Source of the DNA: an uncultured bacterium
GTDB taxonomy: Bacteria > Patescibacteriota > Minisyncoccia > Phycocordibacterales > CAIZLB01
Length of the DNA stretch: 64,000 bases
NCBI GenBank assembly: GCA_903848795.1
Contig: CAINHC010000001.1
Span: forward strand, 14,915 to 78,914
Reading direction: 5' to 3'
In this document: piece after piece, positions 1-64,000 of the stretch
How positions within the stretch are numbered: position 1 is the stretch's first letter
How the letters are laid out: every line of letters begins with the position of its first letter
The notes under the pieces: model-generated
Database searches by the model: none
Told to the model about the DNA's origin: nothing
What the model saw: only the letters and a program-made list of their open reading frames with translations
Position numbers and translations under genes: made by a program

Positions 1-134
1 CCTATTTGAGCTTTTTAATTAAAGACTTTTTCAGTTTTTGCATGTCCTTTTTTCTGTCTTTTAGATGACTTTTTGAAGTCTAAAAGACATGCGCCAGTGC
101 CTAAGAAGATTACAGTAATCAAAACTATACCAAA

Positions 135-1040
135 CTACGCCAAGATGTATTTACTCCATCTTCTTTCCCCCACCTTTCTAAGTACCCCATCATATATAAG
201 AGTATTAAGCTCTCTTTGAATTGTCTTTTCACTGCAATCCTTAATATTGTCAGATATGTCTTTAATAGATGATTCCCCTATCTCCTTAATTATACCAAGT
301 ATAAGTTGTTGCCTTTCATTCTTTTGCATTACAGACTTCACCTCAACAGCGACAGCTGTATTTTCGATAATGACTTCCTCCTTAGGTCTTTTGTCTATAG
401 AAACTTTTTCTGATCTGAATACCTTTTCTGAAACACTTGGCATTATCGGTGAAGGTGTAGACTTATATGTAGGTACGGGTGTGGGTGTATGAGCAGATGT
501 AGATGTGGGTGTAGATGTAGATGTGGGCGCAATCGTGGATGCAATAGAAATAGAAGATGAATGAACTTCAGACTTTACACCAAGGACATCATCATTAAGG
601 ACAAAACCTTGCCCTGTTGTACTTGGTCTCTCTCTGTCCTCAATAACCGATATGAAGTTCTTAACCTCAGACTCTAGGACATTGTGATTAGGGATTGAAG
701 TCATGCCTACATTAGATGCAATCTTAGACAGTGAGACAATCTCAACACAAAGGCGACTGATTGAATTTAACACTTCCTTTCTGCATGGAGACGATGCTGT
801 TATTAAGGACAGCGACACTCTCAACAACTCTGCGCCCGATTTTCTCAAGTTGTCCTTTATGGAATCCCCCGCTGGGAAGAAGTCCGTTATCAGATAGATT
901 GCCATGCAAAGCCTTTCTGATTTCTTATGTACAAAGTTAAAATATGGATCACCGTTAAAGAAACTGAGCGACGCTAAATCAAACGCCTTCTCGACTTCAT
1001 TATTTCCATTATTTAATTCATTGTCTCTTAGATTATTCAT
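135..1040 (-). CDS. hypothetical protein with C-terminal winged-helix-like DNA-binding segment and Thr/Pro/Ser-rich linker
   Basis: 301-aa ORF. C-terminus (…SIKDISDNIKDCSEKTIQRELNTLIYDGVLRKVGERRWSKYIL) resembles DeoR/HTH_11-type winged helices. Central TSTSTPTSTSAHTPTPVP low-complexity linker. No recognisable catalytic motif. Confidence 0.35.
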   Translation of the reverse strand: MNNLRDNELNNGNNEVEKAFDLASLSFFNGDPYFNFVHKKSERLCMAIYLITDFFPAGDSIKDNLRKSGAELLRVSLSLITASSPCRKEVLNSISRLCVEIVSLSKIASNVGMTSIPNHNVLESEVKNFISVIEDRERPSTTGQGFVLNDDVLGVKSEVHSSSISIASTIAPTSTSTPTSTSAHTPTPVPTYKSTPSPIMPSVSEKVFRSEKVSIDKRPKEEVIIENTAVAVEVKSVMQKNERQQLILGIIKEIGESSIKDISDNIKDCSEKTIQRELNTLIYDGVLRKVGERRWSKYILA

Positions 1041-1257
1041 AGTCTTTTATTATGTCTTTTAAACATTCCGTCACCACCCCATCTTTGTCTTCACTTTTGT
1101 CCTTGATAGATTTGCCCCAAAAAGTCAAAGCTGGGTGGCAAGTTCAAAGACATTATATATAAGTCAGCACCAATGACAAGTCCCAGAGTATAGGACAATG
1201 TGTTTTAATTTGCATTAATTTTTAACCTTAGATAATACATGTTAAAATAAAGGGAAT

Positions 1258-3759
1258 ATGGCAAACAGAGACAAGAAAAAAAATAAAAGAGAGAAGGATG
1301 TATCCCCTAAGGAATATAAAAGAGGGCCCTACAAGTTATCCACAGAAGAAGATGTAATTGAACAAAAAGTACTAAAATCAAGCACTGTACAAAGTGTCTG
1401 GGGAATAGCCATGTTTGTGTTGGCGATCTTCTTCTTATTCGCCTCACTTAATAAAGGGGGCTCTTTGGGGAGCGCGGTCTATAATGCATTCTCCAAACTT
1501 TTGGGACTTGGATACTATTTGATACCCATAACTTTTATCCTACTTGCTATTGCCTTTTTTGGGGAAAGGAACAAAAAATTCTATCTATCCAAGTCCCTTG
1601 GTGCCCTACTATTCCTTCTCTCATCTTTAGGAATCATTAGCTTAATCAACCTAGACAGCGGAGGTTACGTTGGAAAAATGGTCGCAATACCTCTAGTTAA
1701 ACTTTTTGACTATCCAACGAGTTACGTCATTACTATCGCCCTTGCCATAATCTCAATTTTAATAATATATGACTCATCCATCAAAAAGGAGCATTTAATG
1801 TTCTGGAAATTCTTTAGCAAAAAATCTGACGCCGAAGCTCTAGCGTTGGTAAACGATGGAACAATCAAAGAGACTGAGGATGAAAAGATTTCCAAATCTA
1901 TCAAAGATGCTGAGGCTAGCGCTGCGGGCAATAAAGCTGTTCTTGATGCGACAGCTACAAAACCAGGAAACCAAACTGGTAGCACGGACGCCAATGGAAA
2001 TCTAAAGACTCAAGATCAAAACAAGGCAGGTTCTCCTGATGGAAAATCATCGAAAGATAAGGAAGATGAATCAATTGACCTTAAAGCAAAACATACTTGG
2101 AGTGGAAAAGCTTTTGTTCCTCCCCCACTATCAATACTAGAGCAAGACAAAGGAAAGCCGGGGGTTGGAGATATTAAAGCGAATGCAAATATCATCAAAA
2201 GAACTTTGCAGAATTTTGGAATTGACGTTGAGATGGATGAAGTTTCAATTGGTCCATCAGTCACAAGATATGCTCTTAAACCAGCAGAAGGTGTGAAGCT
2301 ATCAAAAATTCTAGGACTTCAAAACAATCTTTCCCTTGCACTCGCTGCTCACCCAATAAGAATCGAAGCTCCAATCCCAGGAAAATCCCTGGTTGGAATC
2401 GAAATTCCAAATACAATCAAGACCACAGTTGGACTTGGCTCCCTTCTTGCACAGGAAGAATATCAAAAATCAGAAAAGCCACTAATGGTCGCACTTGGAA
2501 AAGGTATTTCAGGTAGATCATATTTTACAAATCTTGCAAAAGCTCCCCACATGCTTATTGCCGGAGCAACTGGTTCTGGAAAATCAGTTACAATTCACGC
2601 CATCATTGCTTCCCTTCTATATAAGAACTCATCAGACAATCTTAAGTTCATAATGATTGACCCAAAGAGAGTGGAGCTAACAATGTATAATAAGATCCCT
2701 CATCTCCTAACTCCAGTTATTACAGATGCCAAGAAATCCATCCTTTCTCTTAAATGGGCAGCAAAGGAAATGGAAAGGAGATACAACATTCTTGAGAAGC
2801 ACGGTATTCGTGATATCGATTCATACCACAAGAATATCCTTAAACCGTTACTAGAGAAACGCAAGAACGATGGATTTGTAAAAGGAGAGGAAGCACCTGA
2901 GACAATGCCATATATTGTGATTGTTTTGGACGAGTTAGCAGATATTATGCAGGCCTATCCAAGAGAATTGGAATCTGGAATTGTTAAACTAGCTCAGATG
3001 TCTAGAGCTGTTGGAATTCACCTTATCATTTCTACACAACGCCCTTCCGTTAACGTTATCACAGGTCTTATTAAAGCTAACGTTCCAGCGCGTATCGCCC
3101 TTCAAGTTGCTTCTCAAATTGACTCAAGAACAATTCTTGATATGAGAGGAGCTGAAGAACTCTTGGGAGCTGGAGATATGCTATTCCTTTCAGGCGATAT
3201 CCCAACACCCATTAGAATTCAATGTGCCTATGTTACAGAGAATGAGACCAAGAAATTGGTAAAGTACTTGATAGACTCAGCTGATTCATTACCACAAGAG
3301 ATATCATTCAACGGTGATCAAGGTGCTTCCCCTACCCCTGACCCAGTATTTAACTCATCCTTTGGAGGAAGTGATGATGAAGACGAAGATGATCTCTATG
3401 ATGAGGCAAAACAACTTGTTATAGAAGCGGGACGCGCATCAACTTCGTATTTACAAAGAAAACTACGTGTTGGATACGCTCGCGCCGCAAGATTAATGGA
3501 TATTCTGGAAGACAAGGGTGTTATTGGGCCATCCGATGGTTCAAAGCCAAGAGAGATATTGAGCTATAGTGGAAATCAAGGAGGTAATAGCGGGGATGGC
3601 GGAAACGGAAGCGGTGGTGGTCAGGCTGGAGGATATAACAATGGAACAAATAATGGCAGTAATGATATACTAGATAGTGGATATAATACTAGTACGCCAA
3701 AAAGTAACGATAGAGATGAGAATGATGATATAATAGAAAATAAGGTCGAGGAAGATTAA
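1258..3759 (+). CDS. ftsK: DNA translocase FtsK/SpoIIIE
   Basis: N-terminal TM segments, then Walker A GATGSGKS and Walker B VIVLDELAD. C-terminal gamma/winged-helix domain (LYDEAKQLVIEAGRASTSYLQRKLRVGYARAARLMDILEDKGVIGP). Ends in a Gly/Asn-rich tail. Confidence 0.9.
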   Translation: MANRDKKKNKREKDVSPKEYKRGPYKLSTEEDVIEQKVLKSSTVQSVWGIAMFVLAIFFLFASLNKGGSLGSAVYNAFSKLLGLGYYLIPITFILLAIAFFGERNKKFYLSKSLGALLFLLSSLGIISLINLDSGGYVGKMVAIPLVKLFDYPTSYVITIALAIISILIIYDSSIKKEHLMFWKFFSKKSDAEALALVNDGTIKETEDEKISKSIKDAEASAAGNKAVLDATATKPGNQTGSTDANGNLKTQDQNKAGSPDGKSSKDKEDESIDLKAKHTWSGKAFVPPPLSILEQDKGKPGVGDIKANANIIKRTLQNFGIDVEMDEVSIGPSVTRYALKPAEGVKLSKILGLQNNLSLALAAHPIRIEAPIPGKSLVGIEIPNTIKTTVGLGSLLAQEEYQKSEKPLMVALGKGISGRSYFTNLAKAPHMLIAGATGSGKSVTIHAIIASLLYKNSSDNLKFIMIDPKRVELTMYNKIPHLLTPVITDAKKSILSLKWAAKEMERRYNILEKHGIRDIDSYHKNILKPLLEKRKNDGFVKGEEAPETMPYIVIVLDELADIMQAYPRELESGIVKLAQMSRAVGIHLIISTQRPSVNVITGLIKANVPARIALQVASQIDSRTILDMRGAEELLGAGDMLFLSGDIPTPIRIQCAYVTENETKKLVKYLIDSADSLPQEISFNGDQGASPTPDPVFNSSFGGSDDEDEDDLYDEAKQLVIEAGRASTSYLQRKLRVGYARAARLMDILEDKGVIGPSDGSKPREILSYSGNQGGNSGDGGNGSGGGQAGGYNNGTNNGSNDILDSGYNTSTPKSNDRDENDDIIENKVEED

Positions 3760-3827
3760 TTATTACTACATTTTAAATTTGGAATTTCTTTAGAAATTCT
3801 TCACAGAAGCATTAACCCAATAATAGT

Positions 3828-4331
3828 ATGATAGGAACGCGCAAAAACATTAGAGAAGGAAAAACAATAATTAGAAACGCTCTTATTGTTATTATAATTT
3901 GCGCAATTGGCGGATACGCAGGATTTCAATCAAAAAAAATAATTAGTGGTCCTCAAATCACAATACAAAGCCCCAGCTCAACAAATGCAAATGATGGAGC
4001 AGTGGATGTGTCAGGTGTAGTCAAAAATGTTTCTGTTGTAACTTTGAACGATAGATTAATACCAATAGATGAAGCGGGTCAATTTAAAGAAAAAATTCTT
4101 CTTTATCCAGGATATAACGTTATCAAACTAAAGGCGACAGATAAATTTGGAGCTTGTGTAACAAAGGAACTTCAAGTGGTTTACACTGACAAAAAGGATG
4201 GTGCCGGCGATCAAGCCAATCCTAATCAGAGCGACCAAAGTGAATCTGACACTGCAACCACATCAACAACCACTGCTGTAGCAAGCACAACTATCGCAAC
4301 CACTAGCGCAGGTAGTACGCACAGTAAATAA
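3828..4331 (+). CDS. hypothetical membrane-anchored protein with Thr-rich C-terminus
   Basis: 167-aa ORF with N-terminal TM helix (ALIVIIICAIGGYAGF), beta-rich middle, TTSTTTAVASTTIATTS tail. No homology recognised. Confidence 0.35.
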   Translation: MIGTRKNIREGKTIIRNALIVIIICAIGGYAGFQSKKIISGPQITIQSPSSTNANDGAVDVSGVVKNVSVVTLNDRLIPIDEAGQFKEKILLYPGYNVIKLKATDKFGACVTKELQVVYTDKKDGAGDQANPNQSDQSESDTATTSTTTAVASTTIATTSAGSTHSK

Positions 4332-4433
4332 TTTGGATTGATTCGAAAGTCCGTAGCGATTATCTCATTATCAAAATTAAGAATCGGTTTTATTCGGTTT
4401 TATATAAATTAAATAAATAATTTTATTAATATT

Positions 4434-5693
4434 ATGGCAAATAAAAAAGTAGAAATTAGTAAGAAAGTTACAGAAAAAAAAGCGGATGAAAAAGTCGCAA
4501 AAAAAGCTGTGATTAAAGAGCTTGGTAATAAGCCAGCCAGAAAGGAAATGGATGAATTAGAAGATGTAAAAAAAGCTCTCGCTGAAGCACCCGAGGAATC
4601 AATGCCTGAGACTGCAGAAGACGAGGATGATGGAGAAGACGATGAGTCCCCTTCCTCCAAGCCATCTTCAAAATCTTCTTTTGGTTCCAAGAAAAAGGGC
4701 TCGAAAGAAAAGAGTAATGATTCATCGATCAAAGACACTATCGCACAAATCAAAACAAAATTCGGTGACGATGCAATTATGCGTCTTGGAGAAAAACCAA
4801 GAGTTGACGTTAATGCAATTCCAACTGGATCAATCGGACTTGATGCTGCTCTTGGCGTCGGAGGTCTTCCTCGTGGACGTATTATAGAAATATTTGGACC
4901 AGAATCTTCTGGTAAGACAACGCTTTCTCTTCACGTCATTGCGGAAGCGCAGAAGAAAGATGGAATCTGTGCATTTATCGACGCAGAGCACGCAATGGAT
5001 CCAGAATATGCAAAGCGACTTGGTGTTAAGATTGATGAACTTTTAATTTCACAACCAGACACTGGTGAGCAAGCATTGGAGATTGTTGAGAGTTTAGTTA
5101 GATCAGGAAAGCTAGATGTTATTGTCATCGACTCAGTCGCAGCCTTAACTCCAAAGGATGAAATTGAGGGAGATATGGGTGCATCGCACATGGGTAAGCA
5201 AGCAAGATTAATGTCTCAAGCCTTGCGCAAGCTGACTGCAATCGTTGCACGAAGTAAGACTATCGTAATCTTTATCAACCAAATCAGAATGCAAATTGGT
5301 GTTATGTTTGGTAATCCAGAAACAACTCCAGGAGGAAAGGCTCTTAAGTTCTATACTTCAGTTAGATTAGACATCAGAAGAATTGCTCAAATCAAAAAGG
5401 GTGAAGAAATAATGGGAGGACGTGTTCGAGTTAAGGTTGTAAAGAATAAGGTCGCTGCCCCATTTAGACAAACTGAGTTTGATTTAATGTACAACGAAGG
5501 TATTTCAAAGGAGGGAGAGATTATCGCACTAGGCGAGAAGTTGGACATCATCAACAAAAGCGGAACAAGTTATTCTTATGGAGAAGAAAAGCTGGGCCGT
5601 GGATATGATGCAACTCGTCAATTCCTACGAGCTAATACAAAGATTAGTAACGAGATATTAAAGAAGATTAGAGAGCATTTGAAGGAGCTTTAG
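4434..5693 (+). CDS. recA: recombinase RecA with ~95-aa Lys/Glu/Ser-rich N-terminal extension
   Basis: Core motifs [40 protein letters not shown] (Walker A) and VIDSVAAL. RecA-like sequence only begins around [18 protein letters not shown]. No in-frame ATG/GTG/TTG close to the canonical start, so the extension appears translated. Confidence 0.9.
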
Positions 5694-5896
5694 AACCTTC
5701 AAATTTAGCTTGATCTAGTGTGGGGACCAGCGGAACTTGACAGTCAAAAAGTTTTTGGTAAGCTTTAGATACCTTTCAGATTAGTAGCAATATTAATCTT
5801 TTCGATTCTGACCTACTCGTTAGGCAGATGACAATTAATTAAGGACAGTTTGGGGAAACCCCGTCGAAAGTATGCAAATACTTTTATTTTAGCGAT

Positions 5897-5925
5897 TAAA
5901 ACACCATTTGCTTGGTGTTTTTTTC
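5897..5925. terminator. bidirectional rho-independent terminator (between recA and mazF-like gene)
   Basis: aaaACACCAtttgctTGGTGTttttttt hairpin flanked by an A-run and a T-run. Confidence 0.5.
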
Positions 5926-5935
5926 GTTATATATA

Positions 5936-6331
5936 TTATATATATTTGATAAGTTGAATATATCTATCTATTATATTTTTTAGTTCATCTTCAGGTAAGT
6001 AACCCATAATTTCTTTTAATCTATTTATATCAATAGGTCTTATTTGATTTAAAATAACAAATGACTCATTAAACGAAACCTTTATATACCAGTTACCGTC
6101 ATGTTTTTTAGTTGTCAGCGGTGCCGCCAAGAAGAAATTATCAGAAAATACGTTAATTATAACAACAGGTCTAACCAGATTAGGACCAACCCCATTTTGT
6201 TCATACCCCACATTAATACCAAGATAACACCAAAAAATATCACCCAGTCTTATGAAAGTCTTTTGTTGGGGACATTTGTCTTGAGTATTAAAATCGGTCT
6301 TTATTTCTATCTCCATTTTTGTTCCGCCCAT
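5936..6331 (-). CDS. mazF: MazF/PemK (EndoA-type) family endoribonuclease toxin, no cognate antitoxin recognised
   Basis: RLGDIFWCYLGINVGYEQNGV…RPVVIINV…AAPLTTKK…ILNQIRPIDINRLKEIMGYLPEDELKNIIDRYIQLI parallels B. subtilis EndoA/YdcE and E. coli MazF (GD-I/V…G-EQ-G…RP…V, QIRTID-RL). Confidence 0.6.
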   Translation of the reverse strand: MGGTKMEIEIKTDFNTQDKCPQQKTFIRLGDIFWCYLGINVGYEQNGVGPNLVRPVVIINVFSDNFFLAAPLTTKKHDGNWYIKVSFNESFVILNQIRPIDINRLKEIMGYLPEDELKNIIDRYIQLIKYI

Positions 6332-6479
6332 TCTAACAAACCAACCCCGAATTTCCCGTAAAGATTTTCTAAAGAATTTCGAAAGTTTTTATATCCAAAT
6401 TTACCTGCCAAACCAAAACCAAAGAAGATCCGACAGAAGCATGGACATCTCCCCTCTTATGGTCTACAATGGCCATATT

Positions 6480-7043
6480 ATGTATGATTATAATGAAATT
6501 ACAGTAAGAAAGTTTATCGTTTTCGAGGGTGAGCCATATGAAGTTATGAGTTCTCATATTTTCAGAAAGCAAATGAGAAAGCCGGTTAACGACACAAAAT
6601 TAAAAAACTTATTAAACGGTAGAATTGTAGAGCATTCATTCGGTGCAACTGACAAGGTATATCAAGCAGAAATCGACTCAAAGAAAATCAAATTCCTATA
6701 TTCAAATAAGGGAGAATGGTGGTTCTGCGAAGAGAACAATCCAGCAGCTCGTTTTAAGATAGACGAGAGCGTACTTGGAAACAGTGGCAAATTCCTCAAG
6801 CCAAATACCGTGGTTGAGGCCTCAGTTTTTGATGAGCATATCTTTAGAGTAGATCTACCTATCAAGGTTGAACTGGTTGTTAAAGAAGCTCCCCCAGTTC
6901 TAAGAGGCGACTCTTCAAAAAGTGGAAACAAGCTTGTTGTTCTTGAAACTGGAGCAGGACTTAACGTCCCAATGTTCGTAGTTGAGGGAGATGTTGTTAG
7001 AATCAACACAGAGACAGGCGAATATGTAGAGCGAGTTAAATAA
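6480..7043 (+). CDS. efp: elongation factor P
   Basis: ORF track starts at 6441. EF-P-like sequence begins at internal Met (MYDYNEITVRKFIVFEGEPYEV…). KOW/OB-domain layout ~188 aa. Terminator follows. Confidence 0.85.
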   Translation: MYDYNEITVRKFIVFEGEPYEVMSSHIFRKQMRKPVNDTKLKNLLNGRIVEHSFGATDKVYQAEIDSKKIKFLYSNKGEWWFCEENNPAARFKIDESVLGNSGKFLKPNTVVEASVFDEHIFRVDLPIKVELVVKEAPPVLRGDSSKSGNKLVVLETGAGLNVPMFVVEGDVVRINTETGEYVERVK

Positions 7044-7109
7044 GCCTTAGCTCAGCATGGCATATCGGCATACTGGCACAGAACCCCAAACTGTCAGCAC
7101 CAAAACAAA

Positions 7110-7145
7110 AACCCCAAGATTTAACTCTGGGGTTTTTGTTTTATC
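7110..7145. terminator. bidirectional terminator between efp and rpsR
   Basis: AACCCCAagatttaactcTGGGGTT then TTTTGTTTT. A-run upstream serves the opposite strand. Confidence 0.6.
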
Positions 7146-7190
7146 TTCTACAATGAGGCTTAAAGATAGTCCTAATCGGGCCTAAACTGC

Positions 7191-7394
7191 CTATTGAGCG
7201 ATGAATGGCAGTATAGCCATAAATCTAGCTCTCTTCACAGCCAAAGCCAGCTTACGTTGGCTCTTAGCACTAACGCCAGTTTTCTTTCTTGAAAGAAGTC
7301 TTGCATGTGGATTAAGAAACTTCTTTAGAAGCTCTGTATCTTTGTAGTCAACATGTTTAATGTTGTTTTGTGAGAAATAACAATGTTTTGTCAT
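7191..7394 (-). CDS. rpsR: 30S ribosomal protein S18
   Basis: YKDTELLKKFLNPHARLLSRKKTGVSAKSQRKLALAVKRARFMAILPF matches the S18 consensus. Sits in the rpsF-ssb-rpsR arrangement. Confidence 0.85.
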   Translation of the reverse strand: MTKHCYFSQNNIKHVDYKDTELLKKFLNPHARLLSRKKTGVSAKSQRKLALAVKRARFMAILPFIAQ

Positions 7395-7470
7395 ATTTTT
7401 AATTTAATTTTCCTATTTAATTTTCCTGTAAGTATCTGGACCGAGCTGTATCGGTCAAGATTGCGCTAGA

Positions 7471-7977
7471 TTAGAATGGAATATCCTCTGGATTGATTTC
7501 TTCCTCTGGATATTCTATTGAATCCAATTGATTTAGTGCATTTCCTGTATCGTCTGCTTTTTTAGCTGAACCAGCGCTAAATCCTGCGCCCGCTCCAGTA
7601 TCAGATCCTGCTCCTGCGTTTCCGTAAGAACTTGAACCTCCAGCTTCTCCAGGTCTGTTTCCAAATTGAATATTGTCTGCGATAACCTCTGTTCTATAAA
7701 GCTTCTTTCCATCAGCACCATCCCAAGAACGAGTCTGCATTCTACCTTCAACTAGTACGCTACTTCCCTTTTTAAGATATTGAGCGGAAGTCTCAGCTTG
7801 ACGACCGAACACCACAACGTTGTGGAAGTCCACTGCTTCTTGCTTTGCTCCGTCCTTGTTCTTCCAAACTCTGTTTGTAGCAACAGAGAATGATGTAACT
7901 GTAATTCCTGATGGCAAAGCCTTAAGCTCTGGATCACGAGTTAAATTTCCGATAATTATTGCTTTGTTTAAATACAT
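7471..7977 (-). CDS. ssb: single-stranded DNA-binding protein
   Basis: OB-fold N-terminus (NKAIIIGNLTRDPELK…VVVFGRQAE), Gly-rich linker, acidic C-terminal tail ending DIPF. Confidence 0.9.
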   Translation of the reverse strand: MYLNKAIIIGNLTRDPELKALPSGITVTSFSVATNRVWKNKDGAKQEAVDFHNVVVFGRQAETSAQYLKKGSSVLVEGRMQTRSWDGADGKKLYRTEVIADNIQFGNRPGEAGGSSSYGNAGAGSDTGAGAGFSAGSAKKADDTGNALNQLDSIEYPEEEINPEDIPF

Positions 7978-8016
7978 AATGCTTATTATATAATACTTTA
8001 GGTTTGATTAATACCA

Positions 8017-8583
8017 CTATTCAGTTGCAATATCAGCCACTTTTTCAGTATCTACAATTTCACTAACGGCATCATCAGGTGTTGCGACAGTTGTAACTGC
8101 ATCTTCTGCAGGAACTTCAGTAGCATCATCTTCTGTTGTTATATCCTCAACTGGCTCATCGGCAATCTTAACGATCTTTGATGATGAATCAGCCTTAATC
8201 TCGGCAACTGCTCCAAGGAAAGTATTTTCCCTAACAGTCTTGATTAATAGAAAACGAAGCATTGGACCAAAGGCCTTTATCTCCTTCTCTAGTGGAACTA
8301 TCTCCTCAGGATTAATTTCAAACTTAACCCATCCGAAATATGATGTTAAATAATTCTTTCTATCCGCCTTTACTGTCTTACTTATTGGATACGCAAGGTT
8401 TTTAAACTTAGGCATTTCTTCTGCGATAAATTGTCCTCCGCGCTTCTCAATAAGTGACTTAAGGTGCGAGAATTGTACAGCGACCTCGTCCTCAACTATT
8501 GTTGAGACAAAGTGAAAACCGAGTTCATAGACTCTGTTTTCAAGCTGTTGGTCCTCTTCTATAAGTTCAACTTTTTTTGCCAT
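8017..8583 (-). CDS. rpsF: 30S ribosomal protein S6 with acidic C-terminal extension
   Basis: YELGFHFVSTI…LAYPISK resembles S6 (YEIVFMV…LAYPINK). Located upstream of ssb-rpsR. Long D/E/T-rich tail. Confidence 0.7.
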   Translation of the reverse strand: MAKKVELIEEDQQLENRVYELGFHFVSTIVEDEVAVQFSHLKSLIEKRGGQFIAEEMPKFKNLAYPISKTVKADRKNYLTSYFGWVKFEINPEEIVPLEKEIKAFGPMLRFLLIKTVRENTFLGAVAEIKADSSSKIVKIADEPVEDITTEDDATEVPAEDAVTTVATPDDAVSEIVDTEKVADIATE

Positions 8584-8778
8584 GTCAGAAGACTAACACA
8601 AATGGCCGATATGAGCAAATTTGGGGTCAGGCGATCCTCGATCGTAGTGGCGACTACCCCGAATCGCAAAAAAGTGTGTTGTAATTTGAGGGTACACCCA
8701 TGTTTGAACCATCAAGCCCCATAATATGCAATTAAATGTGATGCTTAAAAATTCCCTAATTACAACACATTTTTTGCT

Positions 8779-9612
8779 TTATACACGGGGCCTGACCCCA
8801 AAAAACATCCGCCCTACATTCGCCCCTATCTGCTCCCTCGCCTCCTCTACAGAAATACCCTTAATTTCGGCTATTTTTTGAACTACCAACTTAACGTGTA
8901 AAGGTTCAGCCCTCTTGCCTCTAAACGGAACAGGCGCAACATATGGGCAATCCGTCTCAGAAAGAATTTTATCTAAGGGTATTTCCTTGATTATGGATTC
9001 GTAGTCCTTAGCAAAGGTAATAACCCCCGTGAATGAAATTGTAAATCCGCAACTAATGAATGCTTTTGCTTGCTCTATTGAACCAGCAAAGAAGTGTGCA
9101 TTCCCTCGCAATCTTACACCTTGGACCCTAATGTAATTATTAAGAATTTCTAAAGTTTCGTCATAACTGTCTCTACAATGCAACATTAAAGGTTTGTCAA
9201 TAGCTATAGCGATGTCAATTTGTCCTCTAAATATTTTCTCCTGTATTTCTTTAACTTTTAGGACGTCTATATCCGGATTATATTCAGCTAATTTGAAGAA
9301 ATCCAACCCACACTCTCCTATTCCAATAACCTTTGGATGTTTTGCTAATTCCTTGAGTTCAGCAAGCGTACTTTCTACCGCCCCCGCCGTATCCAAATCC
9401 ACTACCTCGTGCGGATGAATTCCAACAATTGCATAAACTCCTTCATCATATTTTTCGGCAATGCTAATGGCCCGCTTTGAAGATTCAATATCAGTTCCAA
9501 CATTTACCACAAAAACGCCTTCATCTAAGGCCCTCCTTAAAACATCTTCCCTATCCGCATCGAACTCAGGAAAATTGACGTGTGCGTGAGTATCTATGTA
9601 TTGGAAATTCAT
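8779..9612 (-). CDS. tatD: TatD family metal-dependent hydrolase/DNase
   Basis: N-terminal IDTHAHVNFPEFD metal-binding motif, internal HCRD, ETDCPYVAP near the C-terminus. ~277 aa, typical of TatD. Confidence 0.85.
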   Translation of the reverse strand: MNFQYIDTHAHVNFPEFDADREDVLRRALDEGVFVVNVGTDIESSKRAISIAEKYDEGVYAIVGIHPHEVVDLDTAGAVESTLAELKELAKHPKVIGIGECGLDFFKLAEYNPDIDVLKVKEIQEKIFRGQIDIAIAIDKPLMLHCRDSYDETLEILNNYIRVQGVRLRGNAHFFAGSIEQAKAFISCGFTISFTGVITFAKDYESIIKEIPLDKILSETDCPYVAPVPFRGKRAEPLHVKLVVQKIAEIKGISVEEAREQIGANVGRMFFGVRPRV

Positions 9613-9782
9613 ATAATTATGTCTTTTATTTGTATTATATATTAGTTAGGTTCTTATACAAACTTAAGTCGCACCTAATACAAAATGATACCCGAATTCG
9701 GAAAATCCGCATTTTGAAGACCCAAAATCCCGATTATCGGAAGTGGCATTGCTGATTTTCAGGATTTTGCTATAATATAGCC

Positions 9783-10931
9783 ATGAAATTCATAAACAGA
9801 GATATAAGCCTAAAAATAAAGAGCCTATCGAATACCCCAGTCATTACAATAACTGGGGCTAGACAGACTGGCAAAACAACCCTGGCTAAGGAACTGTTTC
9901 CTGATTATTTGTATGTTAACCTTGAATTCCCCGACGTAAGAGCTACTGCCAAAAACGATCCGAGGAGCTTTTTACAACAATCAGACAAAATGATAATAGA
10001 CGAGATACAATGGGTACCTGAATTGTTCTCATATATACAAGGTTTTGTAGATGAAGATAAGGATAAAAGATTTGTTCTAACTGGATCAAACAACTTCAAC
10101 CTGCTTCACAAAATATCCCAATCATTAGCTGGAAGAGTCGCTTTGTTTTCCATACCCACACTTTCGCTACATGAGATTAAAACCTCTGATAATCTATCAG
10201 AAAATCTATACCAAAGTATCTACAATGGAGGATACCCTAGAATAATCAATGGCCAAGAAAAACCCGAAGATTGGTATAAGAGTTATGTTCAAACATACCT
10301 GGAAAAAGATATACGAGATACAGCCTCGATACACATGATTGATAGATTTTTTATTTTTTTGCAAATCTTAGCAACAAGAGTTGGGAGTATTATTAATTAT
10401 ACAAGTATCGCAAATGAAGTTCAGGTATCTGCTGGAACAATACGAGACTGGGTTTCCATTCTTGAAGCAAGCTTCATTATATTTAAAATTAATCCTTATC
10501 ACAAAAACATCAAAAAGAGATTGGTTAAATCGCCTAAGGTGTATTTTAACGATACAGGTCTACTGTGTTCCCTGCTTAACATAAAAAGCCCGAGCGACAT
10601 ACAAACACACCCGTTCTCAGGTTTTATATTTGAAAATTATATAATCAATGAATACCTTAAAATGGAATCCTTGGAAAATAATTTACATAGCTTGTTTTTC
10701 TATAGAGACCATGATGGAAATGAAGTAGACCTTATAATAGAACGCGGGGTGGATAAACTAGAAATGTGTGAGCTTAAATTACATAAAACTTTTTCAAAAG
10801 ACTTCACTAAAGGGTTAGAGTTTTTATCTAATGAACTAGCAATAGACGTCACTAAGAATGTAATATACGGTGGTGATGAAAATCAAAAATCAGGAGACGT
10901 CAATATAATTTCTTGGAAAAACATACAGTAA
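9783..10931 (+). CDS. AAA+ ATPase (AAA_14 / DUF4143 family)
   Basis: Walker A ITGARQTGKTTLAKE. ~380 aa with DUF4143-like C-terminal half. Paralog of the 26496-27620 gene. Confidence 0.65.
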   Translation: MKFINRDISLKIKSLSNTPVITITGARQTGKTTLAKELFPDYLYVNLEFPDVRATAKNDPRSFLQQSDKMIIDEIQWVPELFSYIQGFVDEDKDKRFVLTGSNNFNLLHKISQSLAGRVALFSIPTLSLHEIKTSDNLSENLYQSIYNGGYPRIINGQEKPEDWYKSYVQTYLEKDIRDTASIHMIDRFFIFLQILATRVGSIINYTSIANEVQVSAGTIRDWVSILEASFIIFKINPYHKNIKKRLVKSPKVYFNDTGLLCSLLNIKSPSDIQTHPFSGFIFENYIINEYLKMESLENNLHSLFFYRDHDGNEVDLIIERGVDKLEMCELKLHKTFSKDFTKGLEFLSNELAIDVTKNVIYGGDENQKSGDVNIISWKNIQ

Positions 10932-10952
10932 TCCACGACCTCTATTTAAGCT

Positions 10953-12449
10953 TTAGTCCTTTCTCAAAAACAATGGAGCCTCTGGCATCTTATGATTTGT
11001 AATGCAATCAATAATTAAAGATGAAGTATTTGGCATTACAATAGAAAGTTTATAAGCGCCGATTAATAATTGTTCTTGCAAATGAATCAAATCCTTACGC
11101 GCCAATTCCGGCTCAACTTTAAATTTCTTGAATGGTTGTTCTTCTTGAATAAATCGATCCAGCTTTGTAAAGTTATCAAAAATTTCTTGAACATAGAGAT
11201 CTAATCTAAAGTCCTCGATATGTTTATTTTCTTTTCCATTTAGAATATCAACTGACGACTTAGCACCCTGTATTTGTTCTTCAGTTAGTTTAGACTCATA
11301 AGAAACTGCCATCTTCATAACCCTTGAAACTAGATTTCCGATTCCATTTGCAAGGTGGGCATTATAAACTTCCTTAAACTTATTCATCGCAAAAGGTGAA
11401 TCTTCAAATGGCTGAAGCTCTTTTGTAACAAAGAATCTAAGTGCATCGGCTCCATACTCTTCAACAACTTCAGTTGGATTGACTGTATTTCCCAATGACT
11501 TTGACATCTTTACCCCGCCTTCGCCAGTTATCCAGCCATTTATAATAATCTTATGAGTATTAGGTAGACCAGCCGCCAAAAGCATAGATTGCCAAGTTAC
11601 AGCTTGGAATCTAGTATTATCCTTTCCACAATATTGAACTGGATTTCCATCTCGCCAATATTTGTTAAAATCGCTGTCCGAGCCATTTTCATTCTCCGGC
11701 CAACCTAAAGTAGAGATATAGTTTGTAAGAGCATCAAACCAAACATACATCACATGATCATTATCCTCCGGTACATCAATTCCCCAAGGCATTTTTACCT
11801 TCAGTCTTGAAATACTAAAGTCCTCCAATCCCCTTTTCACAAACTCCTTCATCTCATTTAGTCTTGATTCTGGAATGACAATTTGTGGATTCGATTCAAA
11901 TAGAGTATATAGCTGATCAGCGAGCGCCGATAGTTTAAAGAAATAATTCTCTTCGTCAATGATTTCTATATCACGATTTGGGTGAACTGGGCATTTACCG
12001 TCCACAAGCTCTGAATCAGTTTTATTTTCTTCACATCCAACACAATATTTGGTCTGATAATTCTTTTTATAAATGTACCCTCTTTCTTTAACACTATTCC
12101 ACAGCGTTTGAGAACTAGTTATATGATGCTTATCTGTAGTTCTTATAAAGTGAATATCTGACAAAATATCAAGATCTCCAATAAGATTCTTAAACTTTGA
12201 AGAAGCCTTGTCCAAAAAATCCATTATATCCATCCCCCTTTCTTTTGCCGTCTCATACAATTTGAGACCATGCTCATCTGTTCCAGTATTAAAAAACACA
12301 TCAAAGCCTAACGCTTTTTTGTATCTAGCAATAACATCCGCTCTAATTATTTCCATCGCAAATCCAATATGAGGATCACCATTCACATAAGGAAGGGTTG
12401 TAGTAATATAAAAGCTTTTCTTATCTTGATTTTTTGTATTTTGAGACAT
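10953..12449 (-). CDS. metG: methionyl-tRNA synthetase, minimal form lacking C-terminal tRNA-binding domain
   Basis: Class I motifs P-Y-VNGDPHIGF (HIGH-like) and KMSKSLGN. Zinc-knuckle CVGCEE…CPVH. 498 aa with no Trbp111-like C-terminal extension. Confidence 0.9.
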   Translation of the reverse strand: MSQNTKNQDKKSFYITTTLPYVNGDPHIGFAMEIIRADVIARYKKALGFDVFFNTGTDEHGLKLYETAKERGMDIMDFLDKASSKFKNLIGDLDILSDIHFIRTTDKHHITSSQTLWNSVKERGYIYKKNYQTKYCVGCEENKTDSELVDGKCPVHPNRDIEIIDEENYFFKLSALADQLYTLFESNPQIVIPESRLNEMKEFVKRGLEDFSISRLKVKMPWGIDVPEDNDHVMYVWFDALTNYISTLGWPENENGSDSDFNKYWRDGNPVQYCGKDNTRFQAVTWQSMLLAAGLPNTHKIIINGWITGEGGVKMSKSLGNTVNPTEVVEEYGADALRFFVTKELQPFEDSPFAMNKFKEVYNAHLANGIGNLVSRVMKMAVSYESKLTEEQIQGAKSSVDILNGKENKHIEDFRLDLYVQEIFDNFTKLDRFIQEEQPFKKFKVEPELARKDLIHLQEQLLIGAYKLSIVMPNTSSLIIDCITNHKMPEAPLFLRKD

Positions 12450-12539
12450 AACTTTATTCTTAATTTATCAACATTCTTAATTTAACAATTTCCACGCCGC
12501 AACAGCAGAAAATTTCTGCAAAATGTAAACTTCTAAGCT

Positions 12540-13628
12540 TTACATATTCAGATTTTCCACCCCAGTAGCAGAATCCTTTTTACGTCTCTCTACATCATCT
12601 ATGTATTCCATGAGTGCAACAGAGACGGGAACAGCGAGAATAGCGCCAACAATACCAGCAAGCTCAGCACCAGCAACAAGAGCAATAATTACAAGAAGTG
12701 GCGGAACACCAACCAACTTCTTAACAACTAGTGGATAGAAAACGTGAGCTTCAATCTGTTGAACAATCAAATAGAGTCCAACAATAAACAAACCAACGCC
12801 AATTCCACCATCTAGTATTCCTAGGAAAAATGCAGGGATCGCAGAAAGTGTCATTCCAACGACCGGAATCAATTCAAATACCCCAGCAATTAACGCGAGT
12901 AACAATGCGTGCTTCACACCTATTATCATTAATCCAATATAGATAAACACGAACACGACAAGACCTAGCACCAATTGCCCCTGCATCCATCGTGCGATTT
13001 TTGTCTCCGATCTTTGCCATAGTCCTCTTACATATTTTTCCTTTTCTGGAGGAGTGACAATTGAGAGGAACTCTCCCACCCCGTCTTCCCTAACAGATAG
13101 ATAGAAGGCAATCACCATAACTAGGATGGTGCTAATAATTCCACCAAAGAATCCCGCAACAGTGTCGAACATTCCTCCAGAGAAATTGGAAACGGTATCG
13201 GTTACCTTTGAAATAATATCTCCAACAGAAATTGTACTTGGAATATCTGGGAAAAAGAGCTTTGTGCTAGAGTATGCGTTTTTATTTATTGGGCTAAATA
13301 TATCAATTGTCTTAATATATTTTGGAATACTGTTAACAGCTGAAACTGTCTCGCCCAGGAGTATCGGAACAGCAAAGGAAAATAACACTGATATTGCACC
13401 TATAATCAGAGCGTAAACAAAAATTGCAGCCAGTGCTCTTGGAACATTCTTCTTAACAAAGTATTTAACTGCAGGCTCAACAACTGAGGCAATAACGATA
13501 CCTGTAAGAATTATTAATCCCAAGCCCCGAAGAGCAAATAGGAAGTATACACCCAACAAAAATACAGCTATTTTGAAGAGTGTCTTGAAGCTTATATTTA
13601 AATTTATTGAATTAGTCTTATCAGTCAC
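12540..13628 (-). CDS. AI-2E family transporter (UPF0118) membrane protein
   Basis: 362 aa with ~8 predicted TM helices and the characteristic length and hydrophobic pattern of PF01594 proteins. Confidence 0.65.
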   Translation of the reverse strand: MTDKTNSINLNISFKTLFKIAVFLLGVYFLFALRGLGLIILTGIVIASVVEPAVKYFVKKNVPRALAAIFVYALIIGAISVLFSFAVPILLGETVSAVNSIPKYIKTIDIFSPINKNAYSSTKLFFPDIPSTISVGDIISKVTDTVSNFSGGMFDTVAGFFGGIISTILVMVIAFYLSVREDGVGEFLSIVTPPEKEKYVRGLWQRSETKIARWMQGQLVLGLVVFVFIYIGLMIIGVKHALLLALIAGVFELIPVVGMTLSAIPAFFLGILDGGIGVGLFIVGLYLIVQQIEAHVFYPLVVKKLVGVPPLLVIIALVAGAELAGIVGAILAVPVSVALMEYIDDVERRKKDSATGVENLNM

Positions 13629-13770
13629 AATTAAAGAATACCACTAGTTGGCTTCTACTGCAAAGGCCAATTCTGTCTATCACAAAGATCTTCTAATTGA
13701 CATAAAGAAAATTAGAGCTAATATTTAGCTGGGTAACCTAAAACCAACAACAATTAACAAAGGAGATTAT

Positions 13771-13992
13771 ATGAAAGAACATGTAGTAAGTCGCTTAGGG
13801 TGTGGGCTGATTGAATTCGAAGGAGGGGCGGCGGCAGAAATTGACCCTCCACCCAAACTCGAAGTTGGTGACACCGTACAAATTGAACTCCATGGCGTTA
13901 GTAGAGTAGGCGTCTATTGGATGAAATGGACAGACAAGGAAAAGGGGGAACATTTCATCAGATACGACATCGATGGTAATCCCATCAAGTAA
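13771..13992 (+). CDS. small hypothetical protein (73 aa)
   Basis: Good SD (aaaggag) 8 nt upstream of ATG. Strong terminator immediately downstream. No homology recognised. Confidence 0.45.
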   Translation: MKEHVVSRLGCGLIEFEGGAAAEIDPPPKLEVGDTVQIELHGVSRVGVYWMKWTDKEKGEHFIRYDIDGNPIK

Positions 13993-14014
13993 TTCAAGGT
14001 CACCGCTCCTCACG

Positions 14015-14041
14015 AAAACCGCTCGTGTCACGAGCGGTTTT
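14015..14041. terminator. bidirectional rho-independent terminator
   Basis: AAAACCGCTCGtgtcaCGAGCGGTTTT, a perfect 11-bp stem with A-run and T-run flanks. Between the small ORF (+) and glyQS (-). Confidence 0.7.
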
Positions 14042-14107
14042 CATTTATATAAAACAATATTTGAATCTAAATTTTGCTTGCCAACACAAAAAAGTTAGAC
14101 AATTCCC

Positions 14108-15463
14108 CTAAAGCGCCATTTTCACCACATCCACAATCTGCTCAATAGACAATCTATCTTGTGTAGCCGAATCTCTATATCTCAAAGTCATGGTTTGATC
14201 CTTTTCTACTGTGTCAAAATCCACGGTTATACAATATGGTGTACCGATTTCATCTTGTCTTCTATATCTTTTACCAATGTTTCCATTATCATCAAACATT
14301 ATTCTTCCAGGGAATTCCTTCTTCAGCATTGAATACACTTCCCTAGCCTTCTCGACTAGTTGTGGCTTATTTTTTAGCAATGGAGAAACCGCAATCAAAA
14401 CTGGTGCAATCCTTGGTGACAACTTTAGATAAACTCTTTTCTCTCCGCCAACTTCATCTTCAGAATAAGCATCGGTAAGCACCGCTAACACTGTTCTGTC
14501 CACTCCAAGTGATGGCTCAATACAATGTGGAATAAATCGCTCTTTTGTTTCCTCATCAAAGAAAGACAGATCGGTTCCCGATGCATCAGAGTGACTCTTT
14601 AAATCGAAGTCTGTTCTATAAGCAAGACCGTAAAGCTCTTTTTGACCCATTGGAAAATCAAACTCAAAGTCTATTGTGCGCTTTGAATAGTGAGCTAGGT
14701 CCTCGGGTGCAATTTCTACATCGTGAATTTTAGCAGGAGTTAGACCAACATCATCAGCGAAAGCGTGCACCTGTTGTCTAAAATGCTCAAAAGACTCTTC
14801 CCAACTATTTGGATTAACAAAATACTCTATTTCCATTTGCTCAAACTCACGAGTTCTGAATATAAAATCACGAGGAGCAATCTCATTTCTAAATGCCTTT
14901 CCGATTTGTGCCATACCAAATGGTAGCTTCGGATGGAATGAGTCTAGGGTATTCTTGAAGTTTACAAACATTCCTTGTGCAGTTTCTGGGCGAAGATATG
15001 AGACAGAATCTTCATCTTGATTTGCACCAACATGCGTTGTGAACATCATCTTGAATTGTCTAACATCGCCAAGCGCATTACCTTCTGGACTCTTAATTCC
15101 CTTTTCTTTGATAGCAGAGTCCATTTCCTTAAGTGACATTCCTTTGATATCAACACCGGCCTCTTGTAGTAAGTGATCAGCTCTGTATCTTTTGTTAGTT
15201 TTTATATCATCAACAAGTGGGTCAAAGAATCCCGCAACGTGACCACTCGCCTTCCAAACATTTTGATTCATTAGAATTGCAGCATCGACTCCATACATAT
15301 CGTCTCTATCTAGCACAAAACGCTTCCACCAAGTGTTCTTGATGTTGTTCTTTAGTGCAAGTCCTAGATGCCCATAGTCCCAAGTTCCAGCGAGACCTCC
15401 ATAAATTTCCGAACCTTGGTATATAAAACCTCGTCTTTTAGCTAATGCAATTATTTCTTCCAT
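14108..15463 (-). CDS. glyQS: glycyl-tRNA synthetase (class II, alpha2 type)
   Basis: N-terminal MEEIIALAKRRGFIYQGSEIYGGLAGTWDYGHLG…, class II core and C-terminal anticodon-binding domain. 451 aa. Confidence 0.9.
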   Translation of the reverse strand: MEEIIALAKRRGFIYQGSEIYGGLAGTWDYGHLGLALKNNIKNTWWKRFVLDRDDMYGVDAAILMNQNVWKASGHVAGFFDPLVDDIKTNKRYRADHLLQEAGVDIKGMSLKEMDSAIKEKGIKSPEGNALGDVRQFKMMFTTHVGANQDEDSVSYLRPETAQGMFVNFKNTLDSFHPKLPFGMAQIGKAFRNEIAPRDFIFRTREFEQMEIEYFVNPNSWEESFEHFRQQVHAFADDVGLTPAKIHDVEIAPEDLAHYSKRTIDFEFDFPMGQKELYGLAYRTDFDLKSHSDASGTDLSFFDEETKERFIPHCIEPSLGVDRTVLAVLTDAYSEDEVGGEKRVYLKLSPRIAPVLIAVSPLLKNKPQLVEKAREVYSMLKKEFPGRIMFDDNGNIGKRYRRQDEIGTPYCITVDFDTVEKDQTMTLRYRDSATQDRLSIEQIVDVVKMAL

Positions 15464-15486
15464 ATATTGATATAGTAGCAGTTTTT

Positions 15487-15528
15487 TGAGGAAAGCAAAA
15501 CACCGCGTCCCTGGGGAGGGACGCGGTG
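15487..15528 (-). terminator. rho-independent terminator for the GC-rich small ORF
   Basis: CACCGCGTCCCtggggaGGGACGCGGTG 11-bp stem followed on the minus strand by TTTTGCTTTCC. Confidence 0.55.
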
Positions 15529-15554
15529 TGGTTTGTTACCACCCAAGACTGTCG

Positions 15555-15863
15555 TTACAGACGAGCGAACAGGGTGACAACGACTACGACGATAACCAGA
15601 AAGCTGGCGACTGCAATCCTCACCGTCCAACGGAAACCCCAATAGTCTTTCCAGGATGCACAAATATCAGACCAGATCGATCCGAGACTCTTGTTGGGTG
15701 TGAGCACATTCATGACGAAGTGTTGAATCACTACCACGGTGGGCAGGAGGGTTGTAATGGCGAAAGTTAACAGGATAAGGAGTGTTGTGTTCAAGTAGTT
15801 TGTCTTTCTTGCCAGAGTGTAGGACGATGGGCGACGTGCCGTTCCAGAAGGTTTTACCCCCAT
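15555..15863 (-). CDS. small two-TM membrane protein encoded in a GC-rich (~50%) island, possible horizontally acquired gene
   Basis: 102-aa ORF with two hydrophobic helices (LLILLTFAITTLLPTVVVI and IAVASFLVIVVVVVTLF). High-GC codons (CTG, GTC, CGT) atypical for this genome. Followed by a terminator. Several overlapping ORFs in other frames reflect GC-richness. Confidence 0.4.
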   Translation of the reverse strand: MGVKPSGTARRPSSYTLARKTNYLNTTLLILLTFAITTLLPTVVVIQHFVMNVLTPNKSLGSIWSDICASWKDYWGFRWTVRIAVASFLVIVVVVVTLFARL

Positions 15864-15983
15864 GAAAACTCATCAATCCAGTTCAGTTTTGGCGGTACTG
15901 TTCCACCTAGAATATAAACATAACTCGCCATCGCTGTCAAGCAGGCAGACTTTTGCACCATACAAACCACATTCAAAACCAAG

Positions 15984-18059
15984 CTACTTCCCTAACACCC
16001 TATCCAAACTCATGTCATATTTTGAATCAGACTTTATTTGAGTATTTAGAGAGTATCCATTTGCGCTAACGACAGTGTTTGTAAAACTATCTGTTCCAGC
16101 AATCTTTTGGGAGTTAACGATAATCGGGGATTGATTAACTTGTGAGAGACTTGGTAAAAACTCAACTTGATAAGACATTTCCTTTGGATTAGAAATATAT
16201 CCAGTTCCTGGTGCAATGTCTCCAGCCTTCCAAGTGATTGTTCTATTAGCTGAATCGTACACAACAGTTGAACTAGCAGTTTCTGGTGAGACCTTACCCA
16301 ACCAATTAACATAAATTGGAAGTTTTGCAGTATAAATCAAACCCTTAACACTGTTGTATGAATTGCTAATTTTTACATTAACTGTATATGTTGTTTTAAC
16401 ATTTGCCTTGGTTGGCATTGGACCGGTGTTTGTGAATGGACCATCATAATAAAGCAAACCTGTATCCAGCCCGAGATCACTAACTATTCTAATCTTACGA
16501 GATGATTGTGATGTAACCTCTTCGGTAACCTTATTCTCATTCAATCGATTTCCTTTAACTGTAAAATTTAAAGTAATTTCAGGTCGTCTTATATTTGAAG
16601 CCAAGTCTTTTGTCAAATCAAAGATCTTCATATTGAAGTTCGAGGTTCCGCTTTTGTTTGGCGCTACATCTTCCATTTGAGGATCGTTACTCTTTTCCCA
16701 GTAGAGTGTATCGTTGTCAGACTTGTAAAATCCATTGGGGACCGCCACGCTATCTCTATCAACCATCAAACCAGAAAGTTTACCTTCAATGGAAACGTCG
16801 TGAATTGAAACATCGAGATTGTTTTTCCATAAAATTTCACCTTGCAATAATTGACCACTATTTGCAACAACAATTTCATCTCCACTTCCATTAACAGCGA
16901 CATCCGCACCCAAAAATGGTGCACTCAAATTAATTGTACTTATTGCTGAAGCAAAAGTTGTATCTATCTCATTGGGATTTTTATTCTGTGCAGTTCCTGC
17001 AAAAAATCTAACCGTTCGCTCTTGATTTGTTTGACCAAATATCTTTGCATTAATTTCAATCTTTTTAACCTCCCCTGGTGCAATATCCCCTAATCTCCAG
17101 TGATCAGTCGCCAAAGATGGATCTGGATCGGCAGAAACATAATCAAAGCCAAATGGGTATTCGGCACTAAGGACAACATCTTTAATAACATCAGCAGAGT
17201 TGGATTTAACAGATACTACAAATTTTGTAGCCTGCTCTGGAATAATTTCCTTCACAAAATCTACAGTGATTGAAACAGGCCCTGCCCCAATACCTATTGG
17301 ATAAGTCTTTTGCTTGGCGAATAAACTATTTGTCCCAGGAAGTTTGTATTCCAATGAAACGCTAATATTCTTTGTGGAACCTTCTTCGCCTAGGATAATA
17401 GACTTAACAGTCGTCCTTTGAGTTCCGCCAGCGGCTATAGTGCCGAGTGGAATTCTGTCAGTCACAAGACTTGTTACTTTATCATCTGCACGTCTTGTGC
17501 CGTCCGGATATGTCATTATCAAATCAACACCCTCCAATGCATCCGAATTGTTATTGAACACATTTACATCAAGCGACAATTCCTGTCCGGCGGAAATTAT
17601 AATTGGACCAGAAACACTGAGCTCAATATTGCTACCAGATATTATATTTGGGTTTATTGTAAAGTAGTAATAAGCGACCCCGGCGGCGATAATCAAGAAA
17701 ACAATAGAAAAGACTGTTAGACCTTTTAGAAAGGAGTATATTTTGGAGGCGTCGCTGTTTTTGTCGATGGACTTTGATTTTTCCGAAATTGCATTTCTAT
17801 TTGCCCTATTATCTAAATTGGAAACTGAAAAAGGGTCTTCTTTTTTCTTATTCTCTTCAATGGGTTCGCTATTCTTATTTCCTTCCTCATCATCCCAATC
17901 TCTATTTACAGAAACATGATGCTCATGCATTTTTACATGCTTCATCTTTGGCAAATCACCAGATGTAGAATCTAGTTTCTTTTTTAATTCCTCCATTTTT
18001 CCTTCGTCTTTCATGCGATAAATTATATCACCCTTTGGGTAATTAAGTACAATCACCAA
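15984..18059 (-). CDS. large cell-surface protein with beta-rich CARDB/DUF11-like repeats, hypothetical
   Basis: 691 aa. Charged N-terminus, one TM (VFSIVFLIIAAGVAYYYF), then an extracellular beta-rich region with repeated T-V-x-V-N-x-G patterns. No catalytic motif. Confidence 0.45.
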   Translation of the reverse strand: MVIVLNYPKGDIIYRMKDEGKMEELKKKLDSTSGDLPKMKHVKMHEHHVSVNRDWDDEEGNKNSEPIEENKKKEDPFSVSNLDNRANRNAISEKSKSIDKNSDASKIYSFLKGLTVFSIVFLIIAAGVAYYYFTINPNIISGSNIELSVSGPIIISAGQELSLDVNVFNNNSDALEGVDLIMTYPDGTRRADDKVTSLVTDRIPLGTIAAGGTQRTTVKSIILGEEGSTKNISVSLEYKLPGTNSLFAKQKTYPIGIGAGPVSITVDFVKEIIPEQATKFVVSVKSNSADVIKDVVLSAEYPFGFDYVSADPDPSLATDHWRLGDIAPGEVKKIEINAKIFGQTNQERTVRFFAGTAQNKNPNEIDTTFASAISTINLSAPFLGADVAVNGSGDEIVVANSGQLLQGEILWKNNLDVSIHDVSIEGKLSGLMVDRDSVAVPNGFYKSDNDTLYWEKSNDPQMEDVAPNKSGTSNFNMKIFDLTKDLASNIRRPEITLNFTVKGNRLNENKVTEEVTSQSSRKIRIVSDLGLDTGLLYYDGPFTNTGPMPTKANVKTTYTVNVKISNSYNSVKGLIYTAKLPIYVNWLGKVSPETASSTVVYDSANRTITWKAGDIAPGTGYISNPKEMSYQVEFLPSLSQVNQSPIIVNSQKIAGTDSFTNTVVSANGYSLNTQIKSDSKYDMSLDRVLGK

Positions 18060-18130
18060 CTAGATACTGCATATCAAAATACCGCACAAGTGTTCGGCTT
18101 CAAAAGCGAATGCTCAAACACCTGGAAAAT

Positions 18131-18727
18131 CTACAACTGAGTCTCCGCCAACACCGACGCCGATTCCCTTTTCAGCTCTTCAATCAAATCTACCGCAACA
18201 CCTCTAATCTCAGTATTCCAAAGCGGAGAATAAACTATATCCTTTAACTTTTCACTAGGAGTTCCATAACCAAAGTGATGTGCGATTCTAAGATACGCAA
18301 GATTTTCGATGGAAATTAAATCATCATGGTTTCTAATAAACCTCGTCGCGGTCAACGCTTGATACATTCTACCGAATTCTTCAAACACCACCTTATTAAC
18401 CGCCTCCCCCGGGGAAAGTCGTTTTATAAAGTTCAAAACACGAGCAAGAGATTGTTTGACCTGAACTGGAATATTTTTATCATAAATATTCGTAATCTTC
18501 TCAGCACCAGTAATTCTCCATATTTCTTTACCTCGGACCAATGCGAATTTAGCAAATGTTAAATCCTGCAAACTATATCTAAGTTTTGATTGTAATTTAC
18601 GAACGCCTTGAGCTGTTGCAATAATAGTCCCCAATTCACTCGTTAGAATAGTAAAGGTTTTATTAGATTCTCCCGAATCTCCACTATCTATAATATAACC
18701 TTCTGTGTGATAAATTCTATATGACAC
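18131..18727 (-). CDS. recO: DNA repair protein RecO (short form)
   Basis: N-terminal OB-fold pattern TEGYIIDSGDSGESNKTFTILTSELGTIIATAQGVRKLQSKLR resembles RecO N-domain. 198 aa. Confidence 0.5.
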   Translation of the reverse strand: MSYRIYHTEGYIIDSGDSGESNKTFTILTSELGTIIATAQGVRKLQSKLRYSLQDLTFAKFALVRGKEIWRITGAEKITNIYDKNIPVQVKQSLARVLNFIKRLSPGEAVNKVVFEEFGRMYQALTATRFIRNHDDLISIENLAYLRIAHHFGYGTPSEKLKDIVYSPLWNTEIRGVAVDLIEELKRESASVLAETQL

Positions 18728-18736
18728 ATTTGTTAT

Positions 18737-21700
18737 TTATTTTACAGGTCTAATAATAAACCTTACCTCTTGATCACCCACAGATACAGCTTCCCCTCCC
18801 TCAAAATCCTGAAGGATTAGACTTTCAGCCAGCACAGTTTTAGAAATCATCTTGGAATATTTTTCTATCAACATCTTTCCAACATTCGAATCTTCAATTT
18901 CCAAAATTATTTTGTCTTGTGGAGAAAAACCAAATGCTTTTCTAGCTTCTTGAACAGCTCTAATTAAATCTCTGGACATTCCCTCTTCTTTCAAATCTTC
19001 AGTTAATGCAGTATCAAGTATAATTTCATTTCCAATAGCAACACTTTTTACATTCAACTCGTCTTTTATAATTTCTTCCAAATCCTTACTCAATGACTTA
19101 CCTTCCTTGTTATTGTAGATGAAGGATGCTAAAGGTTGTCTAACCTTCAATTGAGACTTAGCACGAAGTGACAATCCAGCTTCAACCAAAGCTCTTGCTG
19201 ATTCCATATTCGAAAGTAGTATTTCCTCCTTTTCAGAAAGCGCACCCAAATCTGGCCATTTTTCTAAGTGAACACTTAGCATTCCGTTCTCTGTATTTGC
19301 GGATGCATTTATTTGGTCACAATCGACAACTTTAACTTTCTGATACAAGTCTTCAGCAGAAAATGGCACAGCTGGTGCTATCAATTTTGAAAAATTTAAC
19401 AAAACAGCACGGAGGGTGGATATAGCAAAATCTCTATCAACAACATTGTCACCCTTGAATCTATCTCTAGATCTTCTTAAGTACCAAGTAGATAAATCAT
19501 CAATGAACGAAGCAATTGGTCGAATCGCTTTAGAAATCATATAAGCATCCAAATCTCTGGTCATATCAGAATTCAACTTTTTCAATCTTGCCCAAATCCA
19601 TTGATCTAGAACATTTTCAGATTTAAGTGAACAGAAGCTGTGCACGGAATCCTCCCCAGACATCTCTGAATATGTTTTATAGAATGTATAAACATTATCC
19701 AATCTATTAAATATTTTTTTATTAATCTCGTCCAGTGACTTTTCAGAAAAAGAGACTTCCTCTGCAGTTACCGCAGGAGAAGTAACAAGGAAATATCGAA
19801 GTGAGTCTGCACCATACTTCTCAACCACCCCCATTAACTCTGGATAGTTATTCAAGCTCTTCGCCATCTTTCTTCCATCTTCCGCCAAAATCAAACCGTT
19901 TACAGAAACATTTTTGAATGGAGACTTACCAAACAAGCTCACTCCCAAACATAGTAGCGAATAAAACCAACCACGAGTCTGATCTAGTCCCTCAGCAATA
20001 AAGTCAGCTGGAAATAGTTTACTATCAGCCTTTTCAAACTCTTCTTTGTTTTCAAATGGATAGTGTTGTGAGGCAAACGGCATAGATCCAGAATCGTACC
20101 AAACATCAAAGACATCGGGGATTCTTCTCATGATTTCTCCGTCCTCATTTTTCCAAGTAATGGAATCAATTAGCGGTCTGTGAATATCTAACTCAAAGTT
20201 TTCAGTATGAGGCCATTGCACAAAATCAATATAGTGAAGTGAGCCATTTGGATCGGATGCATCGTGCCATCCACTTCTAATCATGTCTCGTGTCGTTCTT
20301 CCATTAGCAACCTCCTTCATCATTCTAATTGGCAAACCGTGGGCGACAATAAGAATGTTCTCATCCTTGTTTACTGAATCTATTTCATACAAACACTCAG
20401 CTACACGTCTTTTAACTTCAGCAACAGACTCGCCTCCTGCAGGTTTTGCAAAAATTCTCTGATCTTCTGTTTTAAAATCTGCCAACCTTTCATCCCAAGA
20501 ACGACCCTCCAACTCTCCTCCGTCACACTCCCTGAGGCGTACATCATAAATTATTTTTGATTCCTCCAACCCAAGAGCTTCTGCAATAATCTTTGCAGAC
20601 TCTTTTGTTCTTCTAAAATCAGAAGCGTAGATTTTTGTTATTGCACGATTATTGCCACTAGCTACGACGTTTTCAGATACCCCACTATTCTTTAATTTAT
20701 CCGCAGATTCCTTAATTTGCGTAATCCCCTTTTCAGTTAAACCATAGAGATTCAAATCATGGGAATTTATAATACCCCTTACATTTGACTCGGCCTCTCC
20801 ATGTCGCATCAGAACATATTTATTATTATTTGAACCCTGCCTAATCTTTTCTTTCAGCTCTGCAAAAGATCCGATTATTTCTGTCTTACCACTTTCAGAT
20901 TTCCACATTGGAACAGGAGCACCCCAATATCTGGTCCTTGAAATTGCCCAGTCTCTTATGTTTTCCAACCACTCACCAAAACGGCCAGAGCCGATTTCTT
21001 TTGGCACCCAGTTTATTTTATTATTTTCTGTGATCAATTCGTTTTTCAAAGACGTAGTCCTTACAAATAAACTTGTTGTTGCAAAGTTTATAAGCGGAGT
21101 CTCGCATCTCCAACAATGAGGATACGAGTGAATCATCTTTTCTTTTGCAAGAAGAACTCCCTTACCCGCCAAGATTTTTATTATTTCAACATCCGCACTT
21201 TGATGATCCTCTTTTGGCTTTGCTGGCTTACCCTTCATTTCAGTTATTAAATCAACAAAACATCCATCAAATCCAACGTGCTTAATGACAGGAAGATTAT
21301 TAGCCTTAGATAGCTTCATATCATCATCCCCATAAGCTGGCGCGATATGTACAATTCCAGTTCCGTCTTCCGCTGTGACAAAAGCAGCGTCGCAAACCTT
21401 CCAAATATTTTGTCTATTCTTTTCAGACGTTTCTAGTGTCCCCTCTTTTTTATAATAGTCAAAAACAGGCTCGTATGAAATACCAACCAAATCTTTTCCA
21501 AGTAGTGGCTTATTAAAGTCTATTAAAGGAAACACGACACAATCCTCAGGAATTACCTTTTTATTTTTTAAAGTTTCCAAAAGACTTTCTGCAAAGATAT
21601 AATTTTCTGCGCTAACTACGCCATCCGCGCCAGCTGGCGCCTTAACAGAAACACAAACGTAATTCAATTCTGGGTTCACTGCAAGAGCTACGTTTCCAGG

Positions 21701-22570
21701 GAGTGTCCATGGGGTTGTTGTCCAGGCTACAAAAGATGTTTTGGAACCTGCCGTCGAACCGTCACCTAGATTATAAAAAGATTTAATAACGCCAAGCGAG
21801 TCTTCCTTGATTTCAAATTTTACAAAGACTGAAATATCAGCAATGTCCTTATAGCCCTGTGCCACCTCAAAGTTTGAAAGTGGAGTTCCACAACGAGGGC
21901 AAATTTGCATCACTTTGTAGTCTTCGAATACCAAACCCTTTTTATTCAACTCACTAAATGACCACCAAACAGACTCTGTGTAACTTGAGTCCATTGTTCT
22001 GTAGTCATTGTCCATATCAGACCACCTACCAATTCTTTGCATTCTATCTTTCCACTCTCCTGTGTATTCCAAAACACTTTCTCTTGCAGCATTGTTAAAT
22101 TTATCAATACCGTATTCTTCAATAGCTTTCTTATCCTTCAAGCCAAGCTTTTTTTCTATCAAGTTTTCAATAGGTAGACCGTGACAATCCCACCCCCACT
22201 TTCTATCAACATGAAATCCACGCATGGTTTTATATCTCGGCATTAAATCCTTTAGGGAATTTGGCAAAATATGTCCGTAGTGAGGAAGACCTGTTGCATA
22301 AGGAGGTCCATCATAAAATACGAATTCCCCAAATGGTGCGTCCTTTTTAAGAGTTTGTTCAAAAATATGATTCTCATTCCAGAAAGCAAGTACGGCTTTT
22401 TCTTTTGTTGAAATTGCACTAACCGCAGTATCTGTGGTACCCGTAGCGTTTGTAATGTTTGCGGAATTTGTGACACCAGCTTTTTTATTAGTCTCAGACT
22501 TAGTTTGAACGGGTAGCCCTACCCCGTTTTGGCTTTTATCTTCGGCCAAATCATTTTGTTTTGAAGTCAT
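18737..22570 (-). CDS. ileS: isoleucyl-tRNA synthetase carrying an inserted histidine-phosphatase (PGM-like) domain and N-terminal low-complexity extension
   Basis: PPYATGLPHYGH (HIGH), CP1 region, WAISRTRYWGAPVP, DVWYDSGSMPF, KMAKS. Between aa ~583-782 (nt ~20225-20824) sits a ~200-aa segment beginning NKYVLMRHGEAESN, the RHG catalytic motif of histidine phosphatase branch 1. Single uninterrupted ORF of 1277 aa. Confidence 0.9.
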   Translation of the reverse strand: MTSKQNDLAEDKSQNGVGLPVQTKSETNKKAGVTNSANITNATGTTDTAVSAISTKEKAVLAFWNENHIFEQTLKKDAPFGEFVFYDGPPYATGLPHYGHILPNSLKDLMPRYKTMRGFHVDRKWGWDCHGLPIENLIEKKLGLKDKKAIEEYGIDKFNNAARESVLEYTGEWKDRMQRIGRWSDMDNDYRTMDSSYTESVWWSFSELNKKGLVFEDYKVMQICPRCGTPLSNFEVAQGYKDIADISVFVKFEIKEDSLGVIKSFYNLGDGSTAGSKTSFVAWTTTPWTLPGNVALAVNPELNYVCVSVKAPAGADGVVSAENYIFAESLLETLKNKKVIPEDCVVFPLIDFNKPLLGKDLVGISYEPVFDYYKKEGTLETSEKNRQNIWKVCDAAFVTAEDGTGIVHIAPAYGDDDMKLSKANNLPVIKHVGFDGCFVDLITEMKGKPAKPKEDHQSADVEIIKILAGKGVLLAKEKMIHSYPHCWRCETPLINFATTSLFVRTTSLKNELITENNKINWVPKEIGSGRFGEWLENIRDWAISRTRYWGAPVPMWKSESGKTEIIGSFAELKEKIRQGSNNNKYVLMRHGEAESNVRGIINSHDLNLYGLTEKGITQIKESADKLKNSGVSENVVASGNNRAITKIYASDFRRTKESAKIIAEALGLEESKIIYDVRLRECDGGELEGRSWDERLADFKTEDQRIFAKPAGGESVAEVKRRVAECLYEIDSVNKDENILIVAHGLPIRMMKEVANGRTTRDMIRSGWHDASDPNGSLHYIDFVQWPHTENFELDIHRPLIDSITWKNEDGEIMRRIPDVFDVWYDSGSMPFASQHYPFENKEEFEKADSKLFPADFIAEGLDQTRGWFYSLLCLGVSLFGKSPFKNVSVNGLILAEDGRKMAKSLNNYPELMGVVEKYGADSLRYFLVTSPAVTAEEVSFSEKSLDEINKKIFNRLDNVYTFYKTYSEMSGEDSVHSFCSLKSENVLDQWIWARLKKLNSDMTRDLDAYMISKAIRPIASFIDDLSTWYLRRSRDRFKGDNVVDRDFAISTLRAVLLNFSKLIAPAVPFSAEDLYQKVKVVDCDQINASANTENGMLSVHLEKWPDLGALSEKEEILLSNMESARALVEAGLSLRAKSQLKVRQPLASFIYNNKEGKSLSKDLEEIIKDELNVKSVAIGNEIILDTALTEDLKEEGMSRDLIRAVQEARKAFGFSPQDKIILEIEDSNVGKMLIEKYSKMISKTVLAESLILQDFEGGEAVSVGDQEVRFIIRPVK

Positions 22571-22613
22571 GGAAACATACTAGCATAAAAAATGAGTTTT
22601 GTTACCTGAGAGC

Positions 22614-22958
22614 TTACAAATGGTGGGCCTGCAAATATAAACAGATTTTGTTTTGGGCATCATGGATACTGCCGTTGATAGTTTTCCAGACCATTTTAAT
22701 ATCTATACTGAAATAGTCATGAGAAACTATATCTCTTAATCCCGTTATTTTCTTCCAAGGTATTTCAATTTCAGACAAAACGTCTTCCGGAATTCTTTTT
22801 GCTAATTCTCCAATTATTTGCAATTGCATAAGTACGGCGCTTTGAGTTTTTGAATCAATAGAAAATGAATCATAATCTAAACCTTCAATATATAGACCTA
22901 TTTTATTCATAGCCCCTAAAATAAGTTTTAAATAAGCTAGACTATCCTTGTTTTTCAT
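22614..22958 (-). CDS. hepT: HepT-like (DUF86) nucleotidyltransferase-substrate-binding toxin
   Basis: Rx4HxY motif (RDIVSHDY). ~114 aa. Overlaps the upstream MNT gene by 17 nt. Confidence 0.75.
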   Translation of the reverse strand: MKNKDSLAYLKLILGAMNKIGLYIEGLDYDSFSIDSKTQSAVLMQLQIIGELAKRIPEDVLSEIEIPWKKITGLRDIVSHDYFSIDIKMVWKTINGSIHDAQNKICLYLQAHHL

Positions 22959-23250
22959 CTTTATATAGAGGAATTAGATCTTTATAAATATAATCATGAA
23001 AATGAGAAATTACAGCGTCCTCGGACACCAAATCAACCTTTTTAGATAAAACCGCTTCTAATTTTTCTCTCAAATCAAAGAAATCTAATAGATCTATAGG
23101 TTTAGATATTTTAATCAAAATATCTACGTCACTTTCTGTATTATTATCTCCCCTAGCAAAACTACCAAACAAAGATGCACGCAAAACAAACTCCTGTTCC
23201 TTTAAGATTGGAGTGATTTTGTCTTTAATGTTTTGTATTTCATCTGTCAT
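22942..23250 (-). CDS. mntA: MntA-type minimal nucleotidyltransferase antitoxin
   Basis: LFGSFARGDNNTESDVDILI (GS…DxD NTase motif). Start moved to internal Met (MTDEIQNIK), because the first 20 codons of the ORF-track call are encoded by tandem direct repeats. Confidence 0.7.
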   Translation of the reverse strand: MTDEIQNIKDKITPILKEQEFVLRASLFGSFARGDNNTESDVDILIKISKPIDLLDFFDLREKLEAVLSKKVDLVSEDAVISHFHDYIYKDLIPLYKDEKQG

Positions 23251-23266
23251 GGTGAGATTATAGCAC

Positions 23267-23343
23267 CCGGTGGACGATTCTCCAAAATCGTCGTTTGGAC
23301 GATTCTCCAAAATCGCCCAGTAGGTGATTCACCAGAATCATCG
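23267..23343. repeat. tandem and palindromic GATTC-N-GAATC-type repeats upstream of mntA-hepT
   Basis: ggaCGATTCTCCAAAATCG occurs twice 26 bp apart, followed by GGTGATTCACCAGAATCA palindrome. Homologous ~100-bp block at 33229-33335. Confidence 0.6.
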
Positions 23344-25164
23344 TTACATCCTACTTGGCACCTTAATTCCCAAAACATTCAAACCATTAGTTAATACAGT
23401 CAGTACCGCCTTAGTTAGCAGAACCTTATATGGAGTCAAAATATCTCCCTCTACAACAATTTGAGTATTAGCATAAAAGGAATTAAATTCAGATGCGATG
23501 TCCAGCAAATATTGTCCAACATAATGGGGGGCATGTTCAGTCTCAGATCGCAAAAGGACCTCAGGGAATCTTACAAGCATCTTTTCTAACTTACCTCCCG
23601 CCCAATCTAGTTGGCAGATTTTTGGACTATTTGCATTATTCAAATCATTGTTCAAATCTCCTAGATTAATATCCTCCACGTTAATTGAAACACCCTGCTT
23701 CTTTGCTTTTTCTAATACAGATTTAGCACGCACACAAGAATATTGAAGGTATGGTCCCGAGTCACCCTCAAATGAAAGGGATTTTTGTGGATCAAATATT
23801 ATGTCCTTTCCAATTGTTTGTCTAAGTATCGTATATTTGATTGCCGCAACAGCGATTTGCTCTGCAATTTCCTTTCGCTCCCCAGCCCCAATCTCACGTT
23901 CTTTCATTTTTTCTAGTGCCAACTCAGTCATGTCATGCAGCATCGATTCCCCCGTAACAACATCTCCGGTTCTTGAAGACATCTTTCCTGTAGTCAGACG
24001 GAGCATTCCGTGTGATAGGTGAAAATTCTTCTTTGCAATTTCTGGATAAATTTGTTCAATGGCTTTATAAGAAACAGCCAAGACATTATCTTGTTCGTTA
24101 GCAGTAATTGTATAGGAAATATCGTATGGATCTTTATTGTATTTTAGAAGTGCCAAACCTACTTCCTTTGCCTCATAAGTCGGTAGACCAAATTTGTTTA
24201 TGAATACACGAGTGTTTAGTCCATAGTTTTCTCCCTTAAAGATAATAGCCCCTTCACTCTCTTCAAAAATCCCACTCTTTATTCCTTTCTGAACTTCCTC
24301 AAGCCCCACCACCGAGCTATCACTCTCAAAGAAATACTCGTTGAATTTAGTTCCAAGTACTTTGTAAATTTCCTCGAAGTGATCCATGCTCCATTTCTTT
24401 CCTAAATCATACAGAGCATTCATTTCGAAATCAGACTTATCATAAATCTTTTTATTTATTTCTTGAACAATAGCTTCATCCTCTGGATGATCCTTAAAAT
24501 GAGTTGCGCCTTTTGCGTATATTTTCCCCAAAAAGGCAACTTTATCGCTAAGTGACATTGAATCACTTGGCCACTCCATTCCCTCTTCCTTTTTTAGTAA
24601 ATCAAAACCGTAGAATGTAAAAGCAACATGCCTACCAACGTCCCCCTGATAGCAATATCTTTTAACATTTCCCCCAGACCACTCCCCAATTCTAGCCAAA
24701 GACTCACCGATTGCATTCGACATAAGATGCCCAATATGAAATTGTTTAAATGGGTTAGGGTCTGTATACTCGTAAATCATTTTCTTGCCATTGTGCAAGT
24801 TTGATTTTCCATAATTTTCTCCTCCTGACCCACCCTTAGTTTCATCCAATATTTCTTTTATCAATTCCAACGTAACCTCCTCCGTCATATAGAAGTTAAT
24901 GAATCCAGGACCCGCCACTTCAACTTTTTTAACACCACTCAATGAACCCCCAGAAATAAACACCTGAAGCTTTTCTAAAATTTGATTCGCTAACTCCACC
25001 GGCTTCACGCCAAGCTTTGGCGCCAATATCATAGCTACATTTGTCGAATAATCTCCATGAGATAAATCCCCCGGTCTGTCCAGTAGATTCTTTCCAGTCA
25101 AAAAATCGTCCTGCCCATGCTCTGAGACGGCCCCTAATATAGCTTCAATAATAACTTTATTCAT
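23344..25164 (-). CDS. argS: arginyl-tRNA synthetase
   Basis: 606 aa. HIGH-region (FHIGH-like LMSNAIGES…), ArgRS N-terminal add-1 domain, C-terminal DALR anticodon-binding domain ending in Met. Confidence 0.85.
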   Translation of the reverse strand: MNKVIIEAILGAVSEHGQDDFLTGKNLLDRPGDLSHGDYSTNVAMILAPKLGVKPVELANQILEKLQVFISGGSLSGVKKVEVAGPGFINFYMTEEVTLELIKEILDETKGGSGGENYGKSNLHNGKKMIYEYTDPNPFKQFHIGHLMSNAIGESLARIGEWSGGNVKRYCYQGDVGRHVAFTFYGFDLLKKEEGMEWPSDSMSLSDKVAFLGKIYAKGATHFKDHPEDEAIVQEINKKIYDKSDFEMNALYDLGKKWSMDHFEEIYKVLGTKFNEYFFESDSSVVGLEEVQKGIKSGIFEESEGAIIFKGENYGLNTRVFINKFGLPTYEAKEVGLALLKYNKDPYDISYTITANEQDNVLAVSYKAIEQIYPEIAKKNFHLSHGMLRLTTGKMSSRTGDVVTGESMLHDMTELALEKMKEREIGAGERKEIAEQIAVAAIKYTILRQTIGKDIIFDPQKSLSFEGDSGPYLQYSCVRAKSVLEKAKKQGVSINVEDINLGDLNNDLNNANSPKICQLDWAGGKLEKMLVRFPEVLLRSETEHAPHYVGQYLLDIASEFNSFYANTQIVVEGDILTPYKVLLTKAVLTVLTNGLNVLGIKVPSRM

Positions 25165-25331
25165 AGTGGTATATTATCATGCAATCGCAGAATCACAATA
25201 TCTATTTTGAAAAAATTTGACGATTCTGTTGAAAGTGCTATTATATATGAGTTCCCTTTATGGGGCTTTTAAGACCTGGTAAAACAGGCACGGTATAGTA
25301 ACGGCGAAAGCAAGCCAACTATACCGTCTAG

Positions 25332-25360
25332 AAAAAACCGTCTTGTACGGTTTTTTCTTT
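25332..25360. terminator. bidirectional terminator
   Basis: AAAAAACCGTcttgtACGGTTTTTT. Confidence 0.55.
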
Positions 25361-25411
25361 TGAATATTTTATAAATAGTGACGTATGATATTAGAAATAC
25401 TCACTTTTATT

Positions 25412-25798
25412 CTATAATCGATGAGCTTTTTTGACCGCATCTTTTACGGATGACAATAAATCGGGATCAATTTCTGGGGAACTCCTCAATCCTGTTTTAG
25501 AATCCCTAACGAGATATAGCCTCTCCAAACATACAACATTTATCATATCGCATTTTATCCAAGACTTTTTATTGTCTAGATGAATTGAACAAAACAGTGG
25601 ATCCATTTGTATGTGATAATCAAGCATTGGATCTGGCTTTGTTACACTTATTGGAACAACACTTATTAATTCTCTTGTTGTGCCTATGTTTTGAAATAAC
25701 AATCACAGGTCTTTTCTTGACCATTTCTGGCTCTATAAAACCTTCATAGTCACAATAGACTACCGACCCTGGTTTTGGTTGAAAATTTAACATTGCTC
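25412..25798 (-). pseudogene. frameshifted MazF/PemK-family toxin gene
   Basis: Frame A (from ~25798) encodes MLNFQPKPGSVVYCDYEGFIEPEMVKKRPVIVIS, a MazF N-terminus. Frame B (25412-25702) continues TTRELISVVPISVTKPD…CDMINVVCLERL, the MazF middle and C-terminal part. The frames join at an A4 run (tcaaaac, ~25690). No antitoxin ORF adjacent. Confidence 0.5.
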
Positions 25799-25938
25799 AC
25801 AATAATATTATATTTTTTATAAAACGTAAAATATAAAACAAAATCTAATCGTTTTATCACAAAGTATTGTTTCTAAATTATAGTACACAGCATTAGAACC
25901 TATTTATTTTAATCCATTGTTATATAATTTTTAAAAAA

Positions 25939-26277
25939 TTATTTTACATCAACAAACTTCCCGTTCTCAACCTTATACATTTCATACGCCGCCTCGGTTA
26001 GATCACCGTTTTTGTCAAAACCTATTGGACCGGTTGCACCCCTAAAATCTTTTAGGTCATAAAGATTATTTTTAAAACATTCGGAATCTGGTTTTTTACA
26101 TTTAGATAAGACACTTCCAATAGCCATGAGTGCATCATAAGATCTAGCGCCAACAGCCTGATTAATACTTGGGTAATCACTATAATACTTCTTGAAAGAA
26201 TCCTCAAACTTTTTAGCCTCTGTGGACAAAGAAGCACTCGGACCAAACAGGGGCGTGTTATTGTCGGCACACCTCAC
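25939..26277 (-). pseudogene. C-terminal fragment of a LivK/branched-chain amino-acid-type periplasmic binding protein
   Basis: 112-aa ORF with …FRGATGPIGFDKNGDL…YEMYKVENGKFV typical of the C-terminus of Peripla_BP_6 proteins. N-terminal ~250 aa absent and upstream region non-coding. Confidence 0.4.
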
Positions 26278-26495
26278 GGTTTGGTATCACAGCAAAAGAC
26301 TGGAGAGATACAAACCCGAAACTTGAAGGTAACATCAGAGACTATGCAAACGTTGTGTAAATACTTTCTCTTGCTTATAGGGGTTATTTCATCATTTGCA
26401 CGGCTCAAAATAAGCTTATGGTAGGTTATACAGCGATATTGTAGTATGACACTACAATACTTGCGTCACATTTGTTTATTTGATATACTAAATAC

Positions 26496-27620
26496 ATGTA
26501 TATAAACAGATTTCCAAAAATTGAAGATAAAATAGAGGCCGGCAAAGTGCTAGTTATTTATGGTGCCAGACAAGTAGGTAAATCTTCTCTTGTAAAACAT
26601 TACCTAGGTGGATTAGATGAAAAATACCTATTTTTCAACGGAGAAGACGTAAATGTTCAATCCATCTTTTCCTCTATGAATCTCAAGACACTAAACGAAG
26701 CTATTGGGAACACCAACCTGATCATCTTGGATGAAGCTCAAGTTATACCTAATGTTGGCACATCTCTTAAACTTCTAGTTGATACACACCCAAACCTAAA
26801 AGTAATTGCGACCGGATCTTCATCTTTTGAACTTTCAGGTCAAATTGGAGAACCCCTTGTTGGCAGAATGAATGTCATCACCCTATTCCCTTTTTGGGAA
26901 AAGGAGGTTGCAGAATCTCATTTAAATGATTTTATAGATAACATGGACTTCGCCTTACGCTTTGGTAGATACCCTGCAGTTGTAAAAACACAAATTATTG
27001 ATGAAAAAAAAGAAATCCTAACTAACATAGTCAATGGATATTTGCTCAAAGATATATTAGCCTTTGAAAGGGTTAAAAACTCCAAATTGATTTTAGATTT
27101 GCTCAAACTTCTCGCTTATCAAGTGGGAAGCGAGGTTTCTATTCACGAGATTGCCACCAGATTATCCATAGCGAGGGATACTGTAAATAGATTGCTTAAT
27201 TTGCTAGAACAAAACTTTATTATATTTTCCCTACGTTCTTATGCAAAAAACTTAAGAAATGAGATACGGAAGAAAGAAAAATACTATTTTTACGATCTTG
27301 GAATAAGAAATACTTTAATAGAGAATTTCAACGAGATAAGCACCAGAAATGATATGGGTGCCTTGTGGGAAAATTTCTTAATAGTAGAAAGGATTAAGAG
27401 AAATAAATATATAGAACCATATAAATCAATATATTTCTGGAGAAAATCTACTGGAGCAGAGGTTGATTTTATAGAAATATATAACGACACGATCAGCGGT
27501 TATGAATTCTCCATTAAAGAAAAGAGAAATAACAAATCCAAACAGTCCTGGGTCAATGACTACCCTAAATCTACATGGAAAAATATAAATATGGAAAACT
27601 ATAACGAGTTTATTATCTAA
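26496..27620 (+). CDS. AAA+ ATPase (AAA_14 / DUF4143 family), paralog of 9783-10931
   Basis: Walker A YGARQVGKSSLVKH. Same domain layout as the other copy. Confidence 0.65.
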   Translation: MYINRFPKIEDKIEAGKVLVIYGARQVGKSSLVKHYLGGLDEKYLFFNGEDVNVQSIFSSMNLKTLNEAIGNTNLIILDEAQVIPNVGTSLKLLVDTHPNLKVIATGSSSFELSGQIGEPLVGRMNVITLFPFWEKEVAESHLNDFIDNMDFALRFGRYPAVVKTQIIDEKKEILTNIVNGYLLKDILAFERVKNSKLILDLLKLLAYQVGSEVSIHEIATRLSIARDTVNRLLNLLEQNFIIFSLRSYAKNLRNEIRKKEKYYFYDLGIRNTLIENFNEISTRNDMGALWENFLIVERIKRNKYIEPYKSIYFWRKSTGAEVDFIEIYNDTISGYEFSIKEKRNNKSKQSWVNDYPKSTWKNINMENYNEFII

Positions 27621-27717
27621 ACCTACAAAACCTCACGGTTTTGTCCATGAGGTTTTGTTATGAGACCTTTACAGGCTCGATCAGGCTCGATTCCGAGTCC
27701 TATATAGAATAGGAAGA

Positions 27718-28143
27718 TTATGCTACAACGTCAATTCCCAAAGAAGCACATGTTCCCTCTATCATCTTCATGGCTCCTTCTATATCCTTTGAGTTCAGGT
27801 CAGGCATCTTTCTCTCTGCGATTGCCTTAACTTGAGCTTTTGTAATCTTTCCAACTTTCTTTGTATTTGGGTGACCTGATCCCTTCTCAACTCCAATTGC
27901 CTTTAGAACAAGAGAAGCTGCGGGAGGAGTCTTAAGAACAAAATCAAAAGTTCTATCCTCAAAAACTGAGATTACAACAGGAATAATGTCGCCTACCATA
28001 GTAGCTGTTGCATCGTTGAATCTTTTTACGAATTCACCAATGTTAACACCAGCTTGACCAAGTGCAGGACCTACCGGTGGAGCAGGATTTGCCTTTCCAG
28101 CAGGAATTTGTAATTTTAATGATTTGATTATTTTTTTTGCCAT
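27718..28143 (-). CDS. rplK: 50S ribosomal protein L11
   Basis: [35 protein letters not shown]…, highly conserved L11 N-terminus. No rplA follows. Confidence 0.9.
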
Positions 28144-28231
28144 AAATATATATTAATTGTTTTTCTTTATTTATGGCCACAAGACGCGAGAGAAGCGCAG
28201 GCGTATCTGGCCAAAGTTCTTATAAAATACC

Positions 28232-28774
28232 TTAAATTGTCTTAACTTGCAAGAAGTCCAGCTCAACAGGTGTCTCACGACCGAACATTGATACAAGGAC
28301 CCTAACCTTTCCTCTATCTGTATCAACCTCTGAAACCTTGCCTTCTAGGTCCTTAAATGGGCCGTCAGCCACCTTAACAAGGTCTCCGATGTTTAGATTA
28401 ATGGTGTGTTTTATGTTATCACTAGACATTCTTCTGAATAATTCCTCAACCTCCTTCTTCTCAAGAGGAACAGGAGTTGTACCAGAACCTACGAATCCAG
28501 TAACTCTAGGTGTATTTCTAACCATATACCACGTATCATCGTTCACGATCATATCCACCAAGATATATCCTGGGTAAATTTTTTCATCCTCCTCTATTCT
28601 TTTACTTCCCTTTATCTTAATCTTCTTTTCTGTTGGAACAATTACATTGAATATACGATCGTCCATACACAATGACTCAATACGCTGTTTGAGGTTTCTC
28701 ATAACGGCGTTTTCATATCCAGCGTATGTGTGAATTGCATACCAATTCCTCTCTCCTTGTTCTTGTTTTGACAT
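28232..28774 (-). CDS. nusG: transcription termination/antitermination factor NusG
   Basis: NGN domain (WYAIHTYAGYEN) and C-terminal KOW (GDLVKVADGPFKDLEGKVSEV). Confidence 0.9.
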   Translation of the reverse strand: MSKQEQGERNWYAIHTYAGYENAVMRNLKQRIESLCMDDRIFNVIVPTEKKIKIKGSKRIEEDEKIYPGYILVDMIVNDDTWYMVRNTPRVTGFVGSGTTPVPLEKKEVEELFRRMSSDNIKHTINLNIGDLVKVADGPFKDLEGKVSEVDTDRGKVRVLVSMFGRETPVELDFLQVKTI

Positions 28775-28794
28775 GGTTATTTAAAAATTAGCTT

Positions 28795-28983
28795 TTAAAA
28801 TGAACGTAATATAAAGCTTTTGAACAAGCCTGTAAAAACGGTATCAAGACCAGAAACATACAAAGCAACAACCAACGAAACAACAATAACTAGTGTTGTG
28901 TAAACAATAGTCTGCTTTCTTGTTGGCCAGCTTACATGTTTCATTTCTGATGTTGTCTCACTTATATATTGTTTTATTGACAT
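28795..28983 (-). CDS. secE: preprotein translocase subunit SecE
   Basis: 62 aa with KHVSWPTRKQT motif plus single TM. Directly upstream of nusG. Confidence 0.7.
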   Translation of the reverse strand: MSIKQYISETTSEMKHVSWPTRKQTIVYTTLVIVVSLVVALYVSGLDTVFTGLFKSFILRSF

Positions 28984-29220
28984 ATATTTTGGTATTTTAA
29001 AACACCCTTTCGGGCGCCTTTAGTTGTTATTTTAACACAAAGAAGTATATAGTGTAAAATGTCAAAAGTCAATATTTGACATTTAAATCGAATATTGCAT
29101 ACTAGCATATAGTTTTAGTACCATAGACAAATTTACTATACAAATCAGTCCCCCACCATCCTCCCCGAGGTTGGAAAATTGAGAGATTGAGAGTGTAGTC
29201 AATTCCACCAATTTAATAAA

Positions 29221-29454
29221 ATGTTCCAAAAATTTATTTCAAGCCCACAAGAAGTGATCACAGTTATGATTTCAATATCGTTTCTAATTGGATTTATAAA
29301 TTTTTTTGGCTATTGCCATCACAAGAAAATCAACCCAATGACGATGAATATCACCCACTTCCTCAAGATGTTCTTCGGTTTCGTGCTGATGGGACTATTT
29401 GGCCTAGCTATATATTTTACCATGAAGGATGACGAAGAGACCCATCATGGATAG
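29221..29454 (+). CDS. small membrane protein (77 aa, 2 TM), hypothetical
   Basis: Two hydrophobic helices. Followed by strong terminator at 29476-29505 (AACCCCGCCattcGGCGGGGTT + T-run). Confidence 0.4.
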   Translation: MFQKFISSPQEVITVMISISFLIGFINFFGYCHHKKINPMTMNITHFLKMFFGFVLMGLFGLAIYFTMKDDEETHHG

Positions 29455-29475
29455 AACTCAAAAGTGTCTTACACT

Positions 29476-29505
29476 TAACCCCGCCATTCGGCGGGGTTAA
29501 TTTTA
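29476..29505 (+). terminator. rho-independent terminator
   Basis: AACCCCGCCattcGGCGGGGTTaatttt. Confidence 0.65.
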
Positions 29506-29591
29506 TACCAAAACAAAAAAGACCATTCTATTAAGGTCTTTAATGAATTTGTATCATGCAGACGCAGATGTCGAGCTGACACTGAATAAAT

Positions 29592-30554
29592 CTATTTTAT
29601 ACTATAAGTAACACTCACATCAGACGTAATTTTATCTTCCCCAACAGGTAAATTAGCAGACAATGAATCAGCTGCGCCTACCATTTTTTCACTCATCATA
29701 ACGGGGTATGGATATCCACCACCTGCATTTTCAGAAAAAGATGTTACCTTACCCAATTTTACCCCCAGGGCGCTGGCGATATCGACGGCCTGAAGTTTTG
29801 CTTTTTGAATAGCCTGACCCTGAAGAGATTGTTTTATCTTATCCATATTATCTACAAAGCTTGCAAGGTCATTGACAGTAACCCCAGCATTTCCAACCAA
29901 ATTAACTAAAGTACCAGCCAAATCTGGATTTTTACTTATTTCTGTGATTTTTACTTCCATCGATTGATTGGTCTCGTATCCAACAATCTCTGATGTTCTA
30001 TCGACACAGGCAGAAACAGAAGACACAGATGGAGCAACCTGAATAGTTGATACTGAGGTGGGTGCACCAATCATCTTACTTGCAGAAACCGCAGAAGGAG
30101 CTTTAGCAGAAGAAATTAAGGTCGCCACCTTCCCCTTCACAACAGTCGCTTGGGCTGATGAACAAGAAGTAGTTCTCGAACTATATTTTGGATATGTATT
30201 AAAATTTAATGTCTTAATATTTTTATCTAAAACTCCATTTTGTTTTAGGATAACAATAGCAGAATTTATTTTATTTGTCGTAGCATCTTGCGATGACTTA
30301 ATATCCTTTCCAAATTCTGTTACTGATATTGTAAATTTTGTAGTGTCTGGCTTCACGCTAATTTCACTATGACCTGATACAGTGATAGTATTTTGATTTA
30401 TATTCCCACCCCCCTTGTCTTCTGTTGAAATTTTAGATATAGCAAGAATGGTTACTGACAATATGAATAAAATTGAAACGAATTTTAATAATGAATTTAG
30501 TTCTAGGATTTTTTTTGACTCATTAGTATTTTTAATATCTTTTTTGATTACCAT
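29592..30554 (-). CDS. SIMPL domain (DUF541) protein, membrane-anchored
   Basis: ITVSGHSEISVKPD motif typical of SIMPL/BP26 family. N-terminal TM. Start set at MVIKKD (30554) to avoid 52-nt overlap with folD. Confidence 0.55.
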   Translation of the reverse strand: MVIKKDIKNTNESKKILELNSLLKFVSILFILSVTILAISKISTEDKGGGNINQNTITVSGHSEISVKPDTTKFTISVTEFGKDIKSSQDATTNKINSAIVILKQNGVLDKNIKTLNFNTYPKYSSRTTSCSSAQATVVKGKVATLISSAKAPSAVSASKMIGAPTSVSTIQVAPSVSSVSACVDRTSEIVGYETNQSMEVKITEISKNPDLAGTLVNLVGNAGVTVNDLASFVDNMDKIKQSLQGQAIQKAKLQAVDIASALGVKLGKVTSFSENAGGGYPYPVMMSEKMVGAADSLSANLPVGEDKITSDVSVTYSIK

Positions 30555-30561
30555 ACATACA

Positions 30562-31557
30562 TTATAGCAGAGAATCATGAAAAGATTCAAATAAGTTTTC
30601 AAAGAGAGACGCAACTGTCAGTGGACCAACACCACCTGGCACTGGAGTGATAGCTTTCGCAACATTAGAAACATCATCAAACGCAAAATCTCCACATATC
30701 TTTCTAAGATTTTCACTTTCGCCGACTGAAATATCAACAGACGTAATCCCAACATCAATTAAAATTTGATCATAAGATAAAAAACTCTTATCAATAAAGC
30801 CGGGAGCTCCAATTGCTGATATTAAAATGTCCGAGGCTTTAGTTATTTCTTTTAGATTAAAAGTTTTAGAATGACAAATCGTAACGGTTGCATCTTTCGC
30901 CAACATAACAAGAGCAATCGGCTTGCCCACCAAAACAGATCTTCCAATTATGCAAACTCTTTTACCTACAACATCAATATCATATTCATTTAACAAACTC
31001 AAAACCCCCTTGGCCGTTGCTGGAATGAAGCCTTTAAATATAGTTTTTTTAAATTTATCTATTTTTTCATTCAAGAACTCAGATGCATTGAAAGCCTGAA
31101 CTGAAAAAATAGAGGTCTCACTGTCGCCCACAGATTCATCTGCTTTAAAATTTCTTTGAACCAATAGCCCAAGACTCGTACTACTTAATCCATCTACATC
31201 TTTTCTGTAATCAATTGCGTTCGTAATGTTATGAACCAATAGGTGCCTTGGCAGTGGTAGCTGAACAATTATTCCATGTACAGAATCATCATTATTATAG
31301 TTTTGAATCTCCGCAATTAAATCAGATTCACTTACATACTCCGGTAACATAATATGCAAAACTTCTGCACCGATATACTCAGCAAACTTTTTCTTTTGAC
31401 CAATATAAACAGTAGAAGCTTTATTGTCCCCTATTTGAAATATTACGAGCGTTGGAGGAATAAAACTATCCCCCTCTCTTTCTTTTATCTCATTAATACG
31501 AGAACGTAAATTCTCTTTCTTATTATCTCTGATATCTATTCCTCGAAGTAAAATCAT
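30562..31557 (-). CDS. folD: bifunctional methylenetetrahydrofolate dehydrogenase/cyclohydrolase FolD (with ~40-aa internal insertion)
   Basis: …STVYIGQKKKF…GIIVQLPLP…YRKDVDGL…VCIIGRSVLVGKPIALVML…GITPVPGGVGPLTVA conserved FolD blocks. 331 aa versus ~285 typical. Confidence 0.85.
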   Translation of the reverse strand: MILLRGIDIRDNKKENLRSRINEIKEREGDSFIPPTLVIFQIGDNKASTVYIGQKKKFAEYIGAEVLHIMLPEYVSESDLIAEIQNYNNDDSVHGIIVQLPLPRHLLVHNITNAIDYRKDVDGLSSTSLGLLVQRNFKADESVGDSETSIFSVQAFNASEFLNEKIDKFKKTIFKGFIPATAKGVLSLLNEYDIDVVGKRVCIIGRSVLVGKPIALVMLAKDATVTICHSKTFNLKEITKASDILISAIGAPGFIDKSFLSYDQILIDVGITSVDISVGESENLRKICGDFAFDDVSNVAKAITPVPGGVGPLTVASLFENLFESFHDSLL

Positions 31558-31596
31558 TTTGTTGAATTTGAAATTTGAAATATCTATTAAAAATAC

Positions 31597-32328
31597 CTAT
31601 TTAATTTGAAACGAAGCCTTGACTGTAACCATCACATCTTTGTCGATAGTTGAAGTATCATAAGATCCATAATCAGACACATCATTAGAACCAGAAGTCA
31701 TAACCTGAACAACACCCGCTCCTGCTGATTTTATTTTTCCAACCGAGCTTCCTGCCGGTTTAACAATTGCATCAGCTCTTGCTTTAGCGTCCTTAAGTGC
31801 TTCTGGTAATAAACTAACCTTAATGTCCTGCAGACCGGAGAAATAATATTCAGGATTTTGTGGAGAAACAACAACACCAGCAAAAATCAAATCTTTTATA
31901 TTCTTAGACATAGTATCAACCAACTTAACATCACTCGATGAAATACTAATTGTCTGACTAAGATTGTACTTTTTTACTGATGAACTTGGATTGCTTTCGT
32001 AAACTTCATTCATAAGAACTGGAGTAATTTTCAAATCAGCTTCATTGAAACCATTTTTAACAAAAAAAGCTTTAACTATTTTCAAATCGCTATCCATTTG
32101 GGTATACCCGTCCTTTACTGTATCAAGCGTCACCGGTCTCATAAAATTAATTGACCACTTAGCTTGATCTGCAATAACGCTCTTTCTGGCGGACCCAGTC
32201 ACTGAAACCGAATCATCCATCGCCTTTATACTATAAAAAGCATAGGCACCGATAATGGCCGATAAAAGTATTGCAACACCAATTACAAAACTTGATTTAA
32301 ACATTTGAGATTTATTTTCTGTATTCAT
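31597..32328 (-). CDS. SIMPL domain (DUF541) protein, second paralog
   Basis: SVSVTGSARKSV SIMPL motif. N-terminal TM. 243 aa. Confidence 0.55.
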   Translation of the reverse strand: MNTENKSQMFKSSFVIGVAILLSAIIGAYAFYSIKAMDDSVSVTGSARKSVIADQAKWSINFMRPVTLDTVKDGYTQMDSDLKIVKAFFVKNGFNEADLKITPVLMNEVYESNPSSSVKKYNLSQTISISSSDVKLVDTMSKNIKDLIFAGVVVSPQNPEYYFSGLQDIKVSLLPEALKDAKARADAIVKPAGSSVGKIKSAGAGVVQVMTSGSNDVSDYGSYDTSTIDKDVMVTVKASFQIK

Positions 32329-32410
32329 ATCTAAAGTCTATAACACAAAGGTATATAATACAATGAAGAGCGCGCAATACGAAATACCGCAAGACATGTC
32401 GAGTTTAGAC

Positions 32411-33211
32411 CTATAATCCAAAGGCAGACAGCAGAATCAAAAACAAGACACCGACGATAATTCTATAATAGGCAAATCCAATAAAATTATGCTTCTGGAT
32501 GTAACTTATAAATCCCTTGATTGCCAAAATAGCAACAATGAAAGCTGTAATGAAACCTGTTGCCAATAGAACAATCTCATTGTGACCAATTTCCCCTACC
32601 CCCTTATACAAATCCAAAAAAGATGCAGCTAGCATTGTTGGTATAGCAAGAAGGAAAGAAAATTCTACGATGTCCGAACGAGAGACTCCAGAGATTTGTC
32701 CTCCAATGATTGTTGCAGCAGATCTTGAAACCCCAGGAACCATAGCAATCGCTTGGTAAAAACCAACCTTAACAGCTTGCGTGTAGCCAACATTTAAGTC
32801 ACCATTCAGACCATGCTGAATATTTAATCTGGACTGATACTTTGCATTGCGTTTCTCAAACCAAATTATCAAGATACCACCGACTATTGATGAGATGGAG
32901 ACTACCCAAGAACTACCGAGCAAATACTTCTTGACTACACCATGTAGTGCCAAACCGAGAATTGCTGTAGGGATAAACGCGACAATCACCTTTTTTATTG
33001 TATCTTTAGAGGTTATCAATCTTTTAAAATATAAGACAACAACGGAGAGTATTGCACCAAGCTGAATAAATATTTCAAAGGTCTTCAAAAAATCTGTCTC
33101 TTGTAACCCCAATAACTTGGAAGCTAATATCATATGACCAGTGGAGGATATCGGTAAAAACTCTGTAACACCTTCAATTATACCTAAAATTATTGCGTGG
33201 ATTATATTCAT
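32411..33211 (-). CDS. uppP: undecaprenyl-diphosphatase UppP/BacA
   Basis: GVTEFLPISSTGHMIL N-terminal motif. 8 TM. 266 aa. Confidence 0.9.
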   Translation of the reverse strand: MNIIHAIILGIIEGVTEFLPISSTGHMILASKLLGLQETDFLKTFEIFIQLGAILSVVVLYFKRLITSKDTIKKVIVAFIPTAILGLALHGVVKKYLLGSSWVVSISSIVGGILIIWFEKRNAKYQSRLNIQHGLNGDLNVGYTQAVKVGFYQAIAMVPGVSRSAATIIGGQISGVSRSDIVEFSFLLAIPTMLAASFLDLYKGVGEIGHNEIVLLATGFITAFIVAILAIKGFISYIQKHNFIGFAYYRIIVGVLFLILLSAFGL

Positions 33212-33228
33212 AGAGACATTGTATCATC

Positions 33229-33335
33229 AGGTGGGCGATTCTCAAAAATCCCCCACTGAAAGAGAATGCTGGCGATTCTGCTGAATCGTAACCAAAATTA
33301 TTATTTGGGTGATTACCCAAAATATTCGTGATAAA
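33229..33335. repeat. intergenic block of palindromic repeats homologous to 23267-23343
   Basis: gggCGATTCTCAAAAATC …tgGCGATTCTGCTGAATCG… GGGTGATTACCCAAAAT, same order of three units as upstream of mntA. Confidence 0.6.
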
Positions 33336-33908
33336 TTAATCATTATTTAACTCCCTCTTTTTAAAGAAGTTCTCAAATATGAAAACGGAAATGGATGAAA
33401 TTAGTAATCCAAGAACAATACCCACTATTACATCGCTCAAATAATGAACAGATAAATATACCCTACTAAACGCAATGGTAAGTGCCAACAGTGAAAGAAT
33501 TATAATAAACAACATTCTTAAAAAAATATTTCTAATGTGATCCTTGTACGCAAATATTAGCAATGAACAAAATAGGGTTGCGATAGCTGCATGGCCACTT
33601 GGAAATGAATACCCATCAACCTGAACAATTGCTTCAAGTGGACGTGTCCGAGCGATTAAAACTTTCATAATATATACGGTTAAGGCGCCAACTCCCAGGG
33701 TTATAAAAAACTGTAGCAAATAATACGGTTTCTTATACAACCAAAACAACATAGCGGTTGCAATCGTCAATAGTAAAAATGATTGAGGACTTCCCACACT
33801 ACTCACAAATAAAGCCACTTTAACACCAAACGGGGTTATAAAAGATGGCATCCAGCCTATAACATTCAAATCAATTTTATGAGCCAGTAGAAGAAAAAAA
33901 GAATTCAT
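33336..33908 (-). CDS. PAP2 family phosphatase (PgpB-like)
   Basis: PAP2 motifs KxxxxxxRP (KVLIARTRP), SFPSGH, SRVYLSVHYLSD. Multi-TM. Confidence 0.75.
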   Translation of the reverse strand: MNSFFLLLAHKIDLNVIGWMPSFITPFGVKVALFVSSVGSPQSFLLLTIATAMLFWLYKKPYYLLQFFITLGVGALTVYIMKVLIARTRPLEAIVQVDGYSFPSGHAAIATLFCSLLIFAYKDHIRNIFLRMLFIIILSLLALTIAFSRVYLSVHYLSDVIVGIVLGLLISSISVFIFENFFKKRELNND

Positions 33909-33924
33909 ATATTGTTTTATAATA

Positions 33925-34296
33925 TTAAATAAAATGTTTAAATATAATTATCGCCCCCACAGCTACAGCCGAGATAGATGCTAGCAGGACAGAGCCAGCT
34001 ATTGTGTCTTTTATTATACCGACAACAGGATGATGATTCGGTTCCAATTTATCCCAAGTATATTCAATGGCGCTATTTACCATTTCAGCCACCAGCACTA
34101 TTGATATCACAATTATCAGAAGTGCAAAATCAATCCAACTAAAATCTAGATAAAAAGCTGTAAATAAAACAAAGATAGAAATTATAATGTGTAACCTAAA
34201 ATTTCTCTCATTCCTAAGAACATATCTAAGACCTTTTACAGCACAGCCAAACGAATTGAAAAATGGATTTATTTTTTTGTTAGCAAAATTTGTCAT
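33925..34296 (-). CDS. dgkA: diacylglycerol/undecaprenol kinase DgkA
   Basis: 123 aa, 3 TM. EMVNSAIE and C-terminal conserved segments of prokaryotic DAGK. Confidence 0.8.
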   Translation of the reverse strand: MTNFANKKINPFFNSFGCAVKGLRYVLRNERNFRLHIIISIFVLFTAFYLDFSWIDFALLIIVISIVLVAEMVNSAIEYTWDKLEPNHHPVVGIIKDTIAGSVLLASISAVAVGAIIIFKHFI

Positions 34297-34371
34297 ACTT
34301 ATAGTATACTACCTAAATAAACTAAGATGATTTTAGATATCCCCAAATTCAATAAAATTAAGAATCGCACA

Positions 34372-35541
34372 ATGAAATTAGGATTTTTAATAGCCCTAAT
34401 ATCAATAACGACTTCCGCGACAACCGCGACAACCTTAATTGTCCCGACGTCCCCTTTGCACCATTTTTTATCCTCTTTTTTAACAATTAAGCACGCAGGC
34501 GCTACAACCTCACCCTACTCACCTTTCATAGATATACTAAACGCCAGCAGTACCACAAACTATAATTCGCTAAATAACAGCTCGTCTTCAATTATTCAGA
34601 TCAATGCTGTGAAAGTTTGGCAGGAAAACGGAGATTTCACGCGAACACTCAAGAAAGGATCTAAAGGCAATGATGTGTTAGTGCTTCAGATTATTCTCAA
34701 ATCACTAACTAATGACAAAACTAAAAATTCAGCCAATGGATATTTTGGACCAATGACCTACAATAATTTACAGACAGTTCAAGCCAAACTAAATCTTCCC
34801 ATAACAGGCATACTTGACCAAGCCACAAGACTAGCAATTAACGATCTAATGTTTAGAGAGCTTTGTCCAACTGCAATTAGGGTTATAGGCCAGGACAACA
34901 TGGTTGAGAGTGATTTTGACAAAGTATTTGAAAATCTTAATCGATCAAAATCTATTCCACTCAATTATATTCCCCATGATTTGGTAAGAGTTCCAAATTC
35001 AATCAAAACAATTGGCATAATGTGTGTATCAGACAGAATTATTCGACATCTTCAAGAAATGATTTCTGATGCAAAAAAACAAAAACTAGATATTGCCATA
35101 ACATCTTCTTATAGAAGTGCTGATATGCAAAAGTTTTTATACTCGATGTGGATTAATCAAAGTGGCGCTGCAGCCAAAGCTGGAATCGCAGAAGCAGGTC
35201 ACTCTGAGCATCAACTCGGAACAACAATAGACGTCTCAGGAAAAAGTATAGGCAATGCTGGTGTCAGCCCAAGTTTTGCGAATAGTAAAGAAGGAAAATG
35301 GATGGCTCAGAATAGTTATAAATATGGTTTTATTATGAGTTACCCAGACAAAAAGCAAAAGGAGACTGGTTATATTTATGAACCGTGGCACTTTAGATAC
35401 ATTGGTGTAGATAACGCAAACGACATTTTTACAGAAAAAATAACCATTCAAGACTTTTTGAATTTTTCAGAGGCCACCACGAGTACGACATCAAGCACAT
35501 TAACAAGTGCAACATCGACCATGGCGACATCAACAAAATAA
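34372..35541 (+). CDS. secreted D-Ala-D-Ala carboxypeptidase (VanY/peptidase M15B) with peptidoglycan-binding domain
   Basis: Signal/TM, PG_binding_1 (LKKGSKGNDVLVLQIILKSL…ITGILDQATRLAIN), M15 motifs SSYRS, AGHSEHQLGTTIDV, EPWHFRYIG. Start moved to MKLGF. Confidence 0.75.
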   Translation: MKLGFLIALISITTSATTATTLIVPTSPLHHFLSSFLTIKHAGATTSPYSPFIDILNASSTTNYNSLNNSSSSIIQINAVKVWQENGDFTRTLKKGSKGNDVLVLQIILKSLTNDKTKNSANGYFGPMTYNNLQTVQAKLNLPITGILDQATRLAINDLMFRELCPTAIRVIGQDNMVESDFDKVFENLNRSKSIPLNYIPHDLVRVPNSIKTIGIMCVSDRIIRHLQEMISDAKKQKLDIAITSSYRSADMQKFLYSMWINQSGAAAKAGIAEAGHSEHQLGTTIDVSGKSIGNAGVSPSFANSKEGKWMAQNSYKYGFIMSYPDKKQKETGYIYEPWHFRYIGVDNANDIFTEKITIQDFLNFSEATTSTTSSTLTSATSTMATSTK

Positions 35542-35560
35542 TATTTATGTAAGTTGTGAA

Positions 35561-36124
35561 TTATTTTAGAGAAAAGCAGTGAGTGTTGGAGGATGGAGTA
35601 ATGACAGTCACAAATTCGTCAGATGAACTTTCATAGGTAGGCCAATCACTGAAATTAGAGCCCCAAAAATAGTCTGAAATCACAATTATATATTTTGGGA
35701 TTCGAATATCTCCTGTACATCTAAATTTTTGTGCGCCAAGAACATCTGTATTCACAAAAAAGATCCACGCTTCATTATCATCTTTCCCCCTTGGATTAGG
35801 TAATATTTTCATGTATTTTGACATCAATGCCGGTAACCCAGACCCTATAGTTTCAATAGGCGTTTTCTGTGGGTTGTTGAATGCCTGATAAGCATATCTT
35901 TGCGATAATGTAGACTCAAACGGATATTTACCATTATCATTTTTATACATCTCTAAAGCATTAACAAATTGCATAATTTCTGATCTGAAGGCTTTTTCAT
36001 TAGCTTTATTTCTAGCAGTACTTACACCAGCCATAACAATACTAGAAAGAAGTGAGATTATCGACAAAACAACCAAAAGCTCAATCAATGTAAATCCTTT
36101 TTTTGTCTTTTTGTCTTTTTTCAT
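35561..36124 (-). CDS. type IV pilin / pseudopilin (prepilin-type N-terminal cleavage/methylation domain)
   Basis: KGFTLIELLVVLSIISLLSSIV class III signal. Start set at MKKDKK. Confidence 0.65.
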   Translation of the reverse strand: MKKDKKTKKGFTLIELLVVLSIISLLSSIVMAGVSTARNKANEKAFRSEIMQFVNALEMYKNDNGKYPFESTLSQRYAYQAFNNPQKTPIETIGSGLPALMSKYMKILPNPRGKDDNEAWIFFVNTDVLGAQKFRCTGDIRIPKYIIVISDYFWGSNFSDWPTYESSSDEFVTVITPSSNTHCFSLK

Positions 36125-36248
36125 ATAGAAATCTAGGGTATGTGTCTGCATCTTGTTGCATAATTCTATTTTACCCTTCTTTTATTATTCCGTATTTTTA
36201 TAAATTATATACAATTCAGTATATCACAGCATCACTAATAAAATTTAT

Positions 36249-36962
36249 CTATCTGATCTCCTTCCATTCCTCGTCAGATTGCTTAAAGAAAAAAACCATA
36301 ACGGTATTAGAAATCCATTGCCATAAAAGCTTGGGCCATCCAATCTTGTGCGCCCTTCTCCCAGTATGATATACCTTCAATTCAAGCGGTAATTTTGTTC
36401 TACCAATTTTTGCAAGGCGCCAAAACAAATCCATATCCTCACTAACCGTTATTCTTTCATCAAAACCATTAACCGCCAAAAAAGCTTCCCTCTTAATCAT
36501 CTGAAACTCGCCTCCCGCAGCTCCAAACCTGATAAAGTTCAAAAAGGAAAAATAATATGCAACAATTTTAAAGATGATAATATCATAGACATTAGCCATA
36601 TCTTTCAAAACAACACATTCCGCTGTAACCGCAACAAGTTTTTTATCCCTATCAAAATATTTCTCAGCTCGTTTTATAAGATCGTTTATGTCTGGAATAA
36701 TCACGTCGGCATCAACAAATATAACGTACTCCCCCGTCGCTAGTTTAGCCCCATCATTTCTCGCCTGAGAAATTTTTTGTTTCTTCTCTTCATTGTAAAC
36801 AACAATTTTATTCGTATATTTCTTAACAATCTCGATAGTTCTATCCCTACTCCTGCCGTCTGAAATTATAATTTCCTTTTCTCCAGAGAAAGCATTCAAG
36901 GATTTCAATGTGTCCTCAATGGTCTTTTCCTCATTTAATGCTGGGATTACAAAAGAAATCAT
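36249..36962 (-). CDS. family 2 glycosyltransferase
   Basis: ISFVIPALNEE…DGRSRDRT…FVDADV (DxD) GT-A fold motifs. Confidence 0.8.
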   Translation of the reverse strand: MISFVIPALNEEKTIEDTLKSLNAFSGEKEIIISDGRSRDRTIEIVKKYTNKIVVYNEEKKQKISQARNDGAKLATGEYVIFVDADVIIPDINDLIKRAEKYFDRDKKLVAVTAECVVLKDMANVYDIIIFKIVAYYFSFLNFIRFGAAGGEFQMIKREAFLAVNGFDERITVSEDMDLFWRLAKIGRTKLPLELKVYHTGRRAHKIGWPKLLWQWISNTVMVFFFKQSDEEWKEIR

Positions 36963-37039
36963 GTTTATTTTTATATTTTATACTAATTATTCAAACAATT
37001 ATTGGTTTGCAGACTGTCTACAGTTTGTCCATATTAATT

Positions 37040-37648
37040 CTAATATTCCAATTCCTTAGATTTTTTTGCAACATACCTAGAGAAGAAATAAATTGAAGAT
37101 ATAACCACAACAGCCAATATGATCAAAAATAGATCTTTTAAATTATCTGAAATTCCTAAATACAATTCTCCAAAGAAATATCCAATGGAAAGCAATATTG
37201 AAACAAGGAAAAACTCACCGACAAAGTTTATAAGCATATACCTTTTGAAAGAAACCCTTGTCATACCAGCAACTGTCAAAACTCCAACGGCAAAGCCAAG
37301 TCCAAGAGTTAATTTAGAAAAAATCAATATTCTCTCATGATATTTTGAAAATAACCCCTTAATTTTTTCAAATCTTTCTGGAGTTATTCCAATAAACTTA
37401 CCTTGTTTTTTCAGAATAGGGTCTGCAAAATATCTACCCACGACATACCAAAACACATCGCCAACTAAGTCCCCTATAAGAATCGCTATAAAAAGTGGAG
37501 TTAATTCAAAAAAACCAGTTCTGTATAAAAGACCTGAGGCAACCATTAGAACTGGGCCTTCAAAAATTACTCCAACACCAATGAGAGGATATCTAAAGTA
37601 AGAAGCAAAACCTAATAAACCGGTTAAAAATGACATTGTCTGAATCAT
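37040..37648 (-). CDS. DedA/SNARE-associated (VTT domain) membrane protein
   Basis: ILIGDLVGDVFWYVVGRYF motif typical of DedA. Confidence 0.7.
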   Translation of the reverse strand: MIQTMSFLTGLLGFASYFRYPLIGVGVIFEGPVLMVASGLLYRTGFFELTPLFIAILIGDLVGDVFWYVVGRYFADPILKKQGKFIGITPERFEKIKGLFSKYHERILIFSKLTLGLGFAVGVLTVAGMTRVSFKRYMLINFVGEFFLVSILLSIGYFFGELYLGISDNLKDLFLIILAVVVISSIYFFSRYVAKKSKELEY

Positions 37649-37682
37649 TGTACTATTGTACTACATTTTAGATTTAAAATAT

Positions 37683-37946
37683 CTAGTACTTTCCACACTT
37701 TTTATCATTCTTAATTAATTCTAGTTTTTGCTCTTTTTTCCACCTTTTAATTTCCGCCTCCCTACCTCGAGCTTCATTTAGGGTCTGGAAGGTTTCCGAA
37801 TATTTCAAAAATACTGGGCGTCTAATTTTTGTGTAATGCGCGCCGGATTTTAGGTTATTATGTTGATTGAGTCTTTTTTCAAGGTCATTAGTGCAACCGA
37901 CATACAGGGTCTTATCAGCACATTCGAGGATGTAGACGGTGAACAT
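37683..37946 (-). CDS. GIY-YIG nuclease family protein (UPF0213-like)
   Basis: FTVYILECADKTLYVGCTNDLEKRLNQHN GIY-YIG motif. 87 aa. Confidence 0.75.
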   Translation of the reverse strand: MFTVYILECADKTLYVGCTNDLEKRLNQHNNLKSGAHYTKIRRPVFLKYSETFQTLNEARGREAEIKRWKKEQKLELIKNDKKCGKY

Positions 37947-37948
37947 TG

Positions 37949-38023
37949 TGGGGTGCCTAGAGAGAATCGGACTCTCGATACCGGTTCCACAAACCGGAGT
38001 TTTACCACTAAACTATAGGCACC
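37949..38023 (-). tRNA. tRNA-His (GTG) with genome-encoded G-1 and CCA
   Basis: Folded by eye. G-1 pairs discriminator C73, acceptor GTGCCTA/TAGGCAC, anticodon arm CCGGT-TTGTGGA-ACCGG, T-arm GAGAG-TCCGATT-CTCTC. 3' CCA encoded (tgg on + strand). Confidence 0.8.
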
Positions 38024-38193
38024 ATGTATTTGGCGTCACTGAGCATTTACAATACCCACTGACGCCAACTATATATATCATAAATATTGTCTTTTGACGA
38101 GTTTTTTATCCAGCTTTTATCCGCCGTAGTTTTATCCGCCGTAGCCCTATCTCCACACCAAAACCGCATAAAACACAAAAGCCACGCTGACGA

Positions 38194-39444
38194 TTACTTA
38201 GCCACCGAATTCAAATAATCCGCATACTCCTTAAAAGTTACACATTTTACCTTAGGCTTTCCACACACATCCTCAGCAAATGATTTCATGGCCTCCCAGT
38301 ATACACCATCATTCCATGTTGAAAAATGGTGGCCAATTACAACTGGAGCGTGATTTCCTTCGTAATTTTTATTGAAGTAATTCAGATAAGCGCCCTTCAT
38401 TTCATTAAAAAAGCTATTCCAAAGAGGCGTCCCCTTCTTGGCGACGTTCTTCACATGTGATTGCATCATCCAAAAATTATAATCCATAGAAAGAACGTAA
38501 TTACTTTTACCCGTAGTGCTTGGACTATTTAATTGTGAATGCAAATCAGGTGACTTAATAATACCAAGTCCAATATGCCAGACTCCATCCTTATCCTTTA
38601 CGGGATATTTTGTTGGCATCCTTATACCACTAGCATCATATAAATATTTTTTCAGAGATAAAACCTTATACAGACTATTATTAACCCCAAGCTCTGGCGC
38701 TCTAAAACCAACGAATTCAGATATATTAAAAGTCCATGGTGCGATAACCACGTTTGGATTATTCTTTTGAACATTCATTATTATTGAATCAAAAGAGTTA
38801 GATTCTTGAAGCCATTCATCGTAACTCCATTTGGATCCATTGAAGTGACCAACATTGTGTGATCCAATCTCATTTCCCTCAGAATATGCCAAGTTTATTT
38901 GCTCCACCCTATCTTTAACATCTTGCTCACTATCAGCATACCCAATCATGGATGCGCCCATTTTGGCTCGTGGAGGCTGATAGACATACTTAGCGGTCTC
39001 TTTGGTAATTAGATAAATTGGATTAATAAAATAAGTAAAATGAATAGGCTTCCCTTTAGCAATCATATCTTTTGAAAACTGACGAGTTTCTTTCCACATA
39101 CTCAACGATCTCGATCCATCAAAGGAGAAGATAACATATTGAATATCTGAATATGTAGCTGAGGATGAGGCTGATATTTCTGAAGTTCCCGTGGCGTGCG
39201 AGCTAATCTTTTCAACTGTATTAGCAGTATCGGCATCACCTTCAGAAACAGAATCGGCATCACCGTTCGAATACCCCAAAAATTCAGAGGAATTAGAAAC
39301 CCCAGCCCAGCTAATCAATAGGTTACCGCCCTTGTAAACCAAAAAAGATAAGGCCAAAACAAATACAACAACTCCCACAACGGTCCTTATATTTATTAAA
39401 ATTTTTGAATATTTTTTTGTTTTTTTTTCTATATTTGGTGGCAT
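38194..39444 (-). CDS. membrane-anchored secreted protein, possible polysaccharide deacetylase-like (CE4) fold
   Basis: N-terminal TM. FSFDGSRS…H..HF pattern weakly reminiscent of NodB-type deacetylases. Assignment tentative. Confidence 0.35.
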   Translation of the reverse strand: MPPNIEKKTKKYSKILINIRTVVGVVVFVLALSFLVYKGGNLLISWAGVSNSSEFLGYSNGDADSVSEGDADTANTVEKISSHATGTSEISASSSATYSDIQYVIFSFDGSRSLSMWKETRQFSKDMIAKGKPIHFTYFINPIYLITKETAKYVYQPPRAKMGASMIGYADSEQDVKDRVEQINLAYSEGNEIGSHNVGHFNGSKWSYDEWLQESNSFDSIIMNVQKNNPNVVIAPWTFNISEFVGFRAPELGVNNSLYKVLSLKKYLYDASGIRMPTKYPVKDKDGVWHIGLGIIKSPDLHSQLNSPSTTGKSNYVLSMDYNFWMMQSHVKNVAKKGTPLWNSFFNEMKGAYLNYFNKNYEGNHAPVVIGHHFSTWNDGVYWEAMKSFAEDVCGKPKVKCVTFKEYADYLNSVAK

Positions 39445-39563
39445 TTTTGATTTTACTTTATATTTAATTTATTTTGATTTTATAATAACATCATTTAGAT
39501 GATTATGCTTGCCTTATTTATAGCTTTATTTATAGGTGAAATTTCTGTTTTATTCCAACGATC

Positions 39564-40181
39564 TTATTTATAAGAAGGAGAATCCTCAGATAAGCCGTTA
39601 AAATAATTCGCCAATCTCGCCATTACATACAAAAGTGAAGATAATCTATTCAAATATGCAAGTGTCCATTTTCCAATAGATTGTTTTCCATTAGATTCGC
39701 CAAGATACTCATCGGTATTAATATGAGAATGTTTTTTTACATCAACTTCACCAACAATAGCAATCACTCTCCTCTCAGCTCTTCTGACTATAGTCCTAGA
39801 AATATCACAAAGAACCGCCATCTCTGTCCCACCTGAAATGAAGAAACTCTTTATTGGTGGTAATATCTTTTCTCCCTCATCAACATAGGCTTCACACTCC
39901 CTCAGTTTTTCTTCAGTAATTGTCATATCAGAACCAGCGACCTCGGCTTGAATTATAAAAAGGTTTTGCTGTATATCGCTAGTAATTTTATCAAAGGCAT
40001 CCCCAAGTATTTCCATTTTAACCACCCCGCCATCAGCCTTAACTTTAATCAATCCCAAAAATGAATTAATTTCATCAAGCGCCCCAAGCGCCTCGGTGAC
40101 ATTCGAACTTTTTGAAATCCTCTGGTCACAACCAAAGGTCTTTGTTGTGCCCTTATCCCCCTTTCCTGTGTATAATGTCAT
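39564..40181 (-). CDS. ATP:cob(I)alamin adenosyltransferase, PduO/MMAB type
   Basis: MTLYTGKGDKGTTKTFGCDQRISK…EALGALDEINSFLGL matches PduO-type ATR N-terminus. Confidence 0.7.
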   Translation of the reverse strand: MTLYTGKGDKGTTKTFGCDQRISKSSNVTEALGALDEINSFLGLIKVKADGGVVKMEILGDAFDKITSDIQQNLFIIQAEVAGSDMTITEEKLRECEAYVDEGEKILPPIKSFFISGGTEMAVLCDISRTIVRRAERRVIAIVGEVDVKKHSHINTDEYLGESNGKQSIGKWTLAYLNRLSSLLYVMARLANYFNGLSEDSPSYK

Positions 40182-40249
40182 ATTTTTGGTTGTGGTTTTA
40201 ATTAAGTGTCGGGGCTTTTAATAAATTGTGATAATGATATCATACCAAC

Positions 40250-41578
40250 ATGATTAAGAAAGAACAAAACAAAACTCCGATCAATAAAATCCCCAAAGTA
40301 GCGTTTGACCCATATGATTATAAGAAGCAAACATACAGGGGTGTAGATATCTACACAAAAGCCCTTCCTTGGGCCAATTGTACTTTTTTAAAGTGGATTA
40401 TTAACCATGGAGCACAGGATGACAAGATTGGAACAGAAGGGACTGCCCATTTCTTGGAACACATCATGTTTGATGGAAATGACTTATATGGAGATAAGAA
40501 GACGATAGATTTATTTTCTAAAGAGCATTTATTGGACTCTTTAAATGCACACACTCGTTTTACCGACACTTGTTATGTCTGTAAATTCCTACCACAAAAG
40601 ACCGCCCCTGCTCTTGAAGGAATACATCGTCTAATTTTTAAACCACTAATGCGAGATGAGGATATTGAGCATGAGAGAAAGGTTATCACCCAAGAAGGCT
40701 GGGGATATTTATTAAATGAAAAATATATAGATTATCTAAAGAAGTGGAGTAAAAATTTATACAGCGACATTCCAGAAAAAAGTCGAATGTCTTCACCCTT
40801 AGGATGGATTGATACTGTTGCTAAAATAAGCAAAAAGGATCTTAAGTCGGCTCATAAGAATTACGTTAGAGAAAATTCAGCTATAATCTTGGCTGGTATT
40901 GTGAATGACAATACAATCAAGGAAATAAAGCGCATTATTGATCAGCTCCCAACAGGAAAGAAGAGAACTCCATTTAGAATACCAAGCAAAATTAATATTC
41001 CTAAAGAAAAAAGATGGGTTAAGACTTATACCGAAATTGGACGAACGGACAATAAGCAAGCCTTACTTGAGATAGACAGAATATTAGAGATCAAAAAGAC
41101 CGACGAAGATACTCTCGGCCTAATCGAAACTGTTTTAAGAGAAGTTCTGTTTAGACGACTACGACACGATAACAGTTGGTGTTATGGAGTTGGAGTTAAC
41201 TTTTTCAGAAATCCAAAATATGTTTCTCAAAATATCTGGGTTAAGGTTGCTCCAGAAAATTTGAAAGACGCTGAAACTATAATTTGGGATACAATCGATA
41301 GATTTATTAAGGGAGAGTACAAGGAAGATTGTGAACGAGAGCGAAAAATTGTTATAGATAGGACTCTAGCTAGCGAGTTTTTAAGTGGAGACGTTGCAGA
41401 ATCAGCAGAAAGACAAATAGCTTCTGGCAAGAAAATCAAAACAATTAATGAATATTTAGAAAGTGTGGTAAAAGCAAATTATGACAAGGGAGCCAAACAC
41501 CTATCGCTTTATTTCAAAAAGGAGGATGTCTTTACTGAGATAAATATTTCTGAAGAATTTAAGGGAAAGGTTGAATAG
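40250..41578 (+). CDS. M16 family zinc peptidase (insulinase-like)
   Basis: Inverted zinc motif GTAHFLEH plus downstream E. 442 aa. Confidence 0.75.
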   Translation: MIKKEQNKTPINKIPKVAFDPYDYKKQTYRGVDIYTKALPWANCTFLKWIINHGAQDDKIGTEGTAHFLEHIMFDGNDLYGDKKTIDLFSKEHLLDSLNAHTRFTDTCYVCKFLPQKTAPALEGIHRLIFKPLMRDEDIEHERKVITQEGWGYLLNEKYIDYLKKWSKNLYSDIPEKSRMSSPLGWIDTVAKISKKDLKSAHKNYVRENSAIILAGIVNDNTIKEIKRIIDQLPTGKKRTPFRIPSKINIPKEKRWVKTYTEIGRTDNKQALLEIDRILEIKKTDEDTLGLIETVLREVLFRRLRHDNSWCYGVGVNFFRNPKYVSQNIWVKVAPENLKDAETIIWDTIDRFIKGEYKEDCERERKIVIDRTLASEFLSGDVAESAERQIASGKKIKTINEYLESVVKANYDKGAKHLSLYFKKEDVFTEINISEEFKGKVE

Positions 41579-41649
41579 TAGAATATAGACATATGGCCAA
41601 GCTAGAACGGTAGTTGACAATGTAATGACAATTGCATTATACTTCTGAC

Positions 41650-41928
41650 ATGAGTATTCAAACAACTATACAAATAAGAATTGAAGAAGACCTAAAAGAA
41701 AAAGCATCTGACGTACTTAAGAATATCGGACTGGATCTTTCTTCTGGAATCAAACTCTTTCTAAAAGAGGTTGTTACTAGTGAGTCTGTCCCCTTTATCC
41801 CCTCAACGGCAAAAGGTAAGAAACTTCTGAATTATGAGATGCTCAAACAGGAGATTGCTGAAGCAAAGAAGAAAGGTAAGGGGTTTGCAACAAGTGAAGA
41901 AATGTTGGATGACATCTTAAGGAAGTAA
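41650..41928 (+). CDS. dinJ: DinJ/RelB family antitoxin
   Basis: IQIRIEEDLKEKASDVLKNIGLDLSSGIKLFLKEVVTSESVPF closely parallels E. coli DinJ. Confidence 0.7.
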   Translation: MSIQTTIQIRIEEDLKEKASDVLKNIGLDLSSGIKLFLKEVVTSESVPFIPSTAKGKKLLNYEMLKQEIAEAKKKGKGFATSEEMLDDILRK

Positions 41929-41982
41929 AAATTTATATTTTCTTTGGCATTTCTTCAGGGTACAAATGATATCCTATGCATT

Positions 41983-42261
41983 ATGTATAGAATATTTTAT
42001 ACCAACAATTTTAAGAAACAATTGGCAAAAGTCTTGTCATCTGGAAGATATACGGAATCTGAGGTTAATGATGTTATTAATACATTGGCCATGGGAAAGA
42101 TGCTAGATGTGAGGTTTAAGAATCATAAATTAAGTGGTGAATATACTGGTTTTTATGAATGTCATATTCGCCCAGATCTACTGCTGATTTACGAAAAAGA
42201 CAATATTAACATGATATTAACAGCAATATCTATTGGTAGTCACTCGGAATTATTTGGCTAA
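41983..42261 (+). CDS. yafQ: YafQ/RelE family mRNA interferase toxin
   Basis: …HKLSGEYTGFYECHIRPDLLLIYEKDNINMILTAISIGSHSELFG parallels YafQ (…WKGYRDAHVEPDWILIY…RTGTHAALFG). Start set at MYRIFYTNNFKKQLAK. Confidence 0.7.
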   Translation: MYRIFYTNNFKKQLAKVLSSGRYTESEVNDVINTLAMGKMLDVRFKNHKLSGEYTGFYECHIRPDLLLIYEKDNINMILTAISIGSHSELFG

Positions 42262-42632
42262 AAGCCTCCGTCTAAATACTCCTTAATTCTTGATTTGTCT
42301 TCATTCTCTGATTCACCCTTAAAGTATATTTCGATAAAATCCACCGTATTATTCACAACATGGTAAGCATAAATAATACGAATACCGCTTTGTACACCAA
42401 AACCCTTAAGAGCTTTGCATGCAAATTTCCTAATCTTACAAACCTTCAGTTCATTGGTGCAAAAACTTGGAATTAGTTCGACTGAGTTATTATCTATTTT
42501 TTGCAAATGAAATAACTCGATTGCGTTCTTTTTAACAACTTCAATATCACCCTCAAGCGTTCTAAATTTCTTGAGCAATCTTTTCAAATCTTTATCAAAA
42601 ACTGGTGTATTTTTATAAGTTATCAAGTTCAT
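42258..42632 (-). CDS. RelE/ParE-like toxin (downstream of Panacea-domain antitoxin)
   Basis: …ALKGFGVQSGIRIIYAYHVVNNTVDFIEIYFKGE resembles the RelE/ParE C-terminal beta-sheet consensus. Start set at MNLITYK to limit overlap with the upstream gene to ~20 nt. Confidence 0.5.
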   Translation of the reverse strand: MNLITYKNTPVFDKDLKRLLKKFRTLEGDIEVVKKNAIELFHLQKIDNNSVELIPSFCTNELKVCKIRKFACKALKGFGVQSGIRIIYAYHVVNNTVDFIEIYFKGESENEDKSRIKEYLDGGF

Positions 42633-43401
42633 ATTCTCTAACGGAAGTATTCTTTGTACGATAAAACACTGACTCATAGGATAAAGGTTGACCATATAGA
42701 GCGGTAATCCACGGAACATCCTCATGGGAATAATTACTCAGTTCAACTGCGGATTTATCTGAAAGACGAGAAATAACCTCATCAATATGCTTTATTTCAT
42801 TGGCATTTAATACAGAGATGTCGGACGCTCTTCGTGGTAAATACTTTGTTTGTTCATGTAGAAAGTACTTACTCTTGACTGTCTCAAGCTCCCCCTTGGA
42901 CTCCATCAATTTTACAATTTCCTTAAACTCTACTGGAGTTGGTCCAAAATGGTTCTTAATATATGTTGCTCCAATTAGCTGTTCTTCAAATTTTTCATAA
43001 TAGTCAAAATCAATAAAATAAAGGAGTTTATACAAAACAGTCATTCCCACATTGGACTTACTTCCAACTTTTTCTAGGACATACAGAAGCACCTCTTTAA
43101 ACTTCTTTAGATTTTTTTGCGGTACATCAATACGAATTTCTTGTTTTTCTTTCTTCTTGGATTCATTTGATTCATCAGATATATATACCTTAACATCTGA
43201 AGTTTTTTTACCAGAAATAAGATCTTCTAGAGAAATATTAAAAATCTCAGCGATCTTACTCGCCTCTCCGACGGTTAGCTCTTTTGCCCCTTTTTCGACC
43301 TCTATATAACTTGCTCTTGAAATACCAATTTTTTCAGCAACAAAAGCCTGAGAGACGCCTTGGTTGTTTCTAAGTTCTATTAAAAATTTGCCTTTAATCA
43401 T
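42613..43401 (-). CDS. XRE-family HTH plus Panacea (DUF4065) domain antitoxin
   Basis: N-terminal HTH (LRNNQGVSQAFVAEKIGISRASYIEVEKG). C-terminal LYKLLYFIDFDYYEKFEEQLIGATYIKNHFGPTP matches DUF4065/Panacea. Confidence 0.7.
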   Translation of the reverse strand: MIKGKFLIELRNNQGVSQAFVAEKIGISRASYIEVEKGAKELTVGEASKIAEIFNISLEDLISGKKTSDVKVYISDESNESKKKEKQEIRIDVPQKNLKKFKEVLLYVLEKVGSKSNVGMTVLYKLLYFIDFDYYEKFEEQLIGATYIKNHFGPTPVEFKEIVKLMESKGELETVKSKYFLHEQTKYLPRRASDISVLNANEIKHIDEVISRLSDKSAVELSNYSHEDVPWITALYGQPLSYESVFYRTKNTSVREYELDNL

Positions 43402-43489
43402 GACTACATTATATACCCATTATGAATGATGTCAATATAATATACATGCTCATTGTACATAAAACTTACAATCGTAAATATATTCCAAG

Positions 43490-43572
43490 TGCGCGAGAGA
43501 GGATTTGAACCTCCACGCCCTTACGGGCACTACCACCTCAAGGTAGCGAGTCTACCGTTTCTCCACCCGCGC
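43490..43572 (-). tRNA. tRNA-Leu (GAG), long variable arm
   Basis: Acceptor GCGCGGG/CTCGCGC, anticodon arm CTACC-TTGAGGT-GGTAG, variable arm TGCCCGTAAGGGCGT, T-arm GGAGG-TTCAAAT-CCTCT. Confidence 0.8.
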
Positions 43573-43663
43573 ATGGGTATATTATGCATAAAAGCCAACA
43601 ACAAAACAAGATCACTTGAGTGGTCTTGTTTTGTGTTTATCGATAGTGAATGATTTATTTAAA

Positions 43664-44212
43664 TTATTCTGTAGCTGTAGCCTCCTCTGCTGTTGCCTCT
43701 ACTGCCTCTACTACTTCCACCTCAGGCTCTAGCACGGCTGTTGCAGCTTCCTCTGCTTCTAGTCTTGCAGCTTCTGCTTTAGTTAGATGAGATGAATCAC
43801 GCTTTGTCATTTCCATCTTCATTCTCTTACTAATTTCCTTAGCCGCTTTGTCTCTAATGTAGTAAAGCTTAGCACGACGAACCTTGGCACGCTTTGTAAC
43901 TTCTATTTTATCAATATTAGGTGAGAACAACGGGAAGATTCTTTCTACTCCATAGCCTCCTGAAACCTTTCTAACGGTAAAAGTACCTCCAGCTTCACTT
44001 CCATGCTTTCTAGCAAGAACAAGACCCTCAAAAACCTGAAGACGAGTCTTGCCTTTTTCTTGAATTTTTTGATACACCTTAACCGTATCGCCTACGCGCA
44101 TATCAAAATCCTTTCTAGTAGCATCTGTTTTAGCCACCTTAACCTCCTTTTTAACTGTTTTTATAGCTGCTGTCATAGGGAGCAATATAGCAGAGATGCT
44201 GGGTTTTTGCAA
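43664..44212 (-). CDS. rplS: 50S ribosomal protein L19 with Glu/Ala-rich C-terminal extension
   Basis: [36 protein letters not shown]…[28 protein letters not shown]…KLYYIRD matches L19. ~65-aa acidic tail. Confidence 0.85.
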
Positions 44213-44223
44213 ATACGACGCGA

Positions 44224-44319
44224 CCGCCTCTCAGCCCACCCAAGAGCACGCCAATTCTCTGCTGAGAATTGGCTCTGCTCACTGCAGTTCGCAAGTCTCT
44301 TGGGTGGGCTGAGAGGCGG
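44224..44319. repeat. GC-rich perfect 23-bp-stem hairpin with nested TTC-TGCT-GAA mini-hairpin (rplS leader / alr 3' region)
   Basis: CCGCCTCTCAGCCCACCCAAGAG (44224-44246) is the exact reverse complement of 44297-44319. The 50-nt loop contains CCAATTCTCTGCTGAGAATTGG. Homologous loop with different stem at 46681-46794. Confidence 0.7.
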
Positions 44320-44356
44320 CCTTGCTGTTGTGGTAAAACGAGCATTTAATACAAAA

Positions 44357-45499
44357 TCAGACGACAATTCTTTTGATTAAGGGGTTGATTCTGGTGACAA
44401 GCTCATAAATGGACATATTTGCCAAATTAGCCATATTTACCAAGCTATTTTTGAAATTATCATCCAGACCAACTATTTCAACCTCATCACCAACCTTTAT
44501 ATCTGAAACCCTTGTAGCATCCACCATTATTATGTCCATACAAACGTTGCCCAACACCTTACAAGCCATGCCTCTTACATAAACATAGCCAATTCTAGAA
44601 AGAGCACGAGGAAAACCGTGCCAATAACCTATTGGTAAAATAGCTATCTTGGTATCTTTATTTAGTCTTTCAGATAAATCATAACCGACCCCCTCTCCCT
44701 TTTTGACATCCTTAATCTCTGCAACAATTGTTTTCCACGCCAGTACTGGCTTTAGCTTTAAGCTCTTAGATTTATATTTCCTTGCTTCTGTAGACGGCCA
44801 CAAGCCATACATTCCAATGCCAACCCTAATCATGTCGAAATGGGCAGTTTTATAAATCAAACCGCCACCAGTTGCAGATGCATGTCTGATTGGTGTTATA
44901 TTAAATTGACTCGACAAAAAATCAGCCCATTCTGTAAATTCAGCTATCTGCTTGTTGGTGTGAACCTTATCGTTTGGATCTTTTGCAGATGAAAAATGGG
45001 TAAAAATACCCTCAATCTCAACCTTAGACAAAATATTCCTAAGAGTGGAAGACACCTCGGGTATTTGGTTCACGCTGAAACCATGCCGATGCATCCCAGT
45101 ATCCACCTTTAAATGAATCTTTAGTTTTTTGCTAAATTTAGTATTTTGAATTTCTTTAATAGTTTCAAAGGAAGACGCAGCTACACTCAAATCGTTCTCC
45201 TCTGCCACCGCCAACATCTCTGGTAAGACATATCCAAGAACAAGAATCGGTTTCTTAACCCCCTCTTTTCTCAAAGCAACACCTTCAACAACGGAATCTA
45301 CACCAAACCAATCAAGATCTTTATTATTCTTTACAATATTCGCAAAATCCCAAAGACCGTGTCCATAGGCATTAGATTTAACAACGGACATTATTTTGAC
45401 ATTATTGCCAACCAAATCACGAAATGATTTCAAATTATTTAATACTGAATTTTTGTCTATTTCAATCCAAGTTCGAAGTCCCTTAGTTTTACTTTTCAT
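44357..45499 (-). CDS. alr: alanine racemase
   Basis: PLP-lysine motif VVKSNAYGHG. Alr N- and C-terminal domains. 380 aa. Confidence 0.85.
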   Translation of the reverse strand: MKSKTKGLRTWIEIDKNSVLNNLKSFRDLVGNNVKIMSVVKSNAYGHGLWDFANIVKNNKDLDWFGVDSVVEGVALRKEGVKKPILVLGYVLPEMLAVAEENDLSVAASSFETIKEIQNTKFSKKLKIHLKVDTGMHRHGFSVNQIPEVSSTLRNILSKVEIEGIFTHFSSAKDPNDKVHTNKQIAEFTEWADFLSSQFNITPIRHASATGGGLIYKTAHFDMIRVGIGMYGLWPSTEARKYKSKSLKLKPVLAWKTIVAEIKDVKKGEGVGYDLSERLNKDTKIAILPIGYWHGFPRALSRIGYVYVRGMACKVLGNVCMDIIMVDATRVSDIKVGDEVEIVGLDDNFKNSLVNMANLANMSIYELVTRINPLIKRIVV

Positions 45500-45504
45500 T
45501 ATTA

Positions 45505-46386
45505 CTATAATATCGCGTCTGTCGCTTTTTTGAAATCAGCTGGAAGTTCTACCTCGAATTCGCTCATTTCTCCGCTCACCCCACCTTCGTCACCCACTAA
45601 TGCGTTGGATGGTAAAATTAGCTTTAATTTGCGAGCATGAAGCGCTAGGCGATCAAAACCCAAAGCCTTAGGGTGATTCTCGGCATACAAACTATCGCCC
45701 ACCACAGGGTGATTTATGGCCTTAAAATGAACTCTAATCTGATGCGTTCTTCCAGTTAGTGGATGAACCTCAACAAAAGTAAACATCAAGGGTATTTTGG
45801 AATTACCTTTGCCAACCATTATTGCACCTCTCTTCATCACAGGATCTCCATCAAATCTTTTTAGCACTTTATATTCTGTCACCGCGGGACGAAGCTCACC
45901 TCGAGAAAAACGTTGGGCACTCCACTTTCTAAAGTCCCCCTTACTTCTTCCGATGTGTCTGTCTATTACACCCTCATCCTCTTTAACAAAACCCCACACA
46001 AAAGTATTGTATGTTTTTTTGATTATATGATCCTGAAATTGTTTTTTAAGTATTTCAAAAGCCTCTTGATTTCTAGCCACAACCATAACGCCCGAGGTTT
46101 CTTTATCTAGCCTATGAACAACACCTGGTCTTCTTAAAATTGTAGGTTCTTTGTTTGGACCCCTGCCGATTGTCATAGGCTCACCCACATCCTTAGTCTC
46201 TGGAAATTCTTCTTCAATAAAATCACATAAGGTTTTTTCCTTTGTTTTACCATCGCCGTGAACCATAATGCCGGCGGGTTTATTTATGATCAAAACGTCC
46301 TTATCTTGGTATATTATTGATAACATTACCGTTATCATACTCGATATTGATATTATTTCAATAATAGTATATATTATGGGAACCAA
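45505..46386 (-). CDS. RluA-family pseudouridine synthase
   Basis: …LIINKPAGIMVHG… and catalytic HRLDKETSGVMVVAR. True start may be an internal Met since no S4 domain is present. Confidence 0.8.
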   Translation of the reverse strand: MVPIIYTIIEIISISSMITVMLSIIYQDKDVLIINKPAGIMVHGDGKTKEKTLCDFIEEEFPETKDVGEPMTIGRGPNKEPTILRRPGVVHRLDKETSGVMVVARNQEAFEILKKQFQDHIIKKTYNTFVWGFVKEDEGVIDRHIGRSKGDFRKWSAQRFSRGELRPAVTEYKVLKRFDGDPVMKRGAIMVGKGNSKIPLMFTFVEVHPLTGRTHQIRVHFKAINHPVVGDSLYAENHPKALGFDRLALHARKLKLILPSNALVGDEGGVSGEMSEFEVELPADFKKATDAIL

Positions 46387-46390
46387 ATGA

Positions 46391-46463
46391 GGGCGATTAG
46401 CTCAGTTGGTAGAGCAACTCATTTACACTGAGAAGGTCAGGGGTTCGAGTCCCTTATCGCCCA
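46391..46463 (+). tRNA. tRNA-Val (TAC)
   Basis: Acceptor GGGCGAT/ATCGCCC, D-arm GCTC-AGTTGGTA-GAGC, anticodon loop TTTACAC, T-loop TTCGAGT. Confidence 0.85.
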
Positions 46464-46473
46464 CAAAACAAAA

Positions 46474-46501
46474 ATAACAGGAATTTATTCCTGTTATTTT
46501 T
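46474..46501 (+). terminator. terminator after tRNA-Val
   Basis: AACAGGAATttaTTCCTGTT + TTTTTCG. Confidence 0.55.
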
Positions 46502-46652
46502 CGTTTGTGTTGGGGCGATAGGAGGTGCCTTGAGTCACCTCCGCAAGGGACGAGAAAAGCTTTGCTATATTTTCGAGAATCTGAAAGATTCGAGAAAATT
46601 GCAAAGGTGTACTGGGGCTGCGATTCAGCAGAATCGCCTACTGGGTAAGCCC

Positions 46653-46672
46653 CGAGTCCCTTATCGCCCACA
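46653..46672. repeat. direct repeat of the tRNA-Val 3' end (CGAGTCCCTTATCGCCCACA), 20/20 identical to 46446-46465
   Basis: Exact 20-bp copy of T-loop-to-3'-end sequence located 187 bp downstream of the tRNA, an att-like arrangement. Confidence 0.75.
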
Positions 46673-46680
46673 ATTCACTC

Positions 46681-46794
46681 AAAACTCCGCTTCTATTGAA
46701 TGCACACCAATTTTCTGCTGAAAATTCGATTTCCGTCGACAGGAAATCGCCCGCTCGTTGCAACTCGCAAGGCATTCAATAGAAGCGGAGTTTT
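46681..46794. repeat. second perfect 23-bp-stem hairpin with homologous loop (TTC-TGCT-GAA mini-hairpin plus GATTTCC-GTCGACA-GGAAATC palindrome)
   Basis: AAAACTCCGCTTCTATTGAATGC (46681-46703) is the exact reverse complement of 46772-46794. The loop contains CCAATTTTCTGCTGAAAATTCG and ends …CTCGCAAG like the 44224 element. Confidence 0.7.
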
Positions 46795-46950
46795 TCGTTC
46801 ATGGGTATTTTGTAAAAAAATTCGATGATTGGAATTATTTTATCACCCTGCTTTCGCTTTTGAAGCCGAACACTTATCTTATTTTATAAGTAAAAAACTT
46901 CCAAAAAAATCCTCCGCCACAAAAGATAATATCCTTATCCAATGAACGAA

Positions 46951-47073
46951 TTTGTGCTCTCGGTAGGAATCTTCCCCTACGGGGACGGTACAGGTTTCGT
47001 ATTGTGCTCGCTATGCTTCGCACAATATACTCAACCTTTTCGATTCCTACACGCAAGCCGATCAATCGGCTTG
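46951..47073. repeat. tRNA-Arg(TCT)-linked structured insert plus 22-bp copy of the tRNA 3' end (46951-46972), ~90% identical (inverted) to 52553-52685
   Basis: ATTTGTGCTCTCGGTAGGAATC at 46951-46972 equals 47103-47124 (reverse complement of the tRNA 3' end). Intervening sequence forms nested stems (GTAGGAATC/GATTCCTAC, AGGTT/AACCT, TATTGTGC/GCACAATA, CCCC-GTA-GGGG). Confidence 0.7.
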
Positions 47074-47107
47074 CTCTCGAGCCCAAAATTAAAACGCCTT
47101 TCGGCGT

Positions 47108-47179
47108 TTTAATATTTGTGCTCTCGGTAGGAATCGAACCTACATTAACGGCTTAGAAGTCCGCAGTTCTATCCATTGA
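47108..47179 (-). tRNA. tRNA-Arg (TCT), with A31-G39 mismatch in anticodon stem
   Basis: Acceptor GCTCTTG/CGAGAGC, D-arm GTTC-AATGGATA-GAAC, anticodon loop CTTCTAA, T-arm GTAGG-TTCGATT-CCTAC. Terminator hairpin AAAACGCCgaaaGGCGTTTT follows on the minus strand. Confidence 0.65.
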
Positions 47180-47213
47180 ACTACAAGAGCATGCATGTAC
47201 AATAGCATATTTT

Positions 47214-47621
47214 TTAAATTTTACCAGCCCCAGACACCACCCCCGCTCCAGCAGGGCTGGTCGCTGTATTGTTGGTGGTTGATGCATTCGTTGTAGTTGC
47301 CACCACGCCAACCTTAGCACCTGCCGTGGTCGCAGTAGCGACCGTCATCCCCGCCCAAGATGCCTCCTTGCCTTGATACTTCTCAATCACGCTTTTAATC
47401 TCCGCTTCCTTGTCCTTAACTGGAACAAAATCTGTCGCCTCGCCAGAATCAGACATTAAAGATGTCTGAACAGAAAAATAGAAAAAATAACTCCAAATAA
47501 AAACTCCAAGAATAATAGAAAAAGCTACAACCATAATTCTTTGCCAATCTTGGACTGGTCGACTGCCGAATATATACATATTCCTTAATTTATTTCCAAA
47601 TTGTCCTAGTTCTATATTCAT
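47214..47621 (-). CDS. hypothetical membrane protein (downstream of pilM-pilN-pilO, possibly pilus-assembly associated)
   Basis: 135 aa with one TM (IMVVAFSIILGVFIWSYFFYF) and a Thr/Ala-rich C-terminus. Position analogous to pilP, but no homology recognised. Confidence 0.35.
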   Translation of the reverse strand: MNIELGQFGNKLRNMYIFGSRPVQDWQRIMVVAFSIILGVFIWSYFFYFSVQTSLMSDSGEATDFVPVKDKEAEIKSVIEKYQGKEASWAGMTVATATTAGAKVGVVATTTNASTTNNTATSPAGAGVVSGAGKI

Positions 47622-47622
47622 A

Positions 47623-48168
47623 TTATTTTTCTTTGACTACTAATATTTGTAAATCTAACTGCCCTGAACTTGTTGCAACCTGCAACCCACCAGTCTTTGT
47701 AGTCGAATAATTTTTTATCTTTATATTAAAAGGCAGAGACTCGACCTTATCCACAAAATTTGAGACCGACCCCCCCGTACCAGAAACACTTTCCTTTATA
47801 CTTAAATATTCCTTATCTACTTTAGATAAATTATCATCTTGAACAATCTCAATGGCGTTTGTACTGAATGTTAAGCTATTTAATACCGCCAAATCTTCTA
47901 TCGTCTGAACAAATTTTATTGAACCCTCATTATCGACCGGGACAATATATTTCATCAAATCTGCATTTCTCGCGTCTGCATTCTGAGCAACCCTCTTGAT
48001 AGAATTCAAACTGTCCTCCTCCTTTTTTAGATCATTTGATTTCTTATAAATACTGACCAAGTCTCCTCCCATATTTCCAACATAAACCACGGCAAAAAAA
48101 TATCCAGAGATAGATACTAGCGCAAGTATTATTGATATTATTAATGTGTAGTAAGTTTTTTTAATCAT
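47623..48168 (-). CDS. pilO: PilO-like type IV pilus assembly protein
   Basis: N-terminal TM, coiled-coil segment, then periplasmic domain. Gene order pilM-pilN-this. Confidence 0.4.
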   Translation of the reverse strand: MIKKTYYTLIISIILALVSISGYFFAVVYVGNMGGDLVSIYKKSNDLKKEEDSLNSIKRVAQNADARNADLMKYIVPVDNEGSIKFVQTIEDLAVLNSLTFSTNAIEIVQDDNLSKVDKEYLSIKESVSGTGGSVSNFVDKVESLPFNIKIKNYSTTKTGGLQVATSSGQLDLQILVVKEK

Positions 48169-48170
48169 TT

Positions 48171-48722
48171 CTATTTTTTAATAGGCTTAATTAAATTAAA
48201 ATTAAAGGAAAAGCTCAAGTCCTTCTTTCTGGTAAAACTGGTGATTGGTATATTGATACTTGTGAATTCTGGGTTTGAGTTAATCTTTTTTTGTAATTCA
48301 ATTAACTTATCTCTATCTGGAGCCACACCACTTATACTAATCGAAGCGCTATTATCATCAATTAATCCATAAGTGTATCTATCTATATAAGCTCCATCTG
48401 GTAAACTGTTCAAAATTTTATTATATGCTTCCTTGGGAGATAAAATGTTTATTGAATTTTTAAGTGCTTCCAAACTTGAATTTACTAACTTAATTTTATC
48501 TTGAAAATTTTGGTCTCTTAGTGACTGCAAAGACTTCTCTTTGTTTTGATTTTCACTTTTAACTATATTTACCCTACCAGCCGCATATAAATAACTAGGC
48601 AAAAGACACGCCATTCCAACCATTGAGATAAAAAAGACAATCCAACAAACCACTATTACAAGCCTCATTTTGTACTCTTTTATGACCTTTTTCTTTTGTA
48701 ATTCTGGTAGTAGGTGTAACAT
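48171..48722 (-). CDS. pilN: PilN-like type IV pilus assembly protein
   Basis: HLLPELQKK N-terminal motif (cf. INLLP), single TM, coiled-coil periplasmic part. Immediately downstream of pilM. Confidence 0.5.
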   Translation of the reverse strand: MLHLLPELQKKKVIKEYKMRLVIVVCWIVFFISMVGMACLLPSYLYAAGRVNIVKSENQNKEKSLQSLRDQNFQDKIKLVNSSLEALKNSINILSPKEAYNKILNSLPDGAYIDRYTYGLIDDNSASISISGVAPDRDKLIELQKKINSNPEFTSINIPITSFTRKKDLSFSFNFNLIKPIKK

Positions 48723-48726
48723 CTTT

Positions 48727-49848
48727 TTATTGATCTTTTAATAAAGCAAGTCCAAAAGCAGTACCATATCCCAAGGATTCTCGCATGGAAATTTCTGGTA
48801 TCTCATTCTCAAACGATAGAATATTTGTCCAAACATTCGCAACCTCAACTGGAGTCTTTAGTGATATCGCAAGGAAGTCTCTAAACCCGATAACACCAGC
48901 CTCCTTACCAGCTATTAGTATCTTCTTAACTCCAGCAGAGGAATTACCCTTAGTTGGTAATCCTGAAACTATATCAATATTACTTTTAAAATTATTTATA
49001 CTATTCCAGTAAATAAACACCTTTCTGATTTCCTCAACCAACAAATTTGCTGTCGACATTAATGCATTAGAAACGACCTCATTACTAGCATCCCGTGAAA
49101 AACCTTTTTCAAACTTTATTGAAGTAGCAGAATCTTCATCAAGAGATGCTCCTTTCATAATTGCATTGGTAAAATCCTCCGACCCAATAGAAATTGTTGA
49201 TGTAAACTGAACCGCCTCATCATTAACAACAGAAAGAACTGTACTCTTATGGCTAATGTTAACAATGAAATAATTTTCTCTGTCACCTTTTTTTATAATA
49301 GCTCGGGACAATGCCTGGTTTTCAATCAAGAAGGAAATTGGAAACATTCCGCAAGATTCGAATAGCTCAATATATTCATTTATAACAACGGTGGGCACTA
49401 CAGACACAGCAAGAAATTGCATGCCTGTACTCTCATTTTTCTTTATTCTATGATAATCAAAAATTGCATCATCTATCGATATCGGAACATTCTCTTCGAG
49501 ATGCATCTCAATTCTGTTTCTGATTTCTTCCTTTGTTCCATCAACCACCTCAATAGTAAACAAATAGGCCTTTTCTTCTGGAATCGATATTTCTACAAAC
49601 TTTAATTTATATTTCTTCTGAATCTTTTTTAGAATATCTATAAGGTTTTTATTAGATAACAGAGATTCGTTTGGTAACATTGGTGAATCCAGCTTCTCCT
49701 CGGCGCAACACCTTAATTTTAGACCCTTAGCAGTTCTAATAATTTCAGCCATATGAACAGCAGAAGAGCTGATATCAAAACCAGCGTGGGACATTTCTAG
49801 ATAGTGAGATGTTGGAAAATATTTATTTAGTGTATCTAGGTACGACAT
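48727..49848 (-). CDS. pilM: type IV pilus assembly protein PilM (actin-like ATPase fold)
   Basis: 373 aa. Actin/FtsA-like fold signatures (…SVVPTVVINEYIELFESCGMFPISFLIENQALSRA…GYGTAFGLALL). Confidence 0.65.
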   Translation of the reverse strand: MSYLDTLNKYFPTSHYLEMSHAGFDISSSAVHMAEIIRTAKGLKLRCCAEEKLDSPMLPNESLLSNKNLIDILKKIQKKYKLKFVEISIPEEKAYLFTIEVVDGTKEEIRNRIEMHLEENVPISIDDAIFDYHRIKKNESTGMQFLAVSVVPTVVINEYIELFESCGMFPISFLIENQALSRAIIKKGDRENYFIVNISHKSTVLSVVNDEAVQFTSTISIGSEDFTNAIMKGASLDEDSATSIKFEKGFSRDASNEVVSNALMSTANLLVEEIRKVFIYWNSINNFKSNIDIVSGLPTKGNSSAGVKKILIAGKEAGVIGFRDFLAISLKTPVEVANVWTNILSFENEIPEISMRESLGYGTAFGLALLKDQ

Positions 49849-49927
49849 GTACTACTATTCTATCATAACAAAAAGATTTTGTTATAATTATTTTGCAACT
49901 TTTTTAAGCTTTTATTTTTAGTTATGA

Positions 49928-50809
49928 CTATTTCAACTTTGTACCATTTGGCAAACTCTTGCTTGGATTAAGTAGGGCAATATTTTTACCGTCACCTCCA
50001 GCCAATATCATAGCTTGGCTTTCTTGTCCCATCATCATTCTAGGGGCCAAGTTTGTAACAAAGGGAAACTGCTTTCCAACCAGATCTACAGCATCAACAT
50101 GTCTTGCTATTCCAGAAAGAACCTGTCGTGGCCTTTCTTCACCAAAATCAACTGAAAGTTTTAGTAATTTATCAGAACCTTCTATGTTTTCAACTACTAA
50201 AATTTGGCCCATTTTTATCTCTACCTTTAGAAAATCGTCAATCGATATATAATCTGATGTTTTACTGACCCCAGCCTCCGCCTTTGGATTTTCCAATGTT
50301 TCCGTTTGGGTATTATTATCAATATTGTTATCCTTTATTTCTGTATCTTGTGATTGTGTATTCATATTTTTAAATTTTATTCTATCCAAATAACTTTGTA
50401 AAATGATCGCCGCTGCCGATGCGTCTACATTCTTGTTTTCACCCTGGAACTTAGTAGCCTGAACCGTGGAGTATAATTCTGGTTCATAAACAACATTAAA
50501 CCCAGCCTCTTCCAGTTTTGACCCAAAAAATCTAGCATCTACCATGATTGTATTATCAACCCCCTTGAGATCTACTGAGTGTCCAATTATAGCGGTTTGA
50601 GCCTGCCGGTCTTTTAGAATATCAACTACCTCCTGTACAGCCTGCTTTATTCTTTCCTCTCTCTTGTCTATGTCGTGACCAAAACCAGCGACAACAGTCA
50701 ATGGGAAGGCCAACAGTCCAAGCACGTCTCCGACCGCTACGCCAATCCTCTTTGATCCAAAATCTAGGCCAATTATTCTTTTATTTATTTCGGAAACGTC
50801 TTTATTCAT
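49928..50809 (-). CDS. ruvX: RuvX/YqgF pre-16S rRNA nuclease fused to a C-terminal Trbp111/CsaA-type tRNA-binding domain
   Basis: N-terminal IGLDFGSKRIGVAVGD…DASAAAIILQSYLD (YqgF). C-terminal IDDFLKVEIKMGQILVVENIEGSDKLLKLSVDFGEE-RQVLSGIARHV…LVGKQFPFVTNLAPRMMMGQESQAMILAG (PF01588 tRNA_bind pattern). Confidence 0.8.
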   Translation of the reverse strand: MNKDVSEINKRIIGLDFGSKRIGVAVGDVLGLLAFPLTVVAGFGHDIDKREERIKQAVQEVVDILKDRQAQTAIIGHSVDLKGVDNTIMVDARFFGSKLEEAGFNVVYEPELYSTVQATKFQGENKNVDASAAAIILQSYLDRIKFKNMNTQSQDTEIKDNNIDNNTQTETLENPKAEAGVSKTSDYISIDDFLKVEIKMGQILVVENIEGSDKLLKLSVDFGEERPRQVLSGIARHVDAVDLVGKQFPFVTNLAPRMMMGQESQAMILAGGDGKNIALLNPSKSLPNGTKLK

Positions 50810-50953
50810 ATATTATTGGTAGTCTATCAAAAAGAATGATTTGTGGCTAATTATGTCGATAAAATACTGACAAAAAGCCGTGAATGTTGACCGAGCTACC
50901 ATCTTGCCCTCGTCTATTGTTTTTTTCTTTATTTTTGCTAATATGACAAGCAC

Positions 50954-51040
50954 GGAGGAGTGGCAGAGTGGTCTAATGCACTTGTCTTGAAAACAAGAGT
51001 CTCTTTACGGGGACCGTGAGTTCGAATCTCACCTCCTCCG
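50954..51040 (+). tRNA. tRNA-Ser (TGA), long variable arm
   Basis: Acceptor GGAGGAG/CTCCTCC + G, anticodon arm CTTGT-CTTGAAA-ACAAG, T-arm GTGAG-TTCGAAT-CTCAC. Confidence 0.8.
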
Positions 51041-51105
51041 CCGATAATTAAAAAAGCGCCCCCCCCAGGGTCGTTTTTTTATTTACAAGCCATGTGTTAT
51101 TTTAT

Positions 51106-51810
51106 CTACCAAGGCATTCTCTCCTTTCCAAACCAAAAGCCTCCTGTCTCCTTATCTGAAACAATAACACCATAAATACCCTCCGCCGCTTCTTCTGCTG
51201 TTATATCAGCCTCAGACCCACCAAGATCGGTCTTAACCCACCCAGGATGAACTGACGAAACTGTTATATTAGACTTCTTTAATCTCTGCGCCAGAGTACA
51301 TGTATACATATTTAGTCCAGCTTTTGATATTTTATAGCTTGGATAATGATATGGATAATGACTTTCAGCCCTACCTGCTTTTTCTAGCGATCCCGCGGAT
51401 GAAGAAATATTTATAATTTGTCCGCCAGAGTTTATCTGAGAAATTAACCTTTCTGTAAAGTCGATTGGGCCTATTAGATTAACTTCTAATGTTTTTCTAA
51501 GTTTCTCGACAATTACACTAGTATCATCTTCATCAAAAAGCGCGCCTGCGTTGTTTATTAAAATATCAATTTTCGTACCAGCGAAAATTATTTCATTCAC
51601 GCATTGCTCTATACTTTCTGGAGAAGATAAATCAAGCTTAAATATTTTAGTTTTAGGCACCTCATCTCTAGAGCCGACGTCGTTGTCTGTAGCCACCTTA
51701 TCTACGCCAATATAAACCGTCCCTAAAACATTAAAACCTTCTTTTATAAATTTAAATTGGAGCGCCTCCCCTATTCCCCTCGAAACTCCTGTAATTAGCA
51801 CTGTTTTCAT
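51106..51810 (-). CDS. short-chain dehydrogenase/reductase (SDR) family oxidoreductase
   Basis: TGVSRGIGEAL cofactor motif, NNAG, catalytic YKISKAGLN (YxxxK). Confidence 0.85.
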   Translation of the reverse strand: MKTVLITGVSRGIGEALQFKFIKEGFNVLGTVYIGVDKVATDNDVGSRDEVPKTKIFKLDLSSPESIEQCVNEIIFAGTKIDILINNAGALFDEDDTSVIVEKLRKTLEVNLIGPIDFTERLISQINSGGQIINISSSAGSLEKAGRAESHYPYHYPSYKISKAGLNMYTCTLAQRLKKSNITVSSVHPGWVKTDLGGSEADITAEEAAEGIYGVIVSDKETGGFWFGKERMPW

Positions 51811-51930
51811 AATGTAAGCATAGCATGAAACTTTTTAACTTTTAAATTTTAAATTTGAAGAGATATTTATCAAAATACACAATAGGTGATATAGCAATAT
51901 CATCTACTGAGTGATATAATAATTTTAATC

Positions 51931-52413
51931 ATGAACGATGAACCACAAGTCAAATCTATAACCTGGGAAACTTACGAGCACGAACATCGTGAAAAAAGTA
52001 AGGATTGGTATTGGTCTCTTGGAATTTTAATTGTTACAGCTTCTGTTTTATCAATTATTTTTGGTAATTATCTTTTCGGAATATTACTTATTGTCATTGG
52101 CGTATCACTTGCCGTTGTTGGCTCTAAACATCCAAAGTTAACTATTTTTGAATTAAACAAAATGGGTATTAGAATTGGTAATAAATTATTCCCATACGCA
52201 ACTCTTGAAGCTTTTTGGGTTCAAGACAATGAGGAGCACGATAGACCATCTCAGCTTTTAATCAAATCAAGAAAGACAATGGTGCCCTTACTTATAATTC
52301 CAATCGACGGAATTGAGACTCACGAGATCCGGGATTTCTTATTGTATAACCTACTCGAAAAGGAAATGGAGGAGTCACTTTCCCAGATAATACTAGAAAA
52401 TTTGGGTTTTTAG
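51931..52413 (+). CDS. hypothetical membrane protein (2 TM)
   Basis: 160-aa ORF with two adjacent hydrophobic helices. No homology recognised. Confidence 0.35.
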   Translation: MNDEPQVKSITWETYEHEHREKSKDWYWSLGILIVTASVLSIIFGNYLFGILLIVIGVSLAVVGSKHPKLTIFELNKMGIRIGNKLFPYATLEAFWVQDNEEHDRPSQLLIKSRKTMVPLLIIPIDGIETHEIRDFLLYNLLEKEMEESLSQIILENLGF

Positions 52414-52440
52414 CAAATCTGTGGTACTTTTTAGGGTATC

Positions 52441-52512
52441 GCTCTCGTCGTTCAATGGATAGGACATGACTTTGCGGAAGTTAAAATGTAGGTTCGATTC
52501 CTACCGGGAGCA
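52441..52512 (+). tRNA. tRNA-Arg (GCG anticodon)
   Basis: Acceptor GCTCTCG/CGGGAGC, D-arm GTTC-AATGGATA-GGAC, anticodon arm TGACT-TTGCGGA-AGTTA, T-arm identical to the other tRNA-Arg. Terminator AAAAAACACCctaaGGTGTTTTTT follows. Confidence 0.65.
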
Positions 52513-52552
52513 CATGAAAATAAAAAACACCCTAAGGTGTTTTTTATTTTTC

Positions 52553-52685
52553 GGGCGAGCGAAGAAGCTAATTTATTAGCTTCTGTGTAGAAATCGAAAA
52601 GGTTGAGTATATTGTGCGATGCGTAGCGAGCACAATACGAAACCTATACCGTCCCTGTAAGGGAAGATTCCTACCGGGGGCACAA
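52553..52685. repeat. tRNA-Arg(GCG)-linked structured insert plus 19-bp copy (52667-52685, 1 mismatch) of the tRNA 3' end, homologous to 46951-47073
   Basis: GTGTAGAAATCGAAAAGGTTGAGTATATTGTGCGATGCGTAGCGAGCACAATACGAAACCTATACCGTCCCTGTAAGGGAAGATTCCTACCGGGGGCACA is the near-exact reverse complement of 46973-47053 plus the flank. Confidence 0.7.
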
Positions 52686-52699
52686 TATAGGAGTGTGAT

Positions 52700-52990
52700 T
52701 TGAGATTCTATGATAAAATACTGAGTATGAATAATTTATCACTCATAATCCCCGTAATATACCTATTGATATATTGGATAGGGGCATTTTTTATCGTATA
52801 TCACCTACTAAAATATGGTATTACATACTGGCCAAAAAGAATGGCTGGATTGTTTTTGGCTGGATCTATTGTACTCAGCATTCTCAGCTTCATGCTCTTC
52901 ACTCAAATAAATTTTCAACAACTTTTTGGTGGCAAACTACTGCAAAGCAATAATAGTTTCATGGATAATTTTAAACAAAAAACACAATAA
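52700..52990 (+). CDS. small membrane protein (hypothetical)
   Basis: 96 aa, 2 TM. Stop abuts the start of the next gene, so possibly co-transcribed. Confidence 0.3.
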   Translation: MRFYDKILSMNNLSLIIPVIYLLIYWIGAFFIVYHLLKYGITYWPKRMAGLFLAGSIVLSILSFMLFTQINFQQLFGGKLLQSNNSFMDNFKQKTQ

Positions 52991-52991
52991 T

Positions 52992-53678
52992 ATGCCAAAA
53001 ATAGTACTTAGAAAACAAAATTGGTTTTTCGATGGAAAAGAAGATGAAGAAGATGTAATTTTAGTTCTTCATAGACATGTCGTTACATTGGTAGCAAAAA
53101 TAACCATGGTGCTCTTTTTTGCTTTCTTACCTTTTGTTTTTCTCGTTGTTTTTAGTTCACTAATTGTCACATATAACTTAATATCAATTTATTCTTTTGC
53201 TTGGGTTACCTATTATCTATTCCTATGGTTCTGGTTATTCTACGTGATTACAATGTATTCTTTGGACAACTGGGTTGTTACCACAAAAAGAGTCGTCGAC
53301 AGCCTTCAGACAGGATTCTTCAACAGAAGGGTTGCTGAACTTCAGCTTGATAAGATTCAGGACGTATCATACAAAGTACAGGGCCTAATACCGACATTCT
53401 TTAATTATGGACTCGTAGAAATACAAACAGCTAGTAAGGATAACAAGTTTTTCTTTGAGCAGGTTCCTAATCCACAAAGAGTCAAGGATGTTATTATGGA
53501 ACTTATAATCGAAGAGGAGGAAGAAAATGAGGCGGGTGGTGACGGCAAACTCGGCCACCCACATAGACATGTCCTAGTTGAAGACCACGGCATTCCAACA
53601 CACCTTGTGACAGAAAGTTCGGAAGATGCAAATAACGCTGGAAGTGAGGTGGACAATGATATTCAGAACGGAATTTAG
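52992..53678 (+). CDS. membrane protein with bacterial PH (bPH_2/DUF304, YdbS/YdbT-like) domain and acidic GC-rich C-terminal tail
   Basis: Two TM, then WVVTTKRVVDSLQTGFFNRRVAELQLDKIQDVSYKVQGLIPTFFNYGLVEIQTASKD motif typical of bPH_2. Start set at MPKIVLRKQ. Confidence 0.55.
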   Translation: MPKIVLRKQNWFFDGKEDEEDVILVLHRHVVTLVAKITMVLFFAFLPFVFLVVFSSLIVTYNLISIYSFAWVTYYLFLWFWLFYVITMYSLDNWVVTTKRVVDSLQTGFFNRRVAELQLDKIQDVSYKVQGLIPTFFNYGLVEIQTASKDNKFFFEQVPNPQRVKDVIMELIIEEEEENEAGGDGKLGHPHRHVLVEDHGIPTHLVTESSEDANNAGSEVDNDIQNGI

Positions 53679-53730
53679 CCCCACCCCATTCCCGCTCCAC
53701 CGCATTTTCCACCGCAAAATTCAACCAAAC

Positions 53731-53757
53731 AAAAAACACCCTCTGGGTGCTTTTTGT
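53731..53757. terminator. bidirectional terminator between bPH gene and rpsT
   Basis: AAAAAACACCctctGGGTGcTTTTTG. Confidence 0.5.
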
Positions 53758-53778
53758 TTATTAAAAAGACTTGATAAA

Positions 53779-54039
53779 TTAGCCTAATTTCTTAACCATT
53801 TTACTTAGTCTTGACTTCTTTCTATCTGCTGCACCTTTCTTGATAAGACCGTTCTTTGCAGCCTTGTCTAATTCCTTATAAGCCTTAGATAGAGCTGTTT
53901 GAGCAGTAGTTTTGTCTCCCGCAGTAAGAGTCTTAACACCCTTAACGGCGATGTCTACTTTCTTCTTACGACGAACATTAACAATTCTCTTTCTCTCTGA
54001 GCCTCTAAGTGCTTTTTTTGCTGATTGGGTTATTGGCAT
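53779..54039 (-). CDS. rpsT: 30S ribosomal protein S20
   Basis: MPITQSAKKALRGSERKRIVNVRRK…AKNGLIKKGAADRKKSRLSKMVKKL matches S20. Start at internal Met of the ORF-track call. Confidence 0.8.
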   Translation of the reverse strand: MPITQSAKKALRGSERKRIVNVRRKKKVDIAVKGVKTLTAGDKTTAQTALSKAYKELDKAAKNGLIKKGAADRKKSRLSKMVKKLG

Positions 54040-54130
54040 ATGTATTGCAAACAATAGCAGAAAAGTTGTTTTTTGACAACTGCACGATTGACTTATAGGA
54101 ACGGGCGCCAGTAGGTGGTATAATATCCTC

Positions 54131-54748
54131 ATGATTGGATATCTAAAAGGAGACATTATTTATAGGGATTTGAAATTTTTGATAATAAATACTGGGGGTG
54201 ACCAGAACGGCGTTGGCTACAAGGTGTATACAACGCCAGACTTTATTGCAGAGACAGAGAATTTAGACCACGTCGAAATGTGGATTCACACCGTAGTTAA
54301 AGACGACGCCATAGATTTATATGGGTTCAAAAATAAGGGGTCCTTGGATTTCTTCGATCTTCTTCTCAGTGTTTCTGGAATAGGGCCAAAGTCCGCCCTC
54401 AACATTCTCGGCTTGGCAAATACTCAAAACCTAAGGCAGGCAATTGTTTCTCAAGATATTTCATACTTAACGAACGTTTCTGGAATCAGTAAAAAGATAG
54501 CAGAAAAGATAGTTTTGGAATTGAAAGGAAAAGTTCTTGGCGGCGATAATGATGAATCTGATGGAGTTGGAATATTATCCAACAATAAACAGAGTAGGGG
54601 TATTGAAGTTGAGGCACTTGAAGCTCTCAAGGCGTTGGGGTATACTCAGCGAGAAGCAAGGGAGGCGCTAGAAAATGTTCCAAAGGATATTAAAGATTCA
54701 AAGGATATAAGCGCAATATTGAAGGCAACACTAAAGGTATTGAGTTAA
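54131..54748 (+). CDS. ruvA: Holliday junction branch-migration protein RuvA
   Basis: MIGYLKGDIIY… OB domain, HhH motifs (LLSVSGIGPKSALNIL), C-terminal domain III (ALKALGYTQREAREAL). Confidence 0.85.
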   Translation: MIGYLKGDIIYRDLKFLIINTGGDQNGVGYKVYTTPDFIAETENLDHVEMWIHTVVKDDAIDLYGFKNKGSLDFFDLLLSVSGIGPKSALNILGLANTQNLRQAIVSQDISYLTNVSGISKKIAEKIVLELKGKVLGGDNDESDGVGILSNNKQSRGIEVEALEALKALGYTQREAREALENVPKDIKDSKDISAILKATLKVLS

Positions 54749-54868
54749 AACAAATCATTCCCGGGGTTACCCTTACTATATAAAATTGACGGTTTTTTCG
54801 TCAATTTTATATATTAGGCACAAATCTTTTCAGTTTCTCAAAAACCATTATTACAAATTCTCAAAAAA

Positions 54869-55819
54869 ATGCCGGAACTACCAGAAGTACAGACAACCGT
54901 TAATGGTTTAAATAAAAAAGTTAAAGGCGCAAAAATAATTGATGTCTGGAGTATTTATAATAGTCCATATTATAAATCAAAGGAAAATATTAAGGATCCA
55001 AAATTTTTTAAAGAGTTCAAAGATAGAACAATTGGATCTAAAATTATTAATGCTGAGCGTCGGGCAAAAAACATTCTAATTCACCTAGACAATAAAGAAA
55101 CAATCTTGATTCACATGAAGATGACAGGGCATTTGATGTTTGGGGAATATATCAAAGGCTCTGCCGACAAAAATGATCCGTGGAGACCAGTAGACAAAAA
55201 CGATATCGCCCTGAACGACCCATTTAATCGACATATCAGGCTTGTTTTTAGCCTCGATAATAAGCACCTAGTTTTATCCGACACTAGAAAATTTGCGAAA
55301 GTTACCGTAACCAAAACGGACCACATATTTCAATCCCCCGATTTATCTCACCTTGGCCCAGAGCCCCTCACCAAGGAATTTAGTTTTAAGATATTTAAAG
55401 AACAAATAAATAAAAAACCTAACGGAAAAATAAAAACTACCCTTTTGGATCAAACTATAATTGCAGGTATTGGGAATATTTATTCTGATGAGGCATTGTG
55501 GCTTGCAAATATTCATCCAGAGAGTTTGGTTAAAAGCATTCCCGATGCTGAGCTTAAAAGACTTTTTGATGCGGTTTTGACGGTTCTTAAGAATGGAATA
55601 GATTTTGGCGGCGATTCAATGTCTGATTACAGAAACATTGATGGAGAGCGGGGTTCATTTCAAGAGAGACATAATGCTTATAGAAAAACAGGTCAGGCCT
55701 GTTCAAAACCGGCGTGCAAAAAAGAAAACAAACTAAATCCAAAAGTTGGCGTTATTAAAAGGATTGTAGTTGGAGGCCGAAGCACTCACTATTGTGAAAA
55801 TCATCAAACTAAGTATTGA
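54869..55819 (+). CDS. mutM: formamidopyrimidine-DNA glycosylase (Fpg/Nei family)
   Basis: N-terminal MPELPEVQT catalytic Pro2/Glu3, H2TH region, C-terminal zinc finger CSKPAC…C. Confidence 0.85.
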   Translation: MPELPEVQTTVNGLNKKVKGAKIIDVWSIYNSPYYKSKENIKDPKFFKEFKDRTIGSKIINAERRAKNILIHLDNKETILIHMKMTGHLMFGEYIKGSADKNDPWRPVDKNDIALNDPFNRHIRLVFSLDNKHLVLSDTRKFAKVTVTKTDHIFQSPDLSHLGPEPLTKEFSFKIFKEQINKKPNGKIKTTLLDQTIIAGIGNIYSDEALWLANIHPESLVKSIPDAELKRLFDAVLTVLKNGIDFGGDSMSDYRNIDGERGSFQERHNAYRKTGQACSKPACKKENKLNPKVGVIKRIVVGGRSTHYCENHQTKY

Positions 55820-56481
55820 AACAAAACAATACCGGCGGTCACCGAAACATTTAAGGACTCCTTCATTCCATTCATTGGTAACTCAACACACACATCGACT
55901 TTTTCTAGAATTTTCTTGGGTAATCCTAAAACTTCGTTACCAAATACAAAGGCGACCTTTTTATCTAAAGTCTCTACCTCAGACTTAACCCCGGCTTTTT
56001 TCGTCTTGTCTGTGAACAAATCCTTCAAATCTAAATCTTTATAATTTATAGAGTTCTTTGTTTGTTCAACTGCAATAATTTTAAAACCATCCTTTTTTAA
56101 TTTATTTAACAAGGTGGTGTGACTTTCGAAATATTTCCAAACAAGTGTCTTCTCTGCGCCCAGCGCGGTCTTTGTAATTTGAGGTTGAGGTTTATTGAAT
56201 TTGTTTAATGGCGTTGGAGTGTAGCCAGATAGATATATTGTACCGACTCCTGCAGCATCTGCGGTTCTAAAAATAGAGCCAACATTATGGGCACTTCTTA
56301 TGTCGGGCAAAACAACAATCACTTCAAAACCACCCGTCTTAACGGCACTACATTCTGAATTATCAGCCAAATTATAGCTTTTTTTGTTTATTTTGCTTTT
56401 ATCCCCTTTAATATTAGACATTTCTTGTTTTTTTGATATAGTTTTAACATTATTTGATAATACGTACAAGAAATTGAACAT
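55804..56481 (-). CDS. TrmH/SpoU family RNA 2'-O-methyltransferase
   Basis: SpoU motifs HNVGSIFRTADAAGV, VFGNEVLGLP, and C-terminal trefoil-knot region. Confidence 0.75.
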   Translation of the reverse strand: MFNFLYVLSNNVKTISKKQEMSNIKGDKSKINKKSYNLADNSECSAVKTGGFEVIVVLPDIRSAHNVGSIFRTADAAGVGTIYLSGYTPTPLNKFNKPQPQITKTALGAEKTLVWKYFESHTTLLNKLKKDGFKIIAVEQTKNSINYKDLDLKDLFTDKTKKAGVKSEVETLDKKVAFVFGNEVLGLPKKILEKVDVCVELPMNGMKESLNVSVTAGIVLFQYLV

Positions 56482-56494
56482 ATGCCAAATATAC

Positions 56495-56567
56495 CCGCTC
56501 GTAGCTCAGTCGGTAGAGCACCTGCCTTTTAAGCAGAGGGTCGTAGGTTCGATTCCTACCGAGCGGA
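56495..56567 (+). tRNA. tRNA-Lys (TTT), unusual C1-G72 first pair
   Basis: Acceptor CCGCTCG/CGAGCGG + A, D-arm GCTC-AGTCGGTA-GAGC, anticodon loop CTTTTAA, T-arm GTAGG-TTCGATT-CCTAC. Confidence 0.75.
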
Positions 56568-56600
56568 CAAATTTTCCCCTAAAACCACACCGCTACTTTT

Positions 56601-57548
56601 TTACCACTCTCCATCTTCCCTCTCGAGAATTGTAAATCCCGTCATAATTGCATCACACAAATAATCCTCGAATTGGCTATATTCTTCCTTAACTTGAGAT
56701 TTATATAAATAAGTATAATACAGTTGTTTCTTTTCTTGTCGAATAACGGCGGGCGCCATATTTACACTTAACAAAAAGGCATTCAAAAGTAAACGTCCAA
56801 TACGTCCATTTCCATCAGAAAATGGATGAATTTGTTCAAATTTACTATGAAATATTGCTGAGAAGGAAATAATATTTGATTCCTTTTTACTTAAAAATTT
56901 GTCTTTAAATTGCATTAATTCGTGAATATTCTTTTTAACACTCAAATAATTTGAGGTTGGCAAATTTACACCTACAATCCTAACAGCATGATTACGATAT
57001 AAACCAGCATTTGGTATTATGCCGTTCATTAAAATACTGTGTAGTTTAAGTATTAATTCTTCATCTATCTTTTGTTTATTTGCTATATGCTCAAATAAAT
57101 ACAGCAGAGCTGTTTGGTGATTTTTCGCCTCTAGGTGTTCAATTAAAGTCTTTTCGGACATGGCAATATTGTTGAATAGTATGTTGGCAGTGTCCGGTTC
57201 GGTAAGTGTACTACCTTCGATGCTGTTACTGTGATACGTCAATTTTAAAACAAACTGATCTCTAATATCTGGATTATCCAAAATCTCACGCAAAACACTC
57301 TTATAACCCAATGTTTTATATTGTAGAATTTTTCTTTTCTTCTTTAATTCCTCTTCTGAAATTTGCTTCTGGCCAGTAACCTCCAAAAACAAATTATTAA
57401 TTATTTTGTCTTTTTTTGCCCTGGGAGTACTTTTACCAACCAACCAACTATTTAAGGTAGGAAAAGAAACACCAAGCTGTAGTGCAAGCTTAGTTTGGGT
57501 TAGACCTAGTGTCTTTTGTATTGTTTCTAGCTTTTTAGGTATATTCAT
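56601..57548 (-). CDS. Fic/Doc family protein with N-terminal XRE-type HTH
   Basis: N-terminal HTH (LGLTQTKLALQLGVSFPTLNSW). Fic motif HPFSDGNGRIGRLL (HxFx[DE]GNGRxxR). Confidence 0.8.
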   Translation of the reverse strand: MNIPKKLETIQKTLGLTQTKLALQLGVSFPTLNSWLVGKSTPRAKKDKIINNLFLEVTGQKQISEEELKKKRKILQYKTLGYKSVLREILDNPDIRDQFVLKLTYHSNSIEGSTLTEPDTANILFNNIAMSEKTLIEHLEAKNHQTALLYLFEHIANKQKIDEELILKLHSILMNGIIPNAGLYRNHAVRIVGVNLPTSNYLSVKKNIHELMQFKDKFLSKKESNIISFSAIFHSKFEQIHPFSDGNGRIGRLLLNAFLLSVNMAPAVIRQEKKQLYYTYLYKSQVKEEYSQFEDYLCDAIMTGFTILEREDGEW

Positions 57549-57698
57549 AGTCTTTTAGAAGTAAAATAATCAAACCAAGGTTATCATACCAAACTTTATA
57601 AAGTTTTGCAAAAATATCGTAACTTTATAAAGTTACGATATTTTGATGATTTTTTATTAAGTTACAAAATGAGCCTCAAGGTATGAATAAGGCTAGTA

Positions 57699-58430
57699 TT
57701 AAAGCCCTAAAGACATTCCTTCCAACTCCACCATCAAATCTCCCCCACCACGGTGAGCCTCGTGATATATTTCAACCAGTTTATCCAGTAACATGTTTAG
57801 CTCCCTAAGCTCCCAACCCTTAGATAATCTCAAGGCTTTCTGGAAAGAATATGGGGTTAGCCCAGACTCATCAGCGGTCTTTGAAAACTTAGCTAAATAT
57901 ACAGATTTCATTTGCCACCACAACACCCCATGTATTTCCTCCCCCGCAAGCTCCGCTTCTTTTAGTTTAATAAATTCACTCCACGCCCCTACTTTATTTT
58001 TACCCGCAAACTGTTCTGCAAAATCAAAAGCAAGTGGTCGCTTTTTTTCAGCACCCTGCACACCGGCACCCGCAGGCTCATTAAAATCAAAAACTTTATA
58101 CGCAAACTTTTCTATTTTTTTAAGATTAGGAGCAGAAACCTTATCTTCTAGAATTATCCAAGCATGCTCACTCTCCTTCATTTCTTCTAGCAACCCAATA
58201 ACATCCGCGCCAATCTCCTTATCTTCCAACACTTTATCCAAGGTCACAATGTATTTTGCTAAAAATAAACCTTGGCTTCCCAATAATTCTTCCAATGAAA
58301 AATCTTTCCAGTTTTCAGTAGTTACTCGATAAACAGAAACATTGGGTTGTTTACTCTGCATAATACCAACAAGTTCTTTTTGTTTGGCCCTTATTTTATT
58401 TGTATTTGTTCCGTAGATTAAATAAAGCAT
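57699..58430 (-). CDS. holA: probable DNA polymerase III delta subunit (HolA), short form
   Basis: LYLIYGTN… N-terminus and C-terminal helical region resemble delta subunit. Located immediately downstream of polA. Assignment tentative. Confidence 0.45.
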   Translation of the reverse strand: MLYLIYGTNTNKIRAKQKELVGIMQSKQPNVSVYRVTTENWKDFSLEELLGSQGLFLAKYIVTLDKVLEDKEIGADVIGLLEEMKESEHAWIILEDKVSAPNLKKIEKFAYKVFDFNEPAGAGVQGAEKKRPLAFDFAEQFAGKNKVGAWSEFIKLKEAELAGEEIHGVLWWQMKSVYLAKFSKTADESGLTPYSFQKALRLSKGWELRELNMLLDKLVEIYHEAHRGGGDLMVELEGMSLGL

Positions 58431-58452
58431 TTTGGTTTGTGTTTTTTGTATT

Positions 58453-61056
58453 TTATTGCTCAGCCATCTCTCCCCAATTCAATCCAATATTTGAAGATGT
58501 TACAACCGGCACCCCCTTTGATTGTTCATCAGTTAAAATGTTCTGCATAATATCTTGAATCTTTTTAGAGATTTTCTTTATAAATTCTTTATCATCCTCC
58601 ACCTCAAATACCAATTCGTCATGAACCTGTAAAAGCATCTTTACTCTTCCATAAACTTCCTTATTTTTTGAATCATTTATATAATCATAAATTTTTCTCA
58701 TGCTAATCTTTATAATGTCTGCTGAAGTTCCCTGTATTGGGGCGTTAATGGCCATACGCTCAGCGGCAGCTCTGATGAATGGTAGTTTAGACCTTATACC
58801 CTCAAAGTATCTCCTGCGGCCAAATAGCGTCTCTGTATAACCATTTTGTTCAGCAAATCTTTTGGTTTCCTCCAGAAACTCTGCGACCCTACTAAATGTT
58901 CTAAAATATTCATTATAAAAAGTTTGAGCTTCGTCTTTCGTGCTTCCAAGATTGGTCTTGAGTGCATTTACTCCCATTCCATAAAGAATTCCGAAGTTAA
59001 TCACCTTAGCTTGTCTTCTCATATCTTTTGTAACCTCATCTTCTTTTACACCAAACACTCTTGAAGCAACACCAGTGTGAACATCTTCGCCTTTCTTAAA
59101 TATGTCTATCAAATTTTTATCACCGGACATTATGGCCGCAATTCTAAGTTCAATTTGAGAATAATCAAATGATAACAGAACGCAACCCTTTTCTGTGATA
59201 AAACCACCCCTAACCTTTCTACCTAAATCTGTCTTTGTTGGAATATTTTGAATATTCGGATTTTGAGAAGACATTCTACCTGTCGTTGTACCAGCCTGCA
59301 AAAACTTTGCATGCAGTCTATCTTTTGAGTCTGTGAGAAGTGGCAATGGATCAATGTAAGTCGAAAGAAGCTTGGCTAGCTCTCTATATTCCAATATTTT
59401 ATCAATTATCGGATGCACTCCTTTAAGTTTTTCTAATTCCGATTCTTTTGTTGAACGTGCGCCTCCAGCTGTCTTTTTGAGACGCTTCGCACCCATTCCC
59501 TCTCCAAGATTCATTTCATCAAAAATAACTACACCTAGTTGTTTTGGAGAATCGACATTAAATTCACGTCCTGCCATTTTCCAGATCTCACCTTCAAGCC
59601 TACTTAATTCTTTGTGATAATCTTCAGATAATTTCTTTAAATACTTCCTATCGAGCAATATTCCATCTTCCTCCATTTTAGAAACAACTGGAATAAGTGG
59701 CCATTCAATTTCTTTTAAAACATATGTCAGACCCTGTTTTTCAATTTCTCCCAGGAGATATTTTTCAATTTGTTCGTATTTTTTAGATTTTGTATATTTT
59801 AAAACATCCTCATACGTTGGGGAGGTTAAGCTGGAATTCAGAACCCACAAAGCGATACACACCCTAGATTTTTGTTCTTCTGTTATATCCTCCGCCGGCT
59901 CAATTTGTGCTTTTGCCTGATTCACCCCAGATGTTCCACCACCACCCACAACACCAACGCCTCCAAACAAACCACCCGGTTCCGAATTTGCACCAGAAAC
60001 ATCAACACCGTTTCTACTCATAATATTCTTTAACCGCGTACCAAGGGTTCTAAATTCAAACTCATCAAATATTTGCTCCGCCTTATTTATATCAAAGGAA
60101 TCCTTCCATGTTTTTTCTGGAAGTTCAAATTTAATTGGGGCATCTCGCCTTATTGTTGCGAGCATCTTACTGAACACTGCTTCATCTTCGCCTTTTTCAA
60201 GTAAATCAATAATCCTGTCGGTGATTCCAAGTTTCTTAATTTCATTTGGCCCACCCTCCTTTTTTAAAGTCTCGTATAGTTTTTCAATCGTATGAAAATG
60301 AGAAATTAATGTCGTTGCTGTCTTTTCGCCAATTCCAACAATTCCAATAATGTTATCTGATGTGTCACCTCGCAATCCCTTATAGTCTGGTAGATATTCC
60401 GGATGAAAACCAAATCTTTCAACAACAGCATCTTCATCATATGTGACAGTATCCTTTATTCCTTTCTTTAAGGTAAAAACTTGCACTTCTTTGTCACGCA
60501 CAAGCTGTAATGTGTCCATGTCCCCTGACGCAATCACAACTTTCAAACCCTTAATATCTTTTGTTTGTTCAACAATGGTTCCAAGCATATCATCAGCTTC
60601 AAATCCAGGCTTATCAAACATTGGAATATTAAAGTTCTCAAATATCTTTCTAGATGATTTTAGTTGATCCACCAGCTCATCATCACTCTTTTTTCTTCCA
60701 GCTTTATAATCCTTATAAGCCTCATGCCTATATGTCGGCTGAGGAAGATCATAACAAGCAACAATATAATCTGGATTAAACTTCTCGATTATTCCAATAA
60801 GCATGGAGGAAAGACCGTAAAGTGCCCCCGTCGGTACACCATGGGATGTAGCAAAATCAGGAAGAGCGTGATATCCGCGATGAATGATTGCGTGGGAGTC
60901 TAATAAGACCAAGGTTTTATTTAAGGCCTCCTTTTGGACCAAGTTCTTTTTATCCAGCTTCTCCAAGCTCTCATTTTTGTCTGTTGTTGGTGTTTTTTTC
61001 ACTTCGGGTACATTATACCCCATTTGTCTTTTTGACTGAACCTTATAAAAAACCAA
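58453..61056 (-). CDS. polA: DNA polymerase I
   Basis: 5'-3' exonuclease domain (LVLLDSHAIIHRGYHAL…), polymerase motifs A (DYSQIELRI), B (RRQAKVINFGILYGMG) and C (QVHDELVFEV). Confidence 0.9.
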   Translation of the reverse strand: MVFYKVQSKRQMGYNVPEVKKTPTTDKNESLEKLDKKNLVQKEALNKTLVLLDSHAIIHRGYHALPDFATSHGVPTGALYGLSSMLIGIIEKFNPDYIVACYDLPQPTYRHEAYKDYKAGRKKSDDELVDQLKSSRKIFENFNIPMFDKPGFEADDMLGTIVEQTKDIKGLKVVIASGDMDTLQLVRDKEVQVFTLKKGIKDTVTYDEDAVVERFGFHPEYLPDYKGLRGDTSDNIIGIVGIGEKTATTLISHFHTIEKLYETLKKEGGPNEIKKLGITDRIIDLLEKGEDEAVFSKMLATIRRDAPIKFELPEKTWKDSFDINKAEQIFDEFEFRTLGTRLKNIMSRNGVDVSGANSEPGGLFGGVGVVGGGGTSGVNQAKAQIEPAEDITEEQKSRVCIALWVLNSSLTSPTYEDVLKYTKSKKYEQIEKYLLGEIEKQGLTYVLKEIEWPLIPVVSKMEEDGILLDRKYLKKLSEDYHKELSRLEGEIWKMAGREFNVDSPKQLGVVIFDEMNLGEGMGAKRLKKTAGGARSTKESELEKLKGVHPIIDKILEYRELAKLLSTYIDPLPLLTDSKDRLHAKFLQAGTTTGRMSSQNPNIQNIPTKTDLGRKVRGGFITEKGCVLLSFDYSQIELRIAAIMSGDKNLIDIFKKGEDVHTGVASRVFGVKEDEVTKDMRRQAKVINFGILYGMGVNALKTNLGSTKDEAQTFYNEYFRTFSRVAEFLEETKRFAEQNGYTETLFGRRRYFEGIRSKLPFIRAAAERMAINAPIQGTSADIIKISMRKIYDYINDSKNKEVYGRVKMLLQVHDELVFEVEDDKEFIKKISKKIQDIMQNILTDEQSKGVPVVTSSNIGLNWGEMAEQ

Positions 61057-61064
61057 TTTAAGTG

Positions 61065-61622
61065 TTAGTTTGTTTCTGTATTGTCTTCGCCCAGCAATTC
61101 CATAGTATTTTGAGACGGACTAAAGTACATCTTCCTGGTATTTTCATCAACAAATTCAAATTCAACAATCGGAGCGTCTTGTGGAAGAATATTCATATCA
61201 GAAACCATTTCTGGCCACTCAAAGCAGATTAGGTTTTTGGGGTCTTTTAGAGTTTCTTCAAAATTAATAGCTAATATTTCATTTCCGGATTCTAGCCTGA
61301 AAGCATCGATGTGAATTAAGGTCTCCAACCCACAAATTTCGAGTGTTTCTTTATATTCAAACGAACTGTGCTCGGGGTGTATTTTATACCTCTTTTCTAT
61401 TGAAAAAGTTGGACTAGTTATTTCTTCACTAACACCCAATATCTCGCCGATACATTTTGTAAACGCGGTTTTTCCAGAACCGAGGTCTCCTTTCAATACC
61501 AAAACAGTGGCTTTATTTTCACCACCATTAGTTATTTTTACCCTGTTGTTTAAAACCTCCCCCAACACAAGCCTTGCAAACTTTTTGGTATCTTCGAGTG
61601 AATATGATGTGATTTTGTACAT
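61065..61622 (-). CDS. tsaE: tRNA t6A37 biosynthesis protein TsaE (YjeE ATPase)
   Basis: P-loop LKGDLGSGKTAFTK. ~185 aa. Confidence 0.75.
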   Translation of the reverse strand: MYKITSYSLEDTKKFARLVLGEVLNNRVKITNGGENKATVLVLKGDLGSGKTAFTKCIGEILGVSEEITSPTFSIEKRYKIHPEHSSFEYKETLEICGLETLIHIDAFRLESGNEILAINFEETLKDPKNLICFEWPEMVSDMNILPQDAPIVEFEFVDENTRKMYFSPSQNTMELLGEDNTETN

Positions 61623-61743
61623 TACTGATTTTTATCTGAATTTTATATAATATTCATATTATATACCGTATTTAATTAAAAAACACCAAAAACAAAACAA
61701 GGTTTTTAGGCCTTGTTTAGTGTTTTCTTGCTGTGTAGGTGAA

Positions 61744-62061
61744 TTATTCTTCTGCTGGAATATCATTTAATATTTTATCTTCTGTGGCCATTTCAAGCGC
61801 TGCGTTGTTTAGATCCATGTCTAATTGTTTCTCTATCGTATCAATTACCTCATTATCCTCCCCTATTATATTAGCTCCATCAATTTTCGGCATGGCTACT
61901 ACCTCATCACAAATTGGCTTAAGTACTGCATCCACTTCTGCAATTCTGTCTTTATATCCCTGCAGTCTTTGACTTAATGCCTGCTTAAGTTCATCTCCAT
62001 GAAGTTTGCTTATTTCATCAGCGGTTAACGGGTTTGAATTGTTGTTTGGTATTGGATTCAT
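61744..62061 (-). CDS. small acidic hypothetical protein
   Basis: 105 aa, pI very acidic. Immediately downstream of the large coiled-coil protein (4-nt gap). Confidence 0.35.
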   Translation of the reverse strand: MNPIPNNNSNPLTADEISKLHGDELKQALSQRLQGYKDRIAEVDAVLKPICDEVVAMPKIDGANIIGEDNEVIDTIEKQLDMDLNNAALEMATEDKILNDIPAEE

Positions 62062-62065
62062 GTTT

Positions 62066-63934
62066 TTATTTTAGTTTACTTATTTGTTCAAAGACACCCG
62101 ATCCTTTTTTTATAAATTCTTTATTATTGTCTGTAATAACACCACCATCTTCTTTTGCCTTTGTTAAAAATTGAACAATTATTGCTCCGGCATCTTTAAA
62201 CAACCTTGTTTCTTTTCCATCAAAATCAGCATCTTCTTTTACAACAAGAAAACTACGGGCTAATTTTTCAGCGACACTTTGAATGGTTGGGCTAGGGGTA
62301 GATGCTGACTGCTTTTCACCCTTAAACACCTGACGGAACTTCTCAATTTCATCTTTTAATTTTGTCAGTTTTTCTCCACGTCTTTTTTCAACCTCTGGAT
62401 TTATCACGTCCTCTGACTCTGGTTCTCGTGATGGCTCAAATGTTGGTGCCGAAGCTGGGGTTGTCTCTGACACCGCGGGTGTTGTTACAGATTTTGGTTG
62501 TTTTTGTTTTAGAGTGGATGATGGTAAAGGTGGTGGTGTTGAAGACGGTGTAGAATTTGATTTTGAGGCTGAAATTATTTGTTTAACAACTCCACCATTA
62601 TCAATTTTTTCTTTCGACCTGTCTCGCTCCCCTACATATTTATCTTTTAAACCATCAAATCTTTTTGTCCTATTGTCTGTAAGTTCTATAAAACTACCGA
62701 GATTATGCCCCGCCTCTTCATAAAGGCTGAGTTTTGATTTACTTTCATTTACTGCAAATTCATATTCATTGATTGCACTCTTAATCTCAGCGCGATCCAC
62801 CCTGTTTTTTGTGGATGCCAACGCCTTTTTTAGACTTATAATTTGACTATCTGTTTCTGCAATAACACCCTGCATCCTGTTTGTCTCTGTATTTATTATT
62901 TTAAGCTTTGAAATGTTCTCGTAATAATTTGTTTTTTGTCTAATCTTTTCTGTCTCTATCTCAATACTGGCAATAAAATTATCCATTATCGAAATCTTTC
63001 TCTCGTTATACCATCTGAGCTGTTCATTTAAGGCGTTCTTTTCTGTCTGAAGCTGATCTCTTTTGTTTACCACATTTTCCACAATAGTATTTCTTGCTTC
63101 CGTCAAAGTTCGTACCATATTTAGGTCTCCTCGAGCTTTCGCCTCCTCAATAGACTTATCTATTCTATCAACATTTTCTCTACCCAATCTTTCATTTGCT
63201 GGATTGTTTATTTCTTGTCGTATTTTTCTATCAATACGAGTAATTTCATCCTTTTTCCTTATAATCAGGTTGTCATTTGAAAAGGTATCATACATCATAT
63301 CCACCTTAACTTCCGTGTTTAAATCAGAAAAATTACTAACGTCCTCAAACCATCCCATTTTTATTTTAAATTTATTAAAATTAGATTTAAACCAGCCGAC
63401 CTCAGAATCAATCTTTATATCATTGACAACCTCTGTGGTAAGTCTATTTTCTCTGTGAATCCTACCTAATAAAGAGTTATTTTCTTCTGGGATATTGGAA
63501 TTAACACCCAAATCCTCTTTTGAGACTTCTTGTGTTGACGGAACAGCATCTCTAGAATTAGGAGGCGATGGAGGAATCATTGGAATTTTTTCTGGAATAA
63601 TCACCTCTGGTGTAGTTGGTGTGGGTGCAGGTGTAGGTGTTGGTTCACTGTCACTCTCTGGATGCTCCGATAATAATCCCTCCCCCTCACTTTCGTTATC
63701 AAGGGGGTGTGTATCAAAATTTCTATTTATTTTATTAACACCCAAAGTATAAACATCTGGAGTTAAATCTATTTCATCCTCCAAAACCCCCTGATCATTT
63801 GAGAAACTTTTTCCACCATCTTCTGTTGAGACAACCTGTTTCTCATTGGGAACAACAGTTGGATTGGAAGCTATTTTAATCGCTTCTGGTCCAACCGCCA
63901 TACGCTCATCTCTATTAGAATACTTATCAACCAA
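62066..63934 (-). CDS. large coiled-coil / Pro-Thr-rich hypothetical protein (N-terminus may extend beyond the window)
   Basis: 622+ aa. TPTPAPTPTTPEV linker, long heptad-like segments (…NALNEQLRWYNERKISIMDNFIASIEIETEKIRQK…). No catalytic motifs. Confidence 0.4.
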   Translation of the reverse strand: MVDKYSNRDERMAVGPEAIKIASNPTVVPNEKQVVSTEDGGKSFSNDQGVLEDEIDLTPDVYTLGVNKINRNFDTHPLDNESEGEGLLSEHPESDSEPTPTPAPTPTTPEVIIPEKIPMIPPSPPNSRDAVPSTQEVSKEDLGVNSNIPEENNSLLGRIHRENRLTTEVVNDIKIDSEVGWFKSNFNKFKIKMGWFEDVSNFSDLNTEVKVDMMYDTFSNDNLIIRKKDEITRIDRKIRQEINNPANERLGRENVDRIDKSIEEAKARGDLNMVRTLTEARNTIVENVVNKRDQLQTEKNALNEQLRWYNERKISIMDNFIASIEIETEKIRQKTNYYENISKLKIINTETNRMQGVIAETDSQIISLKKALASTKNRVDRAEIKSAINEYEFAVNESKSKLSLYEEAGHNLGSFIELTDNRTKRFDGLKDKYVGERDRSKEKIDNGGVVKQIISASKSNSTPSSTPPPLPSSTLKQKQPKSVTTPAVSETTPASAPTFEPSREPESEDVINPEVEKRRGEKLTKLKDEIEKFRQVFKGEKQSASTPSPTIQSVAEKLARSFLVVKEDADFDGKETRLFKDAGAIIVQFLTKAKEDGGVITDNNKEFIKKGSGVFEQISKLK

Positions 63935-64000
63935 TTCATTCTGTGAATATTCTGGATGTTCTTTGATGTAGTTTTCTAACCATTCTGATTTTGGAGAATA

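Follow-up and report, generated by a model that had tools for sequence, protein, structure and literature searches.

The ileS locus

The window, the whole 64-kb stretch of DNA that was analyzed, comes from a candidate-phyla-radiation (Patescibacteria) bacterium and contains a single copy of ileS. According to the ORF list, the gene is a 1277-aa reading frame on the minus strand (18737..22570), and all features described below lie on that strand. Its product is an isoleucyl-tRNA synthetase (IleRS), as it scores 855.4 bits against the NCBIfam profile TIGR00392 (ileS), whose cut-off is 621.4. A type-2 (eukaryote/archaea-like, mupirocin-insensitive) IleRS was recognized by a DUF5915-type C-terminus in place of the bacterial zinc-binding one, and by nearest relatives among the eukaryotic, Thermus, MupA and MupB enzymes. 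DUF5915, typical of type-2 IleRS, was found by Pfam at the C-terminus (E=9.5e-20; aa 1183-1274; 18749..19024), and its nearest relatives in the PDB, the human, T. thermophilus and yeast enzymes, match at ~1e-200, as against 3e-78 for the S. aureus type 1 enzyme. The NCBIfam MupA and MupB models gave high partial scores, yet these remained below the exception cut-offs.

The initial annotation, made from the sequence, had described a 1277-aa collinear IleRS carrying HYGH, WAISRTRYWGAPVP, DVWYDSG and KMAKS, preceded by a low-complexity N-terminal extension of ~55 aa, and all of these elements were found in the order given. The extension (aa 1-55; 22406..22570), which was left out of the structure model, is common to close relatives and varies in length among them. 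Downstream lies the HIGH class I signature, here HYGH (aa 97-100; 22271..22282), and then the CP1 editing domain (approximately aa 241-500; 21071..21850), delimited from the sequence and by alignment to IleRS structures, with intact WTTTPWTLPGN and GTGIVH motifs. The CP2-CP3 linker is RDWAISRTRYWG (aa 539-550; 20921..20956), and the block WAISRTRYWGAPVP lies at aa 541-554; the yeast equivalent of the linker, ARDWNVSRNRYWG, lines the pocket that holds tRNA A76 or reveromycin (PMC7955072). Further on are the nucleotide-binding motif DVWYDSG (aa 822-828; 20087..20107), the KMSKS class I signature in the form KMAKS (aa 901-905; 19856..19870) and the anticodon-binding domain (Pfam Anticodon_1; aa 989-1148; 19127..19606). 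Across 66 homologues that share the insertion described below, P-H-x-G-H, K-M-x-K and the CP1 editing residues W228-T234, G348, G350, V352 and H353 (alignment numbering) are invariant, and D822 and W824 of DVWYDSG are 100% conserved among 120 fused sequences. Overall, the window protein is a full type-2 IleRS, and its HIGH, KMSKS, editing and anticodon-binding elements are all intact.

A histidine phosphatase nested in CP3

By alignment to IleRS structures, the CP3 subdomain is split into two halves. The first (aa 551-579; 20834..20920) is a beta-hairpin followed by a helix and has lost its zinc-knuckle cysteines (MWKSESGK); the second (aa 787-821; 20108..20212), beginning WPHTENFELDIHRPLID, has lost the second cysteine pair (KNEDG). 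The knuckle is likewise missing in half of the fused-IleRS family. Between the halves lies a domain of ~207 residues (aa ~580-786; 20213..20833) that Pfam, AF2 and Foldseek place in branch 1 of the histidine phosphatase superfamily (His_Phos_1). The interval 20225-20824, which begins NKYVLMRHGEAESNVRG and corresponds exactly to aa 583-782, had been read in the initial annotation as a PGM-like RHG histidine phosphatase of branch 1 set in frame within IleRS, and the profile searches bear this out. In the whole protein, PF00300 matches aa 586-769 with E=1.5e-30 and 106.8 bits (gathering threshold 21.7), covering profile positions 2-172 of 194 and nested between two pieces of tRNA-synt_1; the 200-aa segment by itself gave E=8.9e-33.

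The structure-sequence alignment pairs aa 57-575 of the window protein with residues 14-479 of T. thermophilus IleRS and aa 794-1139 with residues 488-819, ~218 window residues occupying the place of ~8. The insert replaces a surface loop of ~8 residues at the tip of CP3. This subdomain is itself inserted into the second half of the Rossmann fold, lies at the periphery and varies in structure from one IleRS to another (PMC7191050). The insertion point adjoins the CP2-3 linker, part of the A76 pocket. GC content stays at 0.39-0.41, with no break across the insert.

The phosphatase active site is retained in essentially the whole family. LMRHGE (aa 587-592) supplies the RHG motif of His_Phos_1, in which R589 and H590 (20801..20806), the phosphate-binding arginine and the nucleophilic histidine, show 100% conservation over a set of 120 divergent IleRS-phosphatase sequences. 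The same holds for the second active-site histidine, H744 of VAHG (20339..20341), and conservation reaches 99% for the second active-site arginine, R654 (20609..20611), and 94% for E681 (20528..20530), a candidate proton-donor glutamate by alignment. R654, E681 and H744 are invariant in two further alignments, giving the phosphate-pocket residues expected of His_Phos_1, and none of the lineages sampled by the 120 sequences had a degenerate active site.

Modeled alone with AF2, the insert reached pLDDT 94.5 and pTM 0.92. A 1195-aa model of the protein had pLDDT 85.2 and pTM 0.75, with both insert junctions at ~90. Model confidence was low in SGVSENVVAS (aa ~632-641; 20648..20677), a lineage-specific loop within the phosphatase that most homologues lack (pLDDT 63 in the insert model, <50 in the long model). 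Foldseek matched the insert model with probability 1.00 to more than 290 PDB chains of the histidine phosphatase family, including TIGAR, PspA, PhoE and GpgP (TM 0.6-0.76), and the top structural matches were mostly ~200-aa phosphatases. The models predict a His_Phos_1 domain that folds independently, and the IleRS model around it is intact. The gene encodes a type-2 IleRS together with a complete branch-1 histidine phosphatase, and since the synthetic and editing motifs of IleRS are intact, the protein is most likely bifunctional.

Conservation of the fusion across Parcubacteria

A reading frame of this kind could arise from a chimeric assembly, an unrecognized frameshift, a decaying pseudogene or a selfish insertion. 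At least 15 contigs, assembled independently with different assemblers and from different samples, encode the identical protein, five independently assembled copies differ by 0-1 nucleotide, and IleRS-N, insert and IleRS-C share a single reading frame in 78 of 80 related genomes. A chimeric assembly, against which the initial annotation had cautioned, is thereby effectively excluded, and so is a frameshift. With the unbroken composition, the confident fold and a dN/dS of ~0.06 also speaking against it, an artefact of any sort is extremely improbable.

IleRS orthologues with the same insertion proved to be abundant. A scan of species-representative genomes with a 6-sequence alignment yielded at least 477 confirmed matches, from which 80 loci were kept; these are titled Kaiser-, Taylor-, Yonath-, Zambryski-, Vogel-, Lloyd- and Nomurabacteria and Paceibacterota. 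At E<=1e-30 there were 167 distinct representatives of 50%-identity clusters, and all of the best 150 contain the insert. PF00300 was found in 118 of the 119 homologues among the matches listed, the window's own protein excluded, and a word-indexed homology search with the insert only returned 4 matches. The phosphatase-in-IleRS architecture is a class-level trait of Parcubacteria/Paceibacteria (Patescibacteria) that spans hundreds of species, not a single-gene oddity.

The inserts average 30% identity among 120 sequences, and their regional identity is comparable to that of the anticodon-binding and C-terminal domains. With dN/dS of 0.06 for the insert and 0.05 for the IleRS body, the two parts are under equally strong purifying selection.

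Specificity of the phosphatase domain

In the NCBIfam profile search, the insert scored far below every cut-off of the dPGM, CobC, GpmB, PspA and SixA equivalogs. Cofactor-dependent phosphoglycerate mutase (dPGM; NF038349, TIGR01258, PRK14115) was rejected by score, at 85 bits versus 225 for dPGM_arch and 26.5 versus 81.7 for pgm_1; the insert has ~200 aa, versus ~230-250 aa with a C-terminal tail in dPGM. Alpha-ribazole phosphatase CobC (TIGR03162) was rejected at 78 bits versus 162.9, and whereas a true CobC (P0034) is encoded within a cobD-cobT-cobS operon, nothing of this kind adjoins ileS. The SixA profile gave a weak match (E=1.9e-5). Because the NCBIfam matches fall so far under the cut-offs, no specificity can be transferred to the insert, and with generic Foldseek matches as well, assignment of a substrate by homology was abandoned.

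We infer that the insert is probably a monomer with phosphomonoesterase activity that belongs to the small PhoE/PspA/CobC/TIGAR type and is not a mutase, working through a phospho-histidine at H590. Canonical histidine phosphatases act on terminal phosphomonoesters, which makes the aminoacyl-adenylate itself an unlikely substrate.

Accessory domains and gene neighborhood in relatives

Elsewhere in the family, the IleRS scaffold bears NUDIX, GNAT (at three positions), P-loop or tandem phosphatase domains. A Walker-A kinase-like domain beside the phosphatase shows weak likeness to Pnkp1, APS and shikimate kinases (E~0.02, marginal), and in one relative an IS200 transposase remnant lies in frame within IleRS.

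The gene order argS-ileS-recO is conserved. The HepT/MNT toxin-antitoxin pair adjoining ileS was considered as a functional partner and rejected, since none of the 80 related loci has it. Neither a conserved kinase partner near ileS nor flanking HIT, NUDIX or AOX genes were found in these loci, and no additional His_Phos_1 gene was found in them or in the 64-kb window. One relative without the insert, whose IleRS is 48% identical, has a packed HIT-ileS-NUDIX-recO operon and a stand-alone His_Phos_1 gene between argS and ileS, upstream of ileS; a second genome (56% identity) shows the same arrangement. Neither profile scores nor a bootstrapped NJ tree set such ileS-linked phosphatases apart from CobC-like or other stand-alone proteins, and they show no measurably closer relationship to the insert than does the CobC of the cobalamin operon. 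The stand-alone gene may be a precursor of the insert or may have arisen by fission.

Possible roles of the nested phosphatase

The reading that we favor, tentatively, is that the phosphatase works in connection with the synthetase and not independently. It would take the terminal phosphate off a small molecule of nucleotide type that is made or bound at the synthetic site, and would be one of several house-cleaning or detoxifying modules (NUDIX, HIT, GNAT, kinase-like) that recur fused to IleRS or beside it. The associations seen in relatives hint that nucleotides are kept in order or detoxified at the synthetase. Few small enzyme families, however, are as common as GNAT, NUDIX and His_Phos, and with a transposase remnant also in frame, the accretions may show only that the scaffold tolerates insertions. 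If the phosphatase does work with the synthetase, it would uncover a new level of quality control, of repair or of defense against antibiotics or toxins in translation, and would offer a biochemical handle on the uncultivated, poorly understood Parcubacteria.

Nearly as likely is an independent, hitch-hiking metabolic enzyme, and it is quite possible that an active phosphatase or mutase with a job unrelated to isoleucylation has lodged in a permissive surface loop of an essential gene. It would persist because its activity is needed and its excision without harm to ileS is difficult, and its host would be a constitutively expressed gene in a streamlined genome. The peripheral and variable character of CP3 (PMC7191050), the loss of the zinc knuckle in half of the family and the tolerance of unrelated inserts, the transposase remnant included, all suit such a lodger. 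Its retention is harder to explain, as catalytic histidines kept at 100% across a very deep and metabolically patchy clade are easier to understand if tied to a universal process. The top family matches are generic metabolic phosphatases and a second His_Phos_1 gene is missing from the window and the 80 fused loci, which speaks for an independent enzyme; yet IleRS has repeatedly and independently become associated with nucleotide-acting enzymes, and in some lineages the phosphatase is duplicated in tandem inside IleRS. A precedent for a metabolic enzyme joined to a synthetase in a reduced genome is the methionyl-tRNA synthetase (MetRS)-aminotransferase fusion of Mycoplasma penetrans (PMC13215547). 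An independent enzyme would be a clear example from nature of "domain hosting" as genomes are streamlined, and automated PF00300-based calls of phosphoglycerate mutase or phosphatase in metabolic reconstructions may then be counting ileS.

It is less probable that the nested phosphatase gives IleRS a third catalytic site, directed at what the synthetase itself uses or makes. Such a site might dephosphorylate a blocked tRNA acceptor end ahead of charging or, alternatively, destroy an inhibitor or by-product, in the form of a phosphorylated nucleotide, at the synthetic site, and the sporadic NUDIX, GNAT, HIT and kinase-like modules of relatives would be further parts of one on-enzyme toolkit. 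If so, Parcubacteria would have built substrate repair or self-defense directly into an aminoacyl-tRNA synthetase.

Repair of the tRNA end in particular is unlikely. As a third IleRS catalytic site, the phosphatase would remove a blocking 3'- (or 2'-) phosphate, left by RNase cleavage or by partial removal of a toxin-added 3'-pyrophosphate, and so restore a chargeable A76 on the synthetase. We know of no branch-1 histidine phosphatase that acts on RNA ends, and IleRS alone carries the insert, so that only one tRNA family would be repaired. The position of the insert in CP3, directly after the CP2-3 linker of the A76 pocket, would fit this role; its charge does not, as basic charge was looked for across the insert family as a sign of tRNA binding and was not found (median net charge -1; window -4, pI 5.8). 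That conflict systems block the CCA 3'-OH by pyrophosphorylation, and that hydrolases reverse this, is established (Kurata et al. preprint), and some relatives carry a NUDIX pyrophosphohydrolase or the Walker-A kinase-like domain beside the phosphatase, although the kinase-like match is the marginal one (E~0.02).

A regulatory module is slightly less likely again. The intact phosphate pocket would sense a phosphorylated metabolite, or the domain would act as a protein phosphatase on IleRS or a partner, so that aminoacylation would be adjusted to the metabolic state or the attack of a kinase toxin undone. The histidine phosphatase superfamily does include protein phosphatases (PGAM5, Sts-1, SixA), and the insert has its weak SixA match; against this, the top matches are small-molecule phosphatases. 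The rigid, confidently modeled junctions are compatible with allosteric coupling, and CP3 of human IleRS is a protein-protein docking surface (PMC13439101). Nothing specific favors a regulatory role, and the neighborhood lacks a conserved kinase partner.

Comparison with known systems

Few known enzymes are as conserved as the aminoacyl-tRNA synthetases, and bacterial ones with a second complete enzyme are rare. Full-text literature searches and several papers on how IleRS is built and has evolved, among them a 2026 preprint on the evolution of its domains and the article on AARS Online, yielded no description of an IleRS-phosphatase fusion. As far as we found, a second enzyme nested in the catalytic domain of a synthetase and kept class-wide is undescribed.

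Type-2 IleRSs of known structure (T. thermophilus 1ILE, yeast 7D5C, C. albicans 6LDK and P. megaterium IleRS2 8C8U) are collinear with the window protein over its full length and share its HIGH, KMSKS, CP1 editing, CP2-3 linker, anticodon-binding and DUF5915 elements. The window protein differs in the ~207-residue second enzyme at the CP3 loop, which is ~8 residues long in the references, in the missing CP3 zinc-knuckle cysteines and in its low-complexity N-terminal tail. The insert, for its part, resembles the small branch-1 phosphatases PspA (4IJ5/4IJ6; a phosphoserine phosphatase), PhoE (1H2E/1EBB), Rv2419c (4PZ9; a glucosyl-3-phosphoglycerate phosphatase), TIGAR (3DCY) and CobC (6NRU) in fold, in its size of ~200 aa and in the catalytic set RHG...R...E...H. 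Identity to these is 19-28%, below the NCBIfam equivalog cut-offs, and whereas they are free-standing, the insert is welded into IleRS at both termini and presumably monomeric.

Several other fusions offer partial parallels. NF040702 (ileS_w_GNAT, 'isoleucine--tRNA ligase, N-acetyltransferase domain-containing') also joins IleRS to a small-molecule-modifying enzyme, but its accessory enzyme is a GNAT and not a phosphatase; the window protein, with 317.7 bits against a cut-off of 1999 and no GNAT domain, is not a member, although some members of the fused family do bear GNAT. The Rv2228c-type RNase H/CobC-like acid phosphatase (NF005567) likewise combines His_Phos_1 with a nucleic-acid-processing enzyme. 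Here the insert scored 70 bits, under the cut-off of 326, and that system is an end-to-end fusion with another partner, in contrast to the nested insert. The M. penetrans MetRS fused to an aminotransferase is also a class I synthetase joined to a complete metabolic enzyme in a reduced genome, with an unclear functional link (PMC13215547). There, however, the enzyme is an N-terminal appendage, dimeric and known from one species, whereas the phosphatase is nested in the catalytic domain and class-wide. The GNAT MccE2 and the HIT protein MccH detoxify aminoacyl-nucleotides that target aminoacyl-tRNA synthetases (PMC8323819), and both families also occur fused to or beside IleRS in relatives of the window. 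MccE2 and MccH are not fused to the target synthetase, no role of a histidine phosphatase is known there, and the chemistry differs: acting on terminal phosphomonoesters, histidine phosphatases cannot cleave aminoacyl-adenylate mimics as MccH does.

In NCBI, the fused proteins are labeled only "class I tRNA ligase family protein", and the fusion is absent from public names. The phosphatase-in-IleRS architecture is a sharp phylogenetic marker of the clade, one that annotation pipelines could name.

A histidine phosphatase domain is nested within isoleucyl-tRNA synthetase

The ileS open reading frame (18737-22570, minus strand) encodes a protein of 1277 aa, the length initially annotated, and the expected IleRS landmarks follow one another in order: HYGH (aa 97-100), WAISRTRYWGAPVP (541-554), DVWYDSG (822-828) and KMAKS (901-905). 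The initial annotation had proposed an in-frame histidine-phosphatase domain at 20225-20824, an interval that corresponds exactly to aa 583-782 and begins with NKYVLMRHGEAESNVRG. A Pfam search bore this out: PF00300 (His_Phos_1) was detected at aa 586-769 (E = 1.5e-30), flanked on both sides by pieces of the class I synthetase catalytic domain, with Anticodon_1 and then DUF5915 located C-terminal to the catalytic part. The 200-aa segment by itself matched PF00300 with E = 8.9e-33, and the protein scored 855 bits against the NCBIfam ileS equivalog (cut-off 621). Alignment to the solved structures paired residues 57-575 and 794-1139 with 14-479 and 488-819 of T. thermophilus IleRS, and the human enzyme agreed (574 with 490, 795 with 498). 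These alignments thus place ~218 residues where canonical IleRSs have ~8. The GC content shows no break over the insert. The low-complexity N-terminal extension of ~55 aa is also present (22406-22570, minus strand), is rich in Thr, Asn and Lys and is probably disordered. Close relatives share its start, MTSKQNDLAEDK, in extensions of 30-60 aa; in more distant fused homologues it is just ~20 aa.

An artefactual origin of the fusion, by chimeric assembly or frameshift, is effectively ruled out. The identical 1277-aa protein occurs on at least 15 contigs from differing samples and assemblers (ENA, Logan and two NCBI MAGs); five copies compared further showed 0-1 nucleotide differences to the window gene. 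In 78 of 80 loci from species-representative genomes, the N-terminal IleRS part, the phosphatase and the C-terminal IleRS part form one uninterrupted frame; the other two loci end at contig edges within the gene. The His_Phos_1 domain nested in the CP3 subdomain is real, in-frame and clade-wide, and the rest of the type-2 IleRS is complete.

To chart its distribution, we searched 1.84 billion cluster representatives exhaustively with HMMER, using the insert and both IleRS flanks as the query. At E <= 1e-30, 167 representatives were recovered; the insert was present in all of the best 150, and 119 of these carried flank, insert and flank in one stretch. Full-length fused proteins range from 1056 to 1561 aa, with a median of 1173. 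Besides the window protein itself, a word-indexed search with the full-length sequence listed 119 homologues (120 proteins in all), 118 of which contain both PF00133 and PF00300. When each GTDB species was represented by a single genome, at least 477 matches were confirmed. The 80 loci are titled Kaiser-, Taylor-, Yonath-, Zambryski-, Vogel-, Lloyd- and Nomurabacteria, Paceibacterota/Paceibacteria, Parcubacteria, Minisyncoccia, Patescibacteria group and, in many cases, "uncultured Candidatus Saccharibacteria". The synteny argS-ileS-recO-large protein is kept in most of them (54-64 of 80). Downstream of recO, the window encodes a 691-aa protein (15984-18059, minus strand; synteny kept in 62 of 80 loci) that has a transmembrane segment at its N-terminus and weakly matches the CLIPPER domain.

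These proteins carry no more specific public name than "isoleucyl-tRNA synthetase" at JGI and "class I tRNA ligase family protein" at NCBI, and the fusion was not described in the full-text literature searched, papers on IleRS architecture included. Appended domains are a known feature of synthetases, as in IleRS-GNAT, the eukaryotic accretions and the M. penetrans MetRS-aminotransferase (PMC13215547). What appears undescribed is a complete second enzyme nested in a class I catalytic domain and shared as a fixed trait by a whole bacterial class; such a case would surprise specialists in aminoacyl-tRNA synthetases and is directly testable.

The phosphatase occupies a variable peripheral subdomain

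By the boundaries published for yeast (Sc 459-526) and Candida (Ca 473-534), the insertion point maps within CP3, a peripheral subdomain that links CP2 with the Rossmann fold's second half; the Candida, Thermus and Staphylococcus enzymes differ in its topology, and only some of them bind zinc there (PMC7191050). In the human enzyme, CP3 is a surface for protein docking (PMC13439101). Immediately before CP3 lies the CP2-3 linker RDWAISRTRYWG (aa 539-550), which in yeast contributes to the pocket that binds the tRNA 3' end and reveromycin A (PMC7955072). The phosphatase thus occupies the tip of this variable, solvent-exposed element, at a site that lies near the acceptor-end pocket in sequence. 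Sequence comparison shows both CP3 cysteine pairs replaced in the window protein, the first by KSES (MWKSESGK; 20834-20920, minus strand) and the second by KNED (WKNEDGE; 20108-20212, minus strand); both pairs are kept in 55 of 120 fused homologues. Zinc binding by CP3 is dispensable where the phosphatase is present.

Both enzymes appear functional

AlphaFold2, run on a 74-sequence alignment, predicted the insert as an independent His_Phos_1 fold (pLDDT 94.5, pTM 0.92), with a lineage-specific loop (aa ~632-641) as its single soft region. A 1195-residue model (aa 56-1250; pLDDT 85.2, pTM 0.75) retained an intact IleRS core, and both junctions reached ~90 pLDDT. Foldseek searches against the PDB returned branch-1 histidine phosphatases (probability 1.00, TM-scores 0.6-0.76, identity 19-28%), including TIGAR, Hydrogenobacter phosphoserine phosphatase PspA, mycobacterial hydrolases, Rv2419c, PhoE and CobC; phosphatases of ~200 aa fitted better than the longer cofactor-dependent mutases.

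Mean pairwise identity among the sampled inserts is only 30%. Even so, in a comparison of 120 fused sequences, the RHG residues R589 and H590, as well as H744 and E714, are conserved in 100%, R654 in 99%, R722 (with E714 in the GGES...R region) in 98% and E681 in 94%. In a region-by-region comparison, the insert diverges about as fast as the anticodon-binding and C-terminal domains. Against the closest species (84% identity), dN/dS values were 0.06 (insert) and 0.05 (IleRS parts), both approximate because dS is near saturation. The catalytic set is thus fully conserved, and the purifying selection estimated for the insert equals that of its host. The signature and editing motifs of IleRS do not vary among 66 fused homologues; taken together, these results suggest that both enzymes are functional. 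The protein is most likely bifunctional, with the insert predicted to be an active phosphomonoesterase. The insert scored far under the cut-offs of the NCBIfam equivalogs dPGM, CobC, GpmB, PspA and SixA, so no specificity can be transferred to it. A regulatory or protein-phosphatase role seems improbable.

Additional modules and candidate functions

Several fused relatives carry further modules. P0181 carries two GNAT acetyltransferases and P0089 a C-terminal one, all three at different positions; an IleRS-with-GNAT family is already recognised by NCBIfam. P0155 has an additional NUDIX domain, and P0166 a Walker-A kinase-like segment with just weak matches to APS/shikimate kinases and Pnkp1. 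Two to four tandem phosphatases are found in P0101, P0117, P0157, P0174 and P0178, one extra copy lying between the catalytic and anticodon-binding domains. In another relative, P0256 (2230 aa), one ORF apparently holds two IleRS sequences in tandem; the second lacks the insert, is high in Ala, Arg and Gly and looks of high-GC origin, possibly reflecting a chimeric contig or gene call.

Our tentatively favoured reading is that the two enzymes are functionally coupled, in which case the phosphatase would act on a nucleotide-type small molecule and may be one piece of a house-cleaning or defence toolkit. MccE2 (GNAT) and MccH (HIT) are established detoxifiers of aminoacyl-nucleotide synthetase inhibitors (PMC8323819). 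Against this reading, histidine phosphatases act on terminal phosphomonoesters, not on the internal linkages of adenylate mimics. Coupling could also take the form of tRNA-end repair, as hydrolases reverse the toxin-added pyrophosphate that blocks the tRNA CCA 3'-OH, a conflict mechanism already established (Kurata et al. preprint); this is unlikely, and the insert is not basic (family median net charge -1, window -4). Nearly as likely as the coupled reading is an independent metabolic phosphatase that merely hitch-hikes. P0089 also contains an in-frame remnant of an IS200-type (Y1) transposase, showing that the scaffold simply tolerates insertions, and the GNAT, NUDIX and His_Phos families are themselves very common. 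Neutral domain hosting is a plausible explanation.

Stand-alone relatives and neighbouring genes

P0032, one of the stand-alone proteins most closely related to the insert, is encoded between argS and an ileS that lacks the insert (1001 aa, 48% identical to the window enzyme, CP3 zinc knuckle kept); this ileS is part of a compact HIT-ileS-NUDIX-recO array. At locus L087 (5865-12251; also L088 and L089; NCBI CAZOFS010000011.1) the order is argS, membrane protein, stand-alone His_Phos_1, AOX-like, HIT, ileS, NUDIX and recO. The HIT, ileS, NUDIX and recO genes of L087 abut or overlap; its HIT protein has weak similarity to ATP adenylyltransferase (Ap4A phosphorylase type), and its NUDIX protein resembles NudE/AdpP. 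In a second genome, locus L096 (phosphatase 56% identical) reads argS, phosphatase, AOX-like, small membrane protein and ileS. None of the 80 fused loci has HIT or NUDIX genes flanking ileS, and the ileS-linked stand-alone phosphatases are not measurably nearer the insert than cobalamin-operon CobC or other stand-alone proteins. Another close stand-alone relative, P0027 (L086, 2567-3349), directly adjoins a methyltransferase gene, and an HTH + SocA_Panacea (antitoxin-type) gene follows two genes downstream of it; its 4.6-kb contig contains no ileS.

Elsewhere in the window, ARAGORN called seven tRNA genes and Rfam six at the gathering threshold, the long-arm tRNA-Leu(GAG) at 43489-43572 (minus strand) being called by ARAGORN and missed by Rfam. 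Between argS and ileS, a HepT-like HEPN toxin (114 aa; 22614-22958, minus strand) and an MNT-type nucleotidyltransferase antitoxin (122 aa; 22942-23310, minus strand) are encoded by genes overlapping by 17 nt. This pair occurs in 0 of 80 related loci, pointing to a recent insertion in the argS-ileS gap.

Follow-up and report, generated by a model that had tools for sequence, protein, structure and literature searches.

The window analysed here, a 64,000-nucleotide stretch of about 37% G+C with the majority of its genes on the minus strand, matches contigs of lake-metagenome genomes (e.g., GCA_903994605.1), and its UppP protein is 55–59% identical to proteins labelled Candidatus Pacebacteria, Parcubacteria, Magasanikbacteria and “Patescibacteria group”, which suggests a CPR/Patescibacteria organism. 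Two arrays of short repeats, at 23271–23345 and 33232–33330, lie between co-directional minus-strand genes, the first between argS and mntA-hepT and the second between a PAP2 phosphatase gene and uppP. A preliminary description of this DNA had noticed the blocks that contain them (23267–23343 and 33229–33335) and had placed them, along with palindromes at 44250, 46622 and 46706 and the region upstream of argS (25190–25245), in one dispersed family of short palindromes that would be either REP-like elements or binding sites of one regulator.

None of the 49 ATG-start genes in the window is preceded by a Shine-Dalgarno-like sequence (8.6% of controls are), and 27 of them (55%) have TANNNT 4–10 nt upstream (mode 6), compared with 18% of control ATGs. 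As far as sequence can tell, this implies widespread leaderless mRNAs and promoters that would rely on an extended −10 box and have hardly any −35 signal. In the ordinary promoters of the window, the information is confined to TGnTAnnnT, with almost none upstream of the TGn −10, so the ~30 conserved bases found upstream in the promoter cassettes described below represent something extra. Cassette and promoter geometry can also correct gene starts: the longest-ORF start of rplS (43664–44212, minus strand) is probably wrong, the likely start being an ATG near 44177 that follows an TGCTATATT-N7 promoter as in the relative L068, and the same is probably true of a DUF11 surface-protein gene (15984–18059, minus strand), where cassette geometry makes 18014 the most likely start and not the TTG at 18059.

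The repeats greatly exceed the frequency expected in AT-rich DNA, a comparison that the preliminary description had itself proposed. GATTC-N4-GAATC occurs four times in the 64-kb window where 0.08 occurrences are expected, and none of 100 shuffles reached four; TTCTGCTGAA is also present four times (0.20 expected), and the 16-mer CGATTCTCCAAAATCG, with up to three mismatches, nine times (0.8 expected). A repeat search joined 23271–23345 (three exact 25-nt periods), 33232–33256 and 33306–33330 into one family of 25-nt units, and a weight-matrix scan gave seven strong copies at only three loci: three at 23271–23345, three at 33232–33330 and one at 46622–46640. Both methods thus bear out the relationship first proposed between the two blocks, and all seven strong copies, like every clear unit copy in the window, are intergenic, as had also been described; CCCAGTAGG, however, lies at 23316–23324 and not at 23294. 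The looser pattern GATT-N6-AATC is weakly enriched (eight found, 2.5 expected; two of 100 shuffles reach eight), and this, together with several single matches inside genes, is what speaks for a chance recurrence of AT-rich words. The stricter patterns are nonetheless far above expectation and a 38-nt architecture recurs with E = 1e-8 to 1e-13 in related genomes only (below), and we consider the probability of chance to be negligible. Hits at 18666, 19352 and 57272 are inside coding sequence, look like chance matches and were not accepted as members.

The building block of the arrays is a ~25-nt palindromic unit, (T)GGRCGATT-N6-AATCGYCC(A), with the dyad core GATT-N6-AATC (its 26-bp form is TTGGACGATTTTGGAGAATCGTCCAA). 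One to five such units stand head-to-tail with a period of ~25 nt, and the gene-adjacent unit is 12–13 nt upstream of an extended −10 box, TGnTAnAAT (TGnTAnnAT across relatives). We call this assembly a cassette; its total length of ~40 to 140 nt varies by whole units. Because of the 12–13-nt distance, the central hexamer of the gene-adjacent unit (TTGGAG, TTGAGA, TTGGCA or TTAGTA) falls at the −35 position with a 16–17-bp spacer, and the best sites in a sigma-70 scan coincide with the mntA and uppP cassette promoters (10 of 12 matches with the TG; TGGAGA-16-TATAAT at mntA). The −10 box is of the ordinary housekeeping type common to the other window promoters. It lies 6–8 nt from the ATG in nine of the 13 scored cassettes (the others have 11, 13 and 38 nt, and one is without an ORF), and with 6 nt between them transcription would begin on the A of the ATG to give a leaderless mRNA. 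Since this geometry is consistent with it, we take the cassettes to be probable promoters with leaderless starts. In addition to the two arrays, the window contains members that the preliminary description had not listed, which brings its content to two clear, one single-unit and two decayed cassettes among ~27 promoters recognisable by their −10 box (Table 1). One further unit is an orphan, whose 24-mer GATTCAGCAGAATCGCCTACTGGG (46622–46645) recurs without a mismatch as a unit of the uppP cassette in the relative L069.

Table 1. Positions of cassettes, cassette parts and other structured elements in the window.
Feature	Position	Strand	Description
mntA-hepT cassette	23257..23345	−	three units, between argS stop and mntA start
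mntA units	23271–23295 (gene-adjacent), 23296–23320, 23321–23345	−	25 nt each
mntA dyad cores	23276–23289, 23301–23314, 23326–23339	−	GATT-N6-AATC
mntA −35-like hexamer	23280–23285	−	TTGGAG
mntA extended −10	23257–23262 (hexamer)	−	TGCTATAAT; 6 nt at 23251–23256; ATG 23250–23248
mntA gene-adjacent unit through −10		−	GACGATTTTGGAGAATCGTCCACCGGGTGCTATAAT-CTCACC-ATG
uppP cassette	33218..33330	−	three units, between PAP2 phosphatase gene stop and uppP start
uppP dyad core, gene-adjacent	33237–33250	−	centre TTTGAG
uppP dyad core, middle	33274–33287	−	perfect palindrome CGATTCAGCAGAATCG
uppP dyad core, distal	33311–33324	−	degenerate TATT...AATC; also fits terminator pattern for upstream PAP2 gene
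uppP −35-like hexamer	33240–33245	−	TTGAGA
uppP −10	33218–33223 (hexamer)	−	TGATACAAT; 6 nt; ATG 33211–33209
uppP gene-adjacent unit through −10		−	GGGGATTTTTGAGAATCGCCCACCTGATGATACAAT-GTCTCT-ATG
DUF11 surface-protein gene cassette	18022..18054	−	one unit
DUF11 cassette, unit	18041–18054	−	GATTgtacttAATT
DUF11 cassette, spacer and −10	18022–18027 (TATAAT)	−	13-nt spacer ACCCAAAGGGTGA; TATAAT; 7 nt; ATG 18014
Decayed cassette, 160-aa gene (start 51931)	51888..51920	+	GATAtagcaaTATC, 13-nt spacer ATCTACTGAGTGA, TATAAT; partial profile match at 51899–51920
Decayed cassette, ruvA (start 54131)	54086..54124	+	CCAGTAGGTGGTATAAT spacer/−10 kept, 6 nt, ATG; dyad degraded
Orphan unit and linker	46620..46646	+	GCGATTCAGCAGAATCGCCTACTGGGT, without −10 box, inside tRNA-like element after tRNA-Val
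Long complex hairpins	44205–44338, 46681–46794		114–134 nt; palindromes 44251 and 46709 are inner stem-loops
tRNA-like element, tRNA-Val(TAC)	46513–46673	+	
tRNA-like element, tRNA-Arg(TCT)	46952–47088	−	
tRNA-like element, tRNA-Arg(GCG)	52549–52685	+	

Relatives of the cassettes were sought with the query GATTTTKGAGAATCGYCCA in one scan of a genome collection (23 loci) and one of a metagenome collection (33 loci), roughly 17 matches being expected by chance in the genome scan by our estimate. Most of the 56 matches (Methylomonas, Sutterella, Acidimicrobiales, Daviesbacteria and others) were rejected: each is a lone copy that lacks an in-register −10 box, in unrelated DNA that is usually richer in G+C. 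The same architecture is present at thirteen loci of 33–44% G+C, each with one to five units. Cassette loci come from one uncultured genome assembly with three exact scan matches (L022, L028 and L030), a second genome assembly (L027) and metagenome contigs (L039, L040, L042/L065, L044, L045, L050 and L058), and two more (L066 and L069) were fetched through their UppP homologs. In all, 17 cassettes of fixed geometry (15 in our tabulated set, plus those of L066 and L069) are found in about ten related genomes and metagenome contigs, and a profile that runs from the nearest unit to the −10 box has full-length matches only in cassette loci (E = 1e-8 to 4e-13, with one at 5e-6).

The genes downstream of the cassettes are mutually unrelated: mntA-hepT, uppP, purF, prgI, two dsbA-like genes, a methyltransferase gene, the DUF11 gene and genes of unknown function. 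Non-homologous genes follow cassettes even within one genome (mntA, uppP and the DUF11 gene in the window; purF, prgI and a function-unknown gene in the related assembly), and cassettes are kept in front of orthologs of uppP (the window, L066 and L069), purF (L027, L028 and L058), a function-unknown gene (L030 and L039) and dsbA-like genes (L040 and L044). Cassettes are few, with 2 to 5 in the 64 kb of the window, any per-genome figure being an extrapolation from short stretches. At L042, a cassette with two full units and a truncated third (852–931, minus strand) points into the 3′ end of a convergent 269-aa ORF (11–820, plus strand), which resembles a DDE-type (integrase-core) transposase; an insertion has probably separated this cassette from its gene, and such a layout would explain the missing downstream gene there. 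A weak Alp7A_C match of the L030 protein (E = 5e-4, below cutoff) is not a credible basis for a centromere or iteron function of the units.

Comparison of the PAP2-uppP interval among relatives shows filled and empty sites. In the window, L066 (UppP 77% identical) and L069 (81%) the gap between the two genes is 116–142 nt and is entirely cassette, and the three cassettes differ in unit number and type. In L068, L070 and L071 (UppP 67–73% identical) the gap is 8 nt and a plain TATAAT promoter is inside the 3′ end of the PAP2 gene; the gap is also 8 nt in the contig of P0012 (UppP 75% identical), and the uppP cassette is absent in relatives with UppP identity of 75% or less. The mntA ortholog of L071, which is in the same place, has a plain TGTTATAAT-N6-ATG promoter and no units, and the DUF11 promoters of L066, L070 and L071 keep TATAAT-N7-ATG, with the unit present only in the window; no cassette was found in the 56 kb available from L068, L070 and L071. 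Since more distant relatives have plain promoters or the 8-nt gap at these three loci, the cassette was acquired and is not ancestral. Filled sites differ from empty ones in that the sequence upstream of the −10 box is replaced, and the comparison revealed no terminal inverted repeats or target-site duplications at uppP, mntA or the DUF11 gene. We infer that the cassette is lineage-specific and has replaced plain promoters in one sub-clade of a Patescibacteria (CPR) lineage. The region upstream of argS, once thought to be a relative of the arrays, aligns with an ordinary, ancestral argS promoter, ATTGCATGATAATAT-N6/7-ATG, that is conserved in cassette-free relatives, and we do not count it as a member.

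Clear insertion relative to relatives is also what a selfish REP/REPIN- or MITE-like hairpin repeat would produce, if it had spread via single-stranded hairpins (for example with a Y1/RAYT-type transposase) and its link with promoters were incidental or secondary. The units are indeed short palindromes with 5–10-bp arms around a 4–6-nt centre, are found only between genes, occur in identical form in unrelated contexts and in some cases are flanked by GTAG/CTAC, which recalls the REP tetranucleotide. GTAG is, however, beside only a minority of units, the units are arranged head-to-tail and not as inverted doublets (the sole inverted unit among the tabulated arrays is the distal one of L030), their 12–13-nt register with the −10 box is strict in all cassettes, their copy number is low, the terminal repeats and target duplications of such elements are absent, and there is no Y1-transposase among the Pfam annotations of genes in the ~22.6–55.5 kb part of the window. 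We therefore regard spread of this kind as improbable, and the REP-like label first given to the family does not suit head-to-tail, low-copy arrays that keep a constant distance to a −10 box and a start codon. The repeats do exist, but they are the building blocks of a probable promoter module and not a REP-like hairpin family.

Which parts of the unit are constrained was examined with 34 unique unit sequences (15 gene-adjacent and 19 upstream), or 37 units in an enlarged set. The half-sites GATT and AATC hardly vary (~2 bits), upstream units included, in contrast to the variable linkers and N6 centre. Gene-adjacent centres are −35-like; upstream centres (CAGCTG, CTGCTG, CTGGTG, TAGCAA, TTACAA) tend to extend the palindrome to GATTC-N4-GAATC or GATTT-N4-AAATC. 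In the 37-unit set the flanking pair −1/+1 is C-G in 22 units and T-A in seven, and the pair −2/+2 is unconstrained, with G.T in nine units and A.C in eleven. Since G.T and A.C are about equally frequent and there is no strand bias, these values favour symmetric recognition of duplex DNA over an RNA hairpin. Each unit includes one GANTC site (GAATC), but the window shows no avoidance of GANTC (237 observed, 219 expected) and the idea of a methylation target was dropped.

The mismatch values bear directly on the possibility that the units act as RNA hairpins at the 3′ ends of upstream transcripts, where they would provide exonuclease protection, termination or processing and insulate the downstream gene. 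The arrays do begin 7–20 nt from the upstream stop codon, every unit can form a hairpin, and the distal uppP unit fits a terminator pattern (a hairpin, then TAATAATTTT). It is the only unit that does so; the mntA array has no intrinsic terminator pattern (a G+C-rich hairpin with a T-run), units are generally without a T-run, and classic hairpin-plus-T terminators exist elsewhere in this genome, for example after tRNA-Val. Single-unit cassettes exist, neither strand is favoured by the mismatches, and the fixed −10 register has no explanation at the RNA level. We judge an RNA function of this type to be very improbable. With Rfam 15, only tRNAs reached the gathering score, and nothing overlapped a cassette at E-value limits of 1 (22900–33500) and 10 (43400–47300).

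The array structure suggests how the units arise. The −10 box is about one repeat period (25–27 bp) downstream of the start of the nearest unit and often reads GGTGATA, which resembles a unit start, so the arrays look like tandem duplications of the upstream half of the promoter. Half-unit duplications in L069, four identical units in L050 and the 24-mer common to the L069 cassette and the orphan unit are signs of turnover, and we think that arrays probably change quickly, by whole- and half-unit slippage and by exchange of units between loci. The arrays are identical in the ~18 near-identical assemblies compared, which show no copy-number variation, and phase variation was accordingly discarded as an explanation; its sole hint is a run of N that interrupts the uppP array in one assembly (L067, 1574–1583) and may reflect repeat-number heterogeneity.

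We think it probable that the cassette is a composite promoter specific to this lineage, that it works at the DNA level when transcription is initiated, and that its dyads are operators of one putative dimeric regulator. Units would duplicate in tandem from the upstream half of a promoter, and the cassette would displace plain promoters at several unrelated genes; a dimeric regulator on the nearest dyad would then cover the −35 region, with the upstream units adding cooperative sites. The suggestion of the preliminary description that the palindromes are binding sites of one regulator is compatible with the invariant symmetric half-sites, the variable centre and the fixed position at the promoter, the cognate protein itself being putative. 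The XRE-Panacea regulator, a candidate, has no such site in its own promoter. We know of no match between the dyad and the consensus sites of Fur/Zur, LexA, ArgR, CodY or PurR; these operators (the Fur/Zur 7-1-7 arrangement, the LexA Cheo box, the ARG box, and the CodY and PurR boxes) misfit in half-site sequence or spacing and were set aside. Several observations do not sit easily with a regulator-bound array: the 25-bp period is not a whole number of helical turns, so that proteins bound to successive units could not easily cooperate on one face of the DNA, TTGGAG makes a poor −35 hexamer (perhaps dispensable with a TGn-extended −10 box), arrays of identical units could be neutral products of slippage, and the downstream genes have no clear common function.

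A rival reading is a special core-promoter class with no dedicated regulator, in which −45 to −7 would be read directly by RNA polymerase, by means of upstream contacts or of a sigma factor that is alternative or divergent, and replication slippage would have produced the additional upstream units, either as neutral copies or as a means of tuning dosage. Conservation extends from the dyad through CCA-N3-GGGTG to the −10 box and includes spacer positions that a regulator would not need, although common descent of the copies explains this equally well; units identical to the gene-adjacent one have multiplied (L040, L042 and L050), and the −10 box is in phase with the repeat. On the other hand, the −10 box is the ordinary housekeeping type, as in all other window promoters, and older upstream units keep GATT and AATC and lose the TTGGAG centre, which indicates that the constraint is on the arms of the dyad and not on a −35 hexamer. 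We consider a core-promoter class of this kind to be rather unlikely, and the operator reading remains the one we prefer. A more speculative extension, which we would also place on the unlikely side, is that the 25-bp unit is a self-propagating promoter module that docks by microhomology in register with existing −10 boxes and so rewires unrelated leaderless genes to a lineage-specific regulator; units begin with GGTGATT or GACGATT, which is similar to the extended −10 box common here (TGATAnAAT), so arrays could dock in this way.

Not all of the palindromes first described belong with the cassettes. Those at 44251, 46622 and 46709 are present as described, but the first and last belong to two long complex hairpins (Table 1), which form a structured family separate from the cassettes. 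Both hairpins fold far better than shuffled sequences (z = −9.6 and −8.6), and they share their interior sequence but have entirely different outer stems. A third copy, in L070 (2050–2156, minus strand), is directly after tRNA-Val, has compensatory changes and a TGGT loop, and is orthologous to the 46681 copy; it was found by reading the sequence, and a pattern search of the fetched loci for more long hairpins returned none. When the three copies are aligned, compensatory change is seen at 21 of 36 pairs, and the conserved parts are an inner TTC-TG(C/G)T-GAA hairpin and a GCTC..TCGCAAG segment. The TTC-TG(C/G)T-GAA core is common to both families, so the link made in the preliminary description was not baseless, but we could not show that it is more than coincidence. 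Treating all the palindromes as one family had merged the cassette units with unrelated hairpins and the argS promoter, and missed that the element itself is a probable promoter. Behind tRNA-Val, both the 46681 hairpin and its L070 ortholog finish with a T-run and may be elaborate terminators; the 44205 hairpin is between alr and the rplS promoter, relatives are without alr there, and three assemblies break at its centre.

Three tRNA-like elements of 140–160 nt each follow a tRNA gene and a small terminator (Table 1). The 3′ end of the respective tRNA is repeated in each, and in the tRNA-Val element the 5′ acceptor strand as well; the predicted fold has an acceptor-like stem, one hairpin and a T-arm-like stem with two inserted hairpins (z = −6.5, −6.1 and −4.4). 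The two Arg-linked elements share 85% identity. In L068 and L070 no such element follows the corresponding tRNAs, and Rfam, phage records and viral contigs contain no match; tRNA-like RNAs or miniature integrated elements are both conceivable. Neither the cassette nor the tRNA-linked region has a match in 50,697 phage records or in IMG/VR viral contigs.

Other features of the window were noted in passing. Its isoleucyl-tRNA synthetase (18737–22570, minus strand; 1277 aa) has a histidine-phosphatase (PF00300) domain inserted between segments of the catalytic domain, an arrangement also present in L066, L070 and L071. A stand-alone 87-aa GIY-YIG gene (37683–37946, minus strand) adjoins tRNA-His; it is present in some otherwise identical assemblies and missing in L002, which suggests that it is mobile and homing-endonuclease-like. 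A 26-nt sequence, GCTTTCGCTTTTGAAGCCGAACACTT, occurs in two intergenic places in opposite orientation (18088–18113 and 46850–46875; 96% complementary). Across the whole window GCNGC is roughly twofold depleted (51 observed, 99 expected) and CCNGG reaches 0.64 of its expectation, depletions that may come from restriction-modification pressure.

Patescibacteria (CPR) are uncultivated and encode few regulators, and to our knowledge almost nothing is known of how their transcription is organised or regulated. What the window points to is a set of genes that lack ribosome-binding sites, promoters positioned to give leaderless mRNAs, and the recent displacement of ordinary promoters by a modular cassette at several genes. 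Should a single protein bind the dyads, the cassettes define a candidate regulon and a bait sequence for its regulator; if the units spread on their own, they offer a clean natural case of promoter propagation for which both filled and empty sites are available. If docking by microhomology is true, it would be a transposase-free, one-step route to regulon growth in minimal CPR genomes.

Among known systems, the REP/BIME/REPIN elements of proteobacteria are similar in being short, imperfect intergenic palindromes that are sometimes clustered and can form hairpins. They are present in hundreds of copies, often as inverted pairs and mostly at gene 3′ ends, none of which holds for the cassette; they are linked to RAYT transposases, of which the Pfam annotations of the ~22.6–55.5 kb part of the window show none; and they have no fixed register with promoters, whereas the gene-adjacent cassette unit is 12–13 nt from the −10 box. 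In Neisseria, Correia (CREE) elements come in discrete sizes, are bounded by terminal inverted repeats of 26 bp and carry a TA target duplication; like them and other promoter-carrying MITEs, the cassettes are small dispersed repeats able to supply promoter elements to their neighbours, but they have neither terminal inverted repeats nor a target duplication, and their length changes by whole units. By analogy, the closest mechanistic counterpart is an operator array that overlaps a promoter, such as the repeated sites of Fur type or the iteron and centromere repeats in front of plasmid rep and par operons. There too, symmetric sites are repeated, the one nearest the gene overlaps the −35 region and the upstream copies could support cooperative binding; the cassette genes are, in contrast, ordinary chromosomal ones and not rep or par, the period is 25 bp and the cognate protein is putative.

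The closest concept, again by analogy, is that of putative mobile promoters (Matus-Garcia, Nijveen and van Passel, Nucleic Acids Res 2012; PMC3488235), the survey of which required 50–100 nt at 80% identity or more. Like these (PMC3488235), the cassettes are homologous non-coding sequences directly upstream of non-homologous genes in one genome and its close relatives, hold a predicted promoter and appear to have replaced earlier ones. They differ in that only a core of 36–40 nt is conserved and highly similar, beyond which 25-nt units vary in number and type, so that the length asked for in the survey is not clearly attained, and they depart from the definition of putative mobile promoters in being modular tandem palindromes in a leaderless setting.

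Follow-up and report, generated by a model that had tools for sequence, protein, structure and literature searches.

Two hairpins with perfect 23-bp stems, W1 and W2, belong to a previously undescribed family of low-copy, T-shaped palindromic elements of 95–115 bp, which is restricted to one Patescibacteria clade of Paceibacteria/Parcubacteria type. Both were found in the window, the whole 64,000-nucleotide stretch of bacterial chromosome (about 37% G+C) analysed here. The element consists of a closing stem of 23–31 bp carrying a conserved tip of about 50 nt. The tip is composed of a CACR junction, a 9–10-bp hairpin (H1) with a TGCT loop, a short hairpin around an 8-nt palindrome (ACTGCAGT or GTTGCAAC), and a TCGCAAG junction. 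The reading preferred here, to which we assign a probability of about 0.4, is that the family is a REP-like structured DNA element, in which the arms of the stem are kept matched by DNA-level copy-correction and the tip is recognised by a putative factor.

In W1, the 5' arm CCGCCTCTCAGCCCACCCAAGAG (44224–44246; the coordinates of W1 and W2 refer to the plus strand) is the perfect 23-nt complement of the 3' arm (44297–44319). The 50-nt tip between them (44247–44296), supported by its fold, by the covariation of H1 and by its identity to the tips of other copies, starts with the junction CACG (44247–44250). This is followed by H1, CCAATTCTC-TGCT-GAGAATTGG (44251–44272), and by CT. The second-hairpin region (H2), CTGC-TCACT-GCAG (44275–44287), has the 8-nt palindrome ACTGCAGT within it (44281–44288), and the tip ends with the junction TCGCAAGT (44289–44296). 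In W2, the 5' arm AAAACTCCGCTTCTATTGAATGC (46681–46703) and its 23-nt perfect complement (46772–46794) enclose a tip of 68 nt (46704–46771). This tip starts with ACA and contains H1, CCAATTTTC-TGCT-GAAAATTCG (46707–46728), an extra hairpin (H3), CGATTTCC-GTCGACA-GGAAATCG (46727–46749), followed by CCCGCTC, and the 8-nt palindrome GTTGCAAC (46757–46764), followed by TCGCAAG (46765–46771). In other words, the W2 loop is the W1 layout plus one more hairpin, and the loops of both close with TCGCAAG. The H3 module is also present in L080 and L085 (L numbers denote loci other than W1 and W2). The spacing of the arms is 50 nt in W1 and 68 nt in W2, and both stems are 100% complementary, exactly as a sequence-only reading of this DNA had reported.

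The resemblance between W1 and W2 is not a product of chance. The window contains seven inverted repeats of at least 16 nt, and W1 and W2 are the only perfect 23-nt ones. The loop motif CCAATTYTCTGCTGARAATT has exactly two plus-strand matches in the window, namely W1 and W2, against an expectation of 0.05, and none of 100 shuffled sequences reached this count; the homology of the two loops, which had been claimed from their common layout, is thereby confirmed. Folding energies of −73 and −53 kcal/mol were obtained (z = −12.7 and −9.8 relative to shuffles), and each strand of both elements folds far better than shuffled sequence (z = −8.4 to −12.7). The W1 tip is identical to the tips of L059 and L071 at 50 of 50 positions and to those of L011 and L060 at 45–47 of 50. 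No second copy of the W1 arm (up to three mismatches allowed) or of the W2 arm is present in the window.

Contigs identical to the window occur in MAGs from lake metagenomes (e.g., GCA_903994605.1), and the homologues of the window Alr and of S1 proteins are labelled Paceibacterota, Parcubacteria or Patescibacteria. The neighbours of W1 are alr (44357–45499, minus strand) and rplS (43664–44176, minus strand), so that W1 as written is on the strand opposite to both. It is located 37 nt from the stop codon of alr and 11 nt from the −35 box of the sigma-70-type rplS promoter, TTGCAA-17-TATATT with an upstream TG (44212–44184, minus strand), which is outside the element. In the relative L076, the Alr of which is 81% identical, the alr–rplS spacer is 64 nt long and has no hairpin; from TATTTGCAAAAACCC onward, the rplS promoter included, the sequences of L076 and the window agree at almost every base. 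The corresponding spacer in a second relative is 66 nt. Because the rplS promoter is downstream of W1, and is conserved in the hairpin-less L076, W1 belongs to the 3' flank of alr and is outside any rplS leader; the proposal that it might form part of the rplS 5' UTR has to be abandoned. W2 lies between tRNA-Val (plus strand) and tRNA-Arg (minus strand), within about 450 nt missing from the relative L075. A terminator scan called neither W1 nor W2 as an intrinsic terminator. A run of five T residues follows the stem at W2 alone; there is none at W1, L060 or L071.

A wider scan for the tip motif added about 20 further copies in related Patescibacteria genomes and metagenomes, and the family is thus larger than the pair first noticed. 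When representative genomes were scanned with the H1 motif, 50 loci were obtained, of which 48 were chance matches in unrelated taxa, mostly intragenic. The two real ones were L011, from a MAG labelled Saccharibacteria, and L018, from a lake MAG. The metagenome scan gave type A copies, having W1-like tips (L059, L060, L062, which is identical to L011, L064, L069 and L071), and type B copies (L063, L067, L068, L070, L073 and L074). The type B tip has H1 in common with type A, whereas its 3' half differs; its inner stem is conserved and bulged. One decayed additional copy was found by nhmmer (L071b; positions 1524–1594 of L071), and a covariance model built from ten copies (R1) detected nothing further in the window and 26 related loci (about 230 kb). 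Each representative genome had one exact match to the motif, and the window has two copies in 64 kb. Therefore, the copy number seems to be low, 1–3 per genome as far as visible. All known copies are intergenic, and across the family they occur in both orientations relative to the neighbouring genes. Seven contigs of the same species were 99.99–100% identical, so that they are uninformative on polymorphism within the population.

Searches for known relatives or partners of the element were negative. Rfam at the gathering threshold returned only tRNAs over the window, and at E values up to 10 over 43800–47400 the overlaps with the element were only chance matches to microRNA precursors. The tip motif is absent from IMG/VR, and neither phage nor plasmid records contain the tip sequence. 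When 30 flanking proteins were scanned with Pfam, only housekeeping and toxin–antitoxin genes were recognised, no protein gene consistently accompanies the copies in the flanks scanned, and no transposase, RAYT, integrase or other partner gene was seen in about 270 kb inspected. No description of a Patescibacteria hairpin or MITE of this sort was found in the literature. It should be mentioned that two independent Logan assemblies of the same species (L005 and L007, equal to the window up to 44272) stop exactly at the 3' end of the W1 H1. This looks like breakage by the assembler at the palindrome, which would leave such elements under-represented or cut in short-read assemblies.

At the rpsA locus, one copy could be traced through a clade. 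The series was gathered by an S1 search and contig look-ups. In L011 and L060, the element is directly upstream of the conserved promoter of rpsA, which encodes ribosomal protein S1. It is intact in L011 (24 of 24 bp paired), L060 (31 of 31) and L081 (29 of 31), and in L084 the arms are perfect (27 of 27) but the tip is altered. It is truncated or decayed in L077, L079, L080 and L085/L086, and absent from L078 and L082/L083. The promoter-side flank is conserved up to the arm, and the promoter-side arms can be aligned, having, for example, TATAATTT in common. This means that the element at rpsA was inherited and did not arise by repeated insertion. Together with the decayed L071b and the absence of W1 from L076, the series shows a family that is vertically persistent, now and then duplicated, and often decaying.

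The orthologous arms at rpsA have 9–15 differences per 24–31 positions, and 76 of 77 such differences are mirrored by a Watson–Crick change on the opposite side. About half of the compensated changes are transversions, which do not pass through G-U intermediates. The orthologous tips have 5–12 differences; the H1 stem and the 8-nt palindrome account for all but 0–1 of them, and there all are compensated. The unpaired tip positions differ at 0–1 of 24, as against 8–12 differing paired positions. In the adjacent S1 gene, identity at four-fold degenerate sites is only 57%. The near-invariance of the unpaired tip at such divergence indicates that it is under purifying selection, with pairing being kept elsewhere in the element.

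L077 and L078 are 98.5% identical outside an indel of 546 nt versus 40 nt, and the outer end of the arm is retained in L078. Since this indel splits genomes so close to each other, the locus upstream of rpsA is a hotspot at which small structured segments are gained and lost. From the promoter onward, L079 and L080 are 99.85% identical, whereas their upstream sequences are unrelated; between close strains, homology often ends at the element. Other G+C-rich hairpins, such as CCCCGCCATTTATTTGACGGGGG and GCCCCGCTCACGCGGGGC, were also observed upstream of rpsA (L077, 9431–9976; L078, 1–392).

In an alignment of ten copies, changes on both sides were found in all 23 pairs of the closing stem and in 5 of the 9 pairs of H1. 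The structure was 92.5% paired, compared with 36–46% when the 3' partners were slid by 1–3 columns. The mean identity of arms between loci, counted without gaps from the tip, was 0.40, compared with 0.27 for composition-preserving shuffles (0 of 2000 as high). When the six innermost bases were left out, the identity was 37% compared with 30% (1 of 2000 shuffles). This residual similarity across loci makes the whole hairpin the unit of descent, and the arms have since diverged almost to saturation. The stems had been described as completely different. This holds for W1 and W2, which in register are identical at 5 of 23 positions; across the family, the arms are highly diverged homologues. Use of the arms as guides or spacers was considered and rejected: neither arm has an exact match in IMG/VR, and the arms at rpsA are orthologous.

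The arms change at about the neutral rate, and nearly all of the changes are mirrored by a Watson–Crick change opposite. Mismatches in the stems are few, occur on both strands and include transversions, and G-U is not in excess on either strand. A strand test by G-U versus A-C mismatches, made by eye on the imperfect stems, gave seven for one strand, two for the other and two transversions, which is not significant. In H2, neither of two alternative 4-bp helices covaries on the strand first written; the consistent feature is the 8-nt palindrome. One covarying unit, ACTGCAGT versus GTTGCAAC, is loop-less and cannot fold on itself as RNA. The perfect 27-bp arms around the altered tip of L084 are a further point for DNA over RNA. 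Because of the neutral rate, the transversions, the lack of G-U excess, the loop-less palindrome and the arms of L084, the substitution pattern seems to favour DNA-level maintenance over RNA-level selection. The compensatory covariation described in the sequence-only reading is thus real in that pairing is kept through double changes, whereas its attribution to selection on an RNA is not what the pattern leans to.

A copy-correcting process acting on DNA within the palindrome, either intra-strand template switching or hairpin-templated repair, would mirror the changes of the arms in the manner suggested by these substitution patterns. A new mutation in one arm would be either erased or copied across, and as a result the arms would drift neutrally yet stay complementary. 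In E. coli and yeast, template switching is established as a process that makes the arms of an inverted repeat uniform (PMC7202029, PMC8604942), and such a process at quasipalindromes would yield matched, neutrally drifting arms as seen here. It is a mutational process rather than an element family, and it accounts for the arms but not for the conserved tip. The purifying selection on the unpaired nucleotides of the tip might be due to their being read by a putative trans-acting factor, which could be a structure-specific DNA enzyme like those moving REP-type elements. The element would spread rarely, persist long at a locus and decay in some lineages. Its effect on the host may, as a guess, be that of a transcript-end or insulating hairpin. 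Against the REP-like reading, no two copies have common arms; this and the low copy number mean that there is no sign of recent transposition. Relatives without the element may have lost an unstable palindrome by deletion, instead of never having received an insertion, as in L078, where the outer arm end remains.

Five independent type A loci end 0–11 nt upstream of a housekeeping −35 box. The downstream genes are rplS for W1, rpsA for the L011 group, rpsL for L018, rpsP for L064 and secG for L059 (promoter TTGACT-17-TATACT). The tip as written is antisense to the gene in all five, and this single orientation is a hint that the element has a function for the host and is not purely selfish. These copies fill the short stretch that separates the end of one transcription unit from the −35 box of a strong housekeeping promoter. 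The adjacency is partly forced, because compact genomes tolerate insertions almost nowhere but in the gap between stop codon and promoter. W2, L069, L071 and the type B copies depart from this layout. On neither strand is a conserved promoter for the element itself evident.

The position of the type A copies would be explained if the element were a DNA-level promoter-upstream device, that is, a cruciform-prone palindrome with protein-binding dyads (H1 and the 8-nt palindrome), which could serve as a buffer of supercoiling, as a binding site for a regulator of translation-apparatus genes or as an insulator of the promoter. The fixed distance range and orientation, the retention of the position before rpsA across genomes at 57% four-fold identity, and the dyad symmetry throughout the element, the loop-less palindrome included, are consistent with such a device. 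However, it is considered distinctly unlikely: the adjacency is partly forced, as described above, W2, L069 and most of the type B copies are arranged otherwise, and the close relatives L076, L078 and L082 do without the element at the same promoters. In addition, the half-sites of H1 covary within the clade and differ within one genome (W1 versus W2), a variation that would be hard to reconcile with recognition by a fixed DNA-binding protein. Disfavoured, and of slight probability, is the reading in which a small mobile core enters the tips of existing long hairpins such as terminators, or creates an inverted target duplication, so that the arms are local. The arms of W1 and W2 are mutually unrelated, as this would predict; those of W2 start with A4 and end with T5, like a bidirectional terminator, and the corresponding place in L075 is taken by an ordinary terminator. 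The bare hairpin (23-nt arms) after tRNA-Val and a 25-nt H1-like insertion inside the loop of an existing hairpin, both described below, point the same way. The residual similarity between the arms of different loci, the orthologous arms at rpsA and the lack of any repeat of the arm sequences elsewhere in the window argue against it. Insertion into an existing palindrome, or an inverted target duplication, had also been rejected on the ground that the empty alr–rplS site of L076 has neither a palindrome nor a clear copy of an arm; the idea was then overtaken by the homology of the arms.

A serious rival, which we consider somewhat less likely than the REP-like reading, is that the family is one of structured RNAs. 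The three-way-junction tip of about 50 nt would then be a functional RNA or a protein-binding module, and the perfect stem would serve processing or stability, for example as a substrate of RNase III; the source would be the 3' end of the upstream transcript or a separate small RNA. Conserved unpaired nucleotides with covarying helices are also the textbook signature of a functional RNA. The strong covariation of the closing stem and H1, the confinement of orthologous tip differences to paired positions but for 0–1 of 24 unpaired ones, and the very stable fold of both strands all agree with this. On the strand of the neighbouring genes, the H2 helices UUGC/GCAR and YUGC/GCAG can be paired in both variants via U-G, whereas the same variants give C-A mismatches on the other strand. 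On the alr strand, W1 comes 37 nt past the alr stop codon, and W2 ends with a terminator-like T-run. On the other hand, Rfam gave no match even at E = 10, no promoter or terminator is conserved with the element, and the family orientation is mixed. The upstream gene is divergent at L060 and L081, where no transcription of the gene-sense strand is obvious. Stems of 23–31 bp almost without G-U, with many compensated transversions at about the neutral rate, would be unusual for RNA-level selection, and the inability of the 8-nt palindrome to self-fold as RNA, the still perfect arms beside the altered tip in L084 and the decay of the element in several lineages do not fit an RNA either.

When known systems are compared, no described family fits: MITE, REP/REPIN, attC, retron, intrinsic terminator and Rfam families each fail in at least one defining feature tested here. 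Bacterial MITEs (Correia/NEMIS, RUP, ERIC) are similar to the element in size, in being non-coding and intergenic, in giving hairpin RNA, in patchy presence and in modular sub-variants. They differ from it in having conserved terminal inverted repeats, a target-site duplication, a parent insertion sequence and a higher copy number. In the present family, the arms are about 40% identical between loci, none of 13 copies has flanking direct repeats, there is no near-identical multicopy set, and no transposase adjoins any copy. The element is therefore not a conventional MITE, in agreement with what had been suspected. REP/REPIN sequences, which are moved by RAYT, a Y1 HUH transposase, are closer in several respects. 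They are short, non-coding, intergenic hairpin palindromes, long-lived at orthologous sites, with pairing kept and no target-site duplication, and, like the element as we read it, they rely on a factor encoded elsewhere. In REPINs, however, the arms are conserved and recognised and the loop is free, whereas here the tip is conserved and the arms are free, so that in its arms the element departs from REP; REPINs number tens to hundreds per genome, compared with 1–3, and no RAYT gene was seen in the scanned flanks.

The inverted terminal repeat of parvoviruses such as AAV is a T-shaped hairpin of the form A-B-B'-C-C'-A', which a site-specific HUH enzyme recognises in its folded, single-stranded form. 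As in the element, two small palindromes meet at a three-way junction that is closed by a long stem. Only the shape is alike: the AAV repeat is the end of a linear viral genome, whereas the element is internal to a bacterial chromosome, does not resemble the viral repeat in sequence and is accompanied by no Rep gene. Integron attC sites also keep structure above sequence and are recognised as folded single strands in which unpaired bases matter. In attC, conserved boxes at the base of the stem accompany a variable centre, which is the reverse of the present arrangement; no attC boxes R''/L'' or L'/R' (GTTRRRY) are visible in the arms, and the neighbours are housekeeping genes, with no integrase or cassette array nearby. 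The RNase III stems flanking rRNAs are likewise long, fast-evolving and complementary, and they surround a conserved RNA. Unlike the stems of the element, they contain bulges as well as G-U pairs, and the RNAs inside them are large and have known promoters. An intrinsic terminator is a G+C-rich hairpin with a U-tract, and of the two uncalled hairpins W1 and W2 only W2 has a T5 run. The retron msr/msd is a non-coding RNA of 150–250 nt between a1/a2 repeats; the loop here is 50–68 nt, and the adjoining genes (alr, rplS, tRNAs, rpsA and similar) include no reverse transcriptase. Among the RNA families of Rfam, including hammerhead, twister, HEARO, 6S, SRP and Y RNA, none came near the gathering threshold. 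Structured intergenic palindromic repeats are thus a known kind of sequence; what is unusual is the combination of a conserved tip with free but matched arms, low copy number and position adjacent to promoters in Patescibacteria.

The spacer between tRNA-Val and tRNA-Arg, in which W2 lies, is a patchwork of small palindromic modules. Directly after tRNA-Val is a bare hairpin (46462–46509) with 23-nt arms that are 91% complementary, a 2-nt loop and A-rich and T-rich flanks, terminator-like on both strands; long hairpins without the conserved tip therefore also exist in this genome. Elsewhere in the window, an inverted repeat at 8669–8775 has 18-nt arms, 94% complementary, and a 71-nt spacer unrelated to the tip of W1 and W2. 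After tRNA-Val and its terminator comes a strongly folding region of about 165 nt (46510–46673, plus strand; z = −5.8 and −7.0), which ends with an exact 21-nt copy of the 3' end of tRNA-Val (46653–46673, equal to 46446–46466). Its 5' end, GGGGCGATAGG, pairs with this copy in the manner of an acceptor stem. By eye, the region is conserved almost base for base in L075 and L076, in which Alr is only 81–83% identical. It has no Rfam match, and it may be a tRNA-derived non-coding RNA.

Within this region, a 25-nt lineage-specific insertion (46620–46644, plus strand) that is absent from L075 and L076 carries an H1-like hairpin in inverse orientation, GCGATTC-AGCA-GAATCGC. The insertion sits in the loop of a conserved hairpin, GGGGC-TTACA-GCCCC; the loop of the hairpin that it carries is as in H1, and the stem resembles the H1 variant of L081. 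In the window, only three hairpins, this one included, combine a TGCT or AGCA loop with a stem of at least 7 bp. This suggests that the H1 module can occur alone, and the insertion is possibly related to the element. Upstream of recR in L069 (1275–1345), a tandemly duplicated unit TCTGCTGATTTCGACRCGATTTTTACRTTTAAAAATCG starts with a 10-bp hairpin, CGTCGAAATC-TGCT-GATTTCGACG, which has the H1 apex TCTGCTGA in common with the element and a different stem. On the other side of W2, 155 nt (46795–46949) that have no counterpart in L075 are bounded by an 8-nt inverted repeat, TCGTTCAT and ATGAACGA. Then two exact 22-nt copies of the 3' end of tRNA-Arg (46950–46971 and 47114–47135) bracket a hairpin-rich segment of 142 nt, which includes a terminator (47088–47113) and is missing in L075; the arrangement resembles a scar left by a small element that had integrated at the tRNA. 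Toxin–antitoxin genes lie shortly downstream of rplS and tRNA-Leu (42258–43401; L001, 8099–9850), comprising an HTH protein with a SocA/Panacea antitoxin-type protein, and YafQ paired with RelB. In L076 and the P0004 contig, YafQ/RelB is retained and the SocA gene is missing.

The family is an unusually clean natural case of a long inverted repeat in which the arms change at the neutral rate and complementarity remains perfect. It separates two things that are usually lumped together as "covariation", namely selection for a folded molecule and a mechanical process that homogenises the arms of a palindrome, and thus calls for caution in covariation-based discovery of RNAs. The conserved tip, for its part, would imply a factor that reads it. 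The genomes of Patescibacteria (candidate phyla radiation) are tiny and gene-dense, with almost no described non-coding elements, and a structured multi-locus element beside the promoters of ribosomal proteins offers a handle on their gene regulation or genome dynamics. A bolder reading, which we regard as rather unlikely, is that of a structure specific to Patescibacteria: a three-way-junction tip read by a putative dedicated factor, as RNA or folded single-stranded DNA, on a "self-proofreading" stem, in fixed orientation directly upstream of the promoters of the translation and secretion genes rplS, rpsA, rpsL, rpsP and secG, whose expression it would control or insulate. If this is true, that promoter-upstream structure would not be a selfish repeat but a regulatory device without a described counterpart.

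Follow-up and report, generated by a model that had tools for sequence, protein, structure and literature searches.

Candidate tRNA-trailer RNA elements, clamped by copies of the neighbouring tRNA 3' end, behind tRNA and tmRNA genes of Patescibacteria

The genomes of Patescibacteria are tiny and streamlined, and the 3' ends of tRNA and tmRNA genes are a classic integration target. In a 64,000-nucleotide stretch of DNA from an uncultured member of this phylum (the window; all positions refer to it), the genes for tRNA-Val and tRNA-Arg(TCT) are each followed by a hairpin, a folded insert and a second copy of their own 3' end. An earlier note had read the two inserts as attL/attR remnants of very small integrative elements or decayed islands, with an unrecognised tRNA-linked noncoding RNA as the alternative. 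The question raised by this locus is therefore what kind of unit lies behind these tRNA genes. The features from which it arises are the following.

46391-46464, + strand: tRNA-Val(TAC) (ARAGORN; Rfam, 70.2 bits)
46462-46509, + strand: terminator-like palindrome between tRNA-Val and the Val element (inverted repeat, terminator scan, palindrome analysis)
47085-47116, - strand: terminator-like hairpin between tRNA-Arg(TCT) and the Arg(TCT) element (inverted repeat; terminator scan, hairpin 47088-47113)
47118-47190, - strand: tRNA-Arg(TCT) (ARAGORN; Rfam, 65.9 bits)

The Val repeat, CGAGTCCCTTATCGCCCACAA, covers the tRNA 3' end at 46446-46466, from nt 56 of tRNA-Val to C74 plus two trailer bases, and recurs exactly at 46653-46673; the earlier note was right about the exact recurrence and had given the repeat as 20 bp (46446-46465 and 46653-46672), when it is really 21 nt long. 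Behind tRNA-Arg(TCT), the 22-nt repeat ATTTGTGCTCTCGGTAGGAATC likewise recurs exactly, and its copies lie at 47114-47135 (the upstream, tRNA-side copy) and 46950-46971, so that the positions reported before, 47103-47124 and 46951-46972, were about 11 nt and 1 nt off, respectively. Both repeats begin in the T-loop, as described previously, namely at nt 56/57, and they run past the discriminator to end with 3-5 trailer bases; two exact repeats of 21-22 nt inside about 1 kb far exceed what chance would give. The terminator hairpin noted after each tRNA was also found, as terminator-like hairpins at 46470-46501 and 47088-47113. The Val palindrome (46462-46509) has arms of 23 nt with 91% complementarity, begins at C72-A73-C74 of the tRNA and finishes at GTG just ahead of the element. 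The 835-bp intergenic sequence is 100% identical across 8 independent assemblies, which rules out an assembly artefact; an empty site was sought in the same-species assemblies, and every one of them was 100% identical. The locus is flanked by rluA, alr and a pilO-like gene, and in the inserts between the repeats (164-207 bp) the only ORFs are short and overlap the folded element, none of them being a plausible gene.

Next to the Val element we also observed a three-hairpin structure (46681-46794, + strand) that is closed by a perfect 23-bp stem, is followed by a T-run and folds with a z score of -8.1. It is outside the family described below; other copies were sought and none was found, and it is also missing from the relative L001. 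This structure may serve as terminator for the Val element.

The inserts had been called highly structured, and the calculated folds agree. Folding energies are -72.6 kcal/mol for the Val element (z -6.1) and -58.0 kcal/mol for the Arg(TCT) element (z -7.0), and in each case 200 shuffles yielded no fold as stable. The fold also agrees with the description of the Arg insert as a T-arm whose loop is enlarged by nested stems. Homology between the Val and Arg inserts had been missed before, as had a third unit behind tRNA-Arg(GCG). The three units and their parts are given below.

46512-46671, + strand: Val element, 160 nt (fold, alignments, covariance-model matches of 136.6 and 113.3 bits)
46513-46519: acceptor-complement arm of the Val element
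46521-46542: hairpin 1
46545-46551: T-complement arm, with a GAGAAAA linker next
46558-46608: hairpin A, then GUAC at 46609-46612
46613-46654: hairpin B, with an extra inserted hairpin
46656-46669: copied 3' strand of the tRNA T-stem and acceptor; A73 is 46670
46954-47083, - strand: Arg(TCT) element, 130 nt (fold, repeats, covariance-model matches of 120.4 and 112 bits)
47076-47082: partial acceptor-complement arm of the Arg(TCT) element
47053-47074: hairpin 1
47042-47050: T-complement arm, GUAGGAAUC
46992-47037: hairpin A, with GUAC at 46988-46991
46971-46987: hairpin B
46954-46970: tRNA 3' copy
52441-52513, + strand: tRNA-Arg(GCG) (ARAGORN), with a terminator-like hairpin next at about 52517-52550, a palindrome of 17 pairs
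52554-52683, + strand: Arg(GCG) element, the third unit (k-mer scan, fold, alignment, covariance-model matches of 110.9 and 99.3 bits)
52563-52584: hairpin 1 of the Arg(GCG) element
52587-52595: T-complement arm; the acceptor-complement arm is degenerate
52600-52645: hairpin A
52650-52666: hairpin B
52667-52683: tRNA 3' copy

Judged by their alignment, the Val, Arg(TCT) and Arg(GCG) units are homologous to one another. The two Arg elements share 93% identity in the core, and their hairpin 1 sequences are wholly different with the pairing retained. The covariance model located exactly 3 units in the window, and a core pattern gave 3 matches there versus 0 in 100 shuffles. ARAGORN and Rfam recognised only 7 true tRNAs in the window and not the elements themselves; 3 of these 7 tRNAs bear an element.

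We then searched for further members with a pattern built from the core alone, followed by the covariance model. The pattern matched more than 118 loci, and the model confirmed 108 copies, all of them in metagenome-assembled genomes (MAGs) labelled Patescibacteria or unlabelled and none in a genome with another label. Matches of the pattern in Pelagibacter, Fredinandcohnia, Bacteroides and other non-Patescibacteria were chance hits, all rejected by the model. The family is found mainly in Paceibacteria/Parcubacteria, and the junction core spans deeply divergent Patescibacteria lineages. In 75 of the 108 copies the element lies less than 150 nt behind a co-oriented tRNA gene (at least 29 anticodons) or tmRNA gene, and, in what is a biased sample, 75 of the 143 tRNA genes in the fetched loci bear an element. 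Several copies occur per MAG. A terminator-like hairpin stands between the tRNA and the element in 37 of the 75 loci and is lacking in the other 38, indicating that co-transcription of tRNA and element is expected in the latter. The downstream neighbours, 81 ORFs, are unrelated housekeeping genes, and no integrase, transposase, recombinase or reverse transcriptase was seen among the 25 most-matched of their 64 Pfam families.

The element is about 130-160 nt in size and is built in the order 5' arm(s), hairpin 1, GAAAA linker, hairpin A, (U)GUAC linker, hairpin B and tRNA 3' copy. Its conserved core has two parts, hairpin 1 and a three-way junction that runs from GAAAA through hairpin A and (U)GUAC to hairpin B. 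The loop of hairpin B is GUA in 102 of the 108 copies, a feature that the search pattern did not impose. Arms particular to the adjoining tRNA or tmRNA gene clamp this core; they differ with each tRNA (e.g. GGGCGAU/AUCGCCC). As its 3' arm the element carries a copy of the adjoining tRNA, which extends from T-loop nt 54-57 as far as C74 plus 1-5 nt; family members begin this copy at nt 54, 57 or 60, with the boundary clustering at nt 54/57 right behind GGTTC, and end it 1-5 nt beyond the discriminator, CCA being encoded only where the tRNA gene encodes it. The 5' arms are the Watson-Crick complement of the 3' arm, with the T part nearly always there and the acceptor part usually. With an intervening terminator, the parts succeed one another as X - terminator - X' - core - X, hairpin 1 splitting X', and palindrome analysis revealed at least 17 loci in which the 5' arm is the mirror of the tRNA end on the other side of the terminator. 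In 34 of 73 family members, tRNA and element share a block of at least 15 nt. In the consensus structure the acceptor and T helices, both with covariation, stack on one continuous 3' strand, and the clamp helix often runs through A73 and C74, where GUG pairs with CAC.

Covariation across homologs, a check proposed with the original observation, agreed with this structure: in pair counts made on the model-fitted alignment, 89.2% of the cells were paired, compared with 61.7% in shuffled and 32-52% in slid alignments, and 48 of 51 pairs showed double-sided changes. Hairpin 1 was paired in 98%, and the acceptor and T helices in 81% and 90-92%, respectively. No kissing-loop covariation was found between the hairpin 1 loop and the hairpin A or B loops. 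G-U pairs exceeded A-C pairs in every helix (236 versus 64 overall), indicating that the folding strand is the tRNA-sense strand, and tandem G.A pairs are present. Between species, the Val element is 88-92% identical and the four-fold sites of the adjacent alr gene are 59-70% identical; by this comparison the Val element is under purifying selection and changes far more slowly than neutral sites. It is conserved at the same locus, without any island, in the two relatives L001 and L002, which is the situation that the earlier note had named as one that would refute its interpretation, and the spacer in L002 has turned over. The Arg(TCT) element is missing at the orthologous site in L001.

These observations bear directly on the interpretation as attL/attR scars of very small tyrosine-integrase elements or as decayed genomic islands. 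The exact direct repeats beginning in the T-loop, the use of tmRNA as a further target, the vacant Arg(TCT) site of L001, the patchy occupancy and the arrays are all features shared with the att sites of tRNA- and tmRNA-targeting prophages, ICEs and CIMEs. However, the interiors are homologous from one tRNA and one genome to the next, form a conserved covarying fold and are under purifying selection, and this fold contains a complement of the repeat that the att model does not foresee. The inserts are also very short and usually lack cargo, no integrase was found among the ORFs of the local window, and viral contigs gave 11 core-pattern matches with 0 confirmed by the covariance model, so that no phage-borne counterpart was found there. 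Based on these observations, we consider integration scars very improbable and already largely refuted, and the evidence from sequence comparison instead points toward the tRNA-linked noncoding RNA that had been offered as the alternative. Also very hard to credit is the idea that template-switch (quasi-palindrome) mutagenesis at the terminator hairpins downstream of tRNA genes left the units behind as a by-product without function. This process would produce the long, in-register, near-perfect palindromes that are centred on the terminator and extend into the tRNA, but it cannot make a conserved, covarying 80-nt core that recurs in more than 100 loci and has a conserved GUA loop, and it leaves the purifying selection unexplained. 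At most, template-switch mutagenesis explains the upkeep of the perfect arms.

A more serious competitor, which we regard as possible on a minority view of the evidence, is a non-autonomous DNA element resembling integron attC sites, the CTX phage attP or REPINs. The folded sense strand would then be a single-stranded DNA substrate for recombination or transposition by an unlinked enzyme acting in trans, the clamp would be a duplex copy of the 3' end of the tRNA gene, and a recombinase or HUH enzyme would insert the unit at tRNA or tmRNA 3' ends. The specificity for these ends fits well, as do the trailer bases included in the direct repeats and the presence/absence differences between close relatives. 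Homogeneous and heterogeneous tandem arrays occur in which every unit has a perfect tRNA copy, some loci repeat the hairpin-B module alone, and in one case a cargo ORF lies between two units. Near-identical cores stand behind different tRNAs within one genome, and the terminator is usually ahead of the element rather than behind it. As in attC, the closing stems are conserved in structure, variable in sequence and strand-biased; with attC, CTX attP and REPIN/RAYT systems the element would further share a function seated in the folded single strand, multiple copies, arrays and intergenic persistence. Against this reading, no candidate enzyme was found in cis, either among the local window ORFs or among the neighbour Pfam families given above, and the viral contigs hold no confirmed copy. 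The units are conserved in place long-term under purifying selection, their arms vary with every tRNA and would thus be unreadable for a sequence-specific enzyme, tandem G.A pairs and plentiful G-U pairs are found more typically in RNA, and half of the copies certainly lie within a tRNA transcription unit. The likeness to known systems is also incomplete. Integron attC sites consist of RYYYAAC...GTTRRRY boxes accompanied by an intI gene, and we rejected this class, since the arms are tRNA-derived and no integrase was found near the element. Unlike attC, attP and REPINs, the element has no R/L boxes and no nearby integron integrase or RAYT, its stems are copied from the tRNA, and its three-way junction core is conserved in sequence. 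It resembles MITE- and REPIN-type elements in being multi-copy (3 in 64 kb and several per MAG) with ends that pair, but it has no common terminal repeat and no transposase in the 25 most-matched neighbour families.

The position of the copy boundary, just after GGTTC, fits a further reading, in which the unit would have entered the T-loop like an intron and duplicated an exon. The stretch from tRNA nt 57 to hairpin B would be the insertion and would bring a spare tRNA 3' end with it, either copy could complete the tRNA, and the read-through RNA would toggle between two folds. The predicted minimum-free-energy fold of tRNA plus element is indeed a strand-swapped cloverleaf, in which the 5' strands of the tRNA would pair with the downstream copy and its own 3' end with the arms of the element. 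This swapped fold is a thermodynamic prediction only, and co-transcriptional folding should favour the normal tRNA. Moreover, an intact tRNA is always present upstream of the element, making splicing unnecessary, and we know of no bacterial enzyme that would excise such an insert. Neither group I/II introns nor known ribozymes matched in a permissive Rfam 15 scan of 46300-47300 (E up to 10), which over the elements returned nothing real; at gathering and permissive thresholds alike, the only matches besides the tRNAs were spurious miRNA-type ones. The element shares with tRNA 3' external transcribed spacers and tRNA-linked introns a place in tRNA transcription units and a host phylum, Patescibacteria, but it leaves the tRNA uninterrupted, is far too small, lacks a group I/II core and has tRNA-derived arms. 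Group IIC introns insert after terminators, and the element likewise lies directly after a terminator T-run. In favour of the intron-like reading, Patescibacteria are rich in tRNA introns (PMC13011429), and the nearest paper in a full-text literature search, which returned nothing describing the element, concerns group I introns at position 35/36 of Patescibacteria tRNAs (PMC13011429). We consider an intron-like insertion unlikely.

Several other classes were examined and rejected. By reading of the sequence, the junction strands do not fit the cores of hammerhead or hairpin ribozymes. K-turn, loop E, and H/ACA and C/D guide RNAs were excluded by the wrong strand lengths, the bulge-less symmetric tandem G.A or the small size, and IS200/605 and IS91 ends, TnpB omega-RNA, IS110 bridge RNA and group IIC introns on the same grounds. 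A covarying fold with rewritten arms of this type is without counterpart in Rfam 15 or the searchable literature.

Weighing these alternatives, we give about an even chance to the view that the units of the window are members of a previously undescribed multi-copy structured family located 3' of Patescibacteria tRNA and tmRNA genes, and that they are tRNA-trailer RNA elements; this is the most likely identity of the units. The element would act as a folded single strand with the polarity of the tRNA-sense strand, most likely as RNA, and this RNA would be made within the 3' trailer of the tRNA, by co-transcription in about half of the loci and by read-through elsewhere. Its arms may stack as an extended mimic of the acceptor/T helix of the cognate tRNA, with the conserved junction in the place of the T-loop, and the three-way junction would be a likely contact site for a conserved partner. 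The arms could be kept matched to the local tRNA via short-range gene conversion or template switching, and a unit could be gained or lost by duplication and homologous recombination, with the tRNA gene and its copy as the homology and no element-encoded enzyme. That the element is RNA, that it is processed and that it binds a partner are inferences, and so is its route of spread.

Comparison with known tRNA mimics (the tRNA-like domain of tmRNA, mascRNA, viral tRNA-like structures and YrlA) revealed similarities in the acceptor- and T-like helices on a continuous 3' strand and in a side hairpin where the D and anticodon domain would sit. The element differs from them in having a three-way junction for the T-loop and no D-loop/T-loop elbow, and in that each element mimics its own neighbour tRNA. 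In addition, the discriminator and C74 are often paired, so that it would probably fall short of an exact substrate mimic, in which the NCCA end would be free. Other observations also sit uneasily with a tRNA-trailer RNA. A terminator-like hairpin precedes the element in 37 of the 75 loci and follows it in just 17, which is odd for an RNA gene; a folded single-stranded DNA recombination site would also give the G.T wobble bias and covariation; and the patchy occupancy, arrays, truncated copies and orphans would suit a mobile or selfish element better than a gene of the host. The re-matching of the arms to a different tRNA also lacks an explanation. A variant that we can put forward only tentatively, at roughly one chance in four, is a protein-less retargetable unit, in which a conserved RNA or single-stranded DNA scaffold, with guide arms that pair with the 3' end of a given tRNA or tmRNA and with a spare copy of this end, would home to tRNA gene tails, possibly with a swap of the 3' strand in the transcript.

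For genome annotation, the family means that island finders based on tRNA fragments will mistake the partial repeats for att sites and that annotators will mistake them for pseudo-tRNAs. The element stands beside about half of the tRNA genes examined despite the genome reduction of Patescibacteria, and the family would be new in one of two ways, as a class of tRNA-linked RNA or as a kind of selfish element that targets tRNA genes. If the retargetable protein-less unit is true, it would be a new form of tRNA-targeted mobility or of tRNA maintenance that is peculiar to Patescibacteria and their reduced genomes.

The three tRNA genes considered here lie in a window whose gene content (rplS, alr, rluA, pilMNO and ruvX), together with the sources named for its Alr homologues, marks the organism as a Patescibacteria MAG of Paceibacteria type, and each is followed by a folded sequence of about 130-160 nt, which we call the element.

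tRNA genes and their downstream elements in the window
46391-46464, + strand: tRNA-Val(TAC) (ARAGORN, Rfam)
46512-46671, + strand: Val element
46954-47083, - strand: Arg(TCT) element
47118-47190, - strand: tRNA-Arg(TCT) (ARAGORN, Rfam)
52441-52513: tRNA-Arg(GCG)
52554-52683, + strand: Arg(GCG) element

The earlier note had described exact repeats of the tRNA-Val and tRNA-Arg(TCT) 3' ends, and both are present: the Val repeat is 21 nt long (46446-46466 = 46653-46673) and the Arg(TCT) repeat 22 nt (47114-47135 = 46950-46971), the latter about 11 nt away from where it had been placed. Terminator-like hairpins were confirmed 3' of both genes, and the sequence reaching to the second copy of each repeat is structured as claimed, folding far beyond shuffled sequences (z of -6.1 for Val and -7.0 for Arg(TCT)). 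The repeats are not lost in other assemblies; eight independent ones carry the 835-bp intergenic sequence without a single difference, so it is not an artefact. When we scanned all seven tRNAs of the window by k-mers, tRNA-Arg(GCG) proved to have a terminator behind it as well, and then an incomplete copy of its own 3' end. Four tRNA genes out of seven (Val, Lys and the two Arg; e.g. 46464-46468, 47114-47118 and 56568-56572) encode no CCA end: after the discriminator and C74 they continue with A, in three of them within an A-rich stretch.

When the window's three inserts are aligned with the orthologous Val inserts of two relatives, all five show one architecture with common motifs, in the following 5' to 3' order.

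Parts of the element
1: complement of the acceptor 3' strand, at the 5' side
2: hairpin 1
3: complement of the 3' strand of the T-stem and of the T-loop's 3' half
4: GAAAA
5: hairpin A, long
6: (U)GUAC
7: hairpin B, with a GUA loop
8: copy of the tRNA, T-loop to slightly beyond the discriminator

The hairpins and the motifs between them form the core, which is surrounded by tRNA-specific arms. The cores of the Arg(TCT) and Arg(GCG) elements are 93% identical, and their hairpins 1 keep the pairing with completely different sequences. Hairpin A alternates between a version with tandem G.A and a fully Watson-Crick one. A similar extra hairpin (GCGAUU..AAUCGCCUACUGGGU) lies inside hairpin B in the window Val element (46619-46646) and in locus L069 of another genome (6231-6393), otherwise distant members.

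A core-only pattern, GAAAANNTTNNNTATATTN{14,40}AATNNNAAANNTNTAC, matched three times in the window and never in 100 shuffles, and found at least 118 loci in one-genome-per-species contigs, counts from a scan biased by the pattern being lower bounds. Other genomes were examined as 8-kb pieces around these loci (L numbers). With a covariance model built from five sequences, at least 108 copies from 83 sources were confirmed (E < 1e-3), and a second model, for which these 108 served as input and no filters were applied, returned exactly three in the window. The GUA loop of hairpin B, absent from the search pattern, is found in 102 of the 108 copies. Among the matches listed, the labelled hosts, as recorded, are all Patescibacteria: Paceibacteria/Parcubacteria, Nomura-, Adler-, Yonath-, Zambryskii- and Woesebacteria, and many MAGs labelled Saccharibacteria. 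The covariance model confirmed none of 11 pattern matches in viral contigs and none in other phyla, so these matches are attributed to chance. The cores of L021 (4498-4626) and L054 (4068-4177), from MAGs of one study labelled Woesebacteria and Paceibacterota, are 100% identical, which could reflect mis-binning or recent transfer.

The covariation check across homologues proposed in the earlier note bore the structure out. Standard pairs fill 89.2% of cells in the 108-sequence alignment, compared with 61.7% with shuffled columns and 32-52% with slid partners; the alignment was fitted to the model, which somewhat inflates pairing, and the margin over the controls is still large. Both sides change in 48 of 51 pairs, and hairpin 1 is 98% paired in this alignment. 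G-U and U-G outnumber A-C and C-A by 236 to 64, with an excess in every helix (70 to 9 in hairpin A), indicating that the folding strand is the one co-oriented with the tRNA. The structure of the element is thus under selection on the tRNA-sense strand. That it is a pure mutational by-product is the least probable reading of all.

The element is closely tied to its neighbouring gene. Seventy-five of the 108 copies lie within 150 nt 3' of a co-oriented tRNA (at least 29 anticodons) or tmRNA (n=2), six follow another unit, 12 are at contig edges and 15 are orphans, several of which sit after tRNAs missed by ARAGORN, such as intron-type Asn/Asp genes. The tmRNA (ssrA) genes, at L118 1776-2346 (+) and L077 1551-2072 (-), carry this element type too, its arms being fitted to the 3' end of the tmRNA. 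Of 73 tRNA-linked copies, 34 have an exact block of 15 nt or more in common with the tRNA, beginning at nt 54, 57 or 60 and ending 1-5 nt beyond the discriminator; in the remainder the tRNA copy is cut down to T-loop and T-stem or split by an extra hairpin. The element copy contains CCA only where the tRNA gene encodes it, so the copy derives from the gene or primary transcript and not from mature tRNA. Of 75 loci, 37 have a terminator-like hairpin separating the tRNA from the element and only 17 have one following the element; terminator-free linkers have a common motif resembling GAACAUAGUGA, rich in stop codons. In at least 17 loci (e.g. L112, L113, L108, L048 and L073) the entire spacer forms a single palindrome, near-perfect over 24-36 bp, with the terminator loop at its centre; it takes in 9-15 nt of the tRNA (acceptor and T strand) and 7-13 nt of the element, which gives the layout X - terminator - X' - core - X, where X is the tRNA 3' end and X' its complement. 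The minimum-free-energy fold of the full tRNA-plus-element RNA, a thermodynamic prediction, is strand-swapped, with the tRNA 5' strands paired with the downstream copy.

The earlier note had read the repeats mainly as att-like scars of tiny integrative elements or decayed islands, with a tRNA-linked ncRNA as its alternative. The scar reading calls for an island at the Val site; instead, the Val element occupies the same place in two relatives (Alr identity 83% and 81%). Their copies are 88-92% identical to that of the window, against only 59-70% at four-fold degenerate positions in the neighbouring alr; in one relative (L002) the spacer and terminator are replaced. Purifying selection is indicated, or else homogenisation in the very recent past. 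The scar reading also lacks a phage counterpart in the viral contigs scanned, and it lacks an integrase: the 25 most often matched of 64 Pfam families in 81 downstream neighbour ORFs have unrelated housekeeping functions and include no integrase, transposase or reverse transcriptase. Decayed att scars were rejected, first on the conserved, structured and selected interior and second on the complement of the repeat inside the element, and we regard plain att scars as very improbable.

Turnover is also evident. The other relative (L001) has neither the Arg(TCT) unit nor the structure at 46681-46794 (+), which consists of three hairpins with a perfect 23-bp closing stem and then a T-run (z of -8.1), has no second copy in the window or 140 fetched loci, and could serve as terminator of the Val element or represent a small insertion of its own. 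A 12-nt inverted repeat (46794-46805/46939-46950) surrounds the 133-nt spacer between this structure and the Arg(TCT) element, and a 26-nt piece of the spacer (46850-46875) matches 18088-18113 at 96%. The same tRNA type is occupied in some genomes and not in others, and the nearest-neighbour core belongs sometimes to the same tRNA type in another genome, sometimes to a different tRNA in the same genome. Tandem arrays are homogeneous (L067, L103) or heterogeneous with a perfect tRNA copy in every unit (L106, L119). Tandem repeats of the GUAC, hairpin B and GAAUC module alone, 3' of the element in L012 (~1-85, -) and L091 (~4690-4780, -), suggest that the boundary with the tRNA copy has undergone slippage or repeated events. 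A cassette-like arrangement was seen once, in L087 (3525-4374, -): tRNA-Glu is followed by a unit, then about 570 nt with an uncharacterised 96-aa ORF, then another unit with a large insertion in hairpin 1. The main rival is a DNA element of the attC or REPIN kind that would fold as a single strand and be mobilised in trans. It accounts better for the arrays, the patchiness and the terminator position, and less well for the element's conservation at a fixed site, for the half of the loci where co-transcription is expected and for pair types more typical of RNA; we consider it possible, if doubtful. Two window genes are recorded here: an 87-aa GIY-YIG nuclease-family ORF (~37680-37948, -) starting a few bases after tRNA-His (37949-38022), which has no tail element, and a RuvX (YqgF) Holliday-junction-resolvase-like domain fused to a tRNA-binding domain (49928-50809, -; Pfam families from the relatives' orthologue).

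The element matches no Rfam 15 family, is not a tRNA, group I or II intron or known small ribozyme, and no description of it was found in a full-text literature search. The closest paper (PMC13011429) concerns group I introns at position 35/36 of Patescibacteria tRNA genes, with no group II introns in the phylum. An intron-like T-loop insertion with a spare exon end is unlikely. We favour a tRNA-trailer RNA, to which we give roughly even chances. This trailer RNA would be made by co-transcription with the tRNA or by read-through, and would fold as an extended acceptor/T-helix mimic of the cognate tRNA, with the T-loop position taken by a conserved three-way junction, the probable binding site of a conserved partner. 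Its arms would stay matched to the local tRNA via short-range gene conversion or template switching, and the element would spread by being duplicated and by homologous recombination, with the tRNA gene and its copy providing the homology.
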